Shown: piece after piece, positions 1 through 64,000 of the stretch
Layout: each line of letters opens with the position of its first letter
How positions within the stretch are numbered: position 1 is the first letter of the stretch
IMG/VR virus record: IMGVR_UViG_3300018080_000113
Span: 97-64,096 of that record
DNA length: 64,000 nucleotides
Strand: one strand, 5' to 3'
Source of the DNA: a virus
Lineage: Duplodnaviria; Heunggongvirae; Uroviricota; Caudoviricetes
Made by a program: the position numbers and the translations under genes
The notes under the pieces: model-generated
Told to the model about the DNA's origin: nothing
Databases searched by the model: none
The model's input: the letters and a program-made list of their open reading frames with translations, nothing else

Positions 1-68
1 GCATCTTCCCAGGTGGTTCCATCATTATCACCAGTTGTCAGAGCATCATAGCAAAAAATATCAGCCAT
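1..68 (-). CDS. 5' fragment of a gene running off the window (MADIFCYDALTTGDNDGTTWED...), probably a beta-helix/tailspike-like protein
   Basis: ATG at 68 follows TAGGAGTTTTAG (SD). The frame is open to the edge. A GxNDGTTWxDA motif is typical of pectin-lyase-like beta-helix N-termini. Not in the ORF track. Confidence 0.6.
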   Translation of the reverse strand, partial: MADIFCYDALTTGDNDGTTWED

Positions 69-77
69 CTAAAACTC

Positions 78-3000
78 CTATGTCCAAGTTTGCCAATCAG
101 AAGCAGCTACTTGTATGTAGTATACAGTGCCCTCTTTCTTAACCACCATAGTGTCAACAGCACCTACAGCAGTTGAGAAAGTAGGATCATCTCCTCCCTC
201 TACTTTAACTGTTCCTCCACTTACAGTAGCAGAAGTAATTGCAAAACTTCCAACCCCACCTTGCGTACAAGTCACTGTCCATTGCCCATCACCAATGTTC
301 CCAGTGTCTACAATAGTCATTGCACAATCGCCCGTAAGAGTCACAGTCTGATGCTGACCATTTGACAAAGTCAAGTTGAAGGCTGTAGAGCTATTTCCAA
401 TAGGGTATGCACTTTTGTATCCGAGAGTTTCTACCGAAGTAACAGCATCAGCGTCGTCAATACTAATCCCAGTATCCTGAACACCCTTAGATCCACCGTC
501 GCCTCTAACAATTGTATTATCAGTCATAGAAGCCGAAGCAGTCACGTCGCCAGTTCCAGAGCCTAGAGCAGTACCATTCCAATAAATTGCTCCAGATACA
601 CTGTAAAGTCTGTTAGTGGTAGTCCCAGGAGCAGTAGTGTCAGTTAGGTAGATACCCGCAGCTCCTTTTGGCGTCAATGTAATGTCTATATTAGCATCGG
701 TACCGTCAGCCGCCAGGGTAGTTCCGCTTAAAGTCAACCCAGCAGCAGCTATATTGGTGTCCAGGGTCGTAGCATTCACTGTAGTTGCTGTAACCGAAGT
801 AAACGAAGGCGTTCCTGTTGTAGTTACATTCTGGTTAATAGAAGAAACTCCACTAACTGTCAGATTTGCATTAACATCTAGTGTAGACCCAGCAGCAATA
901 TCCAGAGAAGCTGTTCCTCTGGTTAAACTGTAAGTATTTGTATCAGTGCCAAGAGTAACTCCACCGTCCTGTACCAGCTTACCTGTCGTCAAATCAAATG
1001 TCACAAGATTATTATCGACAGCACTGCTCGGACCTACCACGTCTCCTGATCCAGATACTGCTTGGAATGTAGGAGCTGCACCAGCTCCGTTAGAAGTCAG
1101 CACATGTCCAGCAGTTCCCACAGCAACTGTAGCAGCTACTCCGGCAGCATCCCAAGTAATTAACTCACCATCTGTACCGTTAGCCAGCCCGGCCACAGGA
1201 AGTCCTGTACAGTTGGTTAGGACGCCTGCGCTAGGAGTTCCTATATTAGGAGTCGTGAGTGTAATCCCTACCAGAGTAAGTGCCCCTGAGCCTCTGTTGA
1301 TAGCAACAGCAGTAGTGCCAATGTACATGGTTTGGTCTGCATTGGCTTTGCCGTTAAATGTATCCCAGTCTGTAGAACTTAAGTAACCATCATTATCAGT
1401 ATCAGCCTGATCAACTTCAATAGTCAAACCAGAACCTATAACAGCACCAGTTCCTCCAACAATAGTAAGGACACTTGAAGTAGTTTCTGTTAAGTTGCCT
1501 GTACTTATAGTGTCTTGTTTGCTATTGAAAGTATTCCAATCAGTGCTAGTCAAATAACCGTTCTGACTGGTAGTTGCTGCTTGGAAAGAAATCTCTTGCG
1601 TCGATAGGCTTAAGCCGCCTGTGGTAGCTGAAGAGTGTAATGTTATTGCATTGTGCAATTCAGCTGTAGTTGCTAATGTGCCTGTTGTTGGAAGCGTAAC
1701 GTTCGTAGTTCCAGTAGTAGTTAAGGTTAGAGCGTGTGCTCCAGATCTAATTAGATTACCGGTAAGCGTTACTGTATGGCCTTGTACAGATGTAAGATTT
1801 GCTAAAGTGTCTATTGCATTTTCAATAGTGGTTTCGGTAGTGGCATCTAACGCATCGATGTTTTGCAACGTTAAAGTGCCTGCTGCATCACTGAAAGGTA
1901 CTGAAGACCCAACAGTAAAGCCGCTATTTCCAACAGTTACTGACGTAAACGAAGGAGTTCCTGTCGTTGTTACGTCTTGATCAATATAGCTATGGTCTGT
2001 ACCGTTATTACTTATGTGTGAATAAGCTGCATCCCAATTGGTATTTGTAGCGTCTGATATGGCTGTGCCTGTAAAAGTAACTCCTTCTACAATAACTGTC
2101 CCAGCCGTAGAAGCAATAGTTAAACTAGTTGTTCCACTATGAGTAATAGTAGCTGTATTGGCTGAGATAATAGCACCAGCCATTGTAATAGTACCGCTAG
2201 TAGTATCGTTACCATTATTAATTAAATAATCAGAGTGAGCTTGTGTATTGTCTTGACTATGACTATAGGCTGTCTCAAAATTAGTCTCTTGAGTAGTTGT
2301 AATGATTGCATTACTTCCGCCATCTGAGAAGTTATCAGCAGCAAATGTAGGAGCGGCACCAGAAGTCACATCTTGATTAATAGATGAAACTCCACTAACA
2401 GTAAGATTAGCATTGACATCAAGTACAGACCCAGCAGCAATATCTAAACTAGCCGTGCCACGTGTTAGACTAAATGTATTCGTACCAGTACCAAGTACAA
2501 CACCGCCATCTTTAATAAGCTTACCAGTTGTACTATCAAAAACAGTTAAATCATTATCTACTGCTGAACCTGGACCAACAACATCTCCTGCATTTGCAGT
2601 TGCACCATCAGCTACATTGATCATAGTACGAACTTGAGTGGCTGTAAGCTCTGTAATAATTCCACCAGCTCCAGCTATATTACCTAATATTCGATTATCA
2701 GCAACTACATTTTGCATTTTTGCATAAGTAACTGCGTCGTTAGCAATCGTTAATGTTGTTGCTCCAGTTACGTCACCAGTATGCGTAGCATTACTAACCT
2801 TGTCATTAAACGTATTCCAGTCTGTACTTGTTAAGTATCCATTTTGTGCTGTAGTAGCAGCTTGAAAACTAATTGCCTGTGTAGATAAACTTAATCCACC
2901 AGTAGTGGCTGAAGCATCTAAAGTAATAGCAGGATGAAGAGCATTAATTTCAGCAACTGTTAAATGATAGCGCTCTGTAGCACTACCACCCTGTAAACTT

Positions 3001-6000
3001 GTAAGCTCATTATGATCACTTGGAGTAAATGAAACAAATGTAAGATCATCAACAGCTTCTATTTCAGTAAAAGAAGTATCACTTTCTTGAATAATAATCT
3101 TAGCTCTTAATACACCAAATTCGTTAACATGATCTGGAAGGGTTCCTGGCGGTTGAGCAGCTTGAGCTTCTGATAGCGTATATTCTTCTTGTCCATAAAT
3201 AACATAAGTAGAAGTTCCAGTTCCTTTATAAACCCAATGAACTCCATATTTATTACTAGAAATAGTCTCTAAACCAGTAGCAATATCATTATACTGTGTA
3301 TTGTTTATTTGAGTTTGATCACTTTCTGCCCATGCAGAACCAGTATAATAATAATATTCAAAATCATCTGTTGCAGAAGTATCAATGCCAGTTGTTACAA
3401 TTCTATTTAATCCAGCATACATAACACCAGCAGTAATAACTATATTTCTAGTTCCAGTTTCAGAAACACTAGCGCCACTTACAAAATGAAGAGAAGATGT
3501 TTCCACATGATGCTGTTGAATTCTTTTAGCTATATCTTCTAGATGTAATCCAGAATCAATAATATCAACTAAAGTACCTTCACGATATACTTTTCCTAAG
3601 TTAAAAATCGTGTGGCCATTTGCAGTGCTCGATGTGCCAATTACAAACTGCGGCGTGCCAGAGTTGTAATCAACTGCAATATAGTTTGTTGAATTATCTG
3701 TTAAGGTTTGTCCAGTCAAGCCTGTCAAATCAAAGAATCTATTCTCTCCAATATCAGAATTAGTTGTTTTGACAATTCCCTTAACGTCAGAAATATCAAT
3801 AGTTCCACTGCCACCATCAGTAATAGAACCACCAGAAATAATACCAGCAGATTGTGTTCCGTTACTCCAGTCTTGTACATCATCATATGTAGCAGTGCCA
3901 ATTTCAAGAAGTTCTACTTGAGTAGCGTCGATTACAATCGATGCCATTGTAAAGTGTTCGTTACTAGCAAAGTTTAACAGAGAGTCATGGTCTACACCTG
4001 CTGGTAGCACAACACCTGAAATTTGTTGACCTGTTAAAGTTAAATTAATTGATGAAGTATCAGCTACTGTAGCAGCTACATGACGCGCAGAAGTATTTGC
4101 AGCTACATCAGTATTGTTTGAAACTTCAGTATCAAAATCTGAAATATCATTAGCATCCAAACCTGTTGGATTGTTGATAGCAGGAGATGTAAGTGTCTTG
4201 TTAGTTAAAGTTTGTATTGCACTAATACCAACTAACTGTTCTGCTATGTTGGCAGGATCATATGTGGCTGCTGCCATGTCTCCACCAGCAGAAGCAAAGT
4301 CACTAATAAGAGCTTTCTTTAGGTTGCCTGAATCGCTTGTGTCACCAATAAGAACATAATCACTACCTACAGCAGTAACTGTACCTTTATTGCTAATAGC
4401 AGTAGGGTCTACGGTTAATACGCCAGAACCTGTAACTTCACCTGAATGAGTAGCGTTTGTTACTTTTAAAGTATTTGCTGCAACATCTGTAGCGATATCA
4501 ATACCATCTACAGTGCCTGTAAGTGTGATATTACCAGTAATGTCTAATGCAGAACCTGTATAAGTTAAGCCAGTGGTACCTTCGACTGTAGTAGCGTCTC
4601 TCCAAACAGCTATCTGATTGTCAACTGGTGTTCCATAATTAGATACATTACCGCTGCTACCACCAAAATCACTAACTAATGCTTTCTTTAAATTGCCACT
4701 ATCACTAGTATCACTAATCAATACATAGTCTGTGTCTATTGCTGTAACTTCAGATTGTCCAGTAATCGCTACACTTTCAAGCGTTAGCGCATTAGATCCA
4801 GTTACGTCACCAGTATGAGTAGCGTTTGTAACTTTCGCAGAATTGGTCGTAACATCGCTGTTCGCTGAAACAGTCGTTTGAAAATCACTAATCGTCGAGG
4901 CCGTCTGAGTGCCAGTATGGTTGGCACGACTCAAATAATAAGTACCTTCTTGGCTATCTAACAAATCCGCATTAAAGTTCGCATTCAAGGTGGTGGAAGT
5001 TACGTTCATTGGAGCCGTGCCAGTTACGATTGTCGAAACGTATTGCCCCCGCTGCAACGTCAGATCTCCCGCCGAACTCAACTCCATGGAAAGGTAAGAT
5101 AGAGACGAATTGTTATGGCTGTCAGTAGGATCCACATACCATTTATGACTCTTAGCCCCATCGACTGCATAAAGATTGTCGTTGTATCCAGGACCGTAAA
5201 AAATAGCGTTATCGGCAAAAGCAGTACTATTGGTGCCGCCAATCCCAACAGTCATCCAGTGTCCTGCATCATTAACAGCAGTGAACCCAGCAGCAGCCGA
5301 GGTTCCCGTAGATTCATTAACTACCGATTGGCGGATCGTGCCGTCAAACTCATTTCCAATTGAGAATGATTTTGAAGGCTCTACATAAATCCATCCCTCT
5401 GTTGAATGCGATCTCTGAACAGTACCTACCACCACAGTCGCATATGTTGCAACGGTTGGGTGTGTCGTTGTCCATCCGCCAGAACTGTTAAGATATAGCG
5501 TGTCACCTGCAGACATTGTTGAAGTGTCAATGGGCTCTGTTGCTGTGCCCTTGACAACCCCCCAAGGATAGCAAAAACCGGTGCCACTATCCGCAATATC
5601 TTCTGCAAGCATACCGAGAACATGGAACTTGTTTGCGTCAGTATTGTCCGCAGCGTCTACAGTTGGACGGTTACCGGATGATCCATTTTGATATACAACT
5701 GTTCCGCGATCCAGTACCCCGCCTGTAACATTACGGACACGGATGATCCCCTTTTGTCCTAATGGAAGAACCTCGTCGCCATCCAACCCAATTTCAACCG
5801 TCCCATCATCAGCACTCCAGTGCATACGTCCTGTTTGATGGGTAGGGGCAGAAACAACAGTGTCAAAATCAATATAGTCTACATCTGGTCCTACAAATGT
5901 CGGACTACCCGTAGTAGTCACATCCTGGTCAATCGATGACACGCCTCCAACTGTTAAATCAGCATTAACATCCAGAGTAGAACCTGCCGCAATATCCAAG

Positions 6001-7997
6001 CTCGCCGTTCCACGTGTTAAACTAAAGGTATTGGTACCAGTTCCTAGAGTAACGCCACCATCTTGAACCAATTTACCCGTCGTCAAATCAAACGTCACAA
6101 TATTATTATCAACAGCGCTCCCTGGACCGACGACATCGCCTAAATTAGCCGTTGCTCCATCAGCAACATTGATCAAGGACCTCACCTCGGTAGCCGTCAA
6201 CTCATCAACAATACTACCCGCTCCTGCGTTGTTTCCTAGAAGGACGTTATTCGCAACTACATTTTGGATCTTAGCGTAAGTTACCGCATCGTCTGTAATG
6301 GTCAGCACAGTGTCACCTGTGACTTCTCCAGTATGGGTTGCGTTCGTTACCTTCGCGGTATTCAAACCAATCGCAGAATCGTTGAGTACGAATTTATCTC
6401 TAATCGCGTTTTTGCTCGCTGCATCAGTGTTCGCATCCCAACTCGTGGAGTCATAAGCAGTGTCATCAACCGTGACGGCCGTTGCCCCGTCAGCGACGTT
6501 GATTAACGTACGAACTTGAGATGCCGTCAATTCCGCTACAGGCTGCCCAACGCCTGCAACATTTCCCAAGATGCGTCCATCAGCAACAACATTCTGCATT
6601 TTTGCATAAGTAACGGCATCATTCGCAATCGTCAGAGCAGAGTCTCCAGTAACCTCTCCTGTATGAGTGGCATTGGTAACTTTTAGTGTATTCGCAGCAA
6701 CATCTGTAGCAATGTCAATTCCGTCTACAGTACCACTTAATGTAATATTGCCAGTTATATCTAATACAGATCCGTTATACGTAAAACCAGTAGTGCCTTC
6801 TATTGTAGTAGCATCTCTCCAGACTGCTATTTGGTTATCAACTGGCGTTCCATAGTTGGATACATTGCCTCCTGCAAAATCACTAATTAAAGCTTTCTTT
6901 AAGTTACCAGAATCACTAGTGTCACTGATTAAAACATAATCAGCACCTAATGCAGTAACTGTACTTTGGCCAGTAACAGCAACACTTTCTAATGTTAAAG
7001 CATTAGTACCAGTGACATCTCCTGTATGAGTATGTGTATGGTCATCTAAAGTATCTAAAGCAGCTTGAACTTCATCATCACTAGCGCTTAATATACCAGC
7101 AAAAGAACCAGTATTAACAGGAACGCCAGTTGCGATAACTGATGTGGCAGCTTCCATGGAAGAAATAAAATCTTCTCTGTAGTAGTCGTCAATGATATCA
7201 GTAGCTTGAATTTCATACCAATACCAAACAGTAAAGTTAACGGCCAATGGTGCATGGCTAAGAGTAACTAACCCACCAGCACTAATTGAGGAGATAGAAA
7301 TTCTATTTCTAGTAAACACATTGCCAGAATCATACAGTTCAATCTTTGTAGTTGCAGTAACATGAGAAGGATGTGTATTTAAAATATTACCTGCGGACCA
7401 TGAACCTGTAGAGAATGTAGCATTGAGCAATGTGCCATCAAGCTGAAATGTTGTTAATGCTCCATTACCTGTGAATTGTTCTTTAAAAACCACTCTTGGA
7501 TTTAAGAAAGGAAGACTATTGTCAATTTCAGTACCGATCTTGTCGGCAGACCATAAGTCGGTCGCAGCAGTTCCAGAGTCATTGATTTCTCTATGCTTGG
7601 CGGCATCACCAATATGACTATCTATAGTACTGTGGCTGTTGGAACCAATATTAGCAATAGCTGTATGGTCTATGCTTGCTTCAGTAAAATGAAGTGTGGC
7701 ATCGCCAATGTGCGAATCAATCTGTGTGTGTGTATTTGTGCCAGCTCCAGAAAGATTTTGATGAACAATATTGCTTTCGTCAACATCAATAAGAACAGTA
7801 CTAGCGTTAGAGGTAACAGCTATCTTGGTAGACGTAGCGTCTATGCCTTTGAAAGGAAGATCTACTCCGCCTTTAACAGTAAAGAGGCCTTCTCCAGATC
7901 CAAGATTACTAGCCGTATTAGCCTCGCCAGATCCAACTGTTGCAGGAGGTTCGTAGTAATCCAACTTTTTAGTAAATGGATTGAATTTATATGGCAT
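78..7997 (-). CDS. Giant mosaic tail fibre / virion surface protein (2639 aa)
   Basis: T/G/S/A/V/D-rich sequence with several internal repeat families and the fibre-type motifs GYLTSTDWNTFN and HTQIDSHI. Lies at the distal end of the tail operon. Confidence 0.8.
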   Translation of the reverse strand: MPYKFNPFTKKLDYYEPPATVGSGEANTASNLGSGEGLFTVKGGVDLPFKGIDATSTKIAVTSNASTVLIDVDESNIVHQNLSGAGTNTHTQIDSHIGDATLHFTEASIDHTAIANIGSNSHSTIDSHIGDAAKHREINDSGTAATDLWSADKIGTEIDNSLPFLNPRVVFKEQFTGNGALTTFQLDGTLLNATFSTGSWSAGNILNTHPSHVTATTKIELYDSGNVFTRNRISISSISAGGLVTLSHAPLAVNFTVWYWYEIQATDIIDDYYREDFISSMEAATSVIATGVPVNTGSFAGILSASDDEVQAALDTLDDHTHTHTGDVTGTNALTLESVAVTGQSTVTALGADYVLISDTSDSGNLKKALISDFAGGNVSNYGTPVDNQIAVWRDATTIEGTTGFTYNGSVLDITGNITLSGTVDGIDIATDVAANTLKVTNATHTGEVTGDSALTIANDAVTYAKMQNVVADGRILGNVAGVGQPVAELTASQVRTLINVADGATAVTVDDTAYDSTSWDANTDAASKNAIRDKFVLNDSAIGLNTAKVTNATHTGEVTGDTVLTITDDAVTYAKIQNVVANNVLLGNNAGAGSIVDELTATEVRSLINVADGATANLGDVVGPGSAVDNNIVTFDLTTGKLVQDGGVTLGTGTNTFSLTRGTASLDIAAGSTLDVNADLTVGGVSSIDQDVTTTGSPTFVGPDVDYIDFDTVVSAPTHQTGRMHWSADDGTVEIGLDGDEVLPLGQKGIIRVRNVTGGVLDRGTVVYQNGSSGNRPTVDAADNTDANKFHVLGMLAEDIADSGTGFCYPWGVVKGTATEPIDTSTMSAGDTLYLNSSGGWTTTHPTVATYATVVVGTVQRSHSTEGWIYVEPSKSFSIGNEFDGTIRQSVVNESTGTSAAAGFTAVNDAGHWMTVGIGGTNSTAFADNAIFYGPGYNDNLYAVDGAKSHKWYVDPTDSHNNSSLSYLSMELSSAGDLTLQRGQYVSTIVTGTAPMNVTSTTLNANFNADLLDSQEGTYYLSRANHTGTQTASTISDFQTTVSANSDVTTNSAKVTNATHTGDVTGSNALTLESVAITGQSEVTAIDTDYVLISDTSDSGNLKKALVSDFGGSSGNVSNYGTPVDNQIAVWRDATTVEGTTGLTYTGSALDITGNITLTGTVDGIDIATDVAANTLKVTNATHSGEVTGSGVLTVDPTAISNKGTVTAVGSDYVLIGDTSDSGNLKKALISDFASAGGDMAAATYDPANIAEQLVGISAIQTLTNKTLTSPAINNPTGLDANDISDFDTEVSNNTDVAANTSARHVAATVADTSSINLTLTGQQISGVVLPAGVDHDSLLNFASNEHFTMASIVIDATQVELLEIGTATYDDVQDWSNGTQSAGIISGGSITDGGSGTIDISDVKGIVKTTNSDIGENRFFDLTGLTGQTLTDNSTNYIAVDYNSGTPQFVIGTSSTANGHTIFNLGKVYREGTLVDIIDSGLHLEDIAKRIQQHHVETSSLHFVSGASVSETGTRNIVITAGVMYAGLNRIVTTGIDTSATDDFEYYYYTGSAWAESDQTQINNTQYNDIATGLETISSNKYGVHWVYKGTGTSTYVIYGQEEYTLSEAQAAQPPGTLPDHVNEFGVLRAKIIIQESDTSFTEIEAVDDLTFVSFTPSDHNELTSLQGGSATERYHLTVAEINALHPAITLDASATTGGLSLSTQAISFQAATTAQNGYLTSTDWNTFNDKVSNATHTGDVTGATTLTIANDAVTYAKMQNVVADNRILGNIAGAGGIITELTATQVRTMINVADGATANAGDVVGPGSAVDNDLTVFDSTTGKLIKDGGVVLGTGTNTFSLTRGTASLDIAAGSVLDVNANLTVSGVSSINQDVTSGAAPTFAADNFSDGGSNAIITTTQETNFETAYSHSQDNTQAHSDYLINNGNDTTSGTITMAGAIISANTATITHSGTTSLTIASTAGTVIVEGVTFTGTAISDATNTNWDAAYSHISNNGTDHSYIDQDVTTTGTPSFTSVTVGNSGFTVGSSVPFSDAAGTLTLQNIDALDATTETTIENAIDTLANLTSVQGHTVTLTGNLIRSGAHALTLTTTGTTNVTLPTTGTLATTAELHNAITLHSSATTGGLSLSTQEISFQAATTSQNGYLTSTDWNTFNSKQDTISTGNLTETTSSVLTIVGGTGAVIGSGLTIEVDQADTDNDGYLSSTDWDTFNGKANADQTMYIGTTAVAINRGSGALTLVGITLTTPNIGTPSAGVLTNCTGLPVAGLANGTDGELITWDAAGVAATVAVGTAGHVLTSNGAGAAPTFQAVSGSGDVVGPSSAVDNNLVTFDLTTGKLVQDGGVTLGTDTNTYSLTRGTASLDIAAGSTLDVNANLTVSGVSSINQNVTTTGTPSFTSVTATTVNATTLDTNIAAAGLTLSGTTLAADGTDANIDITLTPKGAAGIYLTDTTAPGTTTNRLYSVSGAIYWNGTALGSGTGDVTASASMTDNTIVRGDGGSKGVQDTGISIDDADAVTSVETLGYKSAYPIGNSSTAFNLTLSNGQHQTVTLTGDCAMTIVDTGNIGDGQWTVTCTQGGVGSFAITSATVSGGTVKVEGGDDPTFSTAVGAVDTMVVKKEGTVYYIQVAASDWQTWT
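801..6140 (-). repeat. Repeat family R1: three 246-nt (82-aa) copies at 801-1046, 2343-2588 and 5895-6140
   Basis: Each copy reads GDVVGPxSAVDN...TRGTASLDIAAGSxLDVNAxLTVxGVSSIxQxVT...F and all three have the same length. Confidence 0.9.
1355..2912 (-). repeat. Repeat family R4: SATTGGLSLSTQxISFQAATTxQNGYLTSTDWNTFN near 2805-2912 and 1528-1635, partial copy near 1355-1395
   Basis: Visible directly in the translation. Confidence 0.8.
2595..6683 (-). repeat. Repeat family R2: three 207-nt (69-aa) copies at 2595-2801, 6147-6353 and 6477-6683
   Basis: Each copy reads KV(T/S)NATHTGxVTG...DAVTYAKxQNVVA...LGNxAG...ELTAxxVRxxINVADGATA. Confidence 0.9.
4467..7028 (-). repeat. Repeat family R3: two ~115-aa copies at 4467-4817 and 6684-7028 (partial third copy near 4284-4385)
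   Basis: Each copy reads HTGDVTGxNALTLESVA...DYVLISDTSDSGNLKKAL...NVSNYGTPVDNQIAVWRDATT...IDIATDVAANTL. Confidence 0.9.
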
Positions 7998-8011
7998 AGC
8001 GTTACTCCAAA

Positions 8012-10399
8012 TTATTCAAGAACAAAAACCACCTGTACCGTTAGGTCTTCTGCGTCGTCATTTGTGCCATTATCATCAGTAGAAATTTCAACTCTGTCCC
8101 CGTAGAGAATGTTGTAGTTGGTTGTATTAATATCTGTAGTTGTTGCAGAAATTGTTTCTATACATTCAACTCCTGCATTAGAATTTGAAGTACTGACTCC
8201 ATTGCCACCAATAGTAACATTGACACGAGGATCATTCGCCCCTGAGTCTGCTGACTTACAAATAACTGTAAACTTAACAGCATGTGCATGCCCGTAGTTC
8301 CAATAGTGCAAAGTATCAGCATCAGCATACAGCAAGGATGTCTCTGTCGCATTAGCAAAAGCACCACCAACAATAAAAGTTTCTACAACGGCATTGTTTG
8401 CAGGAGCATATTGAATAAACGCATCAAAGCTTGTTGTCATTGCTGCGCCAGCAAGAGTAACAGTTCCACTAGAATATCCAGTTACAATACCGTATCTCCA
8501 CGAGCCAGGCGTGTCTGCATATCGGATTGGTCTACCTTCTCTAAAAATCTCTTGGTTCGTAGTGTTGTCAGAAACAGTAAACGAAGCATCTGAAACACGA
8601 GCAATAATAGTTCCATCCTGCCAAATACCACTTCTGTTTTTTGATGACTGATATGCCCAGATTTCGTTCCAGTTAGAACCATCATATGCTCCAAATACAG
8701 AACCGTTCCAGCGCATATTGCCAGCTGTTGTATCTGTACAATCGCCTAATCTTATTCCTCCGCCTTGAAGATCTAAGACGCTTCCCGTGTCGGCAAAATC
8801 TATAGCAAAATCTTGACCAGAAGGAACATCCCACTCTATGCCTCCATTAATATCACATGACAAAACAGCAGAAGAACCTGAACCTCTAGAGATACTAAAT
8901 ACACTAGCCGACCCAGTGCCTGCGCTATCATACAAGAATGCAAGACTATCAATTGACTGTGTCTGAATGCTCCCTGTTCCATAGGTCTGTAGTGTTAAAT
9001 CTCCAGTTGCGCCGAAAGACTGAATTACATTATTCCCATTACTCTTTAGGATAAAGTCTCCAGTGCTATTGCCATCTGAATCATGAGTAAGAATCAAGTC
9101 ACTTGGAGAAGAAACATTTACGTCTTGATTAGAATATGAAGCTAGAGTAATTCCACCAGCATTATAGAATCTTGCAAGAAGATTTCCAAGAGAATCACGA
9201 ACTGCAACTTCACCAGAACCTTGAGGCGACAAAGAAATACTTCCATCTGTAAGGCCAGTATCATTCAGAATGACGCTTGTGTAGCTTGATAATGTTCCTT
9301 GAAGAACAGCTTTAAGTTCTAGGGAAGTACCAAGAGCAGAAGTAGTATAGTCTTGTGTGGCAACGCCACGAATATATGCACCAGTAGCAACAGCAGATCC
9401 AGTATACCCAGCAAGTTCTATCTTGCCAAGATAAGACCCAGAGCTTGTGTTTAGTGGAACAGACTCTGTGCCTTCTGAATGAACAATACGGACTAGAGGA
9501 GCGGCAGTTACAGTATTGCTCCAGACGTGCAAGTCAAGTGCAGGTTCATTTGAAGAGCCTGTTGACTTTAATGTTAAATATTTTGTGGAATCATTGTATG
9601 TAAAATCATCACTATCTTCCAGTGCAGTAGCTCCAGAATTTGTGTATGGAATTCTGTATGCAGTATATGAAGACGGAGCGTCTGTCAGTCCTAAGTAAGT
9701 ATTAGAAGTGCCAGATAAACCTGCCTCAGCAGGACGATAAGGAAGAACAGTTAGCGTGTTGGCATCTCTTACTCTGACAATTGGACATGAATAGAATGCA
9801 GGATTGGTAGGTTCTGTGGCAGTAAGAACACCAGGCGTAACAGGGTCTTGAAAATAAACTTCATCTGGAGTCAAGCCGTGGCCTGTCAATGTGATTGTGC
9901 CATCTTGAACCATCAAGAAATAATTAGTACCTACGCCAACAACAAAGGTCGGTGGGTCAGATAGTTTTGCTCCATCTGAAGCATCTGCCTGAAGCCAACC
10001 AGTACCGTCGTCATAATAAATAACATCCTGAGCTGCAAAGCCATGTGTTGCTTGGTTTACAATCTGTCCTTCGTTCGACACACATTCCCAATATTGTAAG
10101 TCTGTAGAAAAGAAACCAGCTGCCGTACCAGCAGAAGTATGAGAAGAAGAACATCTAAATCTTAAATTAAGATGCATTACTTCTTGACGAATAGCATATG
10201 CAGTACCAGTAGCCCAGTCTTGAACGTCAGAACCTCCGCCTGTAGCTAGTTGCCATGCTGTGTCAAGAGTAAGACGAATGTACAGGTCTCCTGTAGAAGA
10301 ATTAATATAGATATTACCTGGCGTTGAAGAACCTGGCACTCCAGCTTGATATTGAATTTTAGCCCAGTTGGCTCTATCTAGTTTAGTTTTACCACTCAT
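8012..10399 (-). CDS. Tail fibre / virion structural protein (795 aa) with an N-terminal CBM5/12-like motif
   Basis: Contains DWATGTAYAIRQEV...RFRCSSSHTS...W and a beta-rich S/T/G body; adjacent to the giant fibre. Confidence 0.6.
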   Translation of the reverse strand: MSGKTKLDRANWAKIQYQAGVPGSSTPGNIYINSSTGDLYIRLTLDTAWQLATGGGSDVQDWATGTAYAIRQEVMHLNLRFRCSSSHTSAGTAAGFFSTDLQYWECVSNEGQIVNQATHGFAAQDVIYYDDGTGWLQADASDGAKLSDPPTFVVGVGTNYFLMVQDGTITLTGHGLTPDEVYFQDPVTPGVLTATEPTNPAFYSCPIVRVRDANTLTVLPYRPAEAGLSGTSNTYLGLTDAPSSYTAYRIPYTNSGATALEDSDDFTYNDSTKYLTLKSTGSSNEPALDLHVWSNTVTAAPLVRIVHSEGTESVPLNTSSGSYLGKIELAGYTGSAVATGAYIRGVATQDYTTSALGTSLELKAVLQGTLSSYTSVILNDTGLTDGSISLSPQGSGEVAVRDSLGNLLARFYNAGGITLASYSNQDVNVSSPSDLILTHDSDGNSTGDFILKSNGNNVIQSFGATGDLTLQTYGTGSIQTQSIDSLAFLYDSAGTGSASVFSISRGSGSSAVLSCDINGGIEWDVPSGQDFAIDFADTGSVLDLQGGGIRLGDCTDTTAGNMRWNGSVFGAYDGSNWNEIWAYQSSKNRSGIWQDGTIIARVSDASFTVSDNTTNQEIFREGRPIRYADTPGSWRYGIVTGYSSGTVTLAGAAMTTSFDAFIQYAPANNAVVETFIVGGAFANATETSLLYADADTLHYWNYGHAHAVKFTVICKSADSGANDPRVNVTIGGNGVSTSNSNAGVECIETISATTTDINTTNYNILYGDRVEISTDDNGTNDDAEDLTVQVVFVLE

Positions 10400-10408
10400 C
10401 TAGACCTC

Positions 10409-11854
10409 CTAGAACAGTGCAATAACTTTAAGGATTGCGGCATTTGACCAAACTTCAAATGTGTTTTCATCAACATGTACAATATTTACTTCTATTGCTG
10501 GTGATACGTATTGCCCATAGTAGTCTTCTTCTGTAGGACTAAGGTCAAGAACTTGAACAAGAGGATATATTCCTCTGTTATGTGTAACTACAATTGCAGT
10601 TTGTTCCCTTACTGTCTCGCTTAGTGCAGACCTATCGTAATCATCTTCCCAGCGAGTAACAGTACCGCCAGAAATAATGCTATAAACAGCAGTATCTAAT
10701 GCGCTGATAGCTGTTTCAAGGTTAGTGCTCTGTGTAATATAATTAACAGATGTATAAGTAGGCATCTCTGAGCCGCTAGTATAATCTGTCATTCCTGTGT
10801 ATCTTGCTAGATTAGTAAAGTATGCACCCGCGCCAAGGTCAATAAGAAGATCTACCCCATGTGGATTGGATGACGTTGGAGTTGCAGAACCAACGTAGTT
10901 TACATGCGTGCTAAGGTCTGCTACGCCAGAAGTAACTGGGTCTGTAGCATCTGTAACATAGTTGGCAGTTCCTCTTGTTCTAGCAATCTCCCAACGAATT
11001 CTAAGAATCTCATTGTACAATGTACTATAAGGAGTAGTTCTTGCTTGTGACAAGGTCTGTGTGGGCATTGGACTGATATCAGTATAAGCAAATGGAGGAG
11101 AACTTCCTCCAATGCCAGAATGGCTAATACCAGTAGGATCTGTTTGCCATCCACCTGAGACATTATGAAGCTTTAAAAGCTCATCAATGTTTTTTGCAAC
11201 ACTATGAGAAAGAGGGGCACCAAACGTCCAAGGACCAAATCCTTCAGACACTCCGTATATATCATCAGCAAGCTGATTAATATTTGATTCAATCTGACTA
11301 GTTCGTGCATCCAAAGAAGAAGAAGCACTAGTCAAAGAAGCGTCTTCATATCTATTGCCTATGGCGTACCAGAGGGCCGTGTCACTGAATGCACCAGCAG
11401 TCGCAGCTGTTGTAGTGTCAATGTCAGAGATGGCTGTCCAGACGTCTTCTAGGGCTTCTGCAATTGTCTTTGGTCTTTCGTCAGTTGTATCCCAATATCT
11501 TCCATATGCATTAACTGATGTTGCATCATTAAAGACAAATAACGTTGTTCCTTGAACGCCATATTTTAAGGCATCAATTTTTTCTGGCAAACCAATACCT
11601 GGACGCCATCTTTGATCTCTTGAACCAGCAGGAAGAGAATCTATGATTGGACGAATATGTGTCCTCCACAATCTCCACTGTTGATTAATATTTGTAGAGA
11701 TAGAATCAATAGAAGTACTAAGTTCAACAGCACTAAGCTGGCCTCGTTTGGCAGCTCTATATGTATAAAGTGTGCCTCCGCTTTGATCTATAGAATCAGA
11801 AGCTTTTAATGTGTTGTCTAGGGTTGATACCCATGACCAATTCCACTGTGACAT
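10409..11854 (-). CDS. Virion structural protein (481 aa), possibly a fibre adaptor
   Basis: Long ORF with SD in the tail operon; contains fibre-like YITQSTNLETAISALD helical knots. Confidence 0.5.
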   Translation of the reverse strand: MSQWNWSWVSTLDNTLKASDSIDQSGGTLYTYRAAKRGQLSAVELSTSIDSISTNINQQWRLWRTHIRPIIDSLPAGSRDQRWRPGIGLPEKIDALKYGVQGTTLFVFNDATSVNAYGRYWDTTDERPKTIAEALEDVWTAISDIDTTTAATAGAFSDTALWYAIGNRYEDASLTSASSSLDARTSQIESNINQLADDIYGVSEGFGPWTFGAPLSHSVAKNIDELLKLHNVSGGWQTDPTGISHSGIGGSSPPFAYTDISPMPTQTLSQARTTPYSTLYNEILRIRWEIARTRGTANYVTDATDPVTSGVADLSTHVNYVGSATPTSSNPHGVDLLIDLGAGAYFTNLARYTGMTDYTSGSEMPTYTSVNYITQSTNLETAISALDTAVYSIISGGTVTRWEDDYDRSALSETVREQTAIVVTHNRGIYPLVQVLDLSPTEEDYYGQYVSPAIEVNIVHVDENTFEVWSNAAILKVIALF

Positions 11855-11881
11855 CTACAACCTCCAAGTCATATTTTATCA

Positions 11882-14056
11882 TTAAAGACCAAGCTTTATT
11901 CGGTACGAATTTAAAGCTGGAGTTACAGAGGTGCTCTCTGATAAAAGCACTGTTTTCAGTTTAACATACTTGTACATTTCGCTTCCTGATTGTCCTGCTC
12001 TCCATTTTGTAATGAACAGTTCATTGGTGAAGTCAGAATCACTAGGATCATAACGCAAAACAATAGACAACGTCGCAGCTTGGTCATTTTTACCAATTCC
12101 TCTTATTGCAAAGTGGCCATATCCATTTATGTTATTTTCAAGATTAAACAAACTAGTTCGGGTACCATAAAACTCAGCAGAAAAATCAGTACCAGTATAT
12201 GTTTGATTTCCTTTAAAACCAGACGGATATGGAAAGCCATCAATTATAAGTTTATGATTGTACGGATACAAAGGATCAATATCCTGAAGAGTTTCTTCAG
12301 TGCTCACAGCACCAGAAGAGCCAACAGCCTCAATATAGTTTTCAGCAATATCAAACCAGTTAGTTGCATCGGTTTCAAACTTGTGTATTCCAGCAGGAAC
12401 TTTTACAACACCAGTTACAAACTGTCCGTCAATAGCACACTGTTTTCCACCAAAGTCAAATAGCTTACCGTCTGATGAGAGAATCTCAAAATAACAAGAA
12501 TATGTTTGTTCTTTTCTTCCCCAGCCTCTTGCAACGCCTCGAACAGAGAGAGTGTCAGGATAGCTAGTTTTGTTTCTGATGTTTCTCCAAACTGCAACAC
12601 TATTTGAAATAGTATCTTGATCTTCATCAGCGCTAACTAATATAGAAGTATTAATAGCAGCAAATGTTGTATTTTTAAAACGGTACTGCAAGATGTCTCT
12701 TTCGCTACCTAACGCACCAGTTTCAGTATCAAAAGTAGTAACAAGTACATTGTTGTCAAAAGAACTGTTAAGCAACCCGTGAGCATCTTCATCTTCTATT
12801 GTATTGTTCTTCCAGCTTGCACCAGCAAAGCTCAATACTTTCGGATACTTAACTTCGTCTCTTTGAGATGGAAGAATATTTGTCCATGATGTCCATGTAG
12901 AGTTGTCTTTAGATACAGACATATAATATTCAATATCAGTATTGTCTGGAATGTTTTCACAAACATCTAGCTGAACTAGATTAAACCCAACAAGATTTTC
13001 TTGTACATTAGTTGCAGATAAAGCTTTGCTTTCAAACACATTTCCTGCATCTGCGTAATATGTAACTTCAGACAGTCTGATATGACGAAGTGAAAAATCA
13101 TATTCATATTGACCGCTATCTGGAGCAGCTTTATAAAAGATGAACTTAATCCATCTCATTTCTGTTAAAGGAAACGTCCACAGCATATTAGAAGCAAGAA
13201 CCTTTGTTGCTTCGTTTGTAGGCAGAATGTACCAACTATATCCATCTTTAGAATGCATGGCAGTTACTGTTGCCCTGTCAGATACGGGACCTGTATAGTC
13301 AAATGCGATGCGCGAAACCTCAATATCTTTATCTTTACTTACATGTGCTTTAAGTTCGCAGGTCATAGTGCCAGACACACTTGAGGTTACTTTTCCAACC
13401 CATGTAGTGTCAGCAGTTTTAAATGCTTGAACTAAATTATTGTTACTGCTTACATCATAAACAGATGTGCCAGGTCTCTTTGTTAAGGCAGCAAACGAGA
13501 CATCTAAGTCAGTAAGATCATTTGTGTTAATACGTTTAATGGTTCCTGCTTCGGCAGTGCCAGGATTGAGAGTAACAGATTGTTCATCAACGTTAACATA
13601 GGCAGTAGTATTGTCTGTATTGACAAGATTCATATCGGTAAACACATCTGCTACAGAAGAAAAATATCCAGTAGTATAATTTGCCAACAATAAAAGAGAG
13701 TCGACTTCTTGGTTTAGCTTTTGTGCTTTGGCAGCTAAACGTTTATTTTCAAAAGACCATCTTTCATAGAACTTACTTGTCTTGCCAACTAGACTGTATA
13801 TTTCACGCACAACAACACTGACATCACTTGAAACAGTGTCTGCAATGTTTTGCATTTGGTCTGCACTAGAGTTGTCACCACGTTCAACGCTAAAGTCTAC
13901 AAATTTAGATTTTGGCAAAGACAGATCAGAGTGTGTCTCTTGATATGTTTCAAAGTCACTTTCAATCTGTTCTGCATTTGGGACTGTTCCTTCTTTAAGA
14001 TACTCAAGAAGAATATTTTCAAGAATAAATTCTTTATATGTTGTCTTTAGGGACAT
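11882..14056 (-). CDS. Baseplate/tail structural protein (724 aa), paralog 1 of a triad
   Basis: Helical N-terminus followed by beta-sandwich-like regions; architecture resembles the 14057 and 17797 genes. Confidence 0.55.
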   Translation of the reverse strand: MSLKTTYKEFILENILLEYLKEGTVPNAEQIESDFETYQETHSDLSLPKSKFVDFSVERGDNSSADQMQNIADTVSSDVSVVVREIYSLVGKTSKFYERWSFENKRLAAKAQKLNQEVDSLLLLANYTTGYFSSVADVFTDMNLVNTDNTTAYVNVDEQSVTLNPGTAEAGTIKRINTNDLTDLDVSFAALTKRPGTSVYDVSSNNNLVQAFKTADTTWVGKVTSSVSGTMTCELKAHVSKDKDIEVSRIAFDYTGPVSDRATVTAMHSKDGYSWYILPTNEATKVLASNMLWTFPLTEMRWIKFIFYKAAPDSGQYEYDFSLRHIRLSEVTYYADAGNVFESKALSATNVQENLVGFNLVQLDVCENIPDNTDIEYYMSVSKDNSTWTSWTNILPSQRDEVKYPKVLSFAGASWKNNTIEDEDAHGLLNSSFDNNVLVTTFDTETGALGSERDILQYRFKNTTFAAINTSILVSADEDQDTISNSVAVWRNIRNKTSYPDTLSVRGVARGWGRKEQTYSCYFEILSSDGKLFDFGGKQCAIDGQFVTGVVKVPAGIHKFETDATNWFDIAENYIEAVGSSGAVSTEETLQDIDPLYPYNHKLIIDGFPYPSGFKGNQTYTGTDFSAEFYGTRTSLFNLENNINGYGHFAIRGIGKNDQAATLSIVLRYDPSDSDFTNELFITKWRAGQSGSEMYKYVKLKTVLLSESTSVTPALNSYRIKLGL

Positions 14057-17000
14057 TTATAGCTCCTCTAGAAGGTTAGCAGTAACAGACCTAAAGGCAA
14101 GGTCTTTGCAAATTGGAGAGAAATAAGGCTCAAGATCTTCAAGAGACTCAGAGGATGTTTCGTAGTATTCATAAAATACTTTAAGAATTTGAGGACGAGA
14201 CTTTGATGCTGTATCTTGCTTTAAGAATCTAAGACCAAACGTAGAAGTAAAGGTAATGGTTTTAGACTCTTCGTTAATATCTTCAATTTCACCCAATGAA
14301 ACTTGTTCAGCTATGTTATAAAAAGCACTGTATGCAGAAACCTCAAATTCGACCTTGCCATCTGCTGGCATAGGAGAAGCAAAATGCATAATGCCATTGT
14401 TATAATCAACAGAATATACACCACTTGTATCAATTCCTGGGTCTGAATTATTTATACGATAAGACACAGTATAGTCTTCTGATGGAGCAGTAGCAAAATA
14501 GACACTTACAAGACCAGCTGAATCTACGCTCCATTCTCCATTAGACTGAAGCGTTGTACTAGAAGGAAGAGGAGCTAAATCAAACTGACTAACTGGTGCT
14601 GAAGCACTATTAGTATCGCGAACAGGAGCAAATACTGGAGACCCAATAAGAGTTTTGTTAGTTGTAGCGTCCACCTTGCTAAGTTGATATGTGTAAACAA
14701 ATCCAGAAGAAAGAGTAAAAGATGTTAGTTCGTCTTTAATCTCTACGTTGTTAGCAAATTCATTTTCACCATCAACAAACTTAACTTCAATTGGTTTTGC
14801 ATTGCTTGGAAACAATGTAACACTTGGAGTAACAGTACCACGAACAATAGAAGTGTTTGTCCAGTCATGATAATTTTCGTTACTAGTTATTAAATTTATC
14901 TTGCGCGTATTAGGAGCAGAACCATCGTACGTAAACTCTTCTTTGCGCTTCATAGTAAACACAACACGTGGATCAAGTACAATCTTTTGTGTGTTTGCTT
15001 TGCCAGTAACTAAGTTGCGGTCAAAGCGCCAAAACATTGGGTCTAGTATTTTTACATTACGTTTTTTGCACACAAGGACAGTGCGTCTGTCTGCAGCAGG
15101 AGGAGAGCCAAAATACACAGCTCCTGAGTAATGATCAAACGTATAACGAGATTCAACTTTTGCCCAGCTACTAAGTGGATCTCTAAGTTCTGTATCGCCA
15201 TCAACAAAAACAACCTTATTAGTAAACTGTTTGTTTACTGTGGCAATAACATTACCATCAAGATCATATTCTACAACGTCAAAATGATCTAGGCCATTAT
15301 CACTATCAACATATACAGGAGGGAACATTCCTTCATGTGACTCAACAAAGAAAGAACCACTATAGCCTATTAGGTCCTGGTTCTCGTGGTCAAGCTCAGT
15401 GTCCATTCCTAGTGCAATAGAAGCTATATCGTCAGTGTTCTTTGCCATGTATTCAAGAGCCTTTTTGCTTGGCTTCGAATGAGAGAGACCACTTACGCTC
15501 GTAAGAGGAAGTTTGCCTTGGTTAGGAAGCTCACCAGTGCTGTTTGTTGTAGAGTTAGTATTACCAACAATGGCTTCTTGTTCGCCAGGTGAAACTTTTA
15601 CAGCTGCTCTTATCGCAGCAAGCTCTTCGCTAGTAAGATCTTTCATCTTTACGGCAGAAACATCTGGACCTGATTTATATTTTTCTGCTCCAGGAGGTAT
15701 TTCAATTTCATATGGAGCTGCTTCATTGTCACTGACGTTGGTAATAGCAAGGATACTCATAGATTCTTTTTGGCCATCAGATGGAGCTGTTAGATTAAGG
15801 ATGTATCCTCTATCAGTTAAACGCAAGAAAGGATTGTCGCCGTCTAAACTAACTTGTACTTTTGAGCCACCAGAAGGTATATATCCATACTGAACTCCTG
15901 TAGAAATATCATTGTGACCAAACTGTAATTCAGTACCTTTCTTATTTAAGAAATATATTTTACTGTCTGAATTAACAGTGTCATATGAAGTAGGACTTTG
16001 GTTGGTAGCAAAGGCAGAAGAGGACTTAGGCGAATACTCAATCTGTTCTCCATTTATAAAGACACGTATTTTTTCTTCAAGGTTTGGAATATTTCTGAAC
16101 GGAAGCTTAAATCTAATAGAACCTTCTCTTGCATCATCTGACTCTCGAACTCTTTCTCCAGGCTGATCTACGGTAAACTCAACAAAGTCTAAGTCCATAA
16201 GAGTTGACTGGCCTCTAACAGAAGGGCCTAATCTTGGACGGGGACAACTAAAACTACCCATGAACGGAAGAAGAACATTTAAAGATTTTTTAATTGGACG
16301 TTCGGTTAATGATACGTCAGCCTGGCCACCAGCAGGAACATTAACAATATCCATTTTCTTTAGACGTTCTTGTTTAACTGTCACATTTCCTTTGAAAGCA
16401 TCAGGGTCTCTTTTCATTGAAACCTTATGGCGCAACGTAGTAACAGCTTCTTCAGTTTGAATAGAATTGTCTGAAATATTATTAAAATTAATTACCTCTA
16501 AGATATCTGTGCCAGTTCTTTGTTGTGGTTGGATTGGCAACCAACTAGCACCGTCGTTATAAGAGATAAAATGTTTTAGGTCTGACAGTGTAGATTCTTC
16601 TATTGGGTTCTCAGATGCCCATAAAGAAACTTTACGAATTTCATCATTAGCAGCAAATGGAGTAGATACTAAAGCACCTTCTGTTAAGAATTTTCTACCC
16701 AAGATATTAATATCGCGAAGCCCGATAGAATATCGTAACCTTGGACCGTTGTTGGTATCGATAGTATATGGAGTGTGCTGCTCAAAAACAATATGAACGT
16801 ACTGTACTTTACGAGGCAAGAAAGAATAGAAACCTTGACCTGAAAACTTTGATGTAGCAGGAGACAGCTCAAATTCTTCTTTCTCTTCTTCAGATACGAA
16901 GTCGCGCAAAGGAACTTCATCTTTAATAGAAGAGTAGTCTGCTCCGTCTTTAGAAGTCTCAATCTTAGTAACTTTTATAGGAGTAGGAGTTCCAAAGTTA

Positions 17001-17788
17001 ATTGGGTTAATATTAATATGGTTAACAACAGCCACTTCTTCTAGTGTAATAGTAATGTCAAATATCAAAGGAGTGCTAGATTCACTAGTTGTAACCTTCT
17101 CGTATTCAAACCATGTGTTAGGTTCGTTGTCACTGACTACCTCTATATCTTCGTGCCCAAACACATCTAATTGGTGATTGCTTCCTGGTTCGCCATTGCT
17201 AGGACTATTAATAACAATAGAAGCAACACTTGGAACGACTGGAGAGCCATCAAGAGGTAGAAGAACGACTCCTTCATCTGAACTAACATAACATTCGTCT
17301 GTGTCAACTAGATCAGAGCCAATTTCTACCCTATCTGTTGTGTTGAAACTGTCACCAAAGAAGTATCCTGCACCAAGAGAAGGGTCGGCATAAAGCAAAT
17401 AGTCGCCTAACTTATTAGAAATCTTTTTACTAGTATCTATTGTTTGCTTGTGTTCTGAAGCAATAGAGTTGTAAGAAGCGGCAATCATTCTATCTAATGC
17501 TGCAATCTCAGAAAAGATAGCCTCTGCGTCTTTGCGAAGTGCAGTTGTAAAAACATTATATGTTGTTGGGTCTGCTGGTGCTCCAGCGTATATTTTCATC
17601 ACTGCACTAAGAATAGAGCCATCAAGAGACTCATAAAACATATTCAGCGCTTCATGAAAAGAAGATACAATATCAGACTCAAGTACCATATTGCCAGAAT
17701 GATATAGCTCATTAACTGACTCAAGCAAGACTTCAAGTCTAGCTCTTGCTACATCGCTTGGAGGAACTGTAAGATGCTTGTTGGCCAT
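14057..17788 (-). CDS. Large baseplate/tail structural protein (1243 aa), paralog 2 of the triad
   Basis: Same N-terminal layout; contains several YxVDxxxGxxxF hairpin modules; abuts the next gene (TAAATG). Confidence 0.55.
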   Translation of the reverse strand: MANKHLTVPPSDVARARLEVLLESVNELYHSGNMVLESDIVSSFHEALNMFYESLDGSILSAVMKIYAGAPADPTTYNVFTTALRKDAEAIFSEIAALDRMIAASYNSIASEHKQTIDTSKKISNKLGDYLLYADPSLGAGYFFGDSFNTTDRVEIGSDLVDTDECYVSSDEGVVLLPLDGSPVVPSVASIVINSPSNGEPGSNHQLDVFGHEDIEVVSDNEPNTWFEYEKVTTSESSTPLIFDITITLEEVAVVNHININPINFGTPTPIKVTKIETSKDGADYSSIKDEVPLRDFVSEEEKEEFELSPATSKFSGQGFYSFLPRKVQYVHIVFEQHTPYTIDTNNGPRLRYSIGLRDINILGRKFLTEGALVSTPFAANDEIRKVSLWASENPIEESTLSDLKHFISYNDGASWLPIQPQQRTGTDILEVINFNNISDNSIQTEEAVTTLRHKVSMKRDPDAFKGNVTVKQERLKKMDIVNVPAGGQADVSLTERPIKKSLNVLLPFMGSFSCPRPRLGPSVRGQSTLMDLDFVEFTVDQPGERVRESDDAREGSIRFKLPFRNIPNLEEKIRVFINGEQIEYSPKSSSAFATNQSPTSYDTVNSDSKIYFLNKKGTELQFGHNDISTGVQYGYIPSGGSKVQVSLDGDNPFLRLTDRGYILNLTAPSDGQKESMSILAITNVSDNEAAPYEIEIPPGAEKYKSGPDVSAVKMKDLTSEELAAIRAAVKVSPGEQEAIVGNTNSTTNSTGELPNQGKLPLTSVSGLSHSKPSKKALEYMAKNTDDIASIALGMDTELDHENQDLIGYSGSFFVESHEGMFPPVYVDSDNGLDHFDVVEYDLDGNVIATVNKQFTNKVVFVDGDTELRDPLSSWAKVESRYTFDHYSGAVYFGSPPAADRRTVLVCKKRNVKILDPMFWRFDRNLVTGKANTQKIVLDPRVVFTMKRKEEFTYDGSAPNTRKINLITSNENYHDWTNTSIVRGTVTPSVTLFPSNAKPIEVKFVDGENEFANNVEIKDELTSFTLSSGFVYTYQLSKVDATTNKTLIGSPVFAPVRDTNSASAPVSQFDLAPLPSSTTLQSNGEWSVDSAGLVSVYFATAPSEDYTVSYRINNSDPGIDTSGVYSVDYNNGIMHFASPMPADGKVEFEVSAYSAFYNIAEQVSLGEIEDINEESKTITFTSTFGLRFLKQDTASKSRPQILKVFYEYYETSSESLEDLEPYFSPICKDLAFRSVTANLLEEL

Positions 17789-17796
17789 TATATCTC

Positions 17797-19794
17797 CTAA
17801 TCGTAACTAGCAGCTAGAATTGCATACTCATAAAGCTCTGGAGTAGACACTTGAGATGCTTTGTTTCTACGTAAAGTTACCTGCAAGTATATATCAGATT
17901 CTATTGTAACATCTGGGTCTTCTTGCTTGAAGTGAACACGTCCATCTTTGTCAAGATATACAGTCTTATCTACATCTAGATACACAGTAGCTTGTTCATT
18001 TGTTCCGGCGTTATTAATATTATAGTCGCTTGTGCGGGGAGTGTAATCAACTGTATAGATTCCATCAGTAGATGGATTGTTTATCTTGATCCAGAACTTA
18101 AGAGGGTTTAGTGTGTACTGAGAGAAATCATTGCCAGCAGTTAGTACGTTCTGCCAGTTCAGGCTTTGGTTTACAAGAGGGAGTCTAGAGAATGCAAACT
18201 CCCAATGAGAACCTGCTGTCAAAAGCTCACCATTGCAATATACTTTAATAGGCACTTCTTGTGCAGGCAGCCCTGTGTAGTCATCAGGAATGTATGGACA
18301 GAATCTTAGTGCTCCAGTATCTTTGATTGTTGCAGTGTCGCTTGCTCTCTTGGTAAGTATTAGTCGCTCACTAACAACAGTGCTCTGGCCTATCTTTGGT
18401 ATAGAGAAACGTGTTTCTTTATACTTAGGAGATCTATCAATCTTAATAACTTCGTATTCAATTGTATTTCTTGTGACGCCTGTCTCTGCTTGTTCGTCAA
18501 CTTGAATGGCCATAGTGCCTATGTTGCTAACATGCAAAGGCTTAGAAACAAAAATACCAGAATCTTTATAGGTATCATTTCCAAACCAGACATTATCAAG
18601 AGCAAAAGTATACCGGAATGCATTAAGTTGTTTTGATATTGGATCAGGAACATTAGCTAGATCAGCAAGATTGTCAGACGCTAAAGCTTCCCTAGATATT
18701 AGTGATAAAAAATCTCTACGTTTCAACCTATTAAAGCGATTGCCTTCGTCAAGTAACTCATGAGTGTCTGTGTCTTTAGGAGTCCAGTAGTCTGCCTTGT
18801 GATATGTGTATACTGCAAATGTAACCTTAACTGACCTAACAAAAGAACGAGTAAAGTCTATGCGTATTTTGCCATCAACTTCTGTGCTGGCTGAAGATAA
18901 ATCAATACGATGATTACCTGGCGATATTCCTTCTATGCTCTCAATAAAGAATGGCTCCTGTGTGCCGCCCTCAACGACAATATAGTTAATATCTTTGCCA
19001 CGACCTAAATCAAACTCAAGAACAGTAGTAACCTTTGGTACTTTATCTTTTACATAAACATTCCTAAACCAAAAGGTTCCACGCTTTGCGTCAATAATAT
19101 TGGTAATAGGATTGTCTATATCAACACTAATTTCAGTTTCGTATGAGCTTTGGTCGTGATGAACAAGGACACCGACAGGATTAACAACTGGATCTACAGA
19201 GGTGTCTAGCATTAGCTTCTTGCCACGCTCAGATACTACAGCTGAAGGCAGCTCAATAGATGTTTTCTGTTCTTGTGTTCTGTTATCAAAATATAAAGAG
19301 TCAGCCCCAAGGTCACTACGAGGAACATGTAACAACGAAGAGGACGAAAAAGAGTTAACAAGAACTTGTGTAAAGTCGTTGTTTTGATTGGCCAGCCACT
19401 TTAATTTACGAATGTAATTGGATTGCTCGTCAAGATTTCTCTCAAGGTCAGCAATCATATTTTTCATTAATAGTTCATGGTGGTCGTCAAGCTTCTCGCC
19501 AATTTCATCTACTTGTAAGAATGCAGCCTCAAGGTCATTCTTAAAAGCTTGCATCATAGCATTGTGAGAATCAGACGAACACAGAGACCAGACCAATGCT
19601 CTTACTTGCTGGAAAGAAGGCTTAGGGACAGTGTTGTTAACAATCAAAGATAGCTCTTGAAGCTTATCCTTGTATTCTCCTGCATTTCTAACTGTACCTT
19701 TTACTTGAAGATCTTGGAGAAGTTCAGAAATTTGTCTAGCCTGTACAGCAGGCATGACCTTAAGAACACTGTTTAAATATTTGCTTGTCCCCAT
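17797..19794 (-). CDS. Baseplate/tail structural protein (665 aa), paralog 3 of the triad
   Basis: Helical N-terminus (SSDSHNAMMQAFKNDLEAAF) followed by a beta-rich region; SD present. Confidence 0.55.
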   Translation of the reverse strand: MGTSKYLNSVLKVMPAVQARQISELLQDLQVKGTVRNAGEYKDKLQELSLIVNNTVPKPSFQQVRALVWSLCSSDSHNAMMQAFKNDLEAAFLQVDEIGEKLDDHHELLMKNMIADLERNLDEQSNYIRKLKWLANQNNDFTQVLVNSFSSSSLLHVPRSDLGADSLYFDNRTQEQKTSIELPSAVVSERGKKLMLDTSVDPVVNPVGVLVHHDQSSYETEISVDIDNPITNIIDAKRGTFWFRNVYVKDKVPKVTTVLEFDLGRGKDINYIVVEGGTQEPFFIESIEGISPGNHRIDLSSASTEVDGKIRIDFTRSFVRSVKVTFAVYTYHKADYWTPKDTDTHELLDEGNRFNRLKRRDFLSLISREALASDNLADLANVPDPISKQLNAFRYTFALDNVWFGNDTYKDSGIFVSKPLHVSNIGTMAIQVDEQAETGVTRNTIEYEVIKIDRSPKYKETRFSIPKIGQSTVVSERLILTKRASDTATIKDTGALRFCPYIPDDYTGLPAQEVPIKVYCNGELLTAGSHWEFAFSRLPLVNQSLNWQNVLTAGNDFSQYTLNPLKFWIKINNPSTDGIYTVDYTPRTSDYNINNAGTNEQATVYLDVDKTVYLDKDGRVHFKQEDPDVTIESDIYLQVTLRRNKASQVSTPELYEYAILAASYD

Positions 19795-20239
19795 GAAAAG
19801 CTCCTCTCTCAGATATTAAGATACCTAATTGCCCATTGATCAATATGTACATAGTAACCCACAGGCCAACATGTTCTTGAGAGATAAGGATACCATTTTC
19901 TGATACGTTACTACAGAGATTTGCAATAATAGTCCTAATAGATTTGATCACAAAAACATTCTTGCCAATATGTTCTGGTTTAATCTCAGCTTGCATTACT
20001 CTGGCAATCCTAACAGAAGCATTATTGCCCATGTTGTCTAATGGCGCAATGTATCTATCGTATTGATGCCAATTGGTGTTTGGCATGTTCAAGACACAAC
20101 AATGTCTTCTCTCAAAGATCTGAACTGATTTTATATTATTTAGACAGCCCTGGCTCCAAGAAGATTTGCCTTTTGAGATATCTGCATCAGAACCACGTTC
20201 AGATGTTCCATCTTCAAAAAGTTTGAGCCAGGCTCCCAT
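19760..20239 (-). CDS. Hypothetical protein (159 aa)
   Basis: ORF co-oriented with the operon; no recognised motif. Confidence 0.6.
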   Translation of the reverse strand: MGAWLKLFEDGTSERGSDADISKGKSSWSQGCLNNIKSVQIFERRHCCVLNMPNTNWHQYDRYIAPLDNMGNNASVRIARVMQAEIKPEHIGKNVFVIKSIRTIIANLCSNVSENGILISQEHVGLWVTMYILINGQLGILISERGAFHGDKQIFKQCS

Positions 20240-20250
20240 AAAGAAAGGCC

Positions 20251-20568
20251 CTAAACAGTATCGCCAATGCCTGGCAAATCTGACATATCACACCTGACAG
20301 GAGTGTCGTTGTTTATGCCAGTCCATTCTACATAAGTATAATCTCCACTAACAGTTTCAAAAGTGTCAGCAGTAGAAATGATTTGTATGCCTGCTACTGT
20401 TCTGGCAGCGCCAGTTTCATGAAGATATGAAACAGAAAGACGACGACGGTATGTCTTTGCATTGACGCCAGTTGTTAGCGCGTTAGATGTCGCTTCCATA
20501 CTAATTGTATCAACACGAAGTGTGTCTTCGGCAGTATTTTTATATATGCGAATTACAGGTAGGGCCAT
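20251..20568 (-). CDS. Hypothetical protein (105 aa)
   Basis: ORF with SD (GGAG) upstream. Confidence 0.65.
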   Translation of the reverse strand: MALPVIRIYKNTAEDTLRVDTISMEATSNALTTGVNAKTYRRRLSVSYLHETGAARTVAGIQIISTADTFETVSGDYTYVEWTGINNDTPVRCDMSDLPGIGDTV

Positions 20569-20580
20569 TTAAATCGCTCC

Positions 20581-21063
20581 TTAGTCGATGATAATTTTGT
20601 CAAGAATTTCTAGCTGTTGAGCAGTAACATCATTTGGAATATCATCAATTTTGATAGTATGAAAATTAATCTCGATTTCTTCTTTTAGGAACTCTTTGAA
20701 AGTTTCATCCTGTTTCTTAATGGTGTCAAGTGCCTCTTTATATTTGGCGTGAAGCTCTGCTAGCTTCTCATTAAACGCAGGTCTGTTTTCTAGAATCTGA
20801 AATTCATTACCATTCACAACAGGCTGATCATCTTCATCTTTGTCAGCTAGTTCTTGACAAAGAGCAATGCGCTCTTTCTCAAATTCTTTAATTTCTTCGG
20901 GAACTTCTTTGTTCTTTTGAGCTTCTTCGATAGCTTCAATCTCTATCGTGACAATGCCTTTGTTCTTTGAAATGCCATAAGCACCTTTGGCAGTTGTTTT
21001 CATTTCTTTAAGACCATTTAGTACGCCCCAAATTTGAACTAGGTTTTCTCTTGTAAAATTCAT
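20581..21063 (-). CDS. Charged coiled-coil protein (160 aa), possibly a fibre-assembly chaperone
   Basis: E/K-rich helical sequence; AGGAG 7 nt before the ATG; sits among fibre genes. Confidence 0.5.
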   Translation of the reverse strand: MNFTRENLVQIWGVLNGLKEMKTTAKGAYGISKNKGIVTIEIEAIEEAQKNKEVPEEIKEFEKERIALCQELADKDEDDQPVVNGNEFQILENRPAFNEKLAELHAKYKEALDTIKKQDETFKEFLKEEIEINFHTIKIDDIPNDVTAQQLEILDKIIID

Positions 21064-21108
21064 TAGTTAACTCCTGTGCGGTTTTTGTTGTGTTATTCTT
21101 AATGTTAA

Positions 21109-21136
21109 ATATTACACACTCTTATGAAAAGTGCAA
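21109..21136 (-). promoter_or_regulatory. Candidate sigma70-like promoter TTGCAC-N16-TAATAT
   Basis: Lies in the largest AT-rich intergenic gap of the tail region (about 21064-21183), upstream of the 160-aa gene. A second TATAAT lies slightly further upstream. Confidence 0.4.
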
Positions 21137-21183
21137 GTATCTATTAAATTATATAACCCAAACTAATTCTAGCATATATATTG

Positions 21184-21267
21184 CTAAGAAGATTGAGTAG
21201 GAAGTACTTCTTTACTGGGAGAAGGTACTGTGCCTGGCGACTTTTTGTTCTTTGTGTTTGTAGCCAT
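21184..21267 (-). CDS. Small ORF, 27 aa (MATNTKNKKSPGTVPSPSKEVLPTQSS)
   Basis: Its ATG overlaps the TAA of the upstream gene (TAATG), the same coupling used elsewhere in the operon. Confidence 0.4.
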   Translation of the reverse strand: MATNTKNKKSPGTVPSPSKEVLPTQSS

Positions 21268-21788
21268 TATGATGTTGCCGAATATGCAAAGACCAAAGAG
21301 AATGCTTTATACCCAGCAGAACCAGGTGCAGCAGGTACATCAACATCAATTTGGATGTGTGCTTCGCCACCTACTGGAATTACTCCATCGACTGTTGGTG
21401 TGCCGACAACAATAGAATTGCTATCTAGCGGCAATTGACTATCAATGTCTCCGTAAGCATTTGCAAAATAGTTCCAGCCAGCTGCAAACTTAGTACCTGT
21501 AACCCACGACACATCAGGAGTCATGCTCATTTCAACTCCAGCTAAGGCTGTATCGCCCCAGCCCATAAGCTGAGTAAAGTCTGCATCTTCATCTGTTCCA
21601 AGATAGTTACTGCCAGCATAACGAGTCATATAGATTGCACAGCCAGTAATTGGGTTTACTTCTGCGTCATGAGAAATAAATATATCCTGATGGCCAATAG
21701 CATTTCCAGGAATTACCGTTCCCATGTCAGTTGTATCAGCTAATGAATAGCCGCCTGAAGTTTCGGAAAGTGTTAGGTTTACAGTCAT
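21267..21788 (-). CDS. Virion structural protein (173 aa), beta-sandwich-like
   Basis: Beta-strand-rich ORF with SD in the tail operon. Confidence 0.55.
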   Translation of the reverse strand: MTVNLTLSETSGGYSLADTTDMGTVIPGNAIGHQDIFISHDAEVNPITGCAIYMTRYAGSNYLGTDEDADFTQLMGWGDTALAGVEMSMTPDVSWVTGTKFAAGWNYFANAYGDIDSQLPLDSNSIVVGTPTVDGVIPVGGEAHIQIDVDVPAAPGSAGYKAFSLVFAYSATS

Positions 21789-21797
21789 AGTTTGCTC

Positions 21798-24362
21798 CTA
21801 CGAAACTAAAAATTGGAAGTTGGAAAGGTTGCCAAATGGTGAAACAGGCGTATCCTCGTCAAGACCTAAGCCTCCACTAATACTATCATATCCACTGTAT
21901 CCATACCACCATGAGTAATATCTATCTTCCATGGTTATCTTAACAAGATAGGGAGCACCATCGGTTAGCCCCTCTATCGTAAAACTATTATAGGCCCCGG
22001 AGCCATCAGTTAGCAAATGACTATTCGCTTTGGTCCAAGGCCCATTCTCATTACGAGCATACCAGATGTCATATGTGAACTCAGAGCCTTCTTGTTCCCA
22101 CTGTACTTCAACAGAGCCAACAGCAGTTCCAGGAAGGATGCTAATAACCCTTGGTTCATATCCATAGAATTTAATAAGAGGATAAATACCATAAGGAACT
22201 TTTTCAGAAACAATTTCTCTGAGGTTGTCAAGTGTGAAATCATCAAGCACTGTATAAGGAAGCTTAACAACAATTACTGCATTAGATGGATAGACCTGTC
22301 CGTCGAATGAATTGTAGTCGTTAAACCATTGCACTTGAGGATTTAGAAGCTTGGCTTCTTCGTATTTGCTTTCATTAATACCACCGCCGTCTTCTCGAAC
22401 ATCAATAATAGAAAGACCCTCTTTGCTATGAGGGGGATTGACAGCCATTTCTGCAAGAACAAAATACTGAGAAGCCATTACAGGAAAGCCAGTAGACAGA
22501 CCATAAGCACTAAGTTCATCATCCCATGTTCTATCAGTAAGTGTAGTTCTTTCTTGAAGAAAACTAACAAGCTCTACTGTCTCGCCATCATCAATATTAA
22601 TAGTTCCATTTGTAGGAACTTCCGAAGAGCTAGAAGATAATTCAAAATACGTATCTGTTTTATCTGTATATTTAAAGTAACGATAGTTGCCACTAGTGTC
22701 TTTTGCTCTTAACCATCCTGTTCTTGGAAATCCATCTGTAGACTCAACGTAAAAAGGATAGTTTAGGATAACTTCAACAACAGTAGCAGGAGATTGAGCA
22801 GATGCTGCGGTTGAAGAATTCCATGAATAATGAAGGCCTAGTGCACCAGTTATTTTGTATCCGTCATCATCAGAAAGAATAACATCTGTATTGATAGATT
22901 CATTACCACATGTTCCATCTTGATTAAGTTCTTCAATAAGATCTGCACGAGATACTTTTAGCCACATTACAGAAGCTGTTTGTGTTGTTGTATTCTCGTT
23001 AGGAGCGCTAGATGGAACTAAATAAACAACTCTTGTTTGCGCATGTACATTAGAATCAAAGATTGGATTCATCATCATGCCAGTAAGAGTATAGAATTCT
23101 TCTTTATATGGGTATGTTGCATAGATAGAATAGTAATCTGAAATATCAAAATCAACATGAACAATACCAGTTTTCCTGTCTATACCAAGAAAATTACTAG
23201 TTGACCAAGTAATTTCTGCTCCATCAGAATCAAGCACACGATTGCCATCAAAGTCAAAATATGCTGTGCCATCTAAACTAGGATCGTTTGTAACTGCATA
23301 TTCTATTACACCATCTTTCTCGAACTCTATATTTATATAAGAAAAGATAGAACCAGTTTGTATTTCTTCATGAGGCAACTTAAGCAGTCTCTTATCGATC
23401 TTTTGTGATAGCTTTCTGGCCGCAATCTTATATGGTTCTAGTGGATTAAATGCCTGGTTCTCAAACTCAGGAATACTATAAGTAGAATTAAATCCTGCAA
23501 TGCCATTGGTAAAGTTACCATTTATAATGCGCGGAAACCATGGTTCTGTATCGGTATAATCAACAGGAGCCTTGACGGCAATACGCTTTGACTCAAGATA
23601 CTTGATTGCATATTTGCCAACAGCAGGAAAGCTCACAATCAAATCACTCAACGAATATGCATATACCCAAGGCTTAAGTTCACCAGGCGTTATATGCCAA
23701 TAGTCTTCTGCAAGAGCAGGATGGTATCCATTGTCGTTGTTTAGAATTTCAGTAGTGGTCGTTTGCACAGAGCCAGAAACAGACGTAAACTGAACGAAGT
23801 AAACGTTATATGTGCCCTGGTTATGATCATAACTATTTTCTAAAGAATTGAAAAGTAAGTAGTTTTCCACAGTACCATCAGTAGTGCCATCTAAGTCATT
23901 CCATTCGTATTGACGAACAAGTTTCCATTTGTCTGAACCAACTTCATTGAACTTATGGTCAAAGATACGTACTGATTCTGGAATAACAGAAGAGCTAAGA
24001 GTGTGTTTGTAATAGAGAGGAATGTATCCAGAGTCAGCCTGAACAAACTCTTGAGTAAACAAGAAATTAGTATTTGATACTGGACCACGGCTAGCATTGT
24101 CATCTAAAGAAACAATTTCTTCAATGGTACTAGTTCTTGAATTCGTGTATATACTGTCACTACGGTCTCCAATAAACAAACTAGTAGCAGGATTAATCTC
24201 ATCAGAGCCAACATAAGACAGAAGAGCTGCATCGTCAGTAGGAGCCTGAACATACAATATCTTTGCAATTCGCTTCTTAACGTTTTGGCGTGTTCTGTTA
24301 TTAAACGGTGTCCCTGTTACGCCGGTCAGTCTGAACTGAAAGCTTGATGTAGATATAGTCAT
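21798..24362 (-). CDS. Baseplate/tail structural protein (854 aa) with a C-terminal FN3/Ig-like region
   Basis: C-terminal VEVQWEQEGSEFTYDIWYARNENGPW...FTIEGLTDGAPYLVKIT is FN3-like. Confidence 0.55.
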   Translation of the reverse strand: MTISTSSFQFRLTGVTGTPFNNRTRQNVKKRIAKILYVQAPTDDAALLSYVGSDEINPATSLFIGDRSDSIYTNSRTSTIEEIVSLDDNASRGPVSNTNFLFTQEFVQADSGYIPLYYKHTLSSSVIPESVRIFDHKFNEVGSDKWKLVRQYEWNDLDGTTDGTVENYLLFNSLENSYDHNQGTYNVYFVQFTSVSGSVQTTTTEILNNDNGYHPALAEDYWHITPGELKPWVYAYSLSDLIVSFPAVGKYAIKYLESKRIAVKAPVDYTDTEPWFPRIINGNFTNGIAGFNSTYSIPEFENQAFNPLEPYKIAARKLSQKIDKRLLKLPHEEIQTGSIFSYINIEFEKDGVIEYAVTNDPSLDGTAYFDFDGNRVLDSDGAEITWSTSNFLGIDRKTGIVHVDFDISDYYSIYATYPYKEEFYTLTGMMMNPIFDSNVHAQTRVVYLVPSSAPNENTTTQTASVMWLKVSRADLIEELNQDGTCGNESINTDVILSDDDGYKITGALGLHYSWNSSTAASAQSPATVVEVILNYPFYVESTDGFPRTGWLRAKDTSGNYRYFKYTDKTDTYFELSSSSSEVPTNGTINIDDGETVELVSFLQERTTLTDRTWDDELSAYGLSTGFPVMASQYFVLAEMAVNPPHSKEGLSIIDVREDGGGINESKYEEAKLLNPQVQWFNDYNSFDGQVYPSNAVIVVKLPYTVLDDFTLDNLREIVSEKVPYGIYPLIKFYGYEPRVISILPGTAVGSVEVQWEQEGSEFTYDIWYARNENGPWTKANSHLLTDGSGAYNSFTIEGLTDGAPYLVKITMEDRYYSWWYGYSGYDSISGGLGLDEDTPVSPFGNLSNFQFLVS

Positions 24363-24372
24363 TCTTTAATCC

Positions 24373-27252
24373 TTACAGTGCTATTTTAATAGTATCGCCA
24401 TCTCTCCATAGACGTCCTTGAACGAGACCACTACTAGAAGTTGGCAATGAAGACAATTCAAGAAAAATACCATATGCAGCTTCTAGTTTGATATTTGCTG
24501 ATGCCTGCAAATAAATAGTATTGTCAATTCCAGTAGCATAAGTAAATATATCTGTTCCTGCTACTAAGAATATATTATTCTCAAAAGTTCTTGTAGCACT
24601 AGCAAGGCCAAGATTCATAGATGCGTTTGCAGTAATAAAAACATTACTATCAAAAGAATTTAATGCATCTTTTCCATATACAAGACTTGAAGAACCTGCA
24701 TCAATAAAAACATTATTGGCTGAAGTTCTAGTGCCAGTAATGCTAGTTCCATCAGTGGTAATTTGTACTTCTTCGTCAGCTTCTAACGACAAGGTAGCAC
24801 CAGAAGTTATCTCGATATCTGACTGTCCAGCAATCATTTTAATGCTAGAATTAGCACCTATTGTTCCAAGCGCAATGCCTTGATTTGCACCATAGGTGTC
24901 AAACACCATAACATCATTAGCTGCAACTCTTAATAATGCAGCAGCTCCTCTGCCGGCAACAGTTGAGCCTAATTGAAGCATTGCATAGCCTTGATCAGAC
25001 CCGTACCACATGCCATGTCTATCACCAACAGAGAATGGCTGTGTAGATGCACTGGTGCTATGATCATAACAATACAATGAAAGATATGGTTCATTAAGAG
25101 GTCCTTTTGGCGTGTAATAAAGACCAGAAGGAATTAATGTACTTGAGTTACTATCAAGCCAAGAAGAACCATTTGTTGTGAATGAAGTTCTGCTTCCGTC
25201 TCCTGTGTCAGAAAAGAAAATAGCATTTGAATAAACATTAAAGAAGTCCGCGCCAACAATAGCAGGGGATGTAAAATGATGTTCAAATTCTTCAATACCA
25301 TTTCCTGTTCCGCGCGTATTCACTCCGCCAACAGAATCGTCAGTATTTGTTGCACCAGAAACATAAGGGACGCCACGGAATCTAAACTCACGAATTTGGT
25401 CTGAACATATTCTTGAAGACAAATCAGCAGTAATCCCCAAAGTGCTACCTGTTTGTCCAGTATCAGCAGGAAGATTAACAGGACTTTTGTTTGAAGCTCT
25501 TATTGACTTCATCAACTTGACGTAATTAACTTCATTGCGTTGACCAAGATCGAATCCAAGAATTGCTCCATTGTCTAAATCATCAGAAGTTTCACTTGTA
25601 TATCCACCTCTAAGATAAAGAGGAGTGGTTTTCCATGGGTATAACGACAAGGCTCCCATGTTTTCTGTGTCGCCCCATGTACTATACAAACAAGTTCCTG
25701 TGTCTTCTAGGCCGAATGGAATTCTTTTTGCCAAACCACTTGTCCAAGCATCGTGGCTTGAAGCATTGTCTACACCTTCAAGTCTTATAAATGAATTTGA
25801 CAAGCTACTACGAGAAGAAGTATTCCCTCCTCCAAATGAAATAGCAGCAGTTTTATATATGTCCTGTGGAGTAGATCCTTGGCCAAGCTCAAAACCAGTT
25901 TCAATATCTCCTGCCATAACAAGATCGCCTCGCATAGCATTAGCAGAGTTACCGTCTTCATCATCTTCCATATACCCGCCACGGTGCAAGTACTGTGGAT
26001 GTTGATTTGTACCATAACTAGATTCTCTAAACTTCCATCTTGTAATATCAGTAAGAGTAGAAAGAAGATTGTCAGTAAATCTATCTTCTAAGTTACTATG
26101 AGACAAAGGCATAGTGTATGAAAGAGTAGGAGAGTCTGCAATTCCAACATGTTCATTGTTACGCATTGTGGCCATAACATATGAAAGTGCATCAGCAGTA
26201 CTTGTGCCAGAGGTAATTACACGATAATTATCTCCAACACTTAGCCAATTCAACGGAGTAACTACAGTAAGAATGTTTGCGGTGTTATAGTAAAATGTAG
26301 TTTGAGGAATAACACGACCGTCTTGACCGCCTTCCCACAACAAGAAGTATCCTTCTGGAATTTCATCACCAATACTAATACCAGATGTTGTTAAAGCTGC
26401 AGGCACTCTATACAGAGAGCTGTCTCCGCTATTAATAGTATCCCAGGTAACATCAGCAGTGCTAGAAATTGATAAAGACTTCTTGCCAAAGTTGCTTAAG
26501 GAACTAGTAGTCAGTCTTGAAGAACTGTCCACTTGAGGAAATGTAATTGTATAAGTACTTGTTGTTGCCGTAGAAGAAACATGTGCACATGTACAAAGAA
26601 GAGTTTGATTCCAATGAGGAATAACATTATGGGTGCCCCATGGAACTCCAACACCAAACATGTTGCCTTCATAAAAGTACCCTGTTACGTCTGCAGAAGG
26701 AATACTATATGAAATAATAGTTCCTTTGTAGAAGTCTACATAGAAATCACCATGTGCAACTACTTCTTCAGCGGTTGTTTTTCTACTTGCAAAAACACCA
26801 TCAACATCAGTAGCAGCAGTAATTCCAACTTCTGTGCCGCCCCAGGTAAGAGGAGTAACAACAGAATTTAGACTTGAGCCTGTTGCATCAGTAGATGTTT
26901 TAACTAGAGGAAACCCAAGAGTCCATGCGTTTCTGTCTTTTCTAAGAGTAAAACCATGAGAAGCGGTAGTGGGTTCGTTCCAACAACCACCCATTGGAGA
27001 CAACCAGTCAGACGCTCCAATGATTCTAGCAAGACTAGACTGGCCAAGGTTGTTAAGGCTCAAAGGAAGGCGAGTACCACTGCCGTCTGTATGCGAGGCA
27101 TAGTCCCACGGATCGCCAATTCCTTGTGTGATTCTAGAAAAACCACCATCAACATGCCGTACTAAGCCAGTTAGTTTTTCAGCAGTTGGTTGCTCTCCTT
27201 TAACAAAATTAAAAACGATGGGGAAAACATCTTGCATTTGATCTCTAGACAT
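24373..27252 (-). CDS. Tail spike/fibre-like protein with C-terminal beta-helix repeats (start probably 27252, not 27276)
   Basis: AGGAG precedes the ATG at 27252. N-terminal GEQPTAEKL motif; C-terminal I-x-L-x-A strand repeats ending in GRLWRDGDTIKIAL. Confidence 0.55.
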   Translation of the reverse strand: MSRDQMQDVFPIVFNFVKGEQPTAEKLTGLVRHVDGGFSRITQGIGDPWDYASHTDGSGTRLPLSLNNLGQSSLARIIGASDWLSPMGGCWNEPTTASHGFTLRKDRNAWTLGFPLVKTSTDATGSSLNSVVTPLTWGGTEVGITAATDVDGVFASRKTTAEEVVAHGDFYVDFYKGTIISYSIPSADVTGYFYEGNMFGVGVPWGTHNVIPHWNQTLLCTCAHVSSTATTSTYTITFPQVDSSSRLTTSSLSNFGKKSLSISSTADVTWDTINSGDSSLYRVPAALTTSGISIGDEIPEGYFLLWEGGQDGRVIPQTTFYYNTANILTVVTPLNWLSVGDNYRVITSGTSTADALSYVMATMRNNEHVGIADSPTLSYTMPLSHSNLEDRFTDNLLSTLTDITRWKFRESSYGTNQHPQYLHRGGYMEDDEDGNSANAMRGDLVMAGDIETGFELGQGSTPQDIYKTAAISFGGGNTSSRSSLSNSFIRLEGVDNASSHDAWTSGLAKRIPFGLEDTGTCLYSTWGDTENMGALSLYPWKTTPLYLRGGYTSETSDDLDNGAILGFDLGQRNEVNYVKLMKSIRASNKSPVNLPADTGQTGSTLGITADLSSRICSDQIREFRFRGVPYVSGATNTDDSVGGVNTRGTGNGIEEFEHHFTSPAIVGADFFNVYSNAIFFSDTGDGSRTSFTTNGSSWLDSNSSTLIPSGLYYTPKGPLNEPYLSLYCYDHSTSASTQPFSVGDRHGMWYGSDQGYAMLQLGSTVAGRGAAALLRVAANDVMVFDTYGANQGIALGTIGANSSIKMIAGQSDIEITSGATLSLEADEEVQITTDGTSITGTRTSANNVFIDAGSSSLVYGKDALNSFDSNVFITANASMNLGLASATRTFENNIFLVAGTDIFTYATGIDNTIYLQASANIKLEAAYGIFLELSSLPTSSSGLVQGRLWRDGDTIKIAL

Positions 27253-27260
27253 AATATCTC

Positions 27261-29708
27261 CTACTCTCTTGTCCATACTACACTATTATCAGATGTAGTA
27301 TATTCAGAGATTGTATTCCATGAAGGCTCTGATAAGCCACTTGTACCAGCGGTTGTACATTTATATAAGTCACCATCAGTAGACAGTACATAATCTCCTA
27401 TAACATAAGCAGTTGAGGCAACCCAAGTATCAGCAAATCCAAAATTAAAACCTAGTGTTCTAAATGGTGCTTCTGCCCATTCACCAGTACTGCCACTTCC
27501 ACCAACTAAATCAATAACATCATAAGGACCACTGTGAGGATTGATAGTAATGAATGTAGCGCCGTCGATTCCCGCTGCAACATTGTCATCATCTCCAAGC
27601 ACTTTCCATCCGAATGGAACATTACCTAGGTCGCTTACATATTCTCCTAGCAAGTATCTTGGTAGCGAAATACGAGCTGTAATAGTATTACTATAAATGT
27701 CTCTATTATAATATGGACTCCAACAAGAAGCCTGGAATGTAACTAGTTTACTTGAAACAACCCAATAGCCACCACAAGAATAAGAGCTAGTTGGGCCACA
27801 GTCTAAGATTGATCCTGCTGGATATATAAGTCTCCAATATCCTTCGTGTGCATCTCCAGCCGTATCGATTCTTTCTGCAAGATATGGACGAAGAGGAACA
27901 ACAGCACCAAGGGTGCCATCGATTGGATCGATAGCATATGGGTCATCGTTGTCAGCTCCACTGATCTGATAAAGAACAACCTTACGGCCGTTCATCTCTG
28001 TTCCTTCTACCGAATCTACCCAGTCTTCAAGATCATATTCAGCAAGCATTTCAGATTCCCAGCGAGCATAGTCAGCAGCATCATTAACCCATGCGGGGGT
28101 TTCAGAGTTATACAAAGAAAGAAGAAAGTCATCTACAGACTCATACCCAAGAATAGGATCGTCTTTAAGAATCTGGTAAATATAAATCTCATCTTCTTTG
28201 TTAGATAAGCCAGCATCAGCTACTTTTAAAATAACTTCACGATCTCCTGGGTAATAAGGACTTGTTGTGTCTCTTACTGTCTTTGTGTAAAATCCCAAAG
28301 AGTCAGCTGAAGTTGGGGGCTGATAGTTTGTATATGCATTACCAGAAGAATCAGTTACAGAGACTGAAGAATATGCTCCTGCAAGATAACCAAGAGTAGA
28401 TGGCGACATGTTAAAGTTAACTTCGATGTTTGGCACTGGCGATCCAGACGAACTAGTAACAGAAGCTTTCAAAATACCATAATCCGATCCAACAGAAATT
28501 GGCCCATACTCAACAGGATTAGTTCCCTGAATTGGTCGTTTGTTAATAGACAATACAATATTTGCTGGCTCTAGGTCAGCATGAGAAACACAAACAAAAC
28601 CTTGGTTTACTGACTGTGTTACAGGATTAACATCTGCATCAGTTGCAATAATTTTTGTTTCTCTATCTAGTTCTTCATATTCAATACGAAGAGTAGTTGT
28701 ATATGTCGCCACTATATGTCTACCAACAGGCGGAATGCCTCCATTGTCTGCGGAGCCAAAGTAAACAATACCAAGATCTTTATCTAAGAAGTATCTGTTT
28801 CTAGTTGCATAGGACCAGTTTGTAGAAATTAACTCCCACCAGCTATCTACTTTTGTCCACTCTTCCCAAGCCGTATCGGTAGCAACATATAGATGAAACG
28901 AGCTGTCAGAAAGTACAGGGAAGTGAGGCAAATAAAATACCTGCCAAGGACTACCAGTAGATACGCCAAGATATTCACATGCGGCCAAGTCTTGATATGT
29001 GGACGGCACAACACCATAGGTATTTGTGTAGTCTTTGTTGAACCATAGACGCACAAGGTTATCTATAGAATGATCTACGAAGAATTCTCTCTTTGTAGTA
29101 TCAACGTTAGCCCACGTTATCTTTCCAAGAGCAGAAACTGTTTCTAATTCTTCTCCGCCGCTATATGTACCAGTAAATCTATATGACTGTTCAACTCTTG
29201 TTTTGTATGAATTTTCTTTAAGATGATTTCTCTTAAATGTAGCAGCAAGAATTGGAGAACCAATATCTGGAGTAGAGTCTAGTTCAATATAGTTTCTACT
29301 ATCTCTATTTGCAGTAGGGTCAACATATTGAATCTTGCTGTTATCGCCATAATAAAAATAGTCTGTGTTGTATCTAAAGTACTGACCGTGTCTTACTTCT
29401 GGATACCAATGTCGTTCGCCGTTTTGCAGCACCTCTTCAAAATCTTCTACAAAAAGATCTCCAAGATCAACAGAGCCTACGCCAGACTTAAAGTATTCTG
29501 ATTCAGTAACTCCTTGTGTAGATGGATTTGCAAGCCTTGGAAGAGAAGGCAGGCGCAAGTCAAAAGGACTGCTCCACCTTTTAATGTCATACCGCCAACC
29601 ATCTGGCAAATCTGTCGGATGCTCAAAGCCAACATATGGCTTCATGCTTGTGTCGCGAGTAACGATTTGTTTTGTTGTAACACTGATGCTTGGTCTTGGT
29701 ATGCTCAT
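27261..29708 (-). CDS. Baseplate/tail protein (815 aa) with an Ig-like (Big-1) segment and a C-terminal CBM5/12-like motif
   Basis: LKASVTSSSGSPVPNIEVNFNMS (Big-1-like) and WVASTAYVIGDYV...YKCTTAGTSG..EPSW. Confidence 0.55.
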   Translation of the reverse strand: MSIPRPSISVTTKQIVTRDTSMKPYVGFEHPTDLPDGWRYDIKRWSSPFDLRLPSLPRLANPSTQGVTESEYFKSGVGSVDLGDLFVEDFEEVLQNGERHWYPEVRHGQYFRYNTDYFYYGDNSKIQYVDPTANRDSRNYIELDSTPDIGSPILAATFKRNHLKENSYKTRVEQSYRFTGTYSGGEELETVSALGKITWANVDTTKREFFVDHSIDNLVRLWFNKDYTNTYGVVPSTYQDLAACEYLGVSTGSPWQVFYLPHFPVLSDSSFHLYVATDTAWEEWTKVDSWWELISTNWSYATRNRYFLDKDLGIVYFGSADNGGIPPVGRHIVATYTTTLRIEYEELDRETKIIATDADVNPVTQSVNQGFVCVSHADLEPANIVLSINKRPIQGTNPVEYGPISVGSDYGILKASVTSSSGSPVPNIEVNFNMSPSTLGYLAGAYSSVSVTDSSGNAYTNYQPPTSADSLGFYTKTVRDTTSPYYPGDREVILKVADAGLSNKEDEIYIYQILKDDPILGYESVDDFLLSLYNSETPAWVNDAADYARWESEMLAEYDLEDWVDSVEGTEMNGRKVVLYQISGADNDDPYAIDPIDGTLGAVVPLRPYLAERIDTAGDAHEGYWRLIYPAGSILDCGPTSSYSCGGYWVVSSKLVTFQASCWSPYYNRDIYSNTITARISLPRYLLGEYVSDLGNVPFGWKVLGDDDNVAAGIDGATFITINPHSGPYDVIDLVGGSGSTGEWAEAPFRTLGFNFGFADTWVASTAYVIGDYVLSTDGDLYKCTTAGTSGLSEPSWNTISEYTTSDNSVVWTRE

Positions 29709-30659
29709 TTATTCGCCCCAGAATACTTCTGTCTCTTTAAACAGTTGATGAAAGGTTTCAGATCCTTCTTGGTTTGGCAGCGTATTAACTTCATCTCCAG
29801 AATCAAGAGTTTCATGTTCAAAGAGTTCGTATTGGAAATCATCATCCTGAAGAGTATAAATCTTTACAGGACTATAGTCTACTTCATAAGGGAAAGTAGC
29901 CGCATGATATGAGACTCCAAGGTTTCCCTGTGGAATCGAATATGTATATAGTTTACCATTTATACGATCAATACGATACTCGCCATCTGCTGCTGGAGTA
30001 ACAGCAACTTCTGTTGTAAGCAAATCACTTTCATCAAGAACGATACTGCCTTCAATGAGATTCTGTGCAGAAAGATAAGTAATCGAGTCTGTACGTAGTG
30101 GGTCGCCTTGAACATAGGTGTCAGTGTTGCCACGAATAAGATTCGTAGAATGCATATTTGGACGTATATCGCTATATATCGTAGCACTAAAATATGTAGA
30201 AGTATTTATTTGAGCAACAAGATCTTCTAGGAAATACCCAGTATCTTCAGGACGATAGGTACGTATAGTCATATCTATTGTCTCTGTACCGTCTGGTCTA
30301 TGGTCATTATACAAAACAACCTTATTAGCTAGAATTTCTACTCTAGGATTTCTAGCTACTGGGTCTCCACTGCTATCAAGCTTGAGTGTGATCTGGATAG
30401 CTTTCTCGCGAGCGTAACCAAGCTCTCTTGTAATGCCATTGATTACTCCGTCGTATATGCCTCCGCTTGGATGAACAGCTACGTCCATCATTCTCTGTTT
30501 AAAATCTATATTCGATTCGCCATCTAGTCTACGCAAAGACAGCATGTCAGAGACAAGATCAAAATGATTAACAACATTCTTTGCAGTTGGTGTGCCACTA
30601 TACTCTGACGGCACATCAACATAGAAAGAGAAACCTTGGAATTTTATATTGTTACCCAT
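29709..30659 (-). CDS. Baseplate-associated protein (316 aa)
   Basis: Two genes downstream of baseplate J; LRRLDGESNIDFKQR resembles wedge-subunit N-termini. Confidence 0.5.
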   Translation of the reverse strand: MGNNIKFQGFSFYVDVPSEYSGTPTAKNVVNHFDLVSDMLSLRRLDGESNIDFKQRMMDVAVHPSGGIYDGVINGITRELGYAREKAIQITLKLDSSGDPVARNPRVEILANKVVLYNDHRPDGTETIDMTIRTYRPEDTGYFLEDLVAQINTSTYFSATIYSDIRPNMHSTNLIRGNTDTYVQGDPLRTDSITYLSAQNLIEGSIVLDESDLLTTEVAVTPAADGEYRIDRINGKLYTYSIPQGNLGVSYHAATFPYEVDYSPVKIYTLQDDDFQYELFEHETLDSGDEVNTLPNQEGSETFHQLFKETEVFWGE

Positions 30660-32296
30660 TATGTTGTCACCCGAATTGTTGGATATTGTTCTTTACACCA
30701 GATTTTTTTATTTTGATAGTCCACTATAAAGTAGTCATGAAATATTTCCAGCAAATGTACAGAGCCATATTTTTTTAACCATACACGATAGTCAGAATCA
30801 ATTCCAATTTCTTCTGATTCTACAAGTGCAAAGGGAAGAGAGTACTGTGCTTCTGGACTAATAGAAGGAAGGAAAAATAAATATTTAGTTTTGTATGTTG
30901 CAGACACACTAAGCTCACTGTCCCAATATTGAGACTCAAGAGTAACTACGTATATTCCATTTTTCATAAAGGTGATTGGAATTTGTCTGTCTACAAATAT
31001 TCCATCAGACCAACGCGTATTATCAATCCATGCGTCTGTGGTGGTTGAGAGCAACACACCACTTGCTGAAATATAGTACTCAAGATCGTCAGGATCTGAT
31101 ATGTGCCATCTAATTCTAGAAGGAGGATCTAGCACTGCGTTATTTCTTGTTCGCAATACAGCCGTTTCTCCTCTAGTATAAATCCACTTAGAAGACCATA
31201 GGTCGATCTTGGTCTCTGGGCTCTCGTCTTCTAATTTTTGTGTATTAGGAAATTCTAAAGAAGTATCATATACATAAAAGTTATTGTCATCAATTGCATA
31301 CATGAATCGAGAATTCGGCTTTAAGACAAATCCAGTTAAATCCACATTATTGTCACTCTCATCAAGCAGCTCAATTTCATATGCCGACTCTCGTTCTTCA
31401 AGGCCAGAACGAACTATATCAAAGTCACTAACGGTATAGCCTTCTCCAACAAGAGTAGAGCCAAAAGATCTTGTGTTTAAATCAAGATACAGCGGGCGTT
31501 CTCCACCTGCAGCAGGAACAAGAATATTTTGATTGTCTAGAGTGCCGTTGCGGCCCCAGGGGAAAATCTCAAGTGTTACGTATGCTTCTACATCAACATA
31601 ACTAACCATAACACTACTAACAGTTTGCCATTCATTGACTGTTTTAAAAGTACCGTTATATCTTAATGGAACTGCCTCTGTAACTTCTGTTCCTTTGCGA
31701 GTCGTACCAGCAATATAAAACTTAGGGTAATAAATACGATCTGAGGAGCGCATCTCCCATGTCTCATTGTCTTCTAGTGTTATATATAGATGACCGTCAA
31801 TAAGTATATTGCCAGGAACGACAGCACTAAGATTAGCAACTTGAGTACGTGGGACTACTTCACTATATGCATATGAAGTTTCTCCGTCGCTAATACGAGA
31901 CACAATATTATCATATGCTAATGTTTCAATATCATTTTTCTCTGCCTGTGTAATCTGATATTCAGTTCCACTTATTGTGGCATAGACAGTTGGAGGAGTA
32001 TATGTTGCTACTCCAGAAGAATCATCTTCAGATGTAAATTCCATCTCATCTGGAATGTCGAGCTTATAAAGAACAGATAGTTCATTCATGTCTGCCGTGG
32101 AAGCAAACATATTAAATCGTTCTCTTGTAAGCTGCTGTATTGTTTCTTGTATATAAAGAGCAACAGGATTTAATAACTGTTGGCCAACAGAGACAGGACT
32201 CTTACGAATATGAGACCACTCAGGTGCTCTATTTAGAACTCTCTGTGTAATCCACGAACGAGGGTATCTTCTTGTTGGGTAAATTCCAAGTGTCAT
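30659..32296 (-). CDS. Baseplate wedge-associated protein (545 aa)
   Basis: Translationally coupled (TAATG) to baseplate J and to the next gene. Confidence 0.5.
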   Translation of the reverse strand: MTLGIYPTRRYPRSWITQRVLNRAPEWSHIRKSPVSVGQQLLNPVALYIQETIQQLTRERFNMFASTADMNELSVLYKLDIPDEMEFTSEDDSSGVATYTPPTVYATISGTEYQITQAEKNDIETLAYDNIVSRISDGETSYAYSEVVPRTQVANLSAVVPGNILIDGHLYITLEDNETWEMRSSDRIYYPKFYIAGTTRKGTEVTEAVPLRYNGTFKTVNEWQTVSSVMVSYVDVEAYVTLEIFPWGRNGTLDNQNILVPAAGGERPLYLDLNTRSFGSTLVGEGYTVSDFDIVRSGLEERESAYEIELLDESDNNVDLTGFVLKPNSRFMYAIDDNNFYVYDTSLEFPNTQKLEDESPETKIDLWSSKWIYTRGETAVLRTRNNAVLDPPSRIRWHISDPDDLEYYISASGVLLSTTTDAWIDNTRWSDGIFVDRQIPITFMKNGIYVVTLESQYWDSELSVSATYKTKYLFFLPSISPEAQYSLPFALVESEEIGIDSDYRVWLKKYGSVHLLEIFHDYFIVDYQNKKIWCKEQYPTIRVTT

Positions 32297-33561
32297 TAGG
32301 CGCGGCTCCTAGTCATAAACTGAATACCTCTGTGTCTTCCTGATGTTTCAAGAATAACACGTTCATTATAAAGAGGTTCTATTCTATCGCCAGAAACTAT
32401 ATTGCGTACTGTTCCTGCTTTAATAGGGTCATTGCGATAGGCATAAACTTCTTCGAACTTGTTTGAGCTTACTGCTCCAATGCTAAATGCGTAAGGAGTA
32501 GCCTGTAGTAATATATCAATAATGTCAGAGAAATAAACGGCTTCTCCAATACCTGTATTGTTAAGGAAATTCTCAAGAGCATTGCGCATATCTTTATAAC
32601 CCTCGGCAATCTGTGCAGTAGTGGCTCTAGGGTTCCATGTGACTGCCGCAACAAACTCAAGACCAATTGGAGATGGAGCTAAAACAAAAGGACGTACACC
32701 AAATGAAGTAACACTCTGACAGGCAGCAGTAACCTCTGCAAGCAGTCGTGGACTTGTGGTAGGGGTAAGGCTCTTAACATAAAGAGAATACGTTCCTGGG
32801 CCTTGCTCGGCCATTACAGGCTTAATATCTGCAACACCAGGCACACTAATAGCTGCAAGTCTAATGGCTGCATAGATAGAAAGGTTACGAGCTTCAAATA
32901 CTTCAGAAAGTCTAAAGCGATAAGAGTCATCTGTTTCTCTGTCTTCGCCATTTGAGATAGCATATCTATTTGTACACTTAAGACCAGTGTTGCTAGTTGA
33001 AAACAACAGATAGGAAACAAAGTCATGCTGATTAAGAACATTGCGGGGAACATCTGAGTTCCTGCCCTCAAGAACAGATCTTGCAGAAACATAAACAAAC
33101 TGCTGGCCTGCTTCTGCAACTACTTGTTCTGTAGTTGAATAGCTAATAATAGCTTGGTTCTCAATACCAGGAGTAATTACAGAACCTTCATATGGAACTG
33201 TTTGTATTGTTGTGCCAACAGGAATAGTGATGTCGGCTCCACCATTAAGGTCGCCAAAGGTTCCGGTACTAACATAGAACATAATGTTCTCGTCTGTGGC
33301 TTCTGCATGAGATGGTTCTCGACGAGGAAGGTTCATCATGTCGCCAAAGAAATCTAGGAACTTACCATCTGCATATTTAATAAATGCCTGCAAAAGATTA
33401 GAGTCAAACGTAGCATGCTGACCTGCTTGTTCTTCAGCAACACTGTCCAAAATAAATCTAGCTTTGGCACCAGGTGCAAGTTGAGTAATATTTGTACTTC
33501 TGCTTAAATGATCAAGAGCATCAGATACAATGTCTCGTTGTGTTCTTTCAAAAAATGCCAT
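32296..33561 (-). CDS. Baseplate J-like wedge protein (gpJ / T4 gp6-like)
   Basis: ITIPVGTTI...VYVSARSVLEGRNSDV...CTNRYAISNGEDRETDDSYRFR...AIRLAAISVPGVADI is the classic Baseplate_J pattern. Confidence 0.85.
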   Translation of the reverse strand: MAFFERTQRDIVSDALDHLSRSTNITQLAPGAKARFILDSVAEEQAGQHATFDSNLLQAFIKYADGKFLDFFGDMMNLPRREPSHAEATDENIMFYVSTGTFGDLNGGADITIPVGTTIQTVPYEGSVITPGIENQAIISYSTTEQVVAEAGQQFVYVSARSVLEGRNSDVPRNVLNQHDFVSYLLFSTSNTGLKCTNRYAISNGEDRETDDSYRFRLSEVFEARNLSIYAAIRLAAISVPGVADIKPVMAEQGPGTYSLYVKSLTPTTSPRLLAEVTAACQSVTSFGVRPFVLAPSPIGLEFVAAVTWNPRATTAQIAEGYKDMRNALENFLNNTGIGEAVYFSDIIDILLQATPYAFSIGAVSSNKFEEVYAYRNDPIKAGTVRNIVSGDRIEPLYNERVILETSGRHRGIQFMTRSRA

Positions 33562-33574
33562 ATTATTTTAGCTC

Positions 33575-34015
33575 CTACCGAACAAAGTATGCATGATTTT
33601 CGGAGTAATCGTAAAGGAAATTAATGCCTAAATAATCGCTACCACCATTCTTGGCAGTAGGAACAACCTTCACAGAGATCCTAACCATCAGTTTATCAAC
33701 ATCTATTGGAACATATTTTACATCTAGATCAGCATTACTAACCAAGCCGTTTCTAGTGATCGATGTAACAACTCTTGTCTTAATAGCTTCTGCTGTATAT
33801 TTTGTATTAGGCTCACCAACATAGTCTTCCATGCTTGCGCCTAAGTCTGGATAGTTTCTCCAGTCGCCAACAGCAGACATAGTACGAGTGCGAATTTCTT
33901 CATATAAAGATCGCAATGGATCCTCGTAAGTATCCATAATGTCACCGTTATGTCCTAAAACTAAATCTCCTCTGGACGACCAACCAAGATCTGTTCTGTC
34001 ATAAATTTGTGGCAT
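33575..34015 (-). CDS. Baseplate wedge gp25-like sheath initiator
   Basis: GDLVLGHNGDI...YPDLGASMEDYVGEPN...AIKTRVVTSI; 146 aa; immediately upstream of gpJ. Confidence 0.75.
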   Translation of the reverse strand: MPQIYDRTDLGWSSRGDLVLGHNGDIMDTYEDPLRSLYEEIRTRTMSAVGDWRNYPDLGASMEDYVGEPNTKYTAEAIKTRVVTSITRNGLVSNADLDVKYVPIDVDKLMVRISVKVVPTAKNGGSDYLGINFLYDYSENHAYFVR

Positions 34016-34362
34016 TATATTGCTCCAGCAGCTGTTACTCCGCCAATGAGTGCGCCCATTACTGCAACTTGTTTAACAAGCTTGGCAACTTGTTTGACAG
34101 GAGGATCGATCATATACATTGGAGTTGGTGTAGCCATTGTAGAAGGAAGCATTCCAGCAATTGTGTTTTGAAATGTAAACAAGCCACCTACACGGATTTG
34201 ATTTGGGCTGGTTGCCAAACTAATTGGGCCAGTAATAGTTGTTCCGCGCTCATCAACCATAATTCCATTGTCTTCATTCACAGTAATTCTTACTGTGTTT
34301 TCAGAAATAACAACACCAGCCTTAGAGCTTGGATGTACTTTAATTGTTTTTGGATCTGCCAT
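34015..34362 (-). CDS. Small beta-strand protein (115 aa), candidate spike C-terminal part
   Basis: AGVVISENTVRITVNEDNGIMVDERGTTITG resembles a beta-helix; position between hub and gp25. Confidence 0.4.
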   Translation of the reverse strand: MADPKTIKVHPSSKAGVVISENTVRITVNEDNGIMVDERGTTITGPISLATSPNQIRVGGLFTFQNTIAGMLPSTMATPTPMYMIDPPVKQVAKLVKQVAVMGALIGGVTAAGAI

Positions 34363-34388
34363 AATTTCTCCTTGTTGTTATTATACCA

Positions 34389-34829
34389 TTACATCATACC
34401 AGAACCTGGAGGTGCATATGCAGCTCCTTTGGCAACTAATTCGTTAGCAACACTAACAGCTTCAAACTTGCCGCCCTCTAGTTCTTGAAGGCGTCTAGTA
34501 ACAAGAGCAACACCATTGTTTACAGTTGTGCCTTGATAAAATACAATTGCTTCCCATCGTTCTTGGTCTCCGCCAGTCATATTACTAGGCGTTCCATATA
34601 GTTGAGATAATTGGTCTTCTGTTCCAATAATAGGAATAGGACCTGTCTTCCCAACAACTTGGCCTGCTCCATCAAGAAGATCCATAAAGAAGACATATAG
34701 TCCTTTGTGAGATTCTTTAAGAACAGCACGAGCATTCTTAAACCTGCTAACATCTATATGGTCTAGCTTGCTACCAACTCTATTAAGATGAGCACCAAGT
34801 GAACTATGTCCTCCAAATTCTCTACTCAT
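34389..34829 (-). CDS. Hypothetical protein (146 aa), candidate spike OB-fold part
   Basis: Directly follows the hub gene; beta-rich. Confidence 0.35.
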   Translation of the reverse strand: MSREFGGHSSLGAHLNRVGSKLDHIDVSRFKNARAVLKESHKGLYVFFMDLLDGAGQVVGKTGPIPIIGTEDQLSQLYGTPSNMTGGDQERWEAIVFYQGTTVNNGVALVTRRLQELEGGKFEAVSVANELVAKGAAYAPPGSGMM

Positions 34830-37800
34830 TTGGGTTTGCCTCCTTTAATCCACCTGTTGCATCTGCGCCGAAGAATTCATAGAAGCCAGCAGCCATATCA
34901 ACACGAGCATTAAACATTGCTTCAGAAAGATCAAATTTTCTCCAAGCACTTCCAAGATCATCCCAGTATTGATTCCATTTGCCAAACAGACTAAAGAACA
35001 AAGATGTTTTGTTAGATCCAAGAGTATTGCTAATAAATGGTTTTCCACCAAGCGTTAATGGTGTTGCCACTACTGGAGCGCCTTCTTGTGTCCACGTCAT
35101 AAACTTTACACCAGCAGCAAGGCCCAAGTGGCTAATGCCTTTAAGTGCAGTCCAAGCAGGATTTGGAGTAAGAACATCTCCCCATGTAAAAGACATGGCA
35201 GACGAGGTAATATCAAATACAGTAGCAGTGTAATAATCATTAACCTCTAGGCACAGATCTGGAGTAATGATAGAAACAAATCCATTGTCACGATTAAAGA
35301 TATGAGTAACAGATTCTACTTCAATAGGACCTGTCATATTAATAGAACTATCGTTCAAATAACAAACATCATATGGCTTCAGTTTCTCGTCTCCAACAAT
35401 ACATAACTCGCCTTTGTATGAGTCTCTTAGTGTTCTGGCAAATAGGCCCTGCGCATAGCGTTTAGCCATATCGCTTGTAACACAAGAAGGATACTCTGCT
35501 CTATACGAACGAATAGAAGAGTCAGGAATATTCTCATCAAGACGTAATGCCAAAAATCCTGCTTCTCCACGTGCAACTTCTGCTATGTTCTCTGCAGTGT
35601 CGTCTGCATCTGGATCAGTGATAGTATTTTCACTCTCACTATAGTTAAGTTCGATTTCATTGTATGTGCCATCAACCGATGTTCTAATCTCATTGTATAA
35701 AATATGATGGAAGCTATCGAAATAATGATAGTTTCTAAATGGCACATAGCGACCAAACAATTCACCTAAACTAAAACCAACATCAAATCTTGAGCCAATA
35801 GTCATGATGTCATTAAACAAGGCAGAGCCAAATTCTGGACTCTTCTCGACAAACTTAACAAGTTCATTAACCATTCCATTATGCAACAAATTAAGCCCCT
35901 CTTTACGAATCTTTATGATGTCATTTTTTGCACTTCTTGAAAGCTGAACTTCAAGAGCACTAGGAGGCTTGCTCCAGTAATGCTGAACCTTATTGCCAAA
36001 GAACATAGTCATTCTAGGTTCGTGTCCATATGGTACGGCCGAAGAAATATATCCGGGGTGACGGAGTTCGTGTTCTTTAAAGATCTCCCAAGAGGTTTGT
36101 TTTAGAGGTCTGTAAATGCATGCATTGTTCCAAAACTTTGTCCAGGTAGACGCATATGAATCAGGAGGCGGAGCATAGATATTGTCATCTTGTTGGAAGT
36201 TCTTAAATTGATATTGATTAAAAACAGATTCAAGTCCTCTTGTAGACCATTCTTGTAGAATGTTAGTAGGACTCAAATCGGAAATAAGATTTGTGCCTCT
36301 TCCTCCGGTCCATGCATGTCTTGCAGCTGCAGGATTGTCCATTGCAAATCTATCCTGTCTACCAAAGTTGACAATAGACGGATGGATTGTTGAGCCCGAA
36401 AGAACCTCTTGTGAGGACATAAAATACGGGCCGTTTTCAAGAGGACCGAACTCTACAGATTCTAGCTCTGCCCCATACCCTTGACATGCAATTTCAATAA
36501 TCTTGCCTTTTTCTGCTAAAGACATCTCAACAACCTGACCAAGGAAAACACTTTCAAGGTTGTCTTGGTTTGCTGCATACCCTAAACGAATTTGAACTTT
36601 AACTCCATCTTGAAGGATCATTTTTTCGAACGGGTGTTCTCTTTCGGTATCTGCAAAAATACCTTGCTTCTCTGCATTCTTTCCGTACTTGGTGTGGCTT
36701 TTGTCACTTTCGCCAAAACGTCTACGTAATAAAAGACCACCAACATTTGTCATTCTAATAATTGCCATGTCTGCTGCAATTTTTCTAGAACGTGTAATCT
36801 TAATTTCTTGAATAGCAGAGTAGCTATAGAAATCATCAAACGCCCTTACGACTCCGCCTTCAACAAGTTCAGTCTCGGTGCTATCGTCTTCAATAAAAAA
36901 TATTTTAAAGGTAGGATATGCACGACGCATTGAAAGATCATTTTGTTTCTTTCCTAAAGAAACCCTAGATGCAGCCTGTGCCATTTGGTCAAATTCTTTA
37001 TCCTTCTTAATCTTCGAGAAAACATGATCATATTTGGCAGCTGCCATATCAATACCAGCGCTAGTAGCTCTTTCAAATTGTTTTTCAAATTGTTTTTCAA
37101 AAAACTTAGTAAATGCGCCAAAAACTCCTCCTGTAGCTACACCTCCAGCAATTCTACCAGCATCACTACTTTTCGCTTCGTCTATTTCTTCTTTAACGGC
37201 TGCTTCTTTCTCTGCTTTTGTTTCTCCAAAAGTCACAGCTCCGTCAGGAGTAACAGTTATTTCTCCAGGCAATACCTCAGTCGGAAAAGTGGTATCAGCA
37301 GCTTTTTGTTTAGCGGCCTCAATATCATCTGCAAGTTTTTGTGTAGATGGTTCTGTAAGTTTTCCAGACATGGCATCATCAACAGAAGCATATAAAGGAT
37401 TAGGGCCAAATACTAATGCTTCTTCCGCACCTTTGTACATTGCTTTTATAAGATTACTATTGTCTCTTTCGGTAATAGGGCTGTCCCAATTACGACCATT
37501 ACGAACATAAGCAGGCATTTTTAAAAGATTATTTAGATATGTCTTACGCTGGTCGGTTGGAGTCCCATCTCCAAGATTTGCCGAAACAGCACTTTGCCAC
37601 TTTTGAACACCGGCAATAGCAGGGTCTTGTTTGTCTTTTCGAGTATAAAGAGGTTCCCATGATTTTGCTCCATTTGTATAAAAATCCCAATAAGAAGAAA
37701 CATTACGTTCTCCCTCAGACCGTTCATGTTCTGAAGCTCGTTGTTCAAGTATACGAGGTAAGTTTTTAGACAGATACGAGCCACCAAGAAAACATTTGTC

Positions 37801-40800
37801 TATATATCTTTCAATAGATGCATATTCTGTTTCAGCATGACGACGTAAAAACTTTTCCATATTCTTATCGTCAGTCATACTAGAAACTAAAGGATCTTCA
37901 TGTGAATCGTCATAGACATAGAATTCTGGAGGAAGAGGGACTATAGTACCAGGAACACTTGGAAGGTCAATGTCTTTGTAACATGATGATATGTCTCCAG
38001 AAATAACATTCTTAATACCATCTGTAACACCTGGAAAGAACTCATCCATAACTTGACTGTCGGCCATGTGCTTATAAAATTCACGAACAAGAATCTCCAT
38101 CCTAGAAAGCCAAGCGTCAAATAAGTTTTTATGGAGCCTGTTTGTTTCAGGACTCCCATTGTGTTCAAACTTACCGTTGTATTCATCATTACGGCCTTTG
38201 GCCAAATCTGCAATGTCTTTAGCTGCATTGTCCATAGGTCCATAATAATCATACAGATGAGCTGCATTTCTTTCGTTGGAAGCAATTCTCGTATAGTCAC
38301 CAGTAAATATATTTCCTGCACCCCAAACTTTATAAATATCTCTCCAAGTCTGCCCTGTCTTTTTGTGTATTTTCCAGCTAATAGGAGGCATCTTGTCATC
38401 TGTTTCTCTACATATCTTAGCTGCCTCTGCAATCATTTTACCAACCCACAGTGGAGTATTGCCAATTAGCCTGTGTGGCCTGCCAGTATCAGACGCATTC
38501 ATACGAACAATAGAATTGTCTGCATGGATTATGTTTATTGTTTGATTCCCAGTACGATTAACATCTTTCTTGCGTACGGTTTTTACATATTGAAGAATAG
38601 ACTTGATAATTTTTTGTTTATCACCAAGAGTTGTGGCCATCTTTTGTTCGTACTTTTCTTCAGCAAACTCTTGATTAATAAATTCAATAACCAACTGATG
38701 CTTATCTGCTCCATCTGGTGAGTTAGATTCTTGAATATCAGAAATAACAATATTATCAATACCAGCTAATGCCATGATTGTGTTTTGTTCGCCAGTACCA
38801 AAATGAGTATGCTCAAGACCAATAGAGCCAACACTTTTAATTATGGAAGTAAATGTTCTTGCGTTGTCACGAGCCTTCCAAATAAGTTGTTTGATTATAG
38901 CAGCAGACCTACGGCCTTCTGCACCAGCAAAGGTCAAAACAATTTGACCACTTTTATTGCCTGCGCCGAGAAACTGATAGCTATAGAATGGCTGGCTTAA
39001 CAAAGGCATAGGTGCAATCCTGTGTCCAAAGTTAACAGACACAGCAGAACACACAATGTTCTTAAGGGCCTGCCCTGATCTTTGTACATCTGGATCGCTG
39101 GAGACATTAATTTCTATATCTCTATAAAATACGTTTTTTACTTTTGGATCATCGTAATAATAATGAACTTTATGTTGCTTCTCAATACTTTCAATCCATT
39201 CTATTCTTGCCTGAAGAGACTTTGTTCCTTTATCTAGTTTCTTTTGTTCTTGAACTTTTTTCTCTGGATTGGTTTTTCCTTCAGCCAAATCTTGTTTCTT
39301 TTGGATTAACTCTGCGACAGTGCCTTGTTGCTTGGCAACATCTTTTGTTTGTTTCTTTCTGTCTTCTTTTGTTCCAAAATCACTTTCAATTTCATCAACA
39401 TCAGATGCTATCTCACCAGAAATATGATCTCCAGAAAGAGCATAATGATCATTCAGGTATTTGTTTAAGGATGATCGACTACCTGTCTTGATAAGATAAT
39501 TAGATTTTTCTCCTTTACCAGACGCATCAACCCAGAACGTACTTGTTGGCCTAGCGTCCATATGACAAAACACAGAATTAGGATAATAGCCAGCTCCAAC
39601 ACGAGGAAGTCTTTTTATAAATTCAAATAGATCTCTATTTGGAATGCCTCTAACACGAAAGTCCATTGCTGTGCCTAGAATGTGATTGCTAGGTTTTTTC
39701 TTAGGACGCGAAAGACCTTTCTTTACCCAATTTGGATCTCTCTGTGTGGAAATAATTTCAATTGTTCTTCCAGGATAATTATTTGCTACAGCGGCAACAA
39801 GCTTAATAAGATCAACAGAAAGAAACACAGGCTCGTTAGCAGTCAGTTTTCTTCTGTCTGCAAACTTTGTAAGCTGCCATCTTGTTTCAGTAGGAACGTT
39901 TCCATTCTCATCAAGAAGAGGAATGGTTAGTTTTCCACCAGAAACATTGGTAAAGTTTATTGGTCGAGTTGGATCTGTATTTTGTGAGAACTCTACAAGC
40001 TCATCAGCACGTCTTTCAGAAGCAGTAGTGCCAGAAGGAGTGCGTCTGGTTGCTTCGTTTGCTTTGTCAGCAAGAGCTTCTTTCCATGCCTTCGCTTGAT
40101 ACAGAGGATGAATTTCTGTATATCTAGAATTCATAAGACCAACAAGCGTACCTTTATTTTCTGCTTGTCTGTCCTCTGGAGGCTGGAACGAAAAGAACTC
40201 TCGCAGCCTAAAACCAATATAGTCTGAAGGCTCACCGGCAATTGGTTTGCTTTGTCTCTCTAAGTGATTGGCAAAATACATCCAAGCATCAGAAGCAGAA
40301 GGAAAATTAACAGGAAGGTTTTCTTTCTTTGATTTGGTTAGGTTTTTAATACCATCTCTAACTTGTTGAGATGTACGTTCAGCAATCTTAGATATAGTGT
40401 AATCAGATGCCTCGTAACCACCAAATTCAGATAGGTTAACTTGTGATATTTCTGAAAATGATTTGTGTTCTGGTTCTTCGGTAAACCCAGGAAGTCTAGC
40501 GTTATAATAAAAATGATTACTAAAAGGCTTGTAATTGAAATAGTGCAACTGCATATCCAATACAATTAGGCCGACAGTCCCTGTTGTGCTTCGAAGTGTT
40601 GCTGCTTCAAGAACAAAAATAGTAGTATCCGACTCGCCAAGATCAAGTTTTTGTTTTATGTCATTGTTATATACAAATATAAATGGATGTTTTGAAGCCT
40701 CAGCGACAAGTCTTTTAAGTTTGTTGGCCTGAGCTTCTCCAGGAGGAAACGACAAACTAAGACGTAAAATAAGATCTTGTCTTCCTTCAGAATCAATAAC

Positions 40801-41166
40801 TGGAGCTTGAGAACGAACTGTTTCTCCAACAAACACATCTGCTGCTGCTTCAATAGAAATGGCAGCAGTAGGAACACCAGTAAGAACAATATCATTAAGA
40901 ATTAAATAACTATCTGGAAACATAGAGAGGCTTGTAGAGGAAAAAACAGACTTGGCGCTAGTTAAAGAAGTTTCTATTTGATCTCTATATTGAGTGTTAT
41001 TAGTGCCGTCTGGTAGACTAGGATCAGATACTCCATTCGCAAAATCATCTTGAAGCTGCTGTTCGATTGGATCACTACGCCCAAAGGACTCAAACTGTTC
41101 GTCTGGATAGCGCTTAACAGGATCTTGTTCTTGAGTAAACCCAGTCTTATTTCCATAGTTTATCAT
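34822..41166 (-). CDS. Baseplate hub-like mega-protein (2114 aa) with an internal M15 (YcbK/MepK-like) Zn peptidase
   Basis: H495-x6-D502 (SNHILGTAMDFRV) and H535-x-D537 (GAGYYPNSVFCHMDAR). The C-terminal DGVKVQIRLGY...VFLGQVVEM...IEIACQGYG is a gp27/gpD hub-type pattern. Confidence 0.7.
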   Translation of the reverse strand: MINYGNKTGFTQEQDPVKRYPDEQFESFGRSDPIEQQLQDDFANGVSDPSLPDGTNNTQYRDQIETSLTSAKSVFSSTSLSMFPDSYLILNDIVLTGVPTAAISIEAAADVFVGETVRSQAPVIDSEGRQDLILRLSLSFPPGEAQANKLKRLVAEASKHPFIFVYNNDIKQKLDLGESDTTIFVLEAATLRSTTGTVGLIVLDMQLHYFNYKPFSNHFYYNARLPGFTEEPEHKSFSEISQVNLSEFGGYEASDYTISKIAERTSQQVRDGIKNLTKSKKENLPVNFPSASDAWMYFANHLERQSKPIAGEPSDYIGFRLREFFSFQPPEDRQAENKGTLVGLMNSRYTEIHPLYQAKAWKEALADKANEATRRTPSGTTASERRADELVEFSQNTDPTRPINFTNVSGGKLTIPLLDENGNVPTETRWQLTKFADRRKLTANEPVFLSVDLIKLVAAVANNYPGRTIEIISTQRDPNWVKKGLSRPKKKPSNHILGTAMDFRVRGIPNRDLFEFIKRLPRVGAGYYPNSVFCHMDARPTSTFWVDASGKGEKSNYLIKTGSRSSLNKYLNDHYALSGDHISGEIASDVDEIESDFGTKEDRKKQTKDVAKQQGTVAELIQKKQDLAEGKTNPEKKVQEQKKLDKGTKSLQARIEWIESIEKQHKVHYYYDDPKVKNVFYRDIEINVSSDPDVQRSGQALKNIVCSAVSVNFGHRIAPMPLLSQPFYSYQFLGAGNKSGQIVLTFAGAEGRRSAAIIKQLIWKARDNARTFTSIIKSVGSIGLEHTHFGTGEQNTIMALAGIDNIVISDIQESNSPDGADKHQLVIEFINQEFAEEKYEQKMATTLGDKQKIIKSILQYVKTVRKKDVNRTGNQTINIIHADNSIVRMNASDTGRPHRLIGNTPLWVGKMIAEAAKICRETDDKMPPISWKIHKKTGQTWRDIYKVWGAGNIFTGDYTRIASNERNAAHLYDYYGPMDNAAKDIADLAKGRNDEYNGKFEHNGSPETNRLHKNLFDAWLSRMEILVREFYKHMADSQVMDEFFPGVTDGIKNVISGDISSCYKDIDLPSVPGTIVPLPPEFYVYDDSHEDPLVSSMTDDKNMEKFLRRHAETEYASIERYIDKCFLGGSYLSKNLPRILEQRASEHERSEGERNVSSYWDFYTNGAKSWEPLYTRKDKQDPAIAGVQKWQSAVSANLGDGTPTDQRKTYLNNLLKMPAYVRNGRNWDSPITERDNSNLIKAMYKGAEEALVFGPNPLYASVDDAMSGKLTEPSTQKLADDIEAAKQKAADTTFPTEVLPGEITVTPDGAVTFGETKAEKEAAVKEEIDEAKSSDAGRIAGGVATGGVFGAFTKFFEKQFEKQFERATSAGIDMAAAKYDHVFSKIKKDKEFDQMAQAASRVSLGKKQNDLSMRRAYPTFKIFFIEDDSTETELVEGGVVRAFDDFYSYSAIQEIKITRSRKIAADMAIIRMTNVGGLLLRRRFGESDKSHTKYGKNAEKQGIFADTEREHPFEKMILQDGVKVQIRLGYAANQDNLESVFLGQVVEMSLAEKGKIIEIACQGYGAELESVEFGPLENGPYFMSSQEVLSGSTIHPSIVNFGRQDRFAMDNPAAARHAWTGGRGTNLISDLSPTNILQEWSTRGLESVFNQYQFKNFQQDDNIYAPPPDSYASTWTKFWNNACIYRPLKQTSWEIFKEHELRHPGYISSAVPYGHEPRMTMFFGNKVQHYWSKPPSALEVQLSRSAKNDIIKIRKEGLNLLHNGMVNELVKFVEKSPEFGSALFNDIMTIGSRFDVGFSLGELFGRYVPFRNYHYFDSFHHILYNEIRTSVDGTYNEIELNYSESENTITDPDADDTAENIAEVARGEAGFLALRLDENIPDSSIRSYRAEYPSCVTSDMAKRYAQGLFARTLRDSYKGELCIVGDEKLKPYDVCYLNDSSINMTGPIEVESVTHIFNRDNGFVSIITPDLCLEVNDYYTATVFDITSSAMSFTWGDVLTPNPAWTALKGISHLGLAAGVKFMTWTQEGAPVVATPLTLGGKPFISNTLGSNKTSLFFSLFGKWNQYWDDLGSAWRKFDLSEAMFNARVDMAAGFYEFFGADATGGLKEANPNE

Positions 41167-41169
41167 GTG

Positions 41170-44100
41170 TTACAGCCTCTCATGAATCTTATTGGCAAGT
41201 GATCGAGGATCAAGAATAGACCTATCGTCTTTTGTTTTGATGTTTACTTGTCCTCCACTAGAAAGTTGACGGGCACTTCTCATAAAGTCTCTAGATGAAG
41301 AATTTAAGTCATTAGTACGCATTCTTATATTAGCATGAGATGTCTTGTTTCCGCTACCTATGTCATAAACACGAGGAGCATTGTTCATTCCAGGACTCGG
41401 AGGATTCATTCCAGGACCACTTGGAGCACCATAGTCATCAGGCATCATTCCTCTGCCAGCACTAGTTCCTTCTGGCGTACTCCCAATAGAACCAGAAACA
41501 CCTGGGGCCATCAACATAACGCCACCTGCAACCCCTAGACCAGCAAGCAATGGTTTCTTTGCACGAGAAATAGCACCAAACATTCCTTTAGCACGAGCAG
41601 TTCCTCTTCGCATTAGTCTTGATGTTTTAGCAGTAAATGAATCCATATTTTCAGCATTAGCCTGCATAAGAGCTTGTGCAAAATCAACAGAGCCAGTTCT
41701 ACGAGCATGATACATCTCGACAGCTTGATTCAAAGATATATCTCCAAGATTCTTTCCTCTTGCAGCTGAAACAGCTCTCATTGAAACATCTACATCATGA
41801 CTAACAGCATCATATGATGCAATTGCTGTCTCTGCCCATTGGCGGGGATTGTAGGCCAAACTATGTTTTCTTGTAATACCAAAAGAATCTGTGATAGTAC
41901 CTGTAATTGTTCTTTTCTCTTCTCCCATTATTGCACCAAGCACGCCTTCCATGCGCCTGATGCCACTTTCTCCACCTTCACTTACTGATTGTGCAATAGC
42001 CTGATACAAGTCTCCACTAAGAACACCATGCTTACCGCCAATTGCTGCTTCTTCAAGATGCCAAAACATTTCAGCCAATGGCCTGTATTCGTCAGGTGCA
42101 TTAGCAGCAACACCAATCTTTAATTTTTGTAAAGCAATATTTACTTTGCCTGTGGCTGTTTTAGCAGTAGAAAGTTTTCTAAATCCTTGTTGCAAGGCAT
42201 CGTCAGAAAGCATATTGACAGCAGTACTCTTACTAACTTTACCTTCAATAGTATCTTTCATTGTATAATGATTGAATAGATATTTAGAGTAAGCTTCTCG
42301 TTGTGCATTGTTCATTGAACGACGAGCCATACTGTTTGTGCGTTCGTCTGAAATAGCAGAAAGAACAAACTGATCACGGTCAAAGTCCCCTTTGAAACCA
42401 ACCATAGCAGAGACATCAACGGGAATATTTTTATCTTGGAATTGTAATTTACCAAATTGCGTTGGAGCTGCAACCATTCCATTAGCAATACGGGCATCCT
42501 TCTTGAACTTTACAAACTGGAAAGACTCAGGTCCTGATGTTGGATGTCTCCACATTCCACCAGTCATTATTTTTTCTTCTCTAAAGGCAGCCCTCTGCTG
42601 TTCTAAGAATTTAACTTGTTTGTCTGTTTCGGAACGAGAGATAAGATCACCAAACATTGTTTCTCCTGCTTCACTTGAAACACGAAAAACATCTGCGTCA
42701 TCAGCAAAATCCATTCTTACGCCTGTAAGCATTTGAGACCCAATAATTTTTCCTCTAGCAGCTGCCTGTGCCTCAGCAGTCTGAAGAGCTAGACCTCTTA
42801 GAGAGGAAGCTGCCAATTCAATTTCATCATTAGAAGCTTTGCCTCTACGAATCAATGATTGAAAAGAAGCAATATTGCTTGCTAGAGGAGAGCGCACCCT
42901 TTCTCCTTTAGCAATAATATCTCCAACCATTTTTTCAGATTTGTTTGTGCCAGGAATATACATTACGTTTGATCCGCCAAAAGCACCAACACTACGACCA
43001 AGATTAACAAATCTACCTTCTGACTGAACAAGATTTTCAGGAGCAATTTTAGCAAAGTCTTCTAAAGAAGAAACATCTCTACCGAACTTTTTAGCAATGC
43101 CTTCTTGTCCAAGCAAAGTAGACATCATTATGTCTGCCTCTGCTAGCTCTCCTTTGCCTGATATTCGTTTAGATAATTCTACTGCATATCTTTGACCAGC
43201 TTCGCCTTTCATAGACAAGGCTCTAAATCCAGTTTGTTCAAAGCTTCCCCAACTTCCTGCTCCACCTTCTGTTGCAATATCTCCAAGCATTCCTTTGCTA
43301 AGACCAATAACGCCGGTCGATCCTCTTACTGCTGCGCGTTGTCTTGCTGTAAGAATACCTCCGCTAATTGCTGCTTCGTCTGCAAGTCCGAATGTAAGAG
43401 CCAGCTCTGGAGACTTAAATCCCCATCCTCTTGCCATACCCATTAGATTCTTTTGAATCTGTACGTCGGCAGTTGCTCCGCTACGTTGCATAATACCAGC
43501 AACATCAAGTGCAGCTGCTGGATCATTCAAGAATGATTGAATTTCAGGTGTCATTTGTAAACGGCCCATATCAAGTTTTTGACCAAGGAACATAGACATG
43601 GCTTCTGTTTGCTGTGTGATAAGAGCCATCTTGTTACGACCAACTAATTTGCCAGAAAATACAGCCTCCACTTGCTGGCCAGCAATTGTGCCTTGTGTCC
43701 CCGCCGCCTCAAGAATACTAGCCATTCTACGTTCGTTAGCTGCTGCAGCCATAAATTTATTTTCTTCTGAGAAGAACTTCCACATTTCATTCTCTCCGAG
43801 ACGTTTAGTTTCACGCATAAAGACACTAGCAGTATTTGCTCCTGTTAATTCTGCTCCTACGATATCACCAATAACCTCTCGTCCTGTTCCTTTCTCTATC
43901 CCCATAAATCCAGAAGGAAGAACGCCTTCAAGTGTTAAAGCGCCAGAACCAACCTTTTTGCCTTTAAGCTGGCCTGCAAGACCTTCATTAATACGCATGC
44001 CTTCATCTAATGTAATATTCTTTTGAACAATACGCTCATATTCCATCATGTCTGTAACACCAGAAGAAATAACTCCTTCTTCCCCAGACATCATCCTGTT

Positions 44101-45555
44101 AAGAGCTGAAGACTGATATCCAAGCCCATATCCTTTGGTTGATGGTTTTGCATAAAATGTCATAAGTTGCGGAGCACTATATGCTTCTGCCGCAGAAGAG
44201 TACGCTCCTCCATACAGCAAAGACTTGTAACTTTCACCTTGTATTTTGCGATCAAGCCTACTGTAATGTTGGCCAAATGTTCTGCCAAAGCCACGTGCTC
44301 TGCCTTTTGCCTCTGCAGTTACTCCCCATTCTCCACGTACAAACTGTGTAGGTCTTTGCTCTGCTGACACTAAGCCGCCAAGAGGACCAAACAATTCTTC
44401 ACTTATATTTCTAGTTGTTAAAGTTCCTTTGCCAGCCGCCGAAGGTGAAGTGTAAGGATACAGGCGAGCTTCTTGGCCAATAAGCTCCAATGTACGTTCT
44501 GGACTAATATCTCCATAAGCAACAGCTTCAAGGTTTGTAAGTCTAGCCTTGGCAGCCCCTCCAGAAGTTGTAAATGGAGCTATATATATAGCAGCTGCAC
44601 GGTGAGCAGCATCCCTATTGTTCATTTCTGCAATAAGGTTTTTATGTGCATTAAGCATATTTTGCTTAAGCTCTCTATTAGTACTAGAAGCACTAATAAC
44701 ATCACTGATTATTTCTTCTTGCAACGAAGCAAAACCAAGTGTACCTCCACCTTTGTTGTAAGCTCCACGAGTAACATAGCGATTAGTAAAGTCAGTGCCG
44801 CCGTAAGTATATCCGGTGTTGGCCAAAGGAATTTCACCAAGGCGTGTCTTCCCAACACTACCAATAAGCATTGGTGTGCTTACTTTTCGACCGCTAATTA
44901 CATCATCAATAATCCTGTAGTTCCACTTGACATTAAACTTACCTTTAGCAGCAGCAGAAATATTTTCCTGAATTGCCAAGGCTCTTTCTTGTGCACTAGC
45001 AGGAAGATTAGCAAAAGACGTATTTTCAGCAAAGACAGTGCCTAGTCCTCCTTCAGACAAGCTAACACCAGCAAGACCAACATCTCTGCTGCCAAATTCA
45101 CGAAGCCTAGATGCAAACAGAGAACCACGACCACCCGTCTGGCCAACAATATCAACTGCTGCCCTGTATACACCCGCGCCACTTGTCTGTTCTCCAAGAA
45201 CACCAAGAGCTTTCATAGCTTCTTCGTGTGTACTTTTCCCTCCTGCCATTATTGCTTCATATGCAGCTGTACGAACATTACCAATAGCACCAGGCATACC
45301 TGAACGACGCTCTATTGTGCTAGCAAGAGCCTGTAAGGTTTCGTCTGCGACTGCAGAGTCTATGGCCATTGAAGAAACATGGAATCCAGGAATACTAGCT
45401 CTGTTTTGTAACATTTCTGAAGCTACATCTCTATTGCCTAATTGCCATGCACTTGCAAAGGATCGTTTGTGTGTTGCGAATGCATATCCAGCTCCGCCTA
45501 AAACAGCCCCTCCTGCTGCCATGCCCCATAAAGATGATCGTTCATTGTCGCGCAT
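41170..45555 (-). CDS. Candidate single-chain two-barrel (DPBB) RNA polymerase, probably virion-associated (1461 aa)
   Basis: Motifs in canonical order: beta-like GEEG (E492/E493), K593...NK600, GQQVEAVF...R; beta'-like GK(935-936)...S, R1003-HPT...Q, D1057-F-D-R-D1061, bridge-helix-like STAKTATG, trigger-loop-like EEAAIGGKH1176. Confidence 0.65.
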   Translation of the reverse strand: MRDNERSSLWGMAAGGAVLGGAGYAFATHKRSFASAWQLGNRDVASEMLQNRASIPGFHVSSMAIDSAVADETLQALASTIERRSGMPGAIGNVRTAAYEAIMAGGKSTHEEAMKALGVLGEQTSGAGVYRAAVDIVGQTGGRGSLFASRLREFGSRDVGLAGVSLSEGGLGTVFAENTSFANLPASAQERALAIQENISAAAKGKFNVKWNYRIIDDVISGRKVSTPMLIGSVGKTRLGEIPLANTGYTYGGTDFTNRYVTRGAYNKGGGTLGFASLQEEIISDVISASSTNRELKQNMLNAHKNLIAEMNNRDAAHRAAAIYIAPFTTSGGAAKARLTNLEAVAYGDISPERTLELIGQEARLYPYTSPSAAGKGTLTTRNISEELFGPLGGLVSAEQRPTQFVRGEWGVTAEAKGRARGFGRTFGQHYSRLDRKIQGESYKSLLYGGAYSSAAEAYSAPQLMTFYAKPSTKGYGLGYQSSALNRMMSGEEGVISSGVTDMMEYERIVQKNITLDEGMRINEGLAGQLKGKKVGSGALTLEGVLPSGFMGIEKGTGREVIGDIVGAELTGANTASVFMRETKRLGENEMWKFFSEENKFMAAAANERRMASILEAAGTQGTIAGQQVEAVFSGKLVGRNKMALITQQTEAMSMFLGQKLDMGRLQMTPEIQSFLNDPAAALDVAGIMQRSGATADVQIQKNLMGMARGWGFKSPELALTFGLADEAAISGGILTARQRAAVRGSTGVIGLSKGMLGDIATEGGAGSWGSFEQTGFRALSMKGEAGQRYAVELSKRISGKGELAEADIMMSTLLGQEGIAKKFGRDVSSLEDFAKIAPENLVQSEGRFVNLGRSVGAFGGSNVMYIPGTNKSEKMVGDIIAKGERVRSPLASNIASFQSLIRRGKASNDEIELAASSLRGLALQTAEAQAAARGKIIGSQMLTGVRMDFADDADVFRVSSEAGETMFGDLISRSETDKQVKFLEQQRAAFREEKIMTGGMWRHPTSGPESFQFVKFKKDARIANGMVAAPTQFGKLQFQDKNIPVDVSAMVGFKGDFDRDQFVLSAISDERTNSMARRSMNNAQREAYSKYLFNHYTMKDTIEGKVSKSTAVNMLSDDALQQGFRKLSTAKTATGKVNIALQKLKIGVAANAPDEYRPLAEMFWHLEEAAIGGKHGVLSGDLYQAIAQSVSEGGESGIRRMEGVLGAIMGEEKRTITGTITDSFGITRKHSLAYNPRQWAETAIASYDAVSHDVDVSMRAVSAARGKNLGDISLNQAVEMYHARRTGSVDFAQALMQANAENMDSFTAKTSRLMRRGTARAKGMFGAISRAKKPLLAGLGVAGGVMLMAPGVSGSIGSTPEGTSAGRGMMPDDYGAPSGPGMNPPSPGMNNAPRVYDIGSGNKTSHANIRMRTNDLNSSSRDFMRSARQLSSGGQVNIKTKDDRSILDPRSLANKIHERL

Positions 45556-45557
45556 TG

Positions 45558-48500
45558 TTAAACTCCCATTTGTCTATAGGCACTTTCAATCATTTGTTTT
45601 CTTCCGTCTTGTATCTGAACATTATACTTGTCATTCTGAAGGTCTGCTTCTATTTGAGATATATATACTTCTGCTTTATGTTGAGAATACATACCGGCAA
45701 GGCTCTTAGAGTTCTGGGCTACTTTCCATGAATCTTCATAACGAGCAGCATCTTCCATTTCTCCAATAAGACTAGGATTGATATATGGCTTTCTGGCTAG
45801 AGCACGTTTTCGTTGGCCCCATAAATCAAAGTCATGATGATCAAGACCGGCCTGTTCTACATATTGTAGTTTAACATCTTCTAAGTCTACAGACGGGCTA
45901 TTATGGTATATTCCAATTGGAGAACAATACATATGATTTTGTTCTACTTCAAAATCGAATACAGTTCCTTGGTATTCTGTTTCTTCTATATCTTTAATAC
46001 GATAAGCAATAAAGTTACTACCAACAAATGCAGATAAAGACTTTCTTAAAGGCTCTACAACATATTGATCTTTCCTGTTCTCTATTTTCTTAGGGCCATG
46101 TAAACTAGCAGGGATACCTTGAGCTTCATAGAGTCTTTTAGCCATGGCGCACAATCCTCTATTTGTTAAAGCAAGCCTATTGCGATGGTCTTTTGAAGCG
46201 TCTCCTGTATTAAGTCCATCTAGTAATGCTACTTGGCTATTATAAGTTATATCTTGAAGCCAAGATGGTGCAAATTTTTTATCACAAAATCTTCCCACCC
46301 AATAGTCAATAAGCAATCCAAATATACTACTTGCAACTTGCAGATAAGCACTCTTTGATTTTGGATTCTTCTTATAACGAATTTCACTATTAAGACCAAA
46401 GTGCTCTTTGATAATTTTTTGTGCTAATTCTAAGATTGAAACTTCATTAACATTAGCAGTAAACTGAACTCCACGCATCCTATCCCCAACTGCCCATACA
46501 TTGCCTTCTGCAAGGTAATAACCAATCAACCAGCAGACAGATTCATTCAATGTAATGAAACGATTAACTGGTTTAATCCTTCCGCTTTTAGGTCTAAGAC
46601 AATCATCAGAAACTATTGTATTTTTTGGGAAGCAATCTAGAGATCCAATATCTATAGTAGGATCTGTATCTGCGTGTTTTAATAATGGAATTGGCAAATA
46701 GATGTCTGTTGTAACTTCTCCTATTGGCATCCAACGAGCAGAATAAGACTGATAATATTTTGTTGTACAGAACTGACATTTCCAAGAATTACTTTCATGA
46801 GTACAAACTGAATTAGGAGTCAAATTATATTTACATGGTTTTGTTTCAATGCCTAGAACTAAATGATTATTAGTTGCACTCATACAATAAACACTATTAT
46901 GACAAACTGTTAGAGTCCTAATTGCTTCTTTAATTTCTCTCTTGAATACTTCTTTCACAATGTTTTCTCCTTGTAAAGTAACCACTTTATCTCCTGGTTT
47001 TATATCACAAGCATGTGAAAAAGTATAGTCTGATATTAAAACTTCTTGGTTTGCAGGCAGACACCAGCCCAGCCAGTCTGCTCCTGGTAACGAATGGCTA
47101 CCAAAATACTCAGCAGCTTTTTGTTCTCGAAGCCAATCATCAAATTCTACTTGACCACTAGTTTCATTTTGCCATTGTTCTTCTTGGTCTGGAGTATATG
47201 AAAACCCTTCACTTCTTCGCATGAGCGCCGCTGTGGCAATGACCTTATCATCTTGATTTGTATCTACTTTAGCTGAACGTTTAGCATATGCAGCACTTTC
47301 TTCTTGTCTCATCCATTGAGACAGATAGACTCTCTTCTCGTTCTCAGGAATCAATTGAAGAATTTGTGCTCGTTCTTCTTCTGTTTTAGCATCAGAGAAT
47401 TCTCCAAAGAAATCTCTTTCTCTGCGAGGCAGTGCCCTCATTATATTGACAGGACTTTTAAATACATCCATGCCGAATAAAGTTTTTTCTTTAGTGCTTC
47501 GGTATCTAGCAGCAGCAGACAGATCTCCCATCTGACGAGCTTTAGCTTCGTTACGAGAAGCTTTGACCCACTTAAGCATATCGAAATGTTCTTGAATGTC
47601 TCGACGTTCTTGTATCTCATCTGGTATATCAGTAGATCCTGCTTTGTAGGCGGCTATATTAAGAGCTGGCTTTAAGAAGTTTTGAATAGGCTTGTCCCAA
47701 AAAGAAGAACTAGTTCCTATTGCTTCTGATGCAACATATTCTTCAATTGCAGAACGCTGGCGTATTAGCTTAGACACAGGAGCCATAGGAGTTAGGTATT
47801 CAATAGGAGACTCAATGCCATGCAGAACATATTCGGACAATTTACCAGCAAGCTGTTCATTGTCACTAAATCTTACTTGTTTAAATTCATCTTCTAAATC
47901 TTTTTGTGTTGCCAAGCCTTCTTCAGCTAATAACTGACCAAAGTCCACTCCACCAACAACAGGGACAGCTTTCATTACAGGGCCTGTCGAACTCATTCTG
48001 ATTCTACGAGACTCAAGAGTAGGAGTTTTAAGCTCAACTGTTTTGCCAATAAGTGTTTCTTGTGCAAACTGCAACGCAGCAGCAGTGTCTTTGATTGCAC
48101 CAATACCCTGGACATCAACAGCCATCTCGCCAAATTCTTTTGTCATAATTCTTTTAGGACTAATAACTCCAGTTACAGTTGCATCGTAAGACTCAAGCTG
48201 ATTGCCAGAGAAAACGTAATCCTGAAAGCCTCTACGTTTCTTTCTTTCCTTTACCTGTTTCTCAGTCTCTTGAACCATGGCTACTTCTTGTTGTGTCATA
48301 TTATTCATATTGCGTTTAGCATGTGCCAAAGCAATACGATATTCACTACTCCACATAGCAACGTCACCAAGGATTTTTACCTTGTGAGCAAGAGGATATT
48401 CCTCTGCACTAAGACCAGATACTTCTGGATGCAAAGCAGCATATCCTTCTCCTGGGAGCCTAAGTTCTGCTTCTGGAACCTTTTGAAATGGATTGCCAGT

Positions 48501-50894
48501 ACGTAAATCTAAGAAATAATCTTCAGGCATCCATGATGGCATAGCATTTCTTAAAGGGTTATATTCGTCAAGATAACTTCTGGTACGAGGAAGAAAACGC
48601 CTAACAGCTTCAGTAGTTCCTGCTCCACCACCAAGATTCATATGTTTCCATAGCCAATATTCTGAGCCTGTCTCTTTGCCCATTGCCCCAAGAGTTTGTT
48701 TGTTCTGTAGAAACTCTTCTCTGCCAATAGCAGCTTTAGTAAGAGCACCCTCAACAAAACCCATAAGACCTACAGCTTCACGACGCTTATAGTTTAGTTC
48801 GTTTAGTAGCTGAGAAGCATCTTCTTTAGCAACTGGAGCACCAGGTCCTAATCCACCTAGTGCATATGATGGCTCTGTTTCTCCTCTTATATCAGGATGA
48901 TGAACATACATTCCGCCACCAAGGTTCCATTCTTCTTCACGAACTAACTTACGAGGTTTAAACAATTTGCCAAAAGTAGAAGCAACTAAAGGTCCAATAA
49001 ATGGAATCTCTTCGCCATATGTACCAGTGGTAGGAGCTGGACGTTCATATTGATACTTCTTCTCGTAATGATACTTCCAGTCATCAGAACCAAACAGTGC
49101 CTTCATAGGGTTGAGCAATGGGTCATATTCCCATTTCTCTTCTTCTGTTCCATACATGCCTTTTTGATAGGCTCTACTTTTTAGTCTAGCTAACATATGA
49201 GGTCTGTAATAATCTACACGGCCGCCTTCAAAAGCAGTGCTTCTTCCGAATTCCCACCATCTACCTTTGCGTATCGCTACCTCTTTACGTCCAGAATATA
49301 TATCTTGTAATTCTTCAGGAGTCTCTTCGCTTCCTAATATACCAGCAACAGGAGCCATTGGATTACCAGACAACAAACCAAGACTACCAGCAATTCCTGC
49401 CCATGCAGTTATGCCACCAAGGAGCCCTAAAGCCATGGGGCTTTTGATTTTGGTTAATGCTCGGCCACCAGGAAGTTTACCAATTTCTTTACCAATCTTA
49501 GACTTCCATATCTTGTCAGATAAACGAGATGCGCTTCTTTCTCTAACAGATTCAAAAGTTGCATACAGGGGAGTTTTTGTTCCAATTTTCTCTTTGACAG
49601 ACTCTCCCATAAAATAAGCATAGCTACCAAGACCAGCTATAAGAGCACCAGTACCACCAAACCCCAAAGCAGTCTTAACGTCCATAAAACCAGGAGTTAT
49701 TTGCTCTTGTTCTCTGATAGTGTCTGTGAAGCCCATTGACTGAGAAAGTTGAGCTTTAGCAACACTAGCATCTGCTCCAATAGAAGCAGCACCATAAAAC
49801 AAACCTTCGTCAAACCTAGGAGACAAAGAAGTAGCTAAACCAACAGCTGCACCGGCTATCATTCCTGCCTTAGAAAACTTCATTCCAGGCTGACGTGCCA
49901 ATAATGCTCCTGTTCCTGCTCCACCAACTGTTGCTAAGACTCCTGCCCAAGGACTTCCTTCAGAACGAAGATAGTCTGTATACTCTAAACCTTTCCATGC
50001 AGCGCCAACAAGCATACCTTTTACAGCATACCTTTGTAACAGTTCTAAACTACTCCCAGGCTTAACGGCCAAGGTTCTCATTCCAGGAATCTTCTCCGCA
50101 ATGTTTTTGATACCAGGAAGCTCTACAGGGGCTCTCAAAAGAATATTAAGACGACTGGCCGTTGATGCTGCTTTAGCACGAAGCAATTTACCCAGCGTTT
50201 CTGCCTTAGCAACATTTTTGGCCATCGACTCAGACAAGTTTATATCTTGTCCTGCAATGCGTATCTTTTCTCTAATCTTAGAGCCGACAATCATTCTTTG
50301 ACGACGTAGGTGCGGCTCGATAGTTTTAAGCCAGTCTTGATATGGCAAAGGTGACTTTGATGTTTGCCACTTGTTACGAAGAATTGCATCGTTTAAAGAT
50401 TCAAACTTACCAAGTTGGATTCCTTCTGCACGAGCTGCAAAGTCTACAATTGCTGCACCCTTTTGGGTACCGGATTCAATTTGTAAACCCATACCAAGAA
50501 TCTTGCCAGAAGCATCACGAACCTCTCCAAAAACCTGTCCTGTTCTATGTAAGTTGTATGAACCAGATTGGCCAAATGACGACTCTATAAACTTACCGTA
50601 TTTGCCATGAGCAATATCTTGAGCAGAAGTAGCAACAGTACCCCAGCTTGCCAAAGGAGAAAGAAATTCTGACATACGAAATGTACGCAGAACACCACCA
50701 GGAGATCCAGCTTCAATTGCACGAATACCAGAAAGATATTTATCCCATATGCGTCCGTTCGCAGTTGGAATAAACCCTGCACCTATTGCACCTGCTGTAC
50801 CGAGTGAAAGACCGAGTAGATTGCCTTGGTTTTCAGAATAACCCTGACCAGGCATACTTGGTTGAGGGCCATATGCGAGGTTAGGATTAATCAA
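45558..50894 (-). CDS. Tape-measure-like protein (1778-aa precursor, about 1390 aa after splicing) with TM-like segments, a degenerate SNase-like domain and an intein; TTG start
   Basis: Follows the tube and chaperone genes; several Gly/Ala hydrophobic helices; GGAGG precedes the TTG at 50894. Confidence 0.65.
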   Translation of the reverse strand: MINPNLAYGPQPSMPGQGYSENQGNLLGLSLGTAGAIGAGFIPTANGRIWDKYLSGIRAIEAGSPGGVLRTFRMSEFLSPLASWGTVATSAQDIAHGKYGKFIESSFGQSGSYNLHRTGQVFGEVRDASGKILGMGLQIESGTQKGAAIVDFAARAEGIQLGKFESLNDAILRNKWQTSKSPLPYQDWLKTIEPHLRRQRMIVGSKIREKIRIAGQDINLSESMAKNVAKAETLGKLLRAKAASTASRLNILLRAPVELPGIKNIAEKIPGMRTLAVKPGSSLELLQRYAVKGMLVGAAWKGLEYTDYLRSEGSPWAGVLATVGGAGTGALLARQPGMKFSKAGMIAGAAVGLATSLSPRFDEGLFYGAASIGADASVAKAQLSQSMGFTDTIREQEQITPGFMDVKTALGFGGTGALIAGLGSYAYFMGESVKEKIGTKTPLYATFESVRERSASRLSDKIWKSKIGKEIGKLPGGRALTKIKSPMALGLLGGITAWAGIAGSLGLLSGNPMAPVAGILGSEETPEELQDIYSGRKEVAIRKGRWWEFGRSTAFEGGRVDYYRPHMLARLKSRAYQKGMYGTEEEKWEYDPLLNPMKALFGSDDWKYHYEKKYQYERPAPTTGTYGEEIPFIGPLVASTFGKLFKPRKLVREEEWNLGGGMYVHHPDIRGETEPSYALGGLGPGAPVAKEDASQLLNELNYKRREAVGLMGFVEGALTKAAIGREEFLQNKQTLGAMGKETGSEYWLWKHMNLGGGAGTTEAVRRFLPRTRSYLDEYNPLRNAMPSWMPEDYFLDLRTGNPFQKVPEAELRLPGEGYAALHPEVSGLSAEEYPLAHKVKILGDVAMWSSEYRIALAHAKRNMNNMTQQEVAMVQETEKQVKERKKRRGFQDYVFSGNQLESYDATVTGVISPKRIMTKEFGEMAVDVQGIGAIKDTAAALQFAQETLIGKTVELKTPTLESRRIRMSSTGPVMKAVPVVGGVDFGQLLAEEGLATQKDLEDEFKQVRFSDNEQLAGKLSEYVLHGIESPIEYLTPMAPVSKLIRQRSAIEEYVASEAIGTSSSFWDKPIQNFLKPALNIAAYKAGSTDIPDEIQERRDIQEHFDMLKWVKASRNEAKARQMGDLSAAARYRSTKEKTLFGMDVFKSPVNIMRALPRRERDFFGEFSDAKTEEERAQILQLIPENEKRVYLSQWMRQEESAAYAKRSAKVDTNQDDKVIATAALMRRSEGFSYTPDQEEQWQNETSGQVEFDDWLREQKAAEYFGSHSLPGADWLGWCLPANQEVLISDYTFSHACDIKPGDKVVTLQGENIVKEVFKREIKEAIRTLTVCHNSVYCMSATNNHLVLGIETKPCKYNLTPNSVCTHESNSWKCQFCTTKYYQSYSARWMPIGEVTTDIYLPIPLLKHADTDPTIDIGSLDCFPKNTIVSDDCLRPKSGRIKPVNRFITLNESVCWLIGYYLAEGNVWAVGDRMRGVQFTANVNEVSILELAQKIIKEHFGLNSEIRYKKNPKSKSAYLQVASSIFGLLIDYWVGRFCDKKFAPSWLQDITYNSQVALLDGLNTGDASKDHRNRLALTNRGLCAMAKRLYEAQGIPASLHGPKKIENRKDQYVVEPLRKSLSAFVGSNFIAYRIKDIEETEYQGTVFDFEVEQNHMYCSPIGIYHNSPSVDLEDVKLQYVEQAGLDHHDFDLWGQRKRALARKPYINPSLIGEMEDAARYEDSWKVAQNSKSLAGMYSQHKAEVYISQIEADLQNDKYNVQIQDGRKQMIESAYRQMGV
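45900..47063 (-). mobile_element. Intein with LAGLIDADG homing endonuclease (388 aa, residues 1278-1665)
   Basis: Starts CLPANQEV, ends VFDFEVEQNHMYCSPIGIYHN, +1 residue Ser. LAGLIDADG-like helices WLIGYYLAEG and ALLDGLNTGDA. Confidence 0.93.
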
Positions 50895-50899
50895 AACGT

Positions 50900-51595
50900 T
50901 TAGCCTCCTTGGCGTGCACGCAATTTCTGTTTGACCCTAAACTCTTCCATTTGAGCTTTGTAGGCAGGGTCGTCAGTAAGTCTTGTTGAAGCGCCAGCAT
51001 CAGGAGAATCAAAACGTTCGTATTCTCTCATGTCGTCAGAAATAGCACCCTCAACACTGAAAGGTTTTTCTTCTTTAGGTTCAACGAATTTGATACCTTC
51101 TGTTATTATACCCTGTTCAAGTAGTACTGTCTCAGCATCAATATAAACCTGAACTATTTCTTGAAACGTCATGTTATTTACATCAGATATTTTATAGGCA
51201 GAAAATACCTGACAAATAGTTCTACGCATCATTGAAATGACACTATGAGATTGAGACCTGAATATACCCCACAGTTCTTCTGTGTATTCTTTAAAGTTTT
51301 CATTTGTACCAGAAAGATAAAGAATTGTTTTAGCAATAGTTTCTGGAATACCAGCTTTAAGATTTTGATCATGAACCGCCAAATACTCATCAAGTACACA
51401 TTCTTCAAAAATATGATTAAAGACAATAGTTTCTAAACTGCCATTGCCTTCAGCAGCATTGAGAACTTGAGCGTATTGTGAAGCCTTTTTAAACGAAGGT
51501 AGTTTAAAGATAACCTCTGTGTCATCTGGAAACGATACAACATAGATATCATTATCTACTTTTCGAATTGCTTCTAGTGCGGTTACAAAGCCCAT
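50900..51595 (-). CDS. Tail assembly chaperone-like protein 2 (231 aa)
   Basis: Located between the tube genes and the tape measure; IYVVSFPDDTEVIFKLPSF resembles the neighbour's VFIYRYL core. Confidence 0.5.
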   Translation of the reverse strand: MGFVTALEAIRKVDNDIYVVSFPDDTEVIFKLPSFKKASQYAQVLNAAEGNGSLETIVFNHIFEECVLDEYLAVHDQNLKAGIPETIAKTILYLSGTNENFKEYTEELWGIFRSQSHSVISMMRRTICQVFSAYKISDVNNMTFQEIVQVYIDAETVLLEQGIITEGIKFVEPKEEKPFSVEGAISDDMREYERFDSPDAGASTRLTDDPAYKAQMEEFRVKQKLRARQGG

Positions 51596-52380
51596 TACAG
51601 TTTAATCGTAATGTTTGCTACTTGCATTGGATCTAGGAACATAGACTGAATGCGTACTTGTTCTGCCAACATAGAAGCTGCGCCAGCTGGCAATCCACCT
51701 TTGGTGTGGGGGTTGAATTTTGGCCACAAGGTACATTTCTCTGCCATATGGTCTTCTTGTTGATCAACACGTAGCTTATGAAATGCTTCATTAGCTTGTA
51801 ACTGTGCCCATTCTTGACGCTTCAAGTACCTGTAAATAAATACATGATCATCAATCTGTAGAATAAAAACATTGCCATGGATATTTTTCCATTGCTTTAG
51901 AATTTCAGCAGATGGCGCACCAATATTCATTTCGGCAAGCATCTGTGCAACCCATTCAAGTCTAGCTTCTGGATCTTCAGGAACTTCAGGTCCTTCTTCT
52001 TCAGGCTCTTCAGCTGACTCTTCCTGAGAAGGCACAGGAGGGGCTGTAACTGGACTTGGAATAGGTTGGGGCTCTGGCATAGGAAAGCTAGGATCTTCCG
52101 CCTGTACAGCGTCCAGAGCGTCATTAATCATATTTGGAGACTTCATTTGTTCAAACTCCTTCTGGCTAGCAATTAAAAAGCTATCATCTGTAATATTATT
52201 GTCTACTAAATCTTGCATTTCTTCAAGAGGATTAAACACAACATTTTTAGGACCATAAATGCTTTCGTCTAGTTCTTTTGTTTTTGGATTCCAACCTTTA
52301 TTTGACATGCTTTCTGCAATAGCAAGGTCTTCTCCATATTTCGCAGCGATCTGCGGTTTAAGAGGCAGCTTCTTTCCCAT
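51595..52380 (-). CDS. Tail assembly chaperone-like protein 1 (261 aa) with an acidic/Pro-rich linker
   Basis: WKNIHGNVFILQIDDHVFIYRYLKRQEW...CTLWP...GLPAGAASMLAEQV; position fits. Confidence 0.55.
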   Translation of the reverse strand: MGKKLPLKPQIAAKYGEDLAIAESMSNKGWNPKTKELDESIYGPKNVVFNPLEEMQDLVDNNITDDSFLIASQKEFEQMKSPNMINDALDAVQAEDPSFPMPEPQPIPSPVTAPPVPSQEESAEEPEEEGPEVPEDPEARLEWVAQMLAEMNIGAPSAEILKQWKNIHGNVFILQIDDHVFIYRYLKRQEWAQLQANEAFHKLRVDQQEDHMAEKCTLWPKFNPHTKGGLPAGAASMLAEQVRIQSMFLDPMQVANITIKL

Positions 52381-52395
52381 TTTAAAACTCCTTGG

Positions 52396-53316
52396 TTATA
52401 CGAGGTTTCTTGCGATAAAATTATATTGCTCGTAGACGGGCTGACCTGAAATCTCAATGCTTTGAGATTGCCCTGTGAATGAAAGATCAAGAATTTTCTT
52501 GACCGTATGATTAGCGGGGTGATGTGACATATCTCCATAAACAATCCACATGTCAATTTGTGGATACTGATCTACACGTCTATGTCGTAATACATTTTCA
52601 TTTGTAATTTGAGTTTTCTTATCAATATTTTTAGAAAACAATTTATCTCTTACTGTAGGATTGCTAATATCAGATCCATACCAAATAGCATCTTCAAATA
52701 CTTCTGCCCAGTCTTCAAATGCATTATCAGGAAGAGCCCCAAGTTCTCTCCAGAATTGATTGTACTGTCTGTTCTGTCTATTCTGGTTTGCTGTCTCTTC
52801 CCATCCAAGCATCTGTTCTACATTTGCTTCCATCACTTGTTTTCTTCTGGCAGCTTTAGATGCAGCAGCTAGACTGTAGCCAGATTCTTGTGGATTGTAC
52901 GAGTTTATTATTTTGCCCTGAGAATCAACAGAATATCTAGGAGAGCTAGATAACTGGGATCGGAATAACGACAAGGCTTCATCGTTTCCTGCTGCAGTTA
53001 TTGAGTTAACAATTCCAGCCTTTTCTTGAAACCTTTGCATTGGCCACAAGAGATATCCTGCTTCTTTAAAAGCTACAGTTAAAGTACCTTGTACAATAAC
53101 ATGGCCATCAGCAACAAAAGTATAATATTGATTTGCATATCCGTAGATTGGAGTTTTTGTTTGTTCGACATTAAAACTAAGAGCAACAGCACTATCAATT
53201 AAAACATCACCAATCATGACTCCAATTTGCGAACCAGAGAACCAGTCGTATTCATATGCAAATGAACCGATTCCGTGTGGATGCAAAAAGTTTCCTTGGT
53301 TATCTCTAAGTGCCAT
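52396..53316 (-). CDS. Tail-tube-fold paralog 3 (306 aa), probable tube/baseplate junction protein
   Basis: FSGSQIGVMIG...LSFNVEQTKTPIYGYA...GHVIVQGTL aligns with the tube motif. Confidence 0.65.
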   Translation of the reverse strand: MALRDNQGNFLHPHGIGSFAYEYDWFSGSQIGVMIGDVLIDSAVALSFNVEQTKTPIYGYANQYYTFVADGHVIVQGTLTVAFKEAGYLLWPMQRFQEKAGIVNSITAAGNDEALSLFRSQLSSSPRYSVDSQGKIINSYNPQESGYSLAAASKAARRKQVMEANVEQMLGWEETANQNRQNRQYNQFWRELGALPDNAFEDWAEVFEDAIWYGSDISNPTVRDKLFSKNIDKKTQITNENVLRHRRVDQYPQIDMWIVYGDMSHHPANHTVKKILDLSFTGQSQSIEISGQPVYEQYNFIARNLV

Positions 53317-54233
53317 TAGACAAATTGGTTCCTTCTAAGCAAATGGTTATTTCTGTATTGTTGCTCTCTTAATAAAGAAGAAGCAGTAGAGGTCCATTCC
53401 TCTTTAATGCCTTGGCCGTCTACCTGACGTTTGTCGACCAAAGTCATTGGGTCCATATCCCTTGCTACATACTGTACCACGTTCTCAGAGAAGATGTCTT
53501 CAATAGAAAAAGTAGATCCTTCTTGTACAAACTCTACGCCATATAGGCCCATATGTGACAATGCACCATACTCATTTGCAAAGACGAGACTAATATCTAA
53601 GGGAGGAAGCTGGTCTGGCAAATTAGTTGTATAGGTATATTTGTCATGGTCACTAGTACCTGTATTGTAAAATTTAAGATTTAAATTAAGTATTTCATGC
53701 AATACATGCTCATGGAATACAGTAAAGACCATAGAGCCACCAATTGTTCTAGGGCCACGAACATATGCTCTTGGATACACAGAACCTAATGTTCTAACTG
53801 GTGACTTTTCACGGAAAACACTATACGAAATTGTTTGTAGTTCGGCAATAACTTTTGATGTTGGCATATTTTTAATATCACTAGAATAACTGTCAACAAG
53901 TTCTAGCTCACCAAGAAGAGCATCTCTTTGTTCTGTAAGCTGGATGACCCGATTAGGAACAGTGCCATCAGAGATAGCAGTTGCGATTTGGTTGTCTAGT
54001 TTTGATAGTTCATACTCATACTTGATCTTATCTTCATAAACAACTTTATCAAGCGTTGTGTCTCTTGGAAAATGAACAATCACTTTACAGTCTGCACCAG
54101 AGTAACTGCCAAATCCAAGATAGTCAGACACTTGTGAGGAAATACCTTCGTTACCAGAACTACCGGCAACTTGCATAGCCTGACTTGCTTTCATAACTGT
54201 TCCAGCTTTTGTACCGAGATTGGCCATAGACAA
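53316..54233 (-). CDS. Tail-tube-fold paralog 2 (305 aa) with a coiled-coil insertion
   Basis: SYSGAD...LQTISYSVFREKSPVRTLG...RGPRTIGGSMVF...QLPPLDISLVFANEYG. Confidence 0.7.
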   Translation of the reverse strand: MSMANLGTKAGTVMKASQAMQVAGSSGNEGISSQVSDYLGFGSYSGADCKVIVHFPRDTTLDKVVYEDKIKYEYELSKLDNQIATAISDGTVPNRVIQLTEQRDALLGELELVDSYSSDIKNMPTSKVIAELQTISYSVFREKSPVRTLGSVYPRAYVRGPRTIGGSMVFTVFHEHVLHEILNLNLKFYNTGTSDHDKYTYTTNLPDQLPPLDISLVFANEYGALSHMGLYGVEFVQEGSTFSIEDIFSENVVQYVARDMDPMTLVDKRQVDGQGIKEEWTSTASSLLREQQYRNNHLLRRNQFV

Positions 54234-54242
54234 GTTCTCCTT

Positions 54243-54288
54243 AGAAGAGAGGAGGGAAGACAGGGTTAAGGATTATTCCCTAACCCTG
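54243..54288 (-). terminator. Hairpin terminator-like structure after the tube gene
   Basis: On the minus strand CAGGGTTAGGGA-ATAA-TCCTTAACCCTG forms a 12-bp stem (one G-U) at 54261-54288, followed by a pyrimidine-rich rather than pure-U tail. Confidence 0.55.
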
Positions 54289-54308
54289 CTTAATAGACAA
54301 TTAACAAA

Positions 54309-54986
54309 CTAGCTCAACATATCTTGATGGACACCTTGACTTACCCATGGCAATAGACCATGAGCAATATAAGTGTAACTGTGCTCTGATACGATATCAT
54401 CAATAGACACACCGTAACCAGAGTTCATTAGTTCGCAACCAAGAATTTTCATAATGGAGAGTGCTCCATATTCATTTGCTGCTGCAAGAACAACATCAAA
54501 TGGAGGAATTTGGTCTGCGTACCATGGCAAAGCTTTTTGCTGATCTGAGCCAGCAGATGTAATATTACTTTCTTGCTGTCCAATATTTGCACCAGGAACG
54601 TTTGCGCTTCCTGTTGGATCTACTGGACTAACACTAGATGTCGCAACAGATACTGTTTCTCCTGCTTCATAGTTAGGACGTAAATCATCAATATCGGACA
54701 AGAAATAAAGACGTCTACTTTCTTCTTTCTTATCGGGATTTGCAAGTTCGAACATTAGTGGTTCATGATCGAATTGAATAAAGACCAAAGAGCCTGCAAT
54801 CGCTCGTTTGCCACGTGCAAATGCTCTTGGGTCTGCGCTACCCATTGTATAAATAGGTGCTTTCTCACGAGACACTTGGTATGAAATACCTTGAATGCTA
54901 CCGATAACATTAGCACCGATAACAGCCTTAATGTCTACTCCACTGAAACTATTATAGCCTCTTGTGAATGCGGATTGTAGTGCCAT
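54309..54986 (-). CDS. Major tail tube protein (225 aa)
   Basis: Directly follows the sheath; SFSGVDIKAV...IQGISYQVSREKAPIYTMG...ARGKRAIAGSLVF...QIPPFDV...ANEYG. Confidence 0.8.
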   Translation of the reverse strand: MALQSAFTRGYNSFSGVDIKAVIGANVIGSIQGISYQVSREKAPIYTMGSADPRAFARGKRAIAGSLVFIQFDHEPLMFELANPDKKEESRRLYFLSDIDDLRPNYEAGETVSVATSSVSPVDPTGSANVPGANIGQQESNITSAGSDQQKALPWYADQIPPFDVVLAAANEYGALSIMKILGCELMNSGYGVSIDDIVSEHSYTYIAHGLLPWVSQGVHQDMLS

Positions 54987-55008
54987 TGCCTATCATTCCT
55001 CCCTTAAA

Positions 55009-56895
55009 TTAGCCAGACTTGCTTAGTGACACTGTCACATTGATCTGACGGATCTCGAACGCTGGAATCAACGTCAGGTTGACTTCCACTACGCCCAACA
55101 CTTCTTGTTGAGGTGTTTGAATTACACTAAAGTCTTTGTAATTTTGCAGGTATCCATCTTTCTTCCCTTGCAGAAGAACTCCTTCTACTACAGTTTCCAT
55201 ACTTGCACGCACAGAAGCTCCGGTACCTTCTCCAATAAACTTATCAAGTCCTGCTCGAACACCGTCTATAATTGCTTTAACAATACGTACTGTAGACAAA
55301 CGTCTCCAGTCAGAGCTTGGCAAAGTTGCCATAGGAGAATCAGTTACTACCACTCCGCCACCTGGACGTGTACGTAGAGAAACATATCCTGCTCCTGTTA
55401 AGCTGTCATAAGCACCAAGGCTCATCTTGTAAATAATAGATGCACCAGAAACAGACTTGTTTGTTGGAGCTGATGCTGGCGGCATGCCAACATAGAATCC
55501 AGCGTAAGAAGCTGCCCATGTTGCACGGTATCCTGCTGGGTACCAGTTATTACGAAGGAAACCAGTTTCAGCAACTATAGAAAAGTATTTACCAAGATCA
55601 ATAGCAACATCATTGTCATCTAGTTGTTCTGTACCATCCATAAATTCGGTATCAGTAAGAATGAATCCACCGCCATAAACACCACTTCTATGATCACTGC
55701 GACCGACCATAAACTTGTTACCAAGCAAGCCAGTACCATTGTCTCCTGAAGAAGCAATAGAATATACGCCTGTGCTAGTATTTAGTGTCCATGTTGGGTC
55801 TTCTCCTAGCCAACGAGCCTTGTCTCTTAAAGAATTGCTCTCTGGAGGAAGAACACCAATAACACCAGAAGCATCAACAATTTCTTCACTGTAATCATAC
55901 AAGAAGCGACCTAGTTGATATCCAAAGTTAACCTCATGGAAATCAGCAGTTGTCAAAGTTGTGCCATCAATTTTTGTAGTTGTACTTGAAGAACCAACTG
56001 CTGGAGTAGGAACTACATCTGCAACACCGTCACCATTAATATCCCACCAGAAATAATATTCTCCTTGATACTCTTCTACATAAACTTTACCTAAAGAGTC
56101 AACATCAACAGTTGGAGAATATGCACCGGCTGTTGGATATGTTTGTCCGGCAGGAATTACAGGAGTCACTGCTCCTTTAAAGTTACCCTGTGCAGCTACA
56201 TTATTATCATCTAAATAAACATCCATAGGCACGATTACATCAAAGTCTTCAGCCATTAGGTTTTTATATGCAACATATAGCTCTTGGTACATTTCCATAC
56301 GTGACAGACTTAGTCCATCTGTGCCAGCAGTAAAAGATGTTCCTGGGTATGTAGAAGCATCTACATCTTCTAGGTTGACTGCCGCAGAAGCCGTACCAAT
56401 GTCGGCTCCACCAGCAGCTGCACGATGACCACTAACTACGACTTCAAGTAAGTCAATTGGACTAGTGCTGTCGTTGTCATACACAACAAGACCATCACTA
56501 GTACGATAGACAATCAATCTGCCTGTACTGTCAGTGTAGAATACAGAATAATCTTCTCCTGCGTCTGCATCTTGTTCTACTGTTTCAATTCTAAAACCAT
56601 CTGTGCCTAATGCATCGCCAACATGATCTAGAACTGCAGATGTTGAACCAATTCTATAGAGCGTAATTTCTTCTGCTCCAGTTTTTAGTGCTTCCCACAT
56701 TCCACGAATTAATGTTCCGTCGTTACCAAATTCACCTTTGGCTGCAGAACTTGTTGGAACAAGATAAATCTCGTCTCCTTGTCCTTTACCGGCCGTACCA
56801 ACTACCAGAACACGTGGTGCTCTTGATGCTGCTGAAGGCGCTAAGTTTCCATCGTTCTTGGAAAATTTTACACCTGGAAGATTTGAATACGTCAT
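55009..56895 (-). CDS. Contractile tail sheath protein (628 aa)
   Basis: N-terminal LPGVKF; C-terminal SDWRRLSTVRIVKAIIDGVR...FIGEG...VEVNLTLIPAFEIRQINVTVSL is the sheath C-terminal signature. Confidence 0.88.
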   Translation of the reverse strand: MTYSNLPGVKFSKNDGNLAPSAASRAPRVLVVGTAGKGQGDEIYLVPTSSAAKGEFGNDGTLIRGMWEALKTGAEEITLYRIGSTSAVLDHVGDALGTDGFRIETVEQDADAGEDYSVFYTDSTGRLIVYRTSDGLVVYDNDSTSPIDLLEVVVSGHRAAAGGADIGTASAAVNLEDVDASTYPGTSFTAGTDGLSLSRMEMYQELYVAYKNLMAEDFDVIVPMDVYLDDNNVAAQGNFKGAVTPVIPAGQTYPTAGAYSPTVDVDSLGKVYVEEYQGEYYFWWDINGDGVADVVPTPAVGSSSTTTKIDGTTLTTADFHEVNFGYQLGRFLYDYSEEIVDASGVIGVLPPESNSLRDKARWLGEDPTWTLNTSTGVYSIASSGDNGTGLLGNKFMVGRSDHRSGVYGGGFILTDTEFMDGTEQLDDNDVAIDLGKYFSIVAETGFLRNNWYPAGYRATWAASYAGFYVGMPPASAPTNKSVSGASIIYKMSLGAYDSLTGAGYVSLRTRPGGGVVVTDSPMATLPSSDWRRLSTVRIVKAIIDGVRAGLDKFIGEGTGASVRASMETVVEGVLLQGKKDGYLQNYKDFSVIQTPQQEVLGVVEVNLTLIPAFEIRQINVTVSLSKSG

Positions 56896-56907
56896 TTGCG
56901 AACCCTC

Positions 56908-57621
56908 CTAATTGCTTGATAGTTCCAGTTTAATAAGAATATCTTTTAGTTCTTGCGTACTAAAGTAGAACGTATCATCTGTTCTCACCATATAGGTGAT
57001 AGGGTATTTTGTTACTGTAAGTTCGTCTATCATTGCTCTTTCTCTACTACCAACGCCTTCTTCAACTACACGAAAACCATATAAACGAAAATACCAGTTA
57101 TAAATGTCCATTACATGCTCAAACCATAAGAGTCTTTCTCTAGCGACCTTATTTGTACGAGCGTATATGTTGAAGGTAATCCAATTATCATAAAACCTGC
57201 CAACTGTGACAAGTTTTTGTCCTGGCGCTTCAGGATGATCAATAATTGATCTTTGATGAGGAACTACCTCTTTAACTTTTCCTGCTCCAGAAGGACCTTG
57301 ATCAATACGACCAGGTACTCTAGTTTTCAAATAGAAGGTTATTGCCTCAGTATCTACAGACTCTGGAGGATCATCTTCAACAACCAGAATTTGTTTGTCT
57401 GCTGGTACTCCTTCTTGATTCTGTTTCGAACTAATTACTGTCTGTATCATTTCGAAAAAGTCTTGTAATTCTGCACCAGAAGCAGGAGTTCTTTTTCCTC
57501 TGTCATAACTTTCAAGATAGTTAGCAACAACGGCATTAATTTCCGTCTCATTGTAGCGAACACGCGTGCTCGAAGCTTCAACTGACGGTATATTAGTTAT
57601 GTTGTCTATTCTTGATGCCAT
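56908..57621 (-). CDS. Tail terminator/completion-like protein (237 aa)
   Basis: Located between neck and sheath; FYDNWITFNIYARTNKVARERLLWFE pattern. Confidence 0.55.
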   Translation of the reverse strand: MASRIDNITNIPSVEASSTRVRYNETEINAVVANYLESYDRGKRTPASGAELQDFFEMIQTVISSKQNQEGVPADKQILVVEDDPPESVDTEAITFYLKTRVPGRIDQGPSGAGKVKEVVPHQRSIIDHPEAPGQKLVTVGRFYDNWITFNIYARTNKVARERLLWFEHVMDIYNWYFRLYGFRVVEEGVGSRERAMIDELTVTKYPITYMVRTDDTFYFSTQELKDILIKLELSSN

Positions 57622-58162
57622 ACCACGTACTCCATTTACGTTCTTCTATTGCACGAATTCTCCAGAACTCTATTCTACCATTATCTGACCTAAAAGGGTC
57701 TGCAGCTAAAATTTTAAAGAACTTGCTACGTGTTACTGGAGTTGAAGGACTACCATCTACTCCTAATTCAACAGTAACTATGTAATCTTCTGGAGCAATA
57801 ACTACATCATACTCAAGAAAGAAGTCGTCTCCTTCAAATTCTTGATTCTTTCCTTCACGCTTACGAAAAGAATCATCATTTCTATAATACACTATTTTGA
57901 CCTCATCCCAAAAGTACCCCATGCCTAAACAGTATCTGCAATAATAATCTTGGTCTGATTCATCAGTAACTTGATCTCTACAAGGACAGCGAAGAAGGTC
58001 TCCATTATCGTCTCTTCTCATACGCCTTAAAAGACCTTCGCGACCTTTCGCTACTTCATCAACTGCACCATATAGTGTACGATACATCTCTGTTCGCAAA
58101 TCAAGTTCTTTGCCAGAAGACCCTGTCGGATAAAGATTTGTATATGGATTTGTACCAGCCAT
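57593..58162 (-). CDS. Head-closure/neck protein with a CxC...CxxC Zn-ribbon (189 aa)
   Basis: RCPCRD...CRYCLGMGYFW; ends in RSDNGRIEFW; position fits. Confidence 0.55.
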   Translation of the reverse strand: MAGTNPYTNLYPTGSSGKELDLRTEMYRTLYGAVDEVAKGREGLLRRMRRDDNGDLLRCPCRDQVTDESDQDYYCRYCLGMGYFWDEVKIVYYRNDDSFRKREGKNQEFEGDDFFLEYDVVIAPEDYIVTVELGVDGSPSTPVTRSKFFKILAADPFRSDNGRIEFWRIRAIEERKWSTWYGIKNRQHN

Positions 58163-59973
58163 TAATCATCAGTCCTCCAGGAGTTCTTTGTTCTCCATGT
58201 CTTAAGTGCACGCCTACTACTACTCCCTCTTACAGAAGTATTAGTAGATGGACGATAATATCCAAGACCTGAAGTTGCTTCCCATTGTCTTCCAACTGCA
58301 ATTGCATCATCTGCGTCGGCACCTTTAACTGTAGAACCAGGCTTAACAGAAGTGTCAGGTGCAATTTCTCCACCTGTTTGTATGACAATCTTCCAGTATT
58401 CAATACAATCTTGTAATTTTGCTTTAGTCTCTGAAAGACCTTCGCCAACACCATCTCTAGAGATAGACAAATCACCTAAGCGCTTAGTCATCTTGTCAGA
58501 CGTGCTGCCGTCAACAGAAAGACTATTTACAAGAATAAGCTCTGCTAAACATGTAGTGTATTCACGGCGAGCCATGTTTCTAAATGTAGCATTGTCAGTA
58601 GTTGCTACAAATGTAATTGCATCTACCATAAGGGAAGCTTCTAGGATAGCTAGCATGATTGTTTCATCTTGAACAGAAGAAATAAGAGAACTCAAGTCAA
58701 GCCTGATTCTTCTTAAACTAGTATAGATAGGAGTATAAGAGGTAGCAAAATAGGTAATATATTCTTCGTCTAATGTATTACCTTCATCATCAGCAATAGT
58801 TGCATCAAGAGTTATGATTACAATATTGTTTTGATAAAGCTGAGCAGGATCTAAATCAACTCTAATTACATTAGTACCAACAAGAGAAACTGTAAAGTCT
58901 AGATCTCCAGTATAAGAAATACCCAAAGAATCATCTACTCCAGTGGCAGGCTCACTACGAACATGAACTGCATCTACAAGAGTTGTCGCATCGGTAGGAT
59001 TAGTGTCTGTGAGTGTAAATTCAATACGTTCACCTGCATACGGATCAGTAGAAATAGTAACACCGTATTCTCCACCTGTAGGATCAACAGAGACAACACT
59101 AAAAGAAGAAGTAGAAGTTGAGCCAGAAGTCGTAGTGCCAAGTGTAGCGATGCCACTTGCACTAGAGGTAGAAGGAGGAGTTAGAACAGAGCCGCTGCCT
59201 GTATGGAAGGTCCACTTGTATGTGTTTGGCAGAGCGTAGAATGGAATACAGACTATTGTCCATCTGTCACCAGACACGAAAGTACCATCAGGATCACATG
59301 TGAGATAGAGGCCATTTTCAAGTTCTCTACGTCCTGTTACTGTAATTCCATTATATATTGTTAACGGGTCAGATTCTTCCCACCATTGATAAGTGGCATT
59401 ACCAGTTTGTCCACCAGCAGTGATCTCAACAACATATGTTTTTTGTGTAGTCGCTGTAAAGCCTCCGCCAGCATATATAACACCAGTGCCAGTTACAGTA
59501 ACAGGTTCTGGATCAAATACTGTTCTGGTGCGTACTCCACTATCAAATGCATTTGTTGTATCTTCATCGCCTGCAACAAGAGCAGAATATTCTTTATTAG
59601 AAGCAAGAGGAGCTTGAGGCGTAAGTGTTGCCACTGTGTACCACAGATTGCCAGCACCAGCGTAATCTACTTCGGTATCAGCAACTGGAGAGCCCGATGC
59701 ATCTACTCTTGAAAATGAGACCGTGCATTTTATAAAGCCACCAAAGTACGGAGAGTCTAAAATATCAGAAGCATTAAGGCCAGGTTCTTCAAATGGATTC
59801 ATTTCTCCACCAAAGAACACACCCTGATCTGGTCCTGTTAAAACAAATGTGCCAGTATTGATAGAATCTTCATCCATTTCCTGGTCAAATGTTACAGTGA
59901 TTTGATCGCCAATTGGAATACCAACAGCACTATTTGCAGGATAGACATCAACTATACTTGGGACTGTAGCCAT
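58162..59973 (-). CDS. Head-tail adaptor-like protein fused to Ig-like domains (603 aa)
   Basis: N-terminal PSIVDVYPANSAVGIPIGDQITVTFDQEMD (Big_5-like); C-terminal YTSLRRIRLDL...EAS...RREYTTC...KRLGDLSIS (gp15-type adaptor-like). Confidence 0.6.
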   Translation of the reverse strand: MATVPSIVDVYPANSAVGIPIGDQITVTFDQEMDEDSINTGTFVLTGPDQGVFFGGEMNPFEEPGLNASDILDSPYFGGFIKCTVSFSRVDASGSPVADTEVDYAGAGNLWYTVATLTPQAPLASNKEYSALVAGDEDTTNAFDSGVRTRTVFDPEPVTVTGTGVIYAGGGFTATTQKTYVVEITAGGQTGNATYQWWEESDPLTIYNGITVTGRRELENGLYLTCDPDGTFVSGDRWTIVCIPFYALPNTYKWTFHTGSGSVLTPPSTSSASGIATLGTTTSGSTSTSSFSVVSVDPTGGEYGVTISTDPYAGERIEFTLTDTNPTDATTLVDAVHVRSEPATGVDDSLGISYTGDLDFTVSLVGTNVIRVDLDPAQLYQNNIVIITLDATIADDEGNTLDEEYITYFATSYTPIYTSLRRIRLDLSSLISSVQDETIMLAILEASLMVDAITFVATTDNATFRNMARREYTTCLAELILVNSLSVDGSTSDKMTKRLGDLSISRDGVGEGLSETKAKLQDCIEYWKIVIQTGGEIAPDTSVKPGSTVKGADADDAIAVGRQWEATSGLGYYRPSTNTSVRGSSSRRALKTWRTKNSWRTDD

Positions 59974-59981
59974 ATTTTACA

Positions 59982-60263
59982 CTACTCCTCTTCGATTTCG
60001 AGTTCTTCCGCGATTCTAAGAATCTGGGCATCTTCGGCTGTTGGCTTAGGAATATCATTACCGTCATTGCCGAGTATCTGTGCAAATTCTTCAGCAGAAG
60101 ACTCTGCTTTTTGGCGTTTAGCCAATGCGCGTAAATTGCAAATAAAATCTTCTGTTACTTTTATTTCTTTGTCTTCTCCTTTATCTTTTACTATAGCTAT
60201 AGAGGGAACGTTTAATTTAACTTGATGTTCTTTCTCTGGCGGCAATAACTTAATCTTGTCCAT
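59982..60263 (-). CDS. Hypothetical acidic protein (about 93 aa; start revised from 60311 to 60263)
   Basis: GGAGTTTTAAAATG at 60263, just after the upstream stop codon. Confidence 0.6.
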   Translation of the reverse strand: MDKIKLLPPEKEHQVKLNVPSIAIVKDKGEDKEIKVTEDFICNLRALAKRQKAESSAEEFAQILGNDGNDIPKPTAEDAQILRIAEELEIEEE

Positions 60264-60264
60264 T

Positions 60265-60795
60265 TTAAAACTCCATGATTCGTTGTTCAATTGTACTAAT
60301 AATACCTGCACGATTTCTGTCTGACTTCTCAGTCTCTAAACAAGCATGCAAAAGCATCAAACCTTCTTCTGTTGTTGGTAATTGCTTGATTGTCTTTTTA
60401 ACTGTATTGCCATTCTTGCTTAAAAGCAACTCTGCATTTTCATAATCATTTTCGTCTGGAACTTGAACTTCATCTTCGTCTGGAGCATCATCTTCAACTG
60501 TCATAGAAAACACCTCGGGAATCGTGTCGGACTCGTCGTACTTAATGTCTTCTATGTCTACAGAGAACTCACCACTAATAAGAATTGCACTATCAAGGTT
60601 TTTTAGCTTATTGTTGTCAGGATCAAAGATTCTAATTTCGCCTCTGCTTGCAGAATGGTTGATAATTTTTTTGTTCTCGTCTGACAAACTATCTATATTG
60701 ATAAAATCACTTACTGGTTTATTCTTAGTTAAGTTTACGGTTTTCCCTAAAAACCAAAATGGGCAATCTGCTAGTCTAATCTTAACAAGCCTCAT
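60265..60795 (-). CDS. Hypothetical protein (176 aa) downstream of the MCP
   Basis: ORF with SD; acidic linker; C-terminal helical motif LETEKSDRNRAGII. Confidence 0.6.
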   Translation of the reverse strand: MRLVKIRLADCPFWFLGKTVNLTKNKPVSDFINIDSLSDENKKIINHSASRGEIRIFDPDNNKLKNLDSAILISGEFSVDIEDIKYDESDTIPEVFSMTVEDDAPDEDEVQVPDENDYENAELLLSKNGNTVKKTIKQLPTTEEGLMLLHACLETEKSDRNRAGIISTIEQRIMEF

Positions 60796-60811
60796 TTGCT
60801 TTACTCCTTGG

Positions 60812-60857
60812 TTAAAAACAAGAAAGGGAGAAGGAAACCGACCGCTCCTTCTCCCTT
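60812..60857 (-). terminator. Rho-independent terminator after the major capsid gene
   Basis: Perfect 12-bp inverted repeat AAGGGAGAAGGA (60824-60835) / TCCTTCTCCCTT (60846-60857), 10-nt loop, followed on the minus strand by TCTTGTTTTT. Confidence 0.75.
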
Positions 60858-60887
60858 CCGATTGCTACGTCATTTCGACGCTACGAC

Positions 60888-62150
60888 TTACAGGCCAGTG
60901 ATGGCTGTTGTATTGTCAAGCTCATCCAGCGATCCAGCTGCTGAAATCGTTGCACTTACTGGAAGTGCGATCTCGTTAGCTACTACTGGTACGCTCTTCA
61001 GAACGCCGACTGCCAATCCATCTTCATAGACTGCAAATGCATAACGTTCTTTTAGTTTCACTTTCGTGATGTCAGTAGACATGTCTTCCCACTGGTCCAT
61101 GCTTACATCCTCATCAACAACCAGTGCACCAAGGTTTTGGCTATCGAAGATCATGATGTCGCATGTGTTATTGTGCACATTAAATGGCACGAACGGGGAA
61201 ACTAGCACACGTAGTGGATGTGGAAAGTAACCCGGAATAACTGGAGCAGAAGTAAGATTCTGATCAATTTCAGATGTTGTGGACGGAGTCTCGGAACCAG
61301 CATTGCCAGTAGGAGTAAACTGTCCATATCCACCAGGAAGACCCATTTTGTTCTGTGAAGAATTGGCCCATGGCTGTCCTGATTTTGGCATATTGTGTGG
61401 CTGGAACCATTGGCCATTGCCAGTGTTCTTAACGATAGTCTGTAGCAGAGGATCGGCCATCCACATCGACCATGTAAGAGGATGCATCAGAATGGTGTCA
61501 GGAGTATATCCCTGCATCATAATATGTGCATATGCTTTCAGGAGGTCTTCCATACGACAAGAACCGTTTCCGGCACCTGTGATAGAGCGTCCTGTGCATG
61601 TTCCATACATTGAATTCCCTGGTGTAATATTGTCAAACAACGTTACGCCCATAGAAGTAATATAATTCATACCCTTTTGCTCTTTATGACGGTCCAGTGC
61701 TCTACGAGCTGCACGGATGTGCATATTGATTACGTCAAACTGAGAATACTTGCGCATCTCTTCAGTAATCTTGAAGGCAACACCAGTTTTCCCCACGTTG
61801 ATAGTGATGGAACCAGGTGCCACGTTCAGTTGCTGCTCAGGGTATGACTGACCTTCACCAAGGTCGTAGGCTACCAAAGCACCAATAGCTGGGAATGTAA
61901 TACGAGCTGCTGGCGTATATTGAATGCGGTCTAGCAAACTCGCAACAATCAACATAGGCTCGACAGGCTCACGAATAATTTCTTCAATTACCTTAGGCAT
62001 CCAATAGGATGCATTTGGTGTAGCCATGATATCGGAGAACTCAAGTTGCGTTTGTGTCGCATCATTGAACCCGTTGTTCTTCCATGTGTCACGGAATAGC
62101 TCATAGCTGTCACCGAAGGCTTTGTTGAAGTCGATGTTTTTTCTACCCAT
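60888..62150 (-). CDS. Major capsid protein (HK97-fold type, 420 aa)
   Basis: Strong SD (AAGGAGG); GEGQSYPE...VGKTGVAFKITEEMRKYSQFDVINMHIRAARRAL; C-terminal KLKERYAFAV; downstream terminator. Confidence 0.85.
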   Translation of the reverse strand: MGRKNIDFNKAFGDSYELFRDTWKNNGFNDATQTQLEFSDIMATPNASYWMPKVIEEIIREPVEPMLIVASLLDRIQYTPAARITFPAIGALVAYDLGEGQSYPEQQLNVAPGSITINVGKTGVAFKITEEMRKYSQFDVINMHIRAARRALDRHKEQKGMNYITSMGVTLFDNITPGNSMYGTCTGRSITGAGNGSCRMEDLLKAYAHIMMQGYTPDTILMHPLTWSMWMADPLLQTIVKNTGNGQWFQPHNMPKSGQPWANSSQNKMGLPGGYGQFTPTGNAGSETPSTTSEIDQNLTSAPVIPGYFPHPLRVLVSPFVPFNVHNNTCDIMIFDSQNLGALVVDEDVSMDQWEDMSTDITKVKLKERYAFAVYEDGLAVGVLKSVPVVANEIALPVSATISAAGSLDELDNTTAITGL

Positions 62151-62174
62151 TTTAATTATCCTCCTTCTTCGGCA

Positions 62175-63596
62175 TTAGCGGAAGATCAAGTTAACGATGA
62201 TCATTTTCTCAGCTGCATTAGCATATGTTAGCTGATCCGTTCGTCCACCAGTTGCGCTTCCTGAAGTCTGCATGTTAGCTGCAGTTTGTCCAGTGTAAGC
62301 TGTATGTACTCTATCAAGATAGTCTTTAGAGTGACGGCCCTCTCCAAATACTGTCGTACCAATAATTTGACCTACAACACCGAAGATGTGGTTGTCAATT
62401 GTTTGTTCGAGCTGGGTTGAAACAACAGAATTAGTTGTTTCTGAATCGTATTCTGGGTCAGCAGCAAATGGATCACCAGAAGAGTCGTAGCCTTCACCAG
62501 TACCAATATCAAGAGTAGCCTTAATAAGGTTACTGTTGCTATCGTATGTCAGCATGTCGCCATATTCCAAGTTTCCTGTTGCACATGCATATGTACTAAC
62601 AGTATTGGTGGCTGTTCCTGTAGTTGCATAGTGGTAGTATGTCAGTGTGGCAGCTGTTGTCCATGGAGAAGGAATAGCGTTTCCGCCAGCTTCGTACAAG
62701 AACAACATTCCAACTTCGTAATCCACAAAGTAATCGCCAGCTGAACTAATAAGATCAATTGAACTTACTTCACGTGTCAGGCCAGCAACAGATGCTGTAA
62801 ATGGGCTGTCTTCTGTAATGTGAGCTACTGGATAGTTCACAAACATATAGCCCACAATGTCATCGCCAGAAGCAACGTCGCTACTATAACGAGTAACTTC
62901 AGCAATTTGCTCAGAAGTGAACCAGCCAGCAACACGAGGAGTTGTCGTGCCGTCGAAGAAGTCTTCAAGAGCACCAGCAGCTCCGCCAGTATTGTCGTTG
63001 GCCATTGTTTCTGTTGTTGCTAGTGCCGGAAGCACTGGGAACGTAGAAACATAGTCACATGTAATTGCGACTAGAGCCTGCGGGCGGAAGTTATGTTGGT
63101 ATAGGTTTGCTGGATTGTAATGGTCAGACCCAGCAGCCTTGTAATAATTGTAAGAAGCAAATCCAATAGGCTTTGAAATAAAGTCCATTGCATGTTCGCT
63201 ATGACGAATCAGACCACGTTCACGTAAGGCTGCAGTTACCTGGGCACGTGTATAACTAACTGCTGCAGTAACTGCAACGCCAGTTGTAAGGTCGATAACG
63301 CCTTCTGTTACGTCTGTAGCTGTATAGCTTAGTGCCGTAGAGCCACTAGCTATATTCCAGGCTTTACGCAAACCTGCAGGAACAACATGTCCTTCGCGAG
63401 ATTCGGCAACTACTTTGCCTGAAGAGACTACAATGTAGTATTCAATTTCAATTTCACGTCGCTGAACGGGAAGCCATGGTGCTGGCATGCTCTCGAAGTG
63501 CGGACGGTGAGATTCGGACCATTCGATATTTGGCGTGATGCGCCCCATACGGTCCCAATATTTGTGATCTGCAACATATCCTCTTGGAATAGTCAT
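62175..63596 (-). CDS. Head decoration/cement-like protein (473 aa)
   Basis: Immediately upstream of the MCP with a strong SD (GGGAGG); GDMLTYDSNSNL...VVGQII-type C-terminal half. Confidence 0.55.
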   Translation of the reverse strand: MTIPRGYVADHKYWDRMGRITPNIEWSESHRPHFESMPAPWLPVQRREIEIEYYIVVSSGKVVAESREGHVVPAGLRKAWNIASGSTALSYTATDVTEGVIDLTTGVAVTAAVSYTRAQVTAALRERGLIRHSEHAMDFISKPIGFASYNYYKAAGSDHYNPANLYQHNFRPQALVAITCDYVSTFPVLPALATTETMANDNTGGAAGALEDFFDGTTTPRVAGWFTSEQIAEVTRYSSDVASGDDIVGYMFVNYPVAHITEDSPFTASVAGLTREVSSIDLISSAGDYFVDYEVGMLFLYEAGGNAIPSPWTTAATLTYYHYATTGTATNTVSTYACATGNLEYGDMLTYDSNSNLIKATLDIGTGEGYDSSGDPFAADPEYDSETTNSVVSTQLEQTIDNHIFGVVGQIIGTTVFGEGRHSKDYLDRVHTAYTGQTAANMQTSGSATGGRTDQLTYANAAEKMIIVNLIFR

Positions 63597-63615
63597 CGTT
63601 GGTTACCTCCCTTAT

Positions 63616-63999
63616 CTATTCAGCAGTAACGTTTTCATTGTTCGCTGAAAGACTTTCAAATGATACGAGCTTTTCGTCAAGCACTTTTAACATTACCATT
63701 TTACCATAAAGTTGTTTTGCTTTCGCAAGTTTACCATTTTTTACAAAATCGCGAATATTTTCTATAGCAGAAAGTGCTGGTGTCGATAGGCCGTCAGGAA
63801 GCTGATTGTTGTCAACATCCTTGTTTGCTGTTGGATTTTCAATGGTTTCATTTGGCGTATTTGCCATACCATCGTTCATCTTGGACATGACATCTTCAAC
63901 TTTGAAGTCTTCCATGATGATAGCTTGTTGCTCTGAAAGATTTGCTTCGGCTAGCGAATCCATTGCCTTTTCTACGTTTTCATACTTGCCACGCAGTGT
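63616..63999 (-). CDS. C-terminal part of a scaffold/prohead-core-like protein (truncated by the window)
   Basis: The frame stays open past 63963 to the edge (TLRGKYENVEKAMDSL...); acidic/helical; two genes upstream of the MCP. Confidence 0.45.
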   Translation of the reverse strand, partial: TLRGKYENVEKAMDSLAEANLSEQQAIIMEDFKVEDVMSKMNDGMANTPNETIENPTANKDVDNNQLPDGLSTPALSAIENIRDFVKNGKLAKAKQLYGKMVMLKVLDEKLVSFESLSANNENVTAE

Positions 64000-64000
64000 T

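Follow-up and report, generated by a model that had tools for sequence, protein, structure and literature searches.

A predicted single-chain two-barrel RNA polymerase in the tape-measure slot of a contractile-tailed phage

INTRODUCTION

The closest described system is gp96 of the Thermus phage P23-45, a virion RNA polymerase (RNAP) of the two-barrel type that is fused to the tape measure and was shown to be active (PDB 8H2M/8H2N; Chaban et al. 2024, PMC10770324). Polymerases of the gp96 type are also present in the phages P74-26, G20c and TSP4 (PMC10770324). Other two-barrel enzymes also differ from the protein described below. QDE-1, plant RDR2 and the phage protein YonO are cellular or non-virion enzymes with dissimilar N- and C-terminal appendages, while gp66 of phi14:2, which is a crAss-like phage, has 2180 aa and belongs to a podovirus. 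The virion RNAPs of phiKZ and AR9 are multisubunit enzymes, in which β and β′ are split and the genes reside outside the tail module.

Among the large myophages, 0305phi8-36 has its own RNAP, a separate YonO/RdRP-like protein encoded by orf99 in the right arm (PMC2147016, PMC7824862), and its gp146 was assigned as the tape measure from the tail length by Hardies et al. (PMC2147016). In a 2021 survey of jumbo phages, the ME3 group was counted among the phages without an RNAP of their own (PMC7824862). Here, we describe a 1461-aa ORF (P0001) of a large, uncultured contractile-tailed phage, found in a window of 64,000 nt (the whole stretch of DNA that was analysed), which is predicted to carry both barrels of an RNAP in one chain.

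RESULTS

P0001 occupies the tape-measure slot between a gp145-like gene and the hub gene

P0001 is an open frame with an ATG start on the minus strand (Table 1). It is tightly packed between its neighbours: 2 nt separate it from the stop of the 1778-aa upstream gene (P0003), and 3 nt lie between its end and the first codon of the hub gene (P0002, 2114 aa). The order of the genes is sheath, tube paralogues, two small genes, gp145-like, RNAP, hub and baseplate, and this sheath-to-baseplate order is kept in a 46%-identical relative as well as in cultured phages. Lying after the sheath, tube and chaperone-like genes, P0001 is at the tape-measure position.

P0002 was recognised as the hub from its matches to Pfam PF05951 (3.5e-10), PHROG 20474 and the hub gp147 of 0305phi8-36 (phmmer, 4e-26). 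The phmmer matches of P0003 were to gp145 of 0305phi8-36 (6e-66) and to ME3_35 (1e-62). This protein has many hydrophobic segments and bears an intein (weak intein/LAGLIDADG Pfam matches); its homologue without the intein in one relative has 1386 aa. The preliminary description had placed the polymerase between the hub and a tape measure. This placing depends on taking the upstream gene, a gp145 orthologue, for the tape measure, an assignment that is unproven. The slot annotated as 'hypothetical tape measure' in 0305phi8-36 (gp146) is in this lineage filled by P0001 itself.

Table 1. Coordinates of P0001, its predicted domains and residues, and the flanking genes in the window
Feature	Coordinates	Strand	Remarks
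P0001, whole gene	41170..45555	-	single-chain two-barrel RNA polymerase, tape-measure position of tail module
Gly/Ala-rich hydrophobic segment, aa 9-27 (LWG..A..A..GG.GY)	45475..45531	-	homologue consensus, W10 >=90%
Small helical bundle, aa 72-160	45076..45342	-	
Alpha/beta N-terminal domain, aa 175-470	44146..45033	-	weak resemblance to N-terminal part of RNAP second-largest subunits
β-like double-psi beta-barrel (DPBB-B), aa 463-640	43636..44169	-	carries E492, K593, K600
K593 codon	43777-43779	-	
K600 codon	43756-43758	-	
Inter-barrel connector, aa 641-930	42766..43635	-	helices and two small sheets (predicted secondary structure)
β′-like double-psi beta-barrel (DPBB-A), aa 934-1068	42352..42756	-	model, structure searches, hhalign, conservation
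R1003-H-P...Q1013 in DPBB-A	42517-42549	-	
Metal-binding loop D1057-F-D-R-D1061 in DPBB-A	42373-42387	-	
35-residue helix, candidate bridge helix, aa 1118-1152	42100..42204	-	helix 679-713 of model
Helical hairpin, candidate trigger loop, aa 1154-1193	41977..42096	-	E1168, I1172, K1175, H1176
C-terminal domain of polymerase core, aa 1194-1300	41656..41976	-	model; QDE-1/RDR2 alignments reach model residue 861
Hydrophobic helix, predicted transmembrane, aa 1335-1354	41494..41553	-	mean hydropathy (Kyte-Doolittle) of 1.7 in a stretch of 19 residues
Gly/Pro-rich linker and conserved C-terminal tail (…DDRS…LANKIHERL), aa 1355-1461	41173..41493	-	
P0003, upstream neighbour, 1778 aa	45558..50894	-	orthologue of 0305phi8-36 virion protein gp145
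P0002, downstream neighbour, 2114 aa	34822..41166	-	baseplate hub with M15 peptidase domain

The predicted fold of P0001 contains two double-psi beta-barrels

Searches of P0001 against Pfam, PHROG and PDB sequences gave no match. In an AF2 model of residues 440-1300 (pLDDT 86.5), two double-psi beta-barrels are present in the order β to β′; after them come a helix of 35 residues and a hairpin of helices whose tip is flexible. The earlier proposal that a single ORF of 1461 aa holds both RNAP halves, β and then β′, is supported by this model. In a Foldseek search of the PDB, the top 50 matches were exclusively RNAP β, β′, Rpb1 and phiKZ nvRNAP chains. With VIA-align, QDE-1 and RDR2, which have two barrels in a single chain, ranked first, spanning residues 22-861 of the model, and next came the largest subunits of Pol I/II/III (C-terminal half) and A135 of Pol I (N-terminal half). 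Proteins having only a DPBB (the Cdc48 N domain and a designed DPBB) matched the model at residues ∼500-640.

The polymerase core extends approximately over aa 175-1300, preceded by a hydrophobic N-terminal segment and followed by a module of transmembrane (TM) helix, linker and tail. The connector between the barrels probably corresponds to the connector that forms the clamp in other RNAPs of one chain, by analogy with those enzymes (cf. PMC10770324). The 35-residue helix, in which T1135, Q1143 and K1146 are conserved, is a candidate bridge helix in view of its place in the model; the structural alignment to archaeal A′ stops at this helix (model residue 715, chain residue 828). The hairpin after it (helix 715-733, loop 735-739 with pLDDT <50, helix 742-754 of the model) is likewise a candidate trigger loop. 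The N-terminal segment, aa 9-27, may be membrane-active; its hydropathy is under the strict TM threshold. The predicted TM helix near the C-terminus is kept in the family consensus.

The catalytic signature is conserved throughout a large family

All the motif strings quoted in the preliminary description were found in P0001 at the residue numbers it gave: SGEEGVIS at 490-497, K593, K600, RGKIIGS at 934-940, R1003HPTSGPESFQ, D1057FDRD1061, LSTAKTATG at 1128-1136 and EEAAIGGKH1176. This agreement is far beyond what chance would yield. Using hhalign with a profile of the β′-like barrel against the E. coli β′ sequence (332-470), we recovered the four equivalences proposed for this half (GKRVDYS, LFKPFI, RAPTLHRLGIQ and ADFDGD) in one single alignment with a P of 0.0025 (cross-controls, 0.37-0.52), where R1003...D1057-D1061 pairs with R425...D460-D464. 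The equivalences proposed for the β half are supported at the level of the domain, but not at that of residues, as the hhalign comparison with E. coli β was not significant.

The family of P0001 comprises 187 clusters at 50% identity, all of them uncultured, and we scored 162 full-length members, some of which are <30% identical. R1003, D1057, D1059 and D1061 are present in 162/162 of these relatives. K593 is kept in 160/162 and K600 in 158/162 (3 others have Arg); in the model, these two lysines reside in the first barrel on strands that neighbour each other. E1168 and K1175 are kept in 158/162 and 160/162, respectively. The signature [RK]xP-x(40-92)-DxDxD was found in every one of the 162 members, the spacing from R1003-H-P to D1057 being 54 residues in P0001. 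Among 54 close homologues, R1003, P1005, E1010, S1011, Q1013, D1057, D1059, D1061 and H1176 are invariant. One subgroup of the family has DKDAD as the Asp loop.

The C-terminal module is shared with a virion protein and with cultured phages

The C-terminal module of P0001 (TM helix, linker and tail) is common to gp146 of 0305phi8-36, ME3_36 of Acinetobacter phage vB_AbaM_ME3 and gp034 of Bacillus phage vB_BauM_KLEB27-3. In a search space made of six-frame 0305phi8-36 and the ME3 region, the C-terminal HMM detected gp146 at 1.6e-8 and ME3_36 at 7.6e-5, with the next best hit at 0.095; against KLEB27-3 gp034 it gave 6.6e-8. In GenBank, gp146 is a virion protein by mass spectrometry and a 'hypothetical tape measure protein'. 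Like P0001, it occupies the slot between the orthologues gp145 and gp147. Unlike P0001, it has 2537 aa and contains D-x-D-x-D nowhere, and no resemblance to the core of the polymerase could be detected in it; thus the two proteins have the targeting module in common, and gp146 has no recognisable active site.

ME3_36 and KLEB27-3 gp034 are genes with an RNAP signature in the slot before the hub. ME3_36 carries REP...DHDQD, and was matched by the DPBB-B HMM (1.5e-8) and structurally in BFVD (E 2.5e-8). In gp034, we observed VNRYPT...IQA...ADYDGD and a match to the DPBB-A HMM (5.9e-4). Both are longer than P0001 (1603 and 2434 aa, respectively) and very divergent, with no BLAST-level similarity to it. 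Their deposited labels are 'hypothetical' or 'structural' protein ('structural protein' in case of gp034), and not RNAP.

P0001 as a probable variant of the gp96 arrangement

The arrangement had been thought uncharacterised, which is only partly right: the tape-measure-fused virion RNAP of P23-45 is a direct conceptual precedent that had been missed (PMC10770324). Both gp96 and, by prediction, P0001 are single-chain two-barrel RNAPs at the tape-measure position of a tail module, with [RK]xP...DxDxD and membrane segments in one polypeptide. Neither is detectably similar in sequence to the RNAPs of cells, and the role proposed for them is pre-early transcription at the pore through which the DNA enters. 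They differ in that gp96 has a long ruler and a metallopeptidase covalently attached, whereas only ∼160 residues follow the core of P0001 and the M15 peptidase of this locus is in the separate hub gene. Hence, an arrangement previously known only as a tape-measure fusion of a long-tailed Thermus phage probably occurs, as a variant, in a contractile-tailed phage.

DISCUSSION

The computational analysis shows a two-barrel fold, a conserved active site, a conserved gene order and a C-terminal module with homologues. The reading that we favour, and consider fairly probable, is that P0001 is a catalytically intact one-chain RNAP of the β/β′ type that is borne in the virion, ejected, tethered to the membrane, and transcribes the first phage genes. 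Its presence in the virion is suggested by the orthology of its neighbours and of its C-terminal module to 0305phi8-36 virion proteins verified by mass spectrometry. The protein is encoded in the late structural operon, within the contractile-tail module, and would become part of the virion, among or together with the proteins of the tail lumen. Upon contraction of the tail, it would leave through the tube along with the gp145-like protein and remain attached to the inner membrane beside the point of DNA entry. In this place it would synthesise RNA from the DNA of the first phage genes independently of the host RNA polymerase, and it may possibly help to pull the DNA in.

Several observations weigh against parts of this scheme. 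A globular enzyme of ∼1100 residues would have to be stored in, or passed through, the tail tube in an unfolded or elongated state. Also against the scheme are the missing acidic triad of gp146, the non-significant β-half alignment, and the promoter search, where no candidate for a phage-specific motif was found between the genes of this genome or those of one complete relative. Against DNA-dependent synthesis stand the best structural matches, which are RNA-dependent enzymes.

The best surviving alternative, which we nevertheless consider unlikely, is that P0001 is mainly a structural, tape-measure-like ejection protein of the tail lumen, where the fold of a polymerase serves as an exapted scaffold and catalysis has been lost or can be dispensed with. 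It agrees with the position of gp146 and its assignment from tail length (PMC2147016), with the lack of the triad in that relative, with the hydrophobic segments at both ends of P0001, and with the strikingly constant length of the family (nearly all 1430-1600 aa). However, R1003, the Asp triad, the two lysines and K1175/H1176 of the trigger-loop-like motif are essentially invariant in the 162 members down to <30% identity, which is not expected of a mere scaffold. Moreover, the two models of P0001 show globular alpha/beta domains and no long helical ruler, and neither Pfam nor PHROG gave a match to tape-measure domains, so that the likeness to these proteins is confined to the position and the C-terminal module.

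Marginally less likely still is that P0001 is an active RNAP that is not packaged, but is made late and acts in the producing cell, for example to prime replication or in transcription late in infection, its location in the tail operon being incidental. In the complete relatives, we found no multisubunit RNAP (PF00623), no sigma-70 and no paralogue of P0001, and no PF00623 or PF00562 genes were found elsewhere, which counts for the favoured reading too; a phage RNAP might therefore also be needed late. The unpackaged enzyme is countered by the place between two orthologues of virion proteins, kept with tight coupling even in very divergent phages, by the C-terminal module in common with gp146 and by the deposition of KLEB27-3 gp034 as a structural protein. 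In addition, every known phage RNAP whose gene lies among late structural genes is a virion enzyme (N4, crAss-like, P23-45; PMC10770324).

We give still less credence to a two-barrel polymerase of other chemistry, either an RdRP like QDE-1/RDR2 or a DNA polymerase/primase like archaeal PolD, with a function other than early mRNA synthesis. QDE-1 and RDR2 are the top matches to the whole model, and the specificity for template and product is not readable from the sequence. Yet the assayed phage members of this clade (YonO, crAss gp66, P23-45 gp96 and gp64) are DNA-dependent RNAPs (PMC10770324), PolD is absent among the structural matches listed, and an RdRP has no known use in a dsDNA phage, as argued by Hardies et al. 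(PMC2147016). The RdRP profile PF05183 gave no Pfam match in P0001 at E 0.1 or better; the likeness is structural only. Finally, a chance resemblance of the motifs in a protein unrelated to RNAPs, for which the failed Pfam, PHROG and PDB-sequence searches and an hhalign P of only 0.0025 could be cited, is effectively refuted by the high-confidence model, by structural neighbours that are exclusively RNAP in three libraries, and by the invariant signature residues.

Returning to the virion-borne polymerase, we tentatively extend it, at somewhat less than even chances, to a large unrecognised family of single-chain RNAPs (at least 187 clusters at 50% identity) that would have replaced or colonised the tape-measure-slot protein of the large myophages like 0305phi8-36. 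These enzymes would be stored in the contractile tail, shot out by way of the tube and held in the inner membrane by their terminal hydrophobic segments, where they may act as membrane-tethered, transcribing motors of DNA import. If this is true, early transcription independent of the host RNAP would be a common strategy of contractile-tailed phages, including ME3 and KLEB27-3.

Genomic position of P0001

P0001 sits among the late structural genes of a large uncultured phage. The source contig in IMG/VR measures 140,323 bp, with a completeness estimate of 73%; every gene in the window is on the minus strand. The gene order was read from PHROG scans (see the table). We observed that the P0001 ORF is uninterrupted, with gaps of only 2 and 3 nt to the neighbouring genes, and all the motifs quoted in the preliminary description were found in its translation at the residues assigned to them. 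The label of phrog_9206, 'major head protein', seems to be wrong, since the matching tube-like paralogues come after the sheath. Tube paralogues also occupy the corresponding place in Bacillus phage 0305phi8-36.

Features of the window, its contig and the loci compared (L numbers denote loci outside the window)
Feature	Coordinates	Strand	Remarks
Major head protein	60888-62150	-	PHROG
Tail sheath	55009-56895	-	PHROG
Three tube-like paralogues	52396-54986	-	PHROG; match phrog_9206
Two small genes		-	between tube-like paralogues and giant genes (PHROG scan order)
P0003, first giant gene	45558-50894	-	1778 aa; after the two small genes (PHROG scan order)
P0001, second giant gene	41170-45555	-	1461 aa
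P0002, third giant gene	34822-41166	-	2114 aa; hub
gp25-like and gp6/J-like baseplate genes		-	after the giant genes; PHROG
tmRNA-like gene	L002:5064-5436; ~97.06-97.44 kb of own genome		outside the window; tag peptide GEDYYPMQAAA* (ARAGORN)
24 tRNA genes	~111-139 kb		on the window's contig
0305phi8-36 gp146 (ORF146)	L041:14624-22237		2537 aa
KLEB27-3 gp034	L055:13004-20308		2434 aa
MTATph1 CDS0027 and following genes	L054:11513-18869		CDS0027, 1309 aa
MaMV-DC ORF65L	L029:9225-14258		'hypothetical', 1677 aa
MaMV-DC ORF82L	L029:26653-37335		'hypothetical', 3560 aa

An unannotated family with fixed catalytic residues

P0001 had no match in Pfam or PHROG scans, and tblastn with it found nothing in 50,697 GenBank phage records; a divergent family member, P0100, likewise gave no tblastn match among GenBank phages. 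Searched against PDB sequences, the family profile HMM returned only noise (Polo kinase, E 2). We found 54 metagenomic homologues (30–73% identity), and an exhaustive profile search yielded 187 clusters at 50% identity, almost all with lengths of 1430–1600 aa. The family is large and unannotated, and it is invisible to standard profile libraries (Pfam, PHROGs) and to PDB sequence searches. Our literature search found no paper that describes it.

In an alignment of 162 full-length members, R1003, D1057, D1059 and D1061 were present in 162/162 sequences. K593 and K1175 were each retained in 160, Q648 in 159, K600 in 158 (with Arg in three more), E1168 in 158 and H1176 in 145. The middle residues of the aspartate loop are free to vary (DFDRD, DFDKD, DYDGD and others, with DKDAD forming a subgroup of 15 members). 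Fixed aspartates with freely varying residues between them are the pattern expected of a metal-binding DxDxD loop. The signature by which Chaban et al. screened for two-barrel RNAPs, [RK]xP-x(20-100)-DxDxD (PMC10770324), occurs family-wide, with a spacing of 40–92 residues.

Predicted fold of the core

We modelled aa 440–1300 with AlphaFold2 from a 54-sequence alignment (mean pLDDT 86.5, pTM 0.82). The two barrels proposed in the preliminary description were present in the model, and the top 50 Foldseek matches in the PDB were RNA polymerase chains only (best E 6e-4, probability 1.0): bacterial β and β′, Rpb1, Pol III, vaccinia and the non-virion RNAP of phiKZ. In a VIA-align comparison with 48,161 representative chains, the second, β′-like barrel matched isolated double-psi β-barrel (DPBB) domains, namely the Cdc48 N domain and designed DPBB proteins. 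In BFVD, the model matched many viral RNAPs as well as further phage proteins that are uncharacterised.

In the secondary-structure map of the model, K593 and K600 are on neighbouring strands of the first, β-like barrel and R1003 is at a strand end, while DFDRD is in the loop that leads into the final strand of the second barrel. Next come a 35-residue helix (aa 1118–1152) and a helical hairpin whose disordered tip carries K1175 and H1176; in the model they resemble a bridge helix and a trigger loop, respectively. Both barrels superpose simultaneously on RDR2 and QDE-1, an indirect indication of the predicted closeness of the Asp triad to K593 and K600.

At the sequence level, hhalign of the second-barrel sub-alignment with E. 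coli β′ gave one local alignment (query 4–143 to β′ 332–470, P 0.0025; cross-controls, P 0.37–0.52), and all four β′ equivalences proposed from the sequence alone were reproduced in it. The equivalences proposed for the β half found support at the domain level only and not in sequence, as hhalign of the first barrel with E. coli β was not significant. Nor was that of the bridge-helix/trigger-loop segment with β′. A model of the N-terminal part (aa 30–470) had no Foldseek match at E < 0.001, and VIA returned only generic helical bundles and weak β-subunit-like matches. Taken together, we consider it very probable that P0001 is a two-barrel polymerase whose active site looks functional.

Flanking genes and the C-terminal module

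Among cultured phages, those most similar in capsid and sheath are Acinetobacter vB_AbaM_ME3, Bacillus 0305phi8-36, KLEB27-3, Edson and WH1, and Moorella MTATph1. P0003 is orthologous to 0305phi8-36 gp145 (phmmer 6e-66) and ME3_35 (1e-62), and P0002 is the hub (gp147, 4e-26; ME3_37, 1e-23). As its neighbours are the gp145 and gp147 orthologues, P0001 occupies the slot of gp146. This synteny is kept in a metagenomic relative at 46% identity, whose P0003 counterpart is intein-less (1386 aa). P0003 itself carries an intein (around aa 1300–1665; LAGLIDADG-like domain), for which the Pfam matches PF14890 and PF14528 are weak. Embedded in P0002, at aa 400–540, is an M15 (DUF882/YcbK-like) peptidase domain (PF05951, 3.5e-10), and the hubs of 0305phi8-36 and ME3 share the C-terminal regions of P0002.

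The GenBank entry for gp146 reads 'hypothetical tape measure protein; identified as virion protein by mass spectrometry'. From the tail length, Hardies et al. identified gp146 as the ruler, and they reported that its conservation among relatives is limited to the last ~60 residues (PMC2147016). In P0001, a conserved hydrophobic segment rich in Gly and Ala precedes the core on the N-terminal side, and a C-terminal module follows it. We built an HMM from the family's last 137 residues (TM helix, Gly/Pro-rich linker and conserved tail) and searched 1479 six-frame fragments from the whole 0305phi8-36 genome and the ME3 tail region. It detected gp146 (E 1.6e-8) and ME3_36 (7.6e-5), the next best being 0.095; against KLEB27-3 gp034 it gave 6.6e-8. 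Hence the TM-plus-tail module is common to the P0001 family and a verified virion protein.

The slot protein in cultured phages

ME3_36 (1603 aa; REP...DHDQD) matched the first-barrel HMM (1.5e-8) and, structurally in BFVD, the model (E 2.5e-8). KLEB27-3 gp034, which directly precedes the hub and is deposited as a 'structural protein' with no polymerase annotated, matched the second-barrel HMM (5.9e-4), and its VNRYPTINQSTIQA...ADYDGD reads as a near-canonical signature of a β′-type catalytic barrel. 0305phi8-36 gp146 is without D-x-D-x-D anywhere and without detectable core similarity, the C-terminal module being the sole part common to it and the P0001 family; as the slot protein of its phage, it may have degenerated from a polymerase or never have been one. 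This phage has a separate YonO/RdRP-like RNAP, orf99 (PMC2147016, PMC7824862). ME3 was assigned to group 2.2 in a 2021 jumbo-phage survey, which lists this group with the phages that lack an RNAP of their own (PMC7824862), and neither ME3 nor Microcystis is among the entries in the supplement of PMC10770324.

Full-family hhalign against gp146, ME3_36 and Microcystis phage MaMV-DC ORF65L gave diffuse global alignments (P ~1e-3) and was discarded. An ME3 protein of 798 aa, presumed to be a second BFVD match, lacks the acidic triad and has no homologue in the window's genome. In MTATph1, a transposase seems to interrupt the slot gene: CDS0027 is followed by the transposase CDS0028 and two small ORFs, and CDS0031 (313 aa) bears the C-terminal module of the family (HMM 1e-4).

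Other RNA polymerases and promoters

The window's own contig contains neither PF00623 nor PF00562; a search for PF00940 was uninformative, its control being silent too. Two relatives, one complete (197,730 bp, 127-bp terminal repeat) and one 91%-complete, had no core paralogue, no multisubunit RNAP (PF00623) and no further large ORF with an RNAP signature. Sigma-70 region 2 was absent from all three records. Across all ORFs, the [RK]xP...DxDxD expression found only P0001 and its orthologue besides unlikely short matches, and the DYDGD of the 650-aa P0057 is part of an acidic low-complexity run and no catalytic loop. When intergenic sequences of the window's genome and the complete relative were screened for promoters by k-mer enrichment, two passes returned tRNA motifs or nothing convincing.

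Discussion

Virion-delivered RNA polymerases allow phage transcription to start without the host enzyme. To our knowledge, the two-barrel ones so far are those of crAss-like podophages, phiKZ-like jumbo phages (multisubunit) and one Thermus siphophage family (tape-measure fusion). In the preliminary description the arrangement was not known to be characterised. That a virion RNAP with two barrels can be encoded where the tape measure lies has been an established concept since 2024, from P23-45 (PMC10770324); the contractile-tailed, compact form is undescribed in the literature we found. P0001 (nearly all polymerase) shows no apparent sequence kinship with P23-45 gp96, which is fused to a 4000-aa ruler, and unlike the siphophage P23-45, its contractile-tailed phages had no paralogous non-virion RNAP that we could find. 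What is new is a compact, predicted one-chain RNAP in the tail module of widespread, mostly uncultured large contractile-tailed phages.

The C-terminal module would target P0001 to the tail interior or hub. Upon contraction, P0001 and the gp145-like protein might exit together via the tube, and the M15 peptidase of the hub would meanwhile open the wall. The hydrophobic ends could then hold P0001 in the inner membrane, its polymerase part facing the cytoplasm, where it would transcribe the incoming DNA, as proposed for P23-45 gp96 acting on DNA as it enters (PMC10770324). We regard this full delivery scenario as moderately likely.

Alternatively, and less probably, P0001 could be a late RNAP that is not packaged; that no second RNAP was found in the relatives would fit this reading, and the module it has in common with gp146 points to the virion. 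It could also, again less probably, be a two-barrel polymerase of other template or product chemistry, RDR2 and QDE-1 being the leading whole-model structural matches. A structural protein with a vestigial polymerase fold would fit the slot, which in 0305phi8-36 holds the assigned ruler; against it, the computational analysis shows an intact polymerase core with catalytic residues under strong purifying selection. Chance resemblance to RNAP is the least probable reading beside the Foldseek result.

RNAP-type signatures are also present in MaMV-DC ORF65L (RTP...DADGD; BFVD match to the model, E 4e-5) and ORF82L (RSP...DFDGD), both outside the tail module. In BFVD, the initial segment of a very long siphophage tail protein, A0A8S5SD80_1 ('Minor tail protein [Siphoviridae sp. 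ctnpt50]'), matches the model at E 6e-7; this protein is probably a further RNAP fused to a tape measure, as in P23-45.

Since counterparts occur in cultured ME3 and KLEB27-3, the idea is directly testable. Virion-delivered RNAPs influence takeover of the host, resistance to rifampicin and the entry of DNA, and the idea bears on the passage of a ~160-kDa enzyme through a tail tube.
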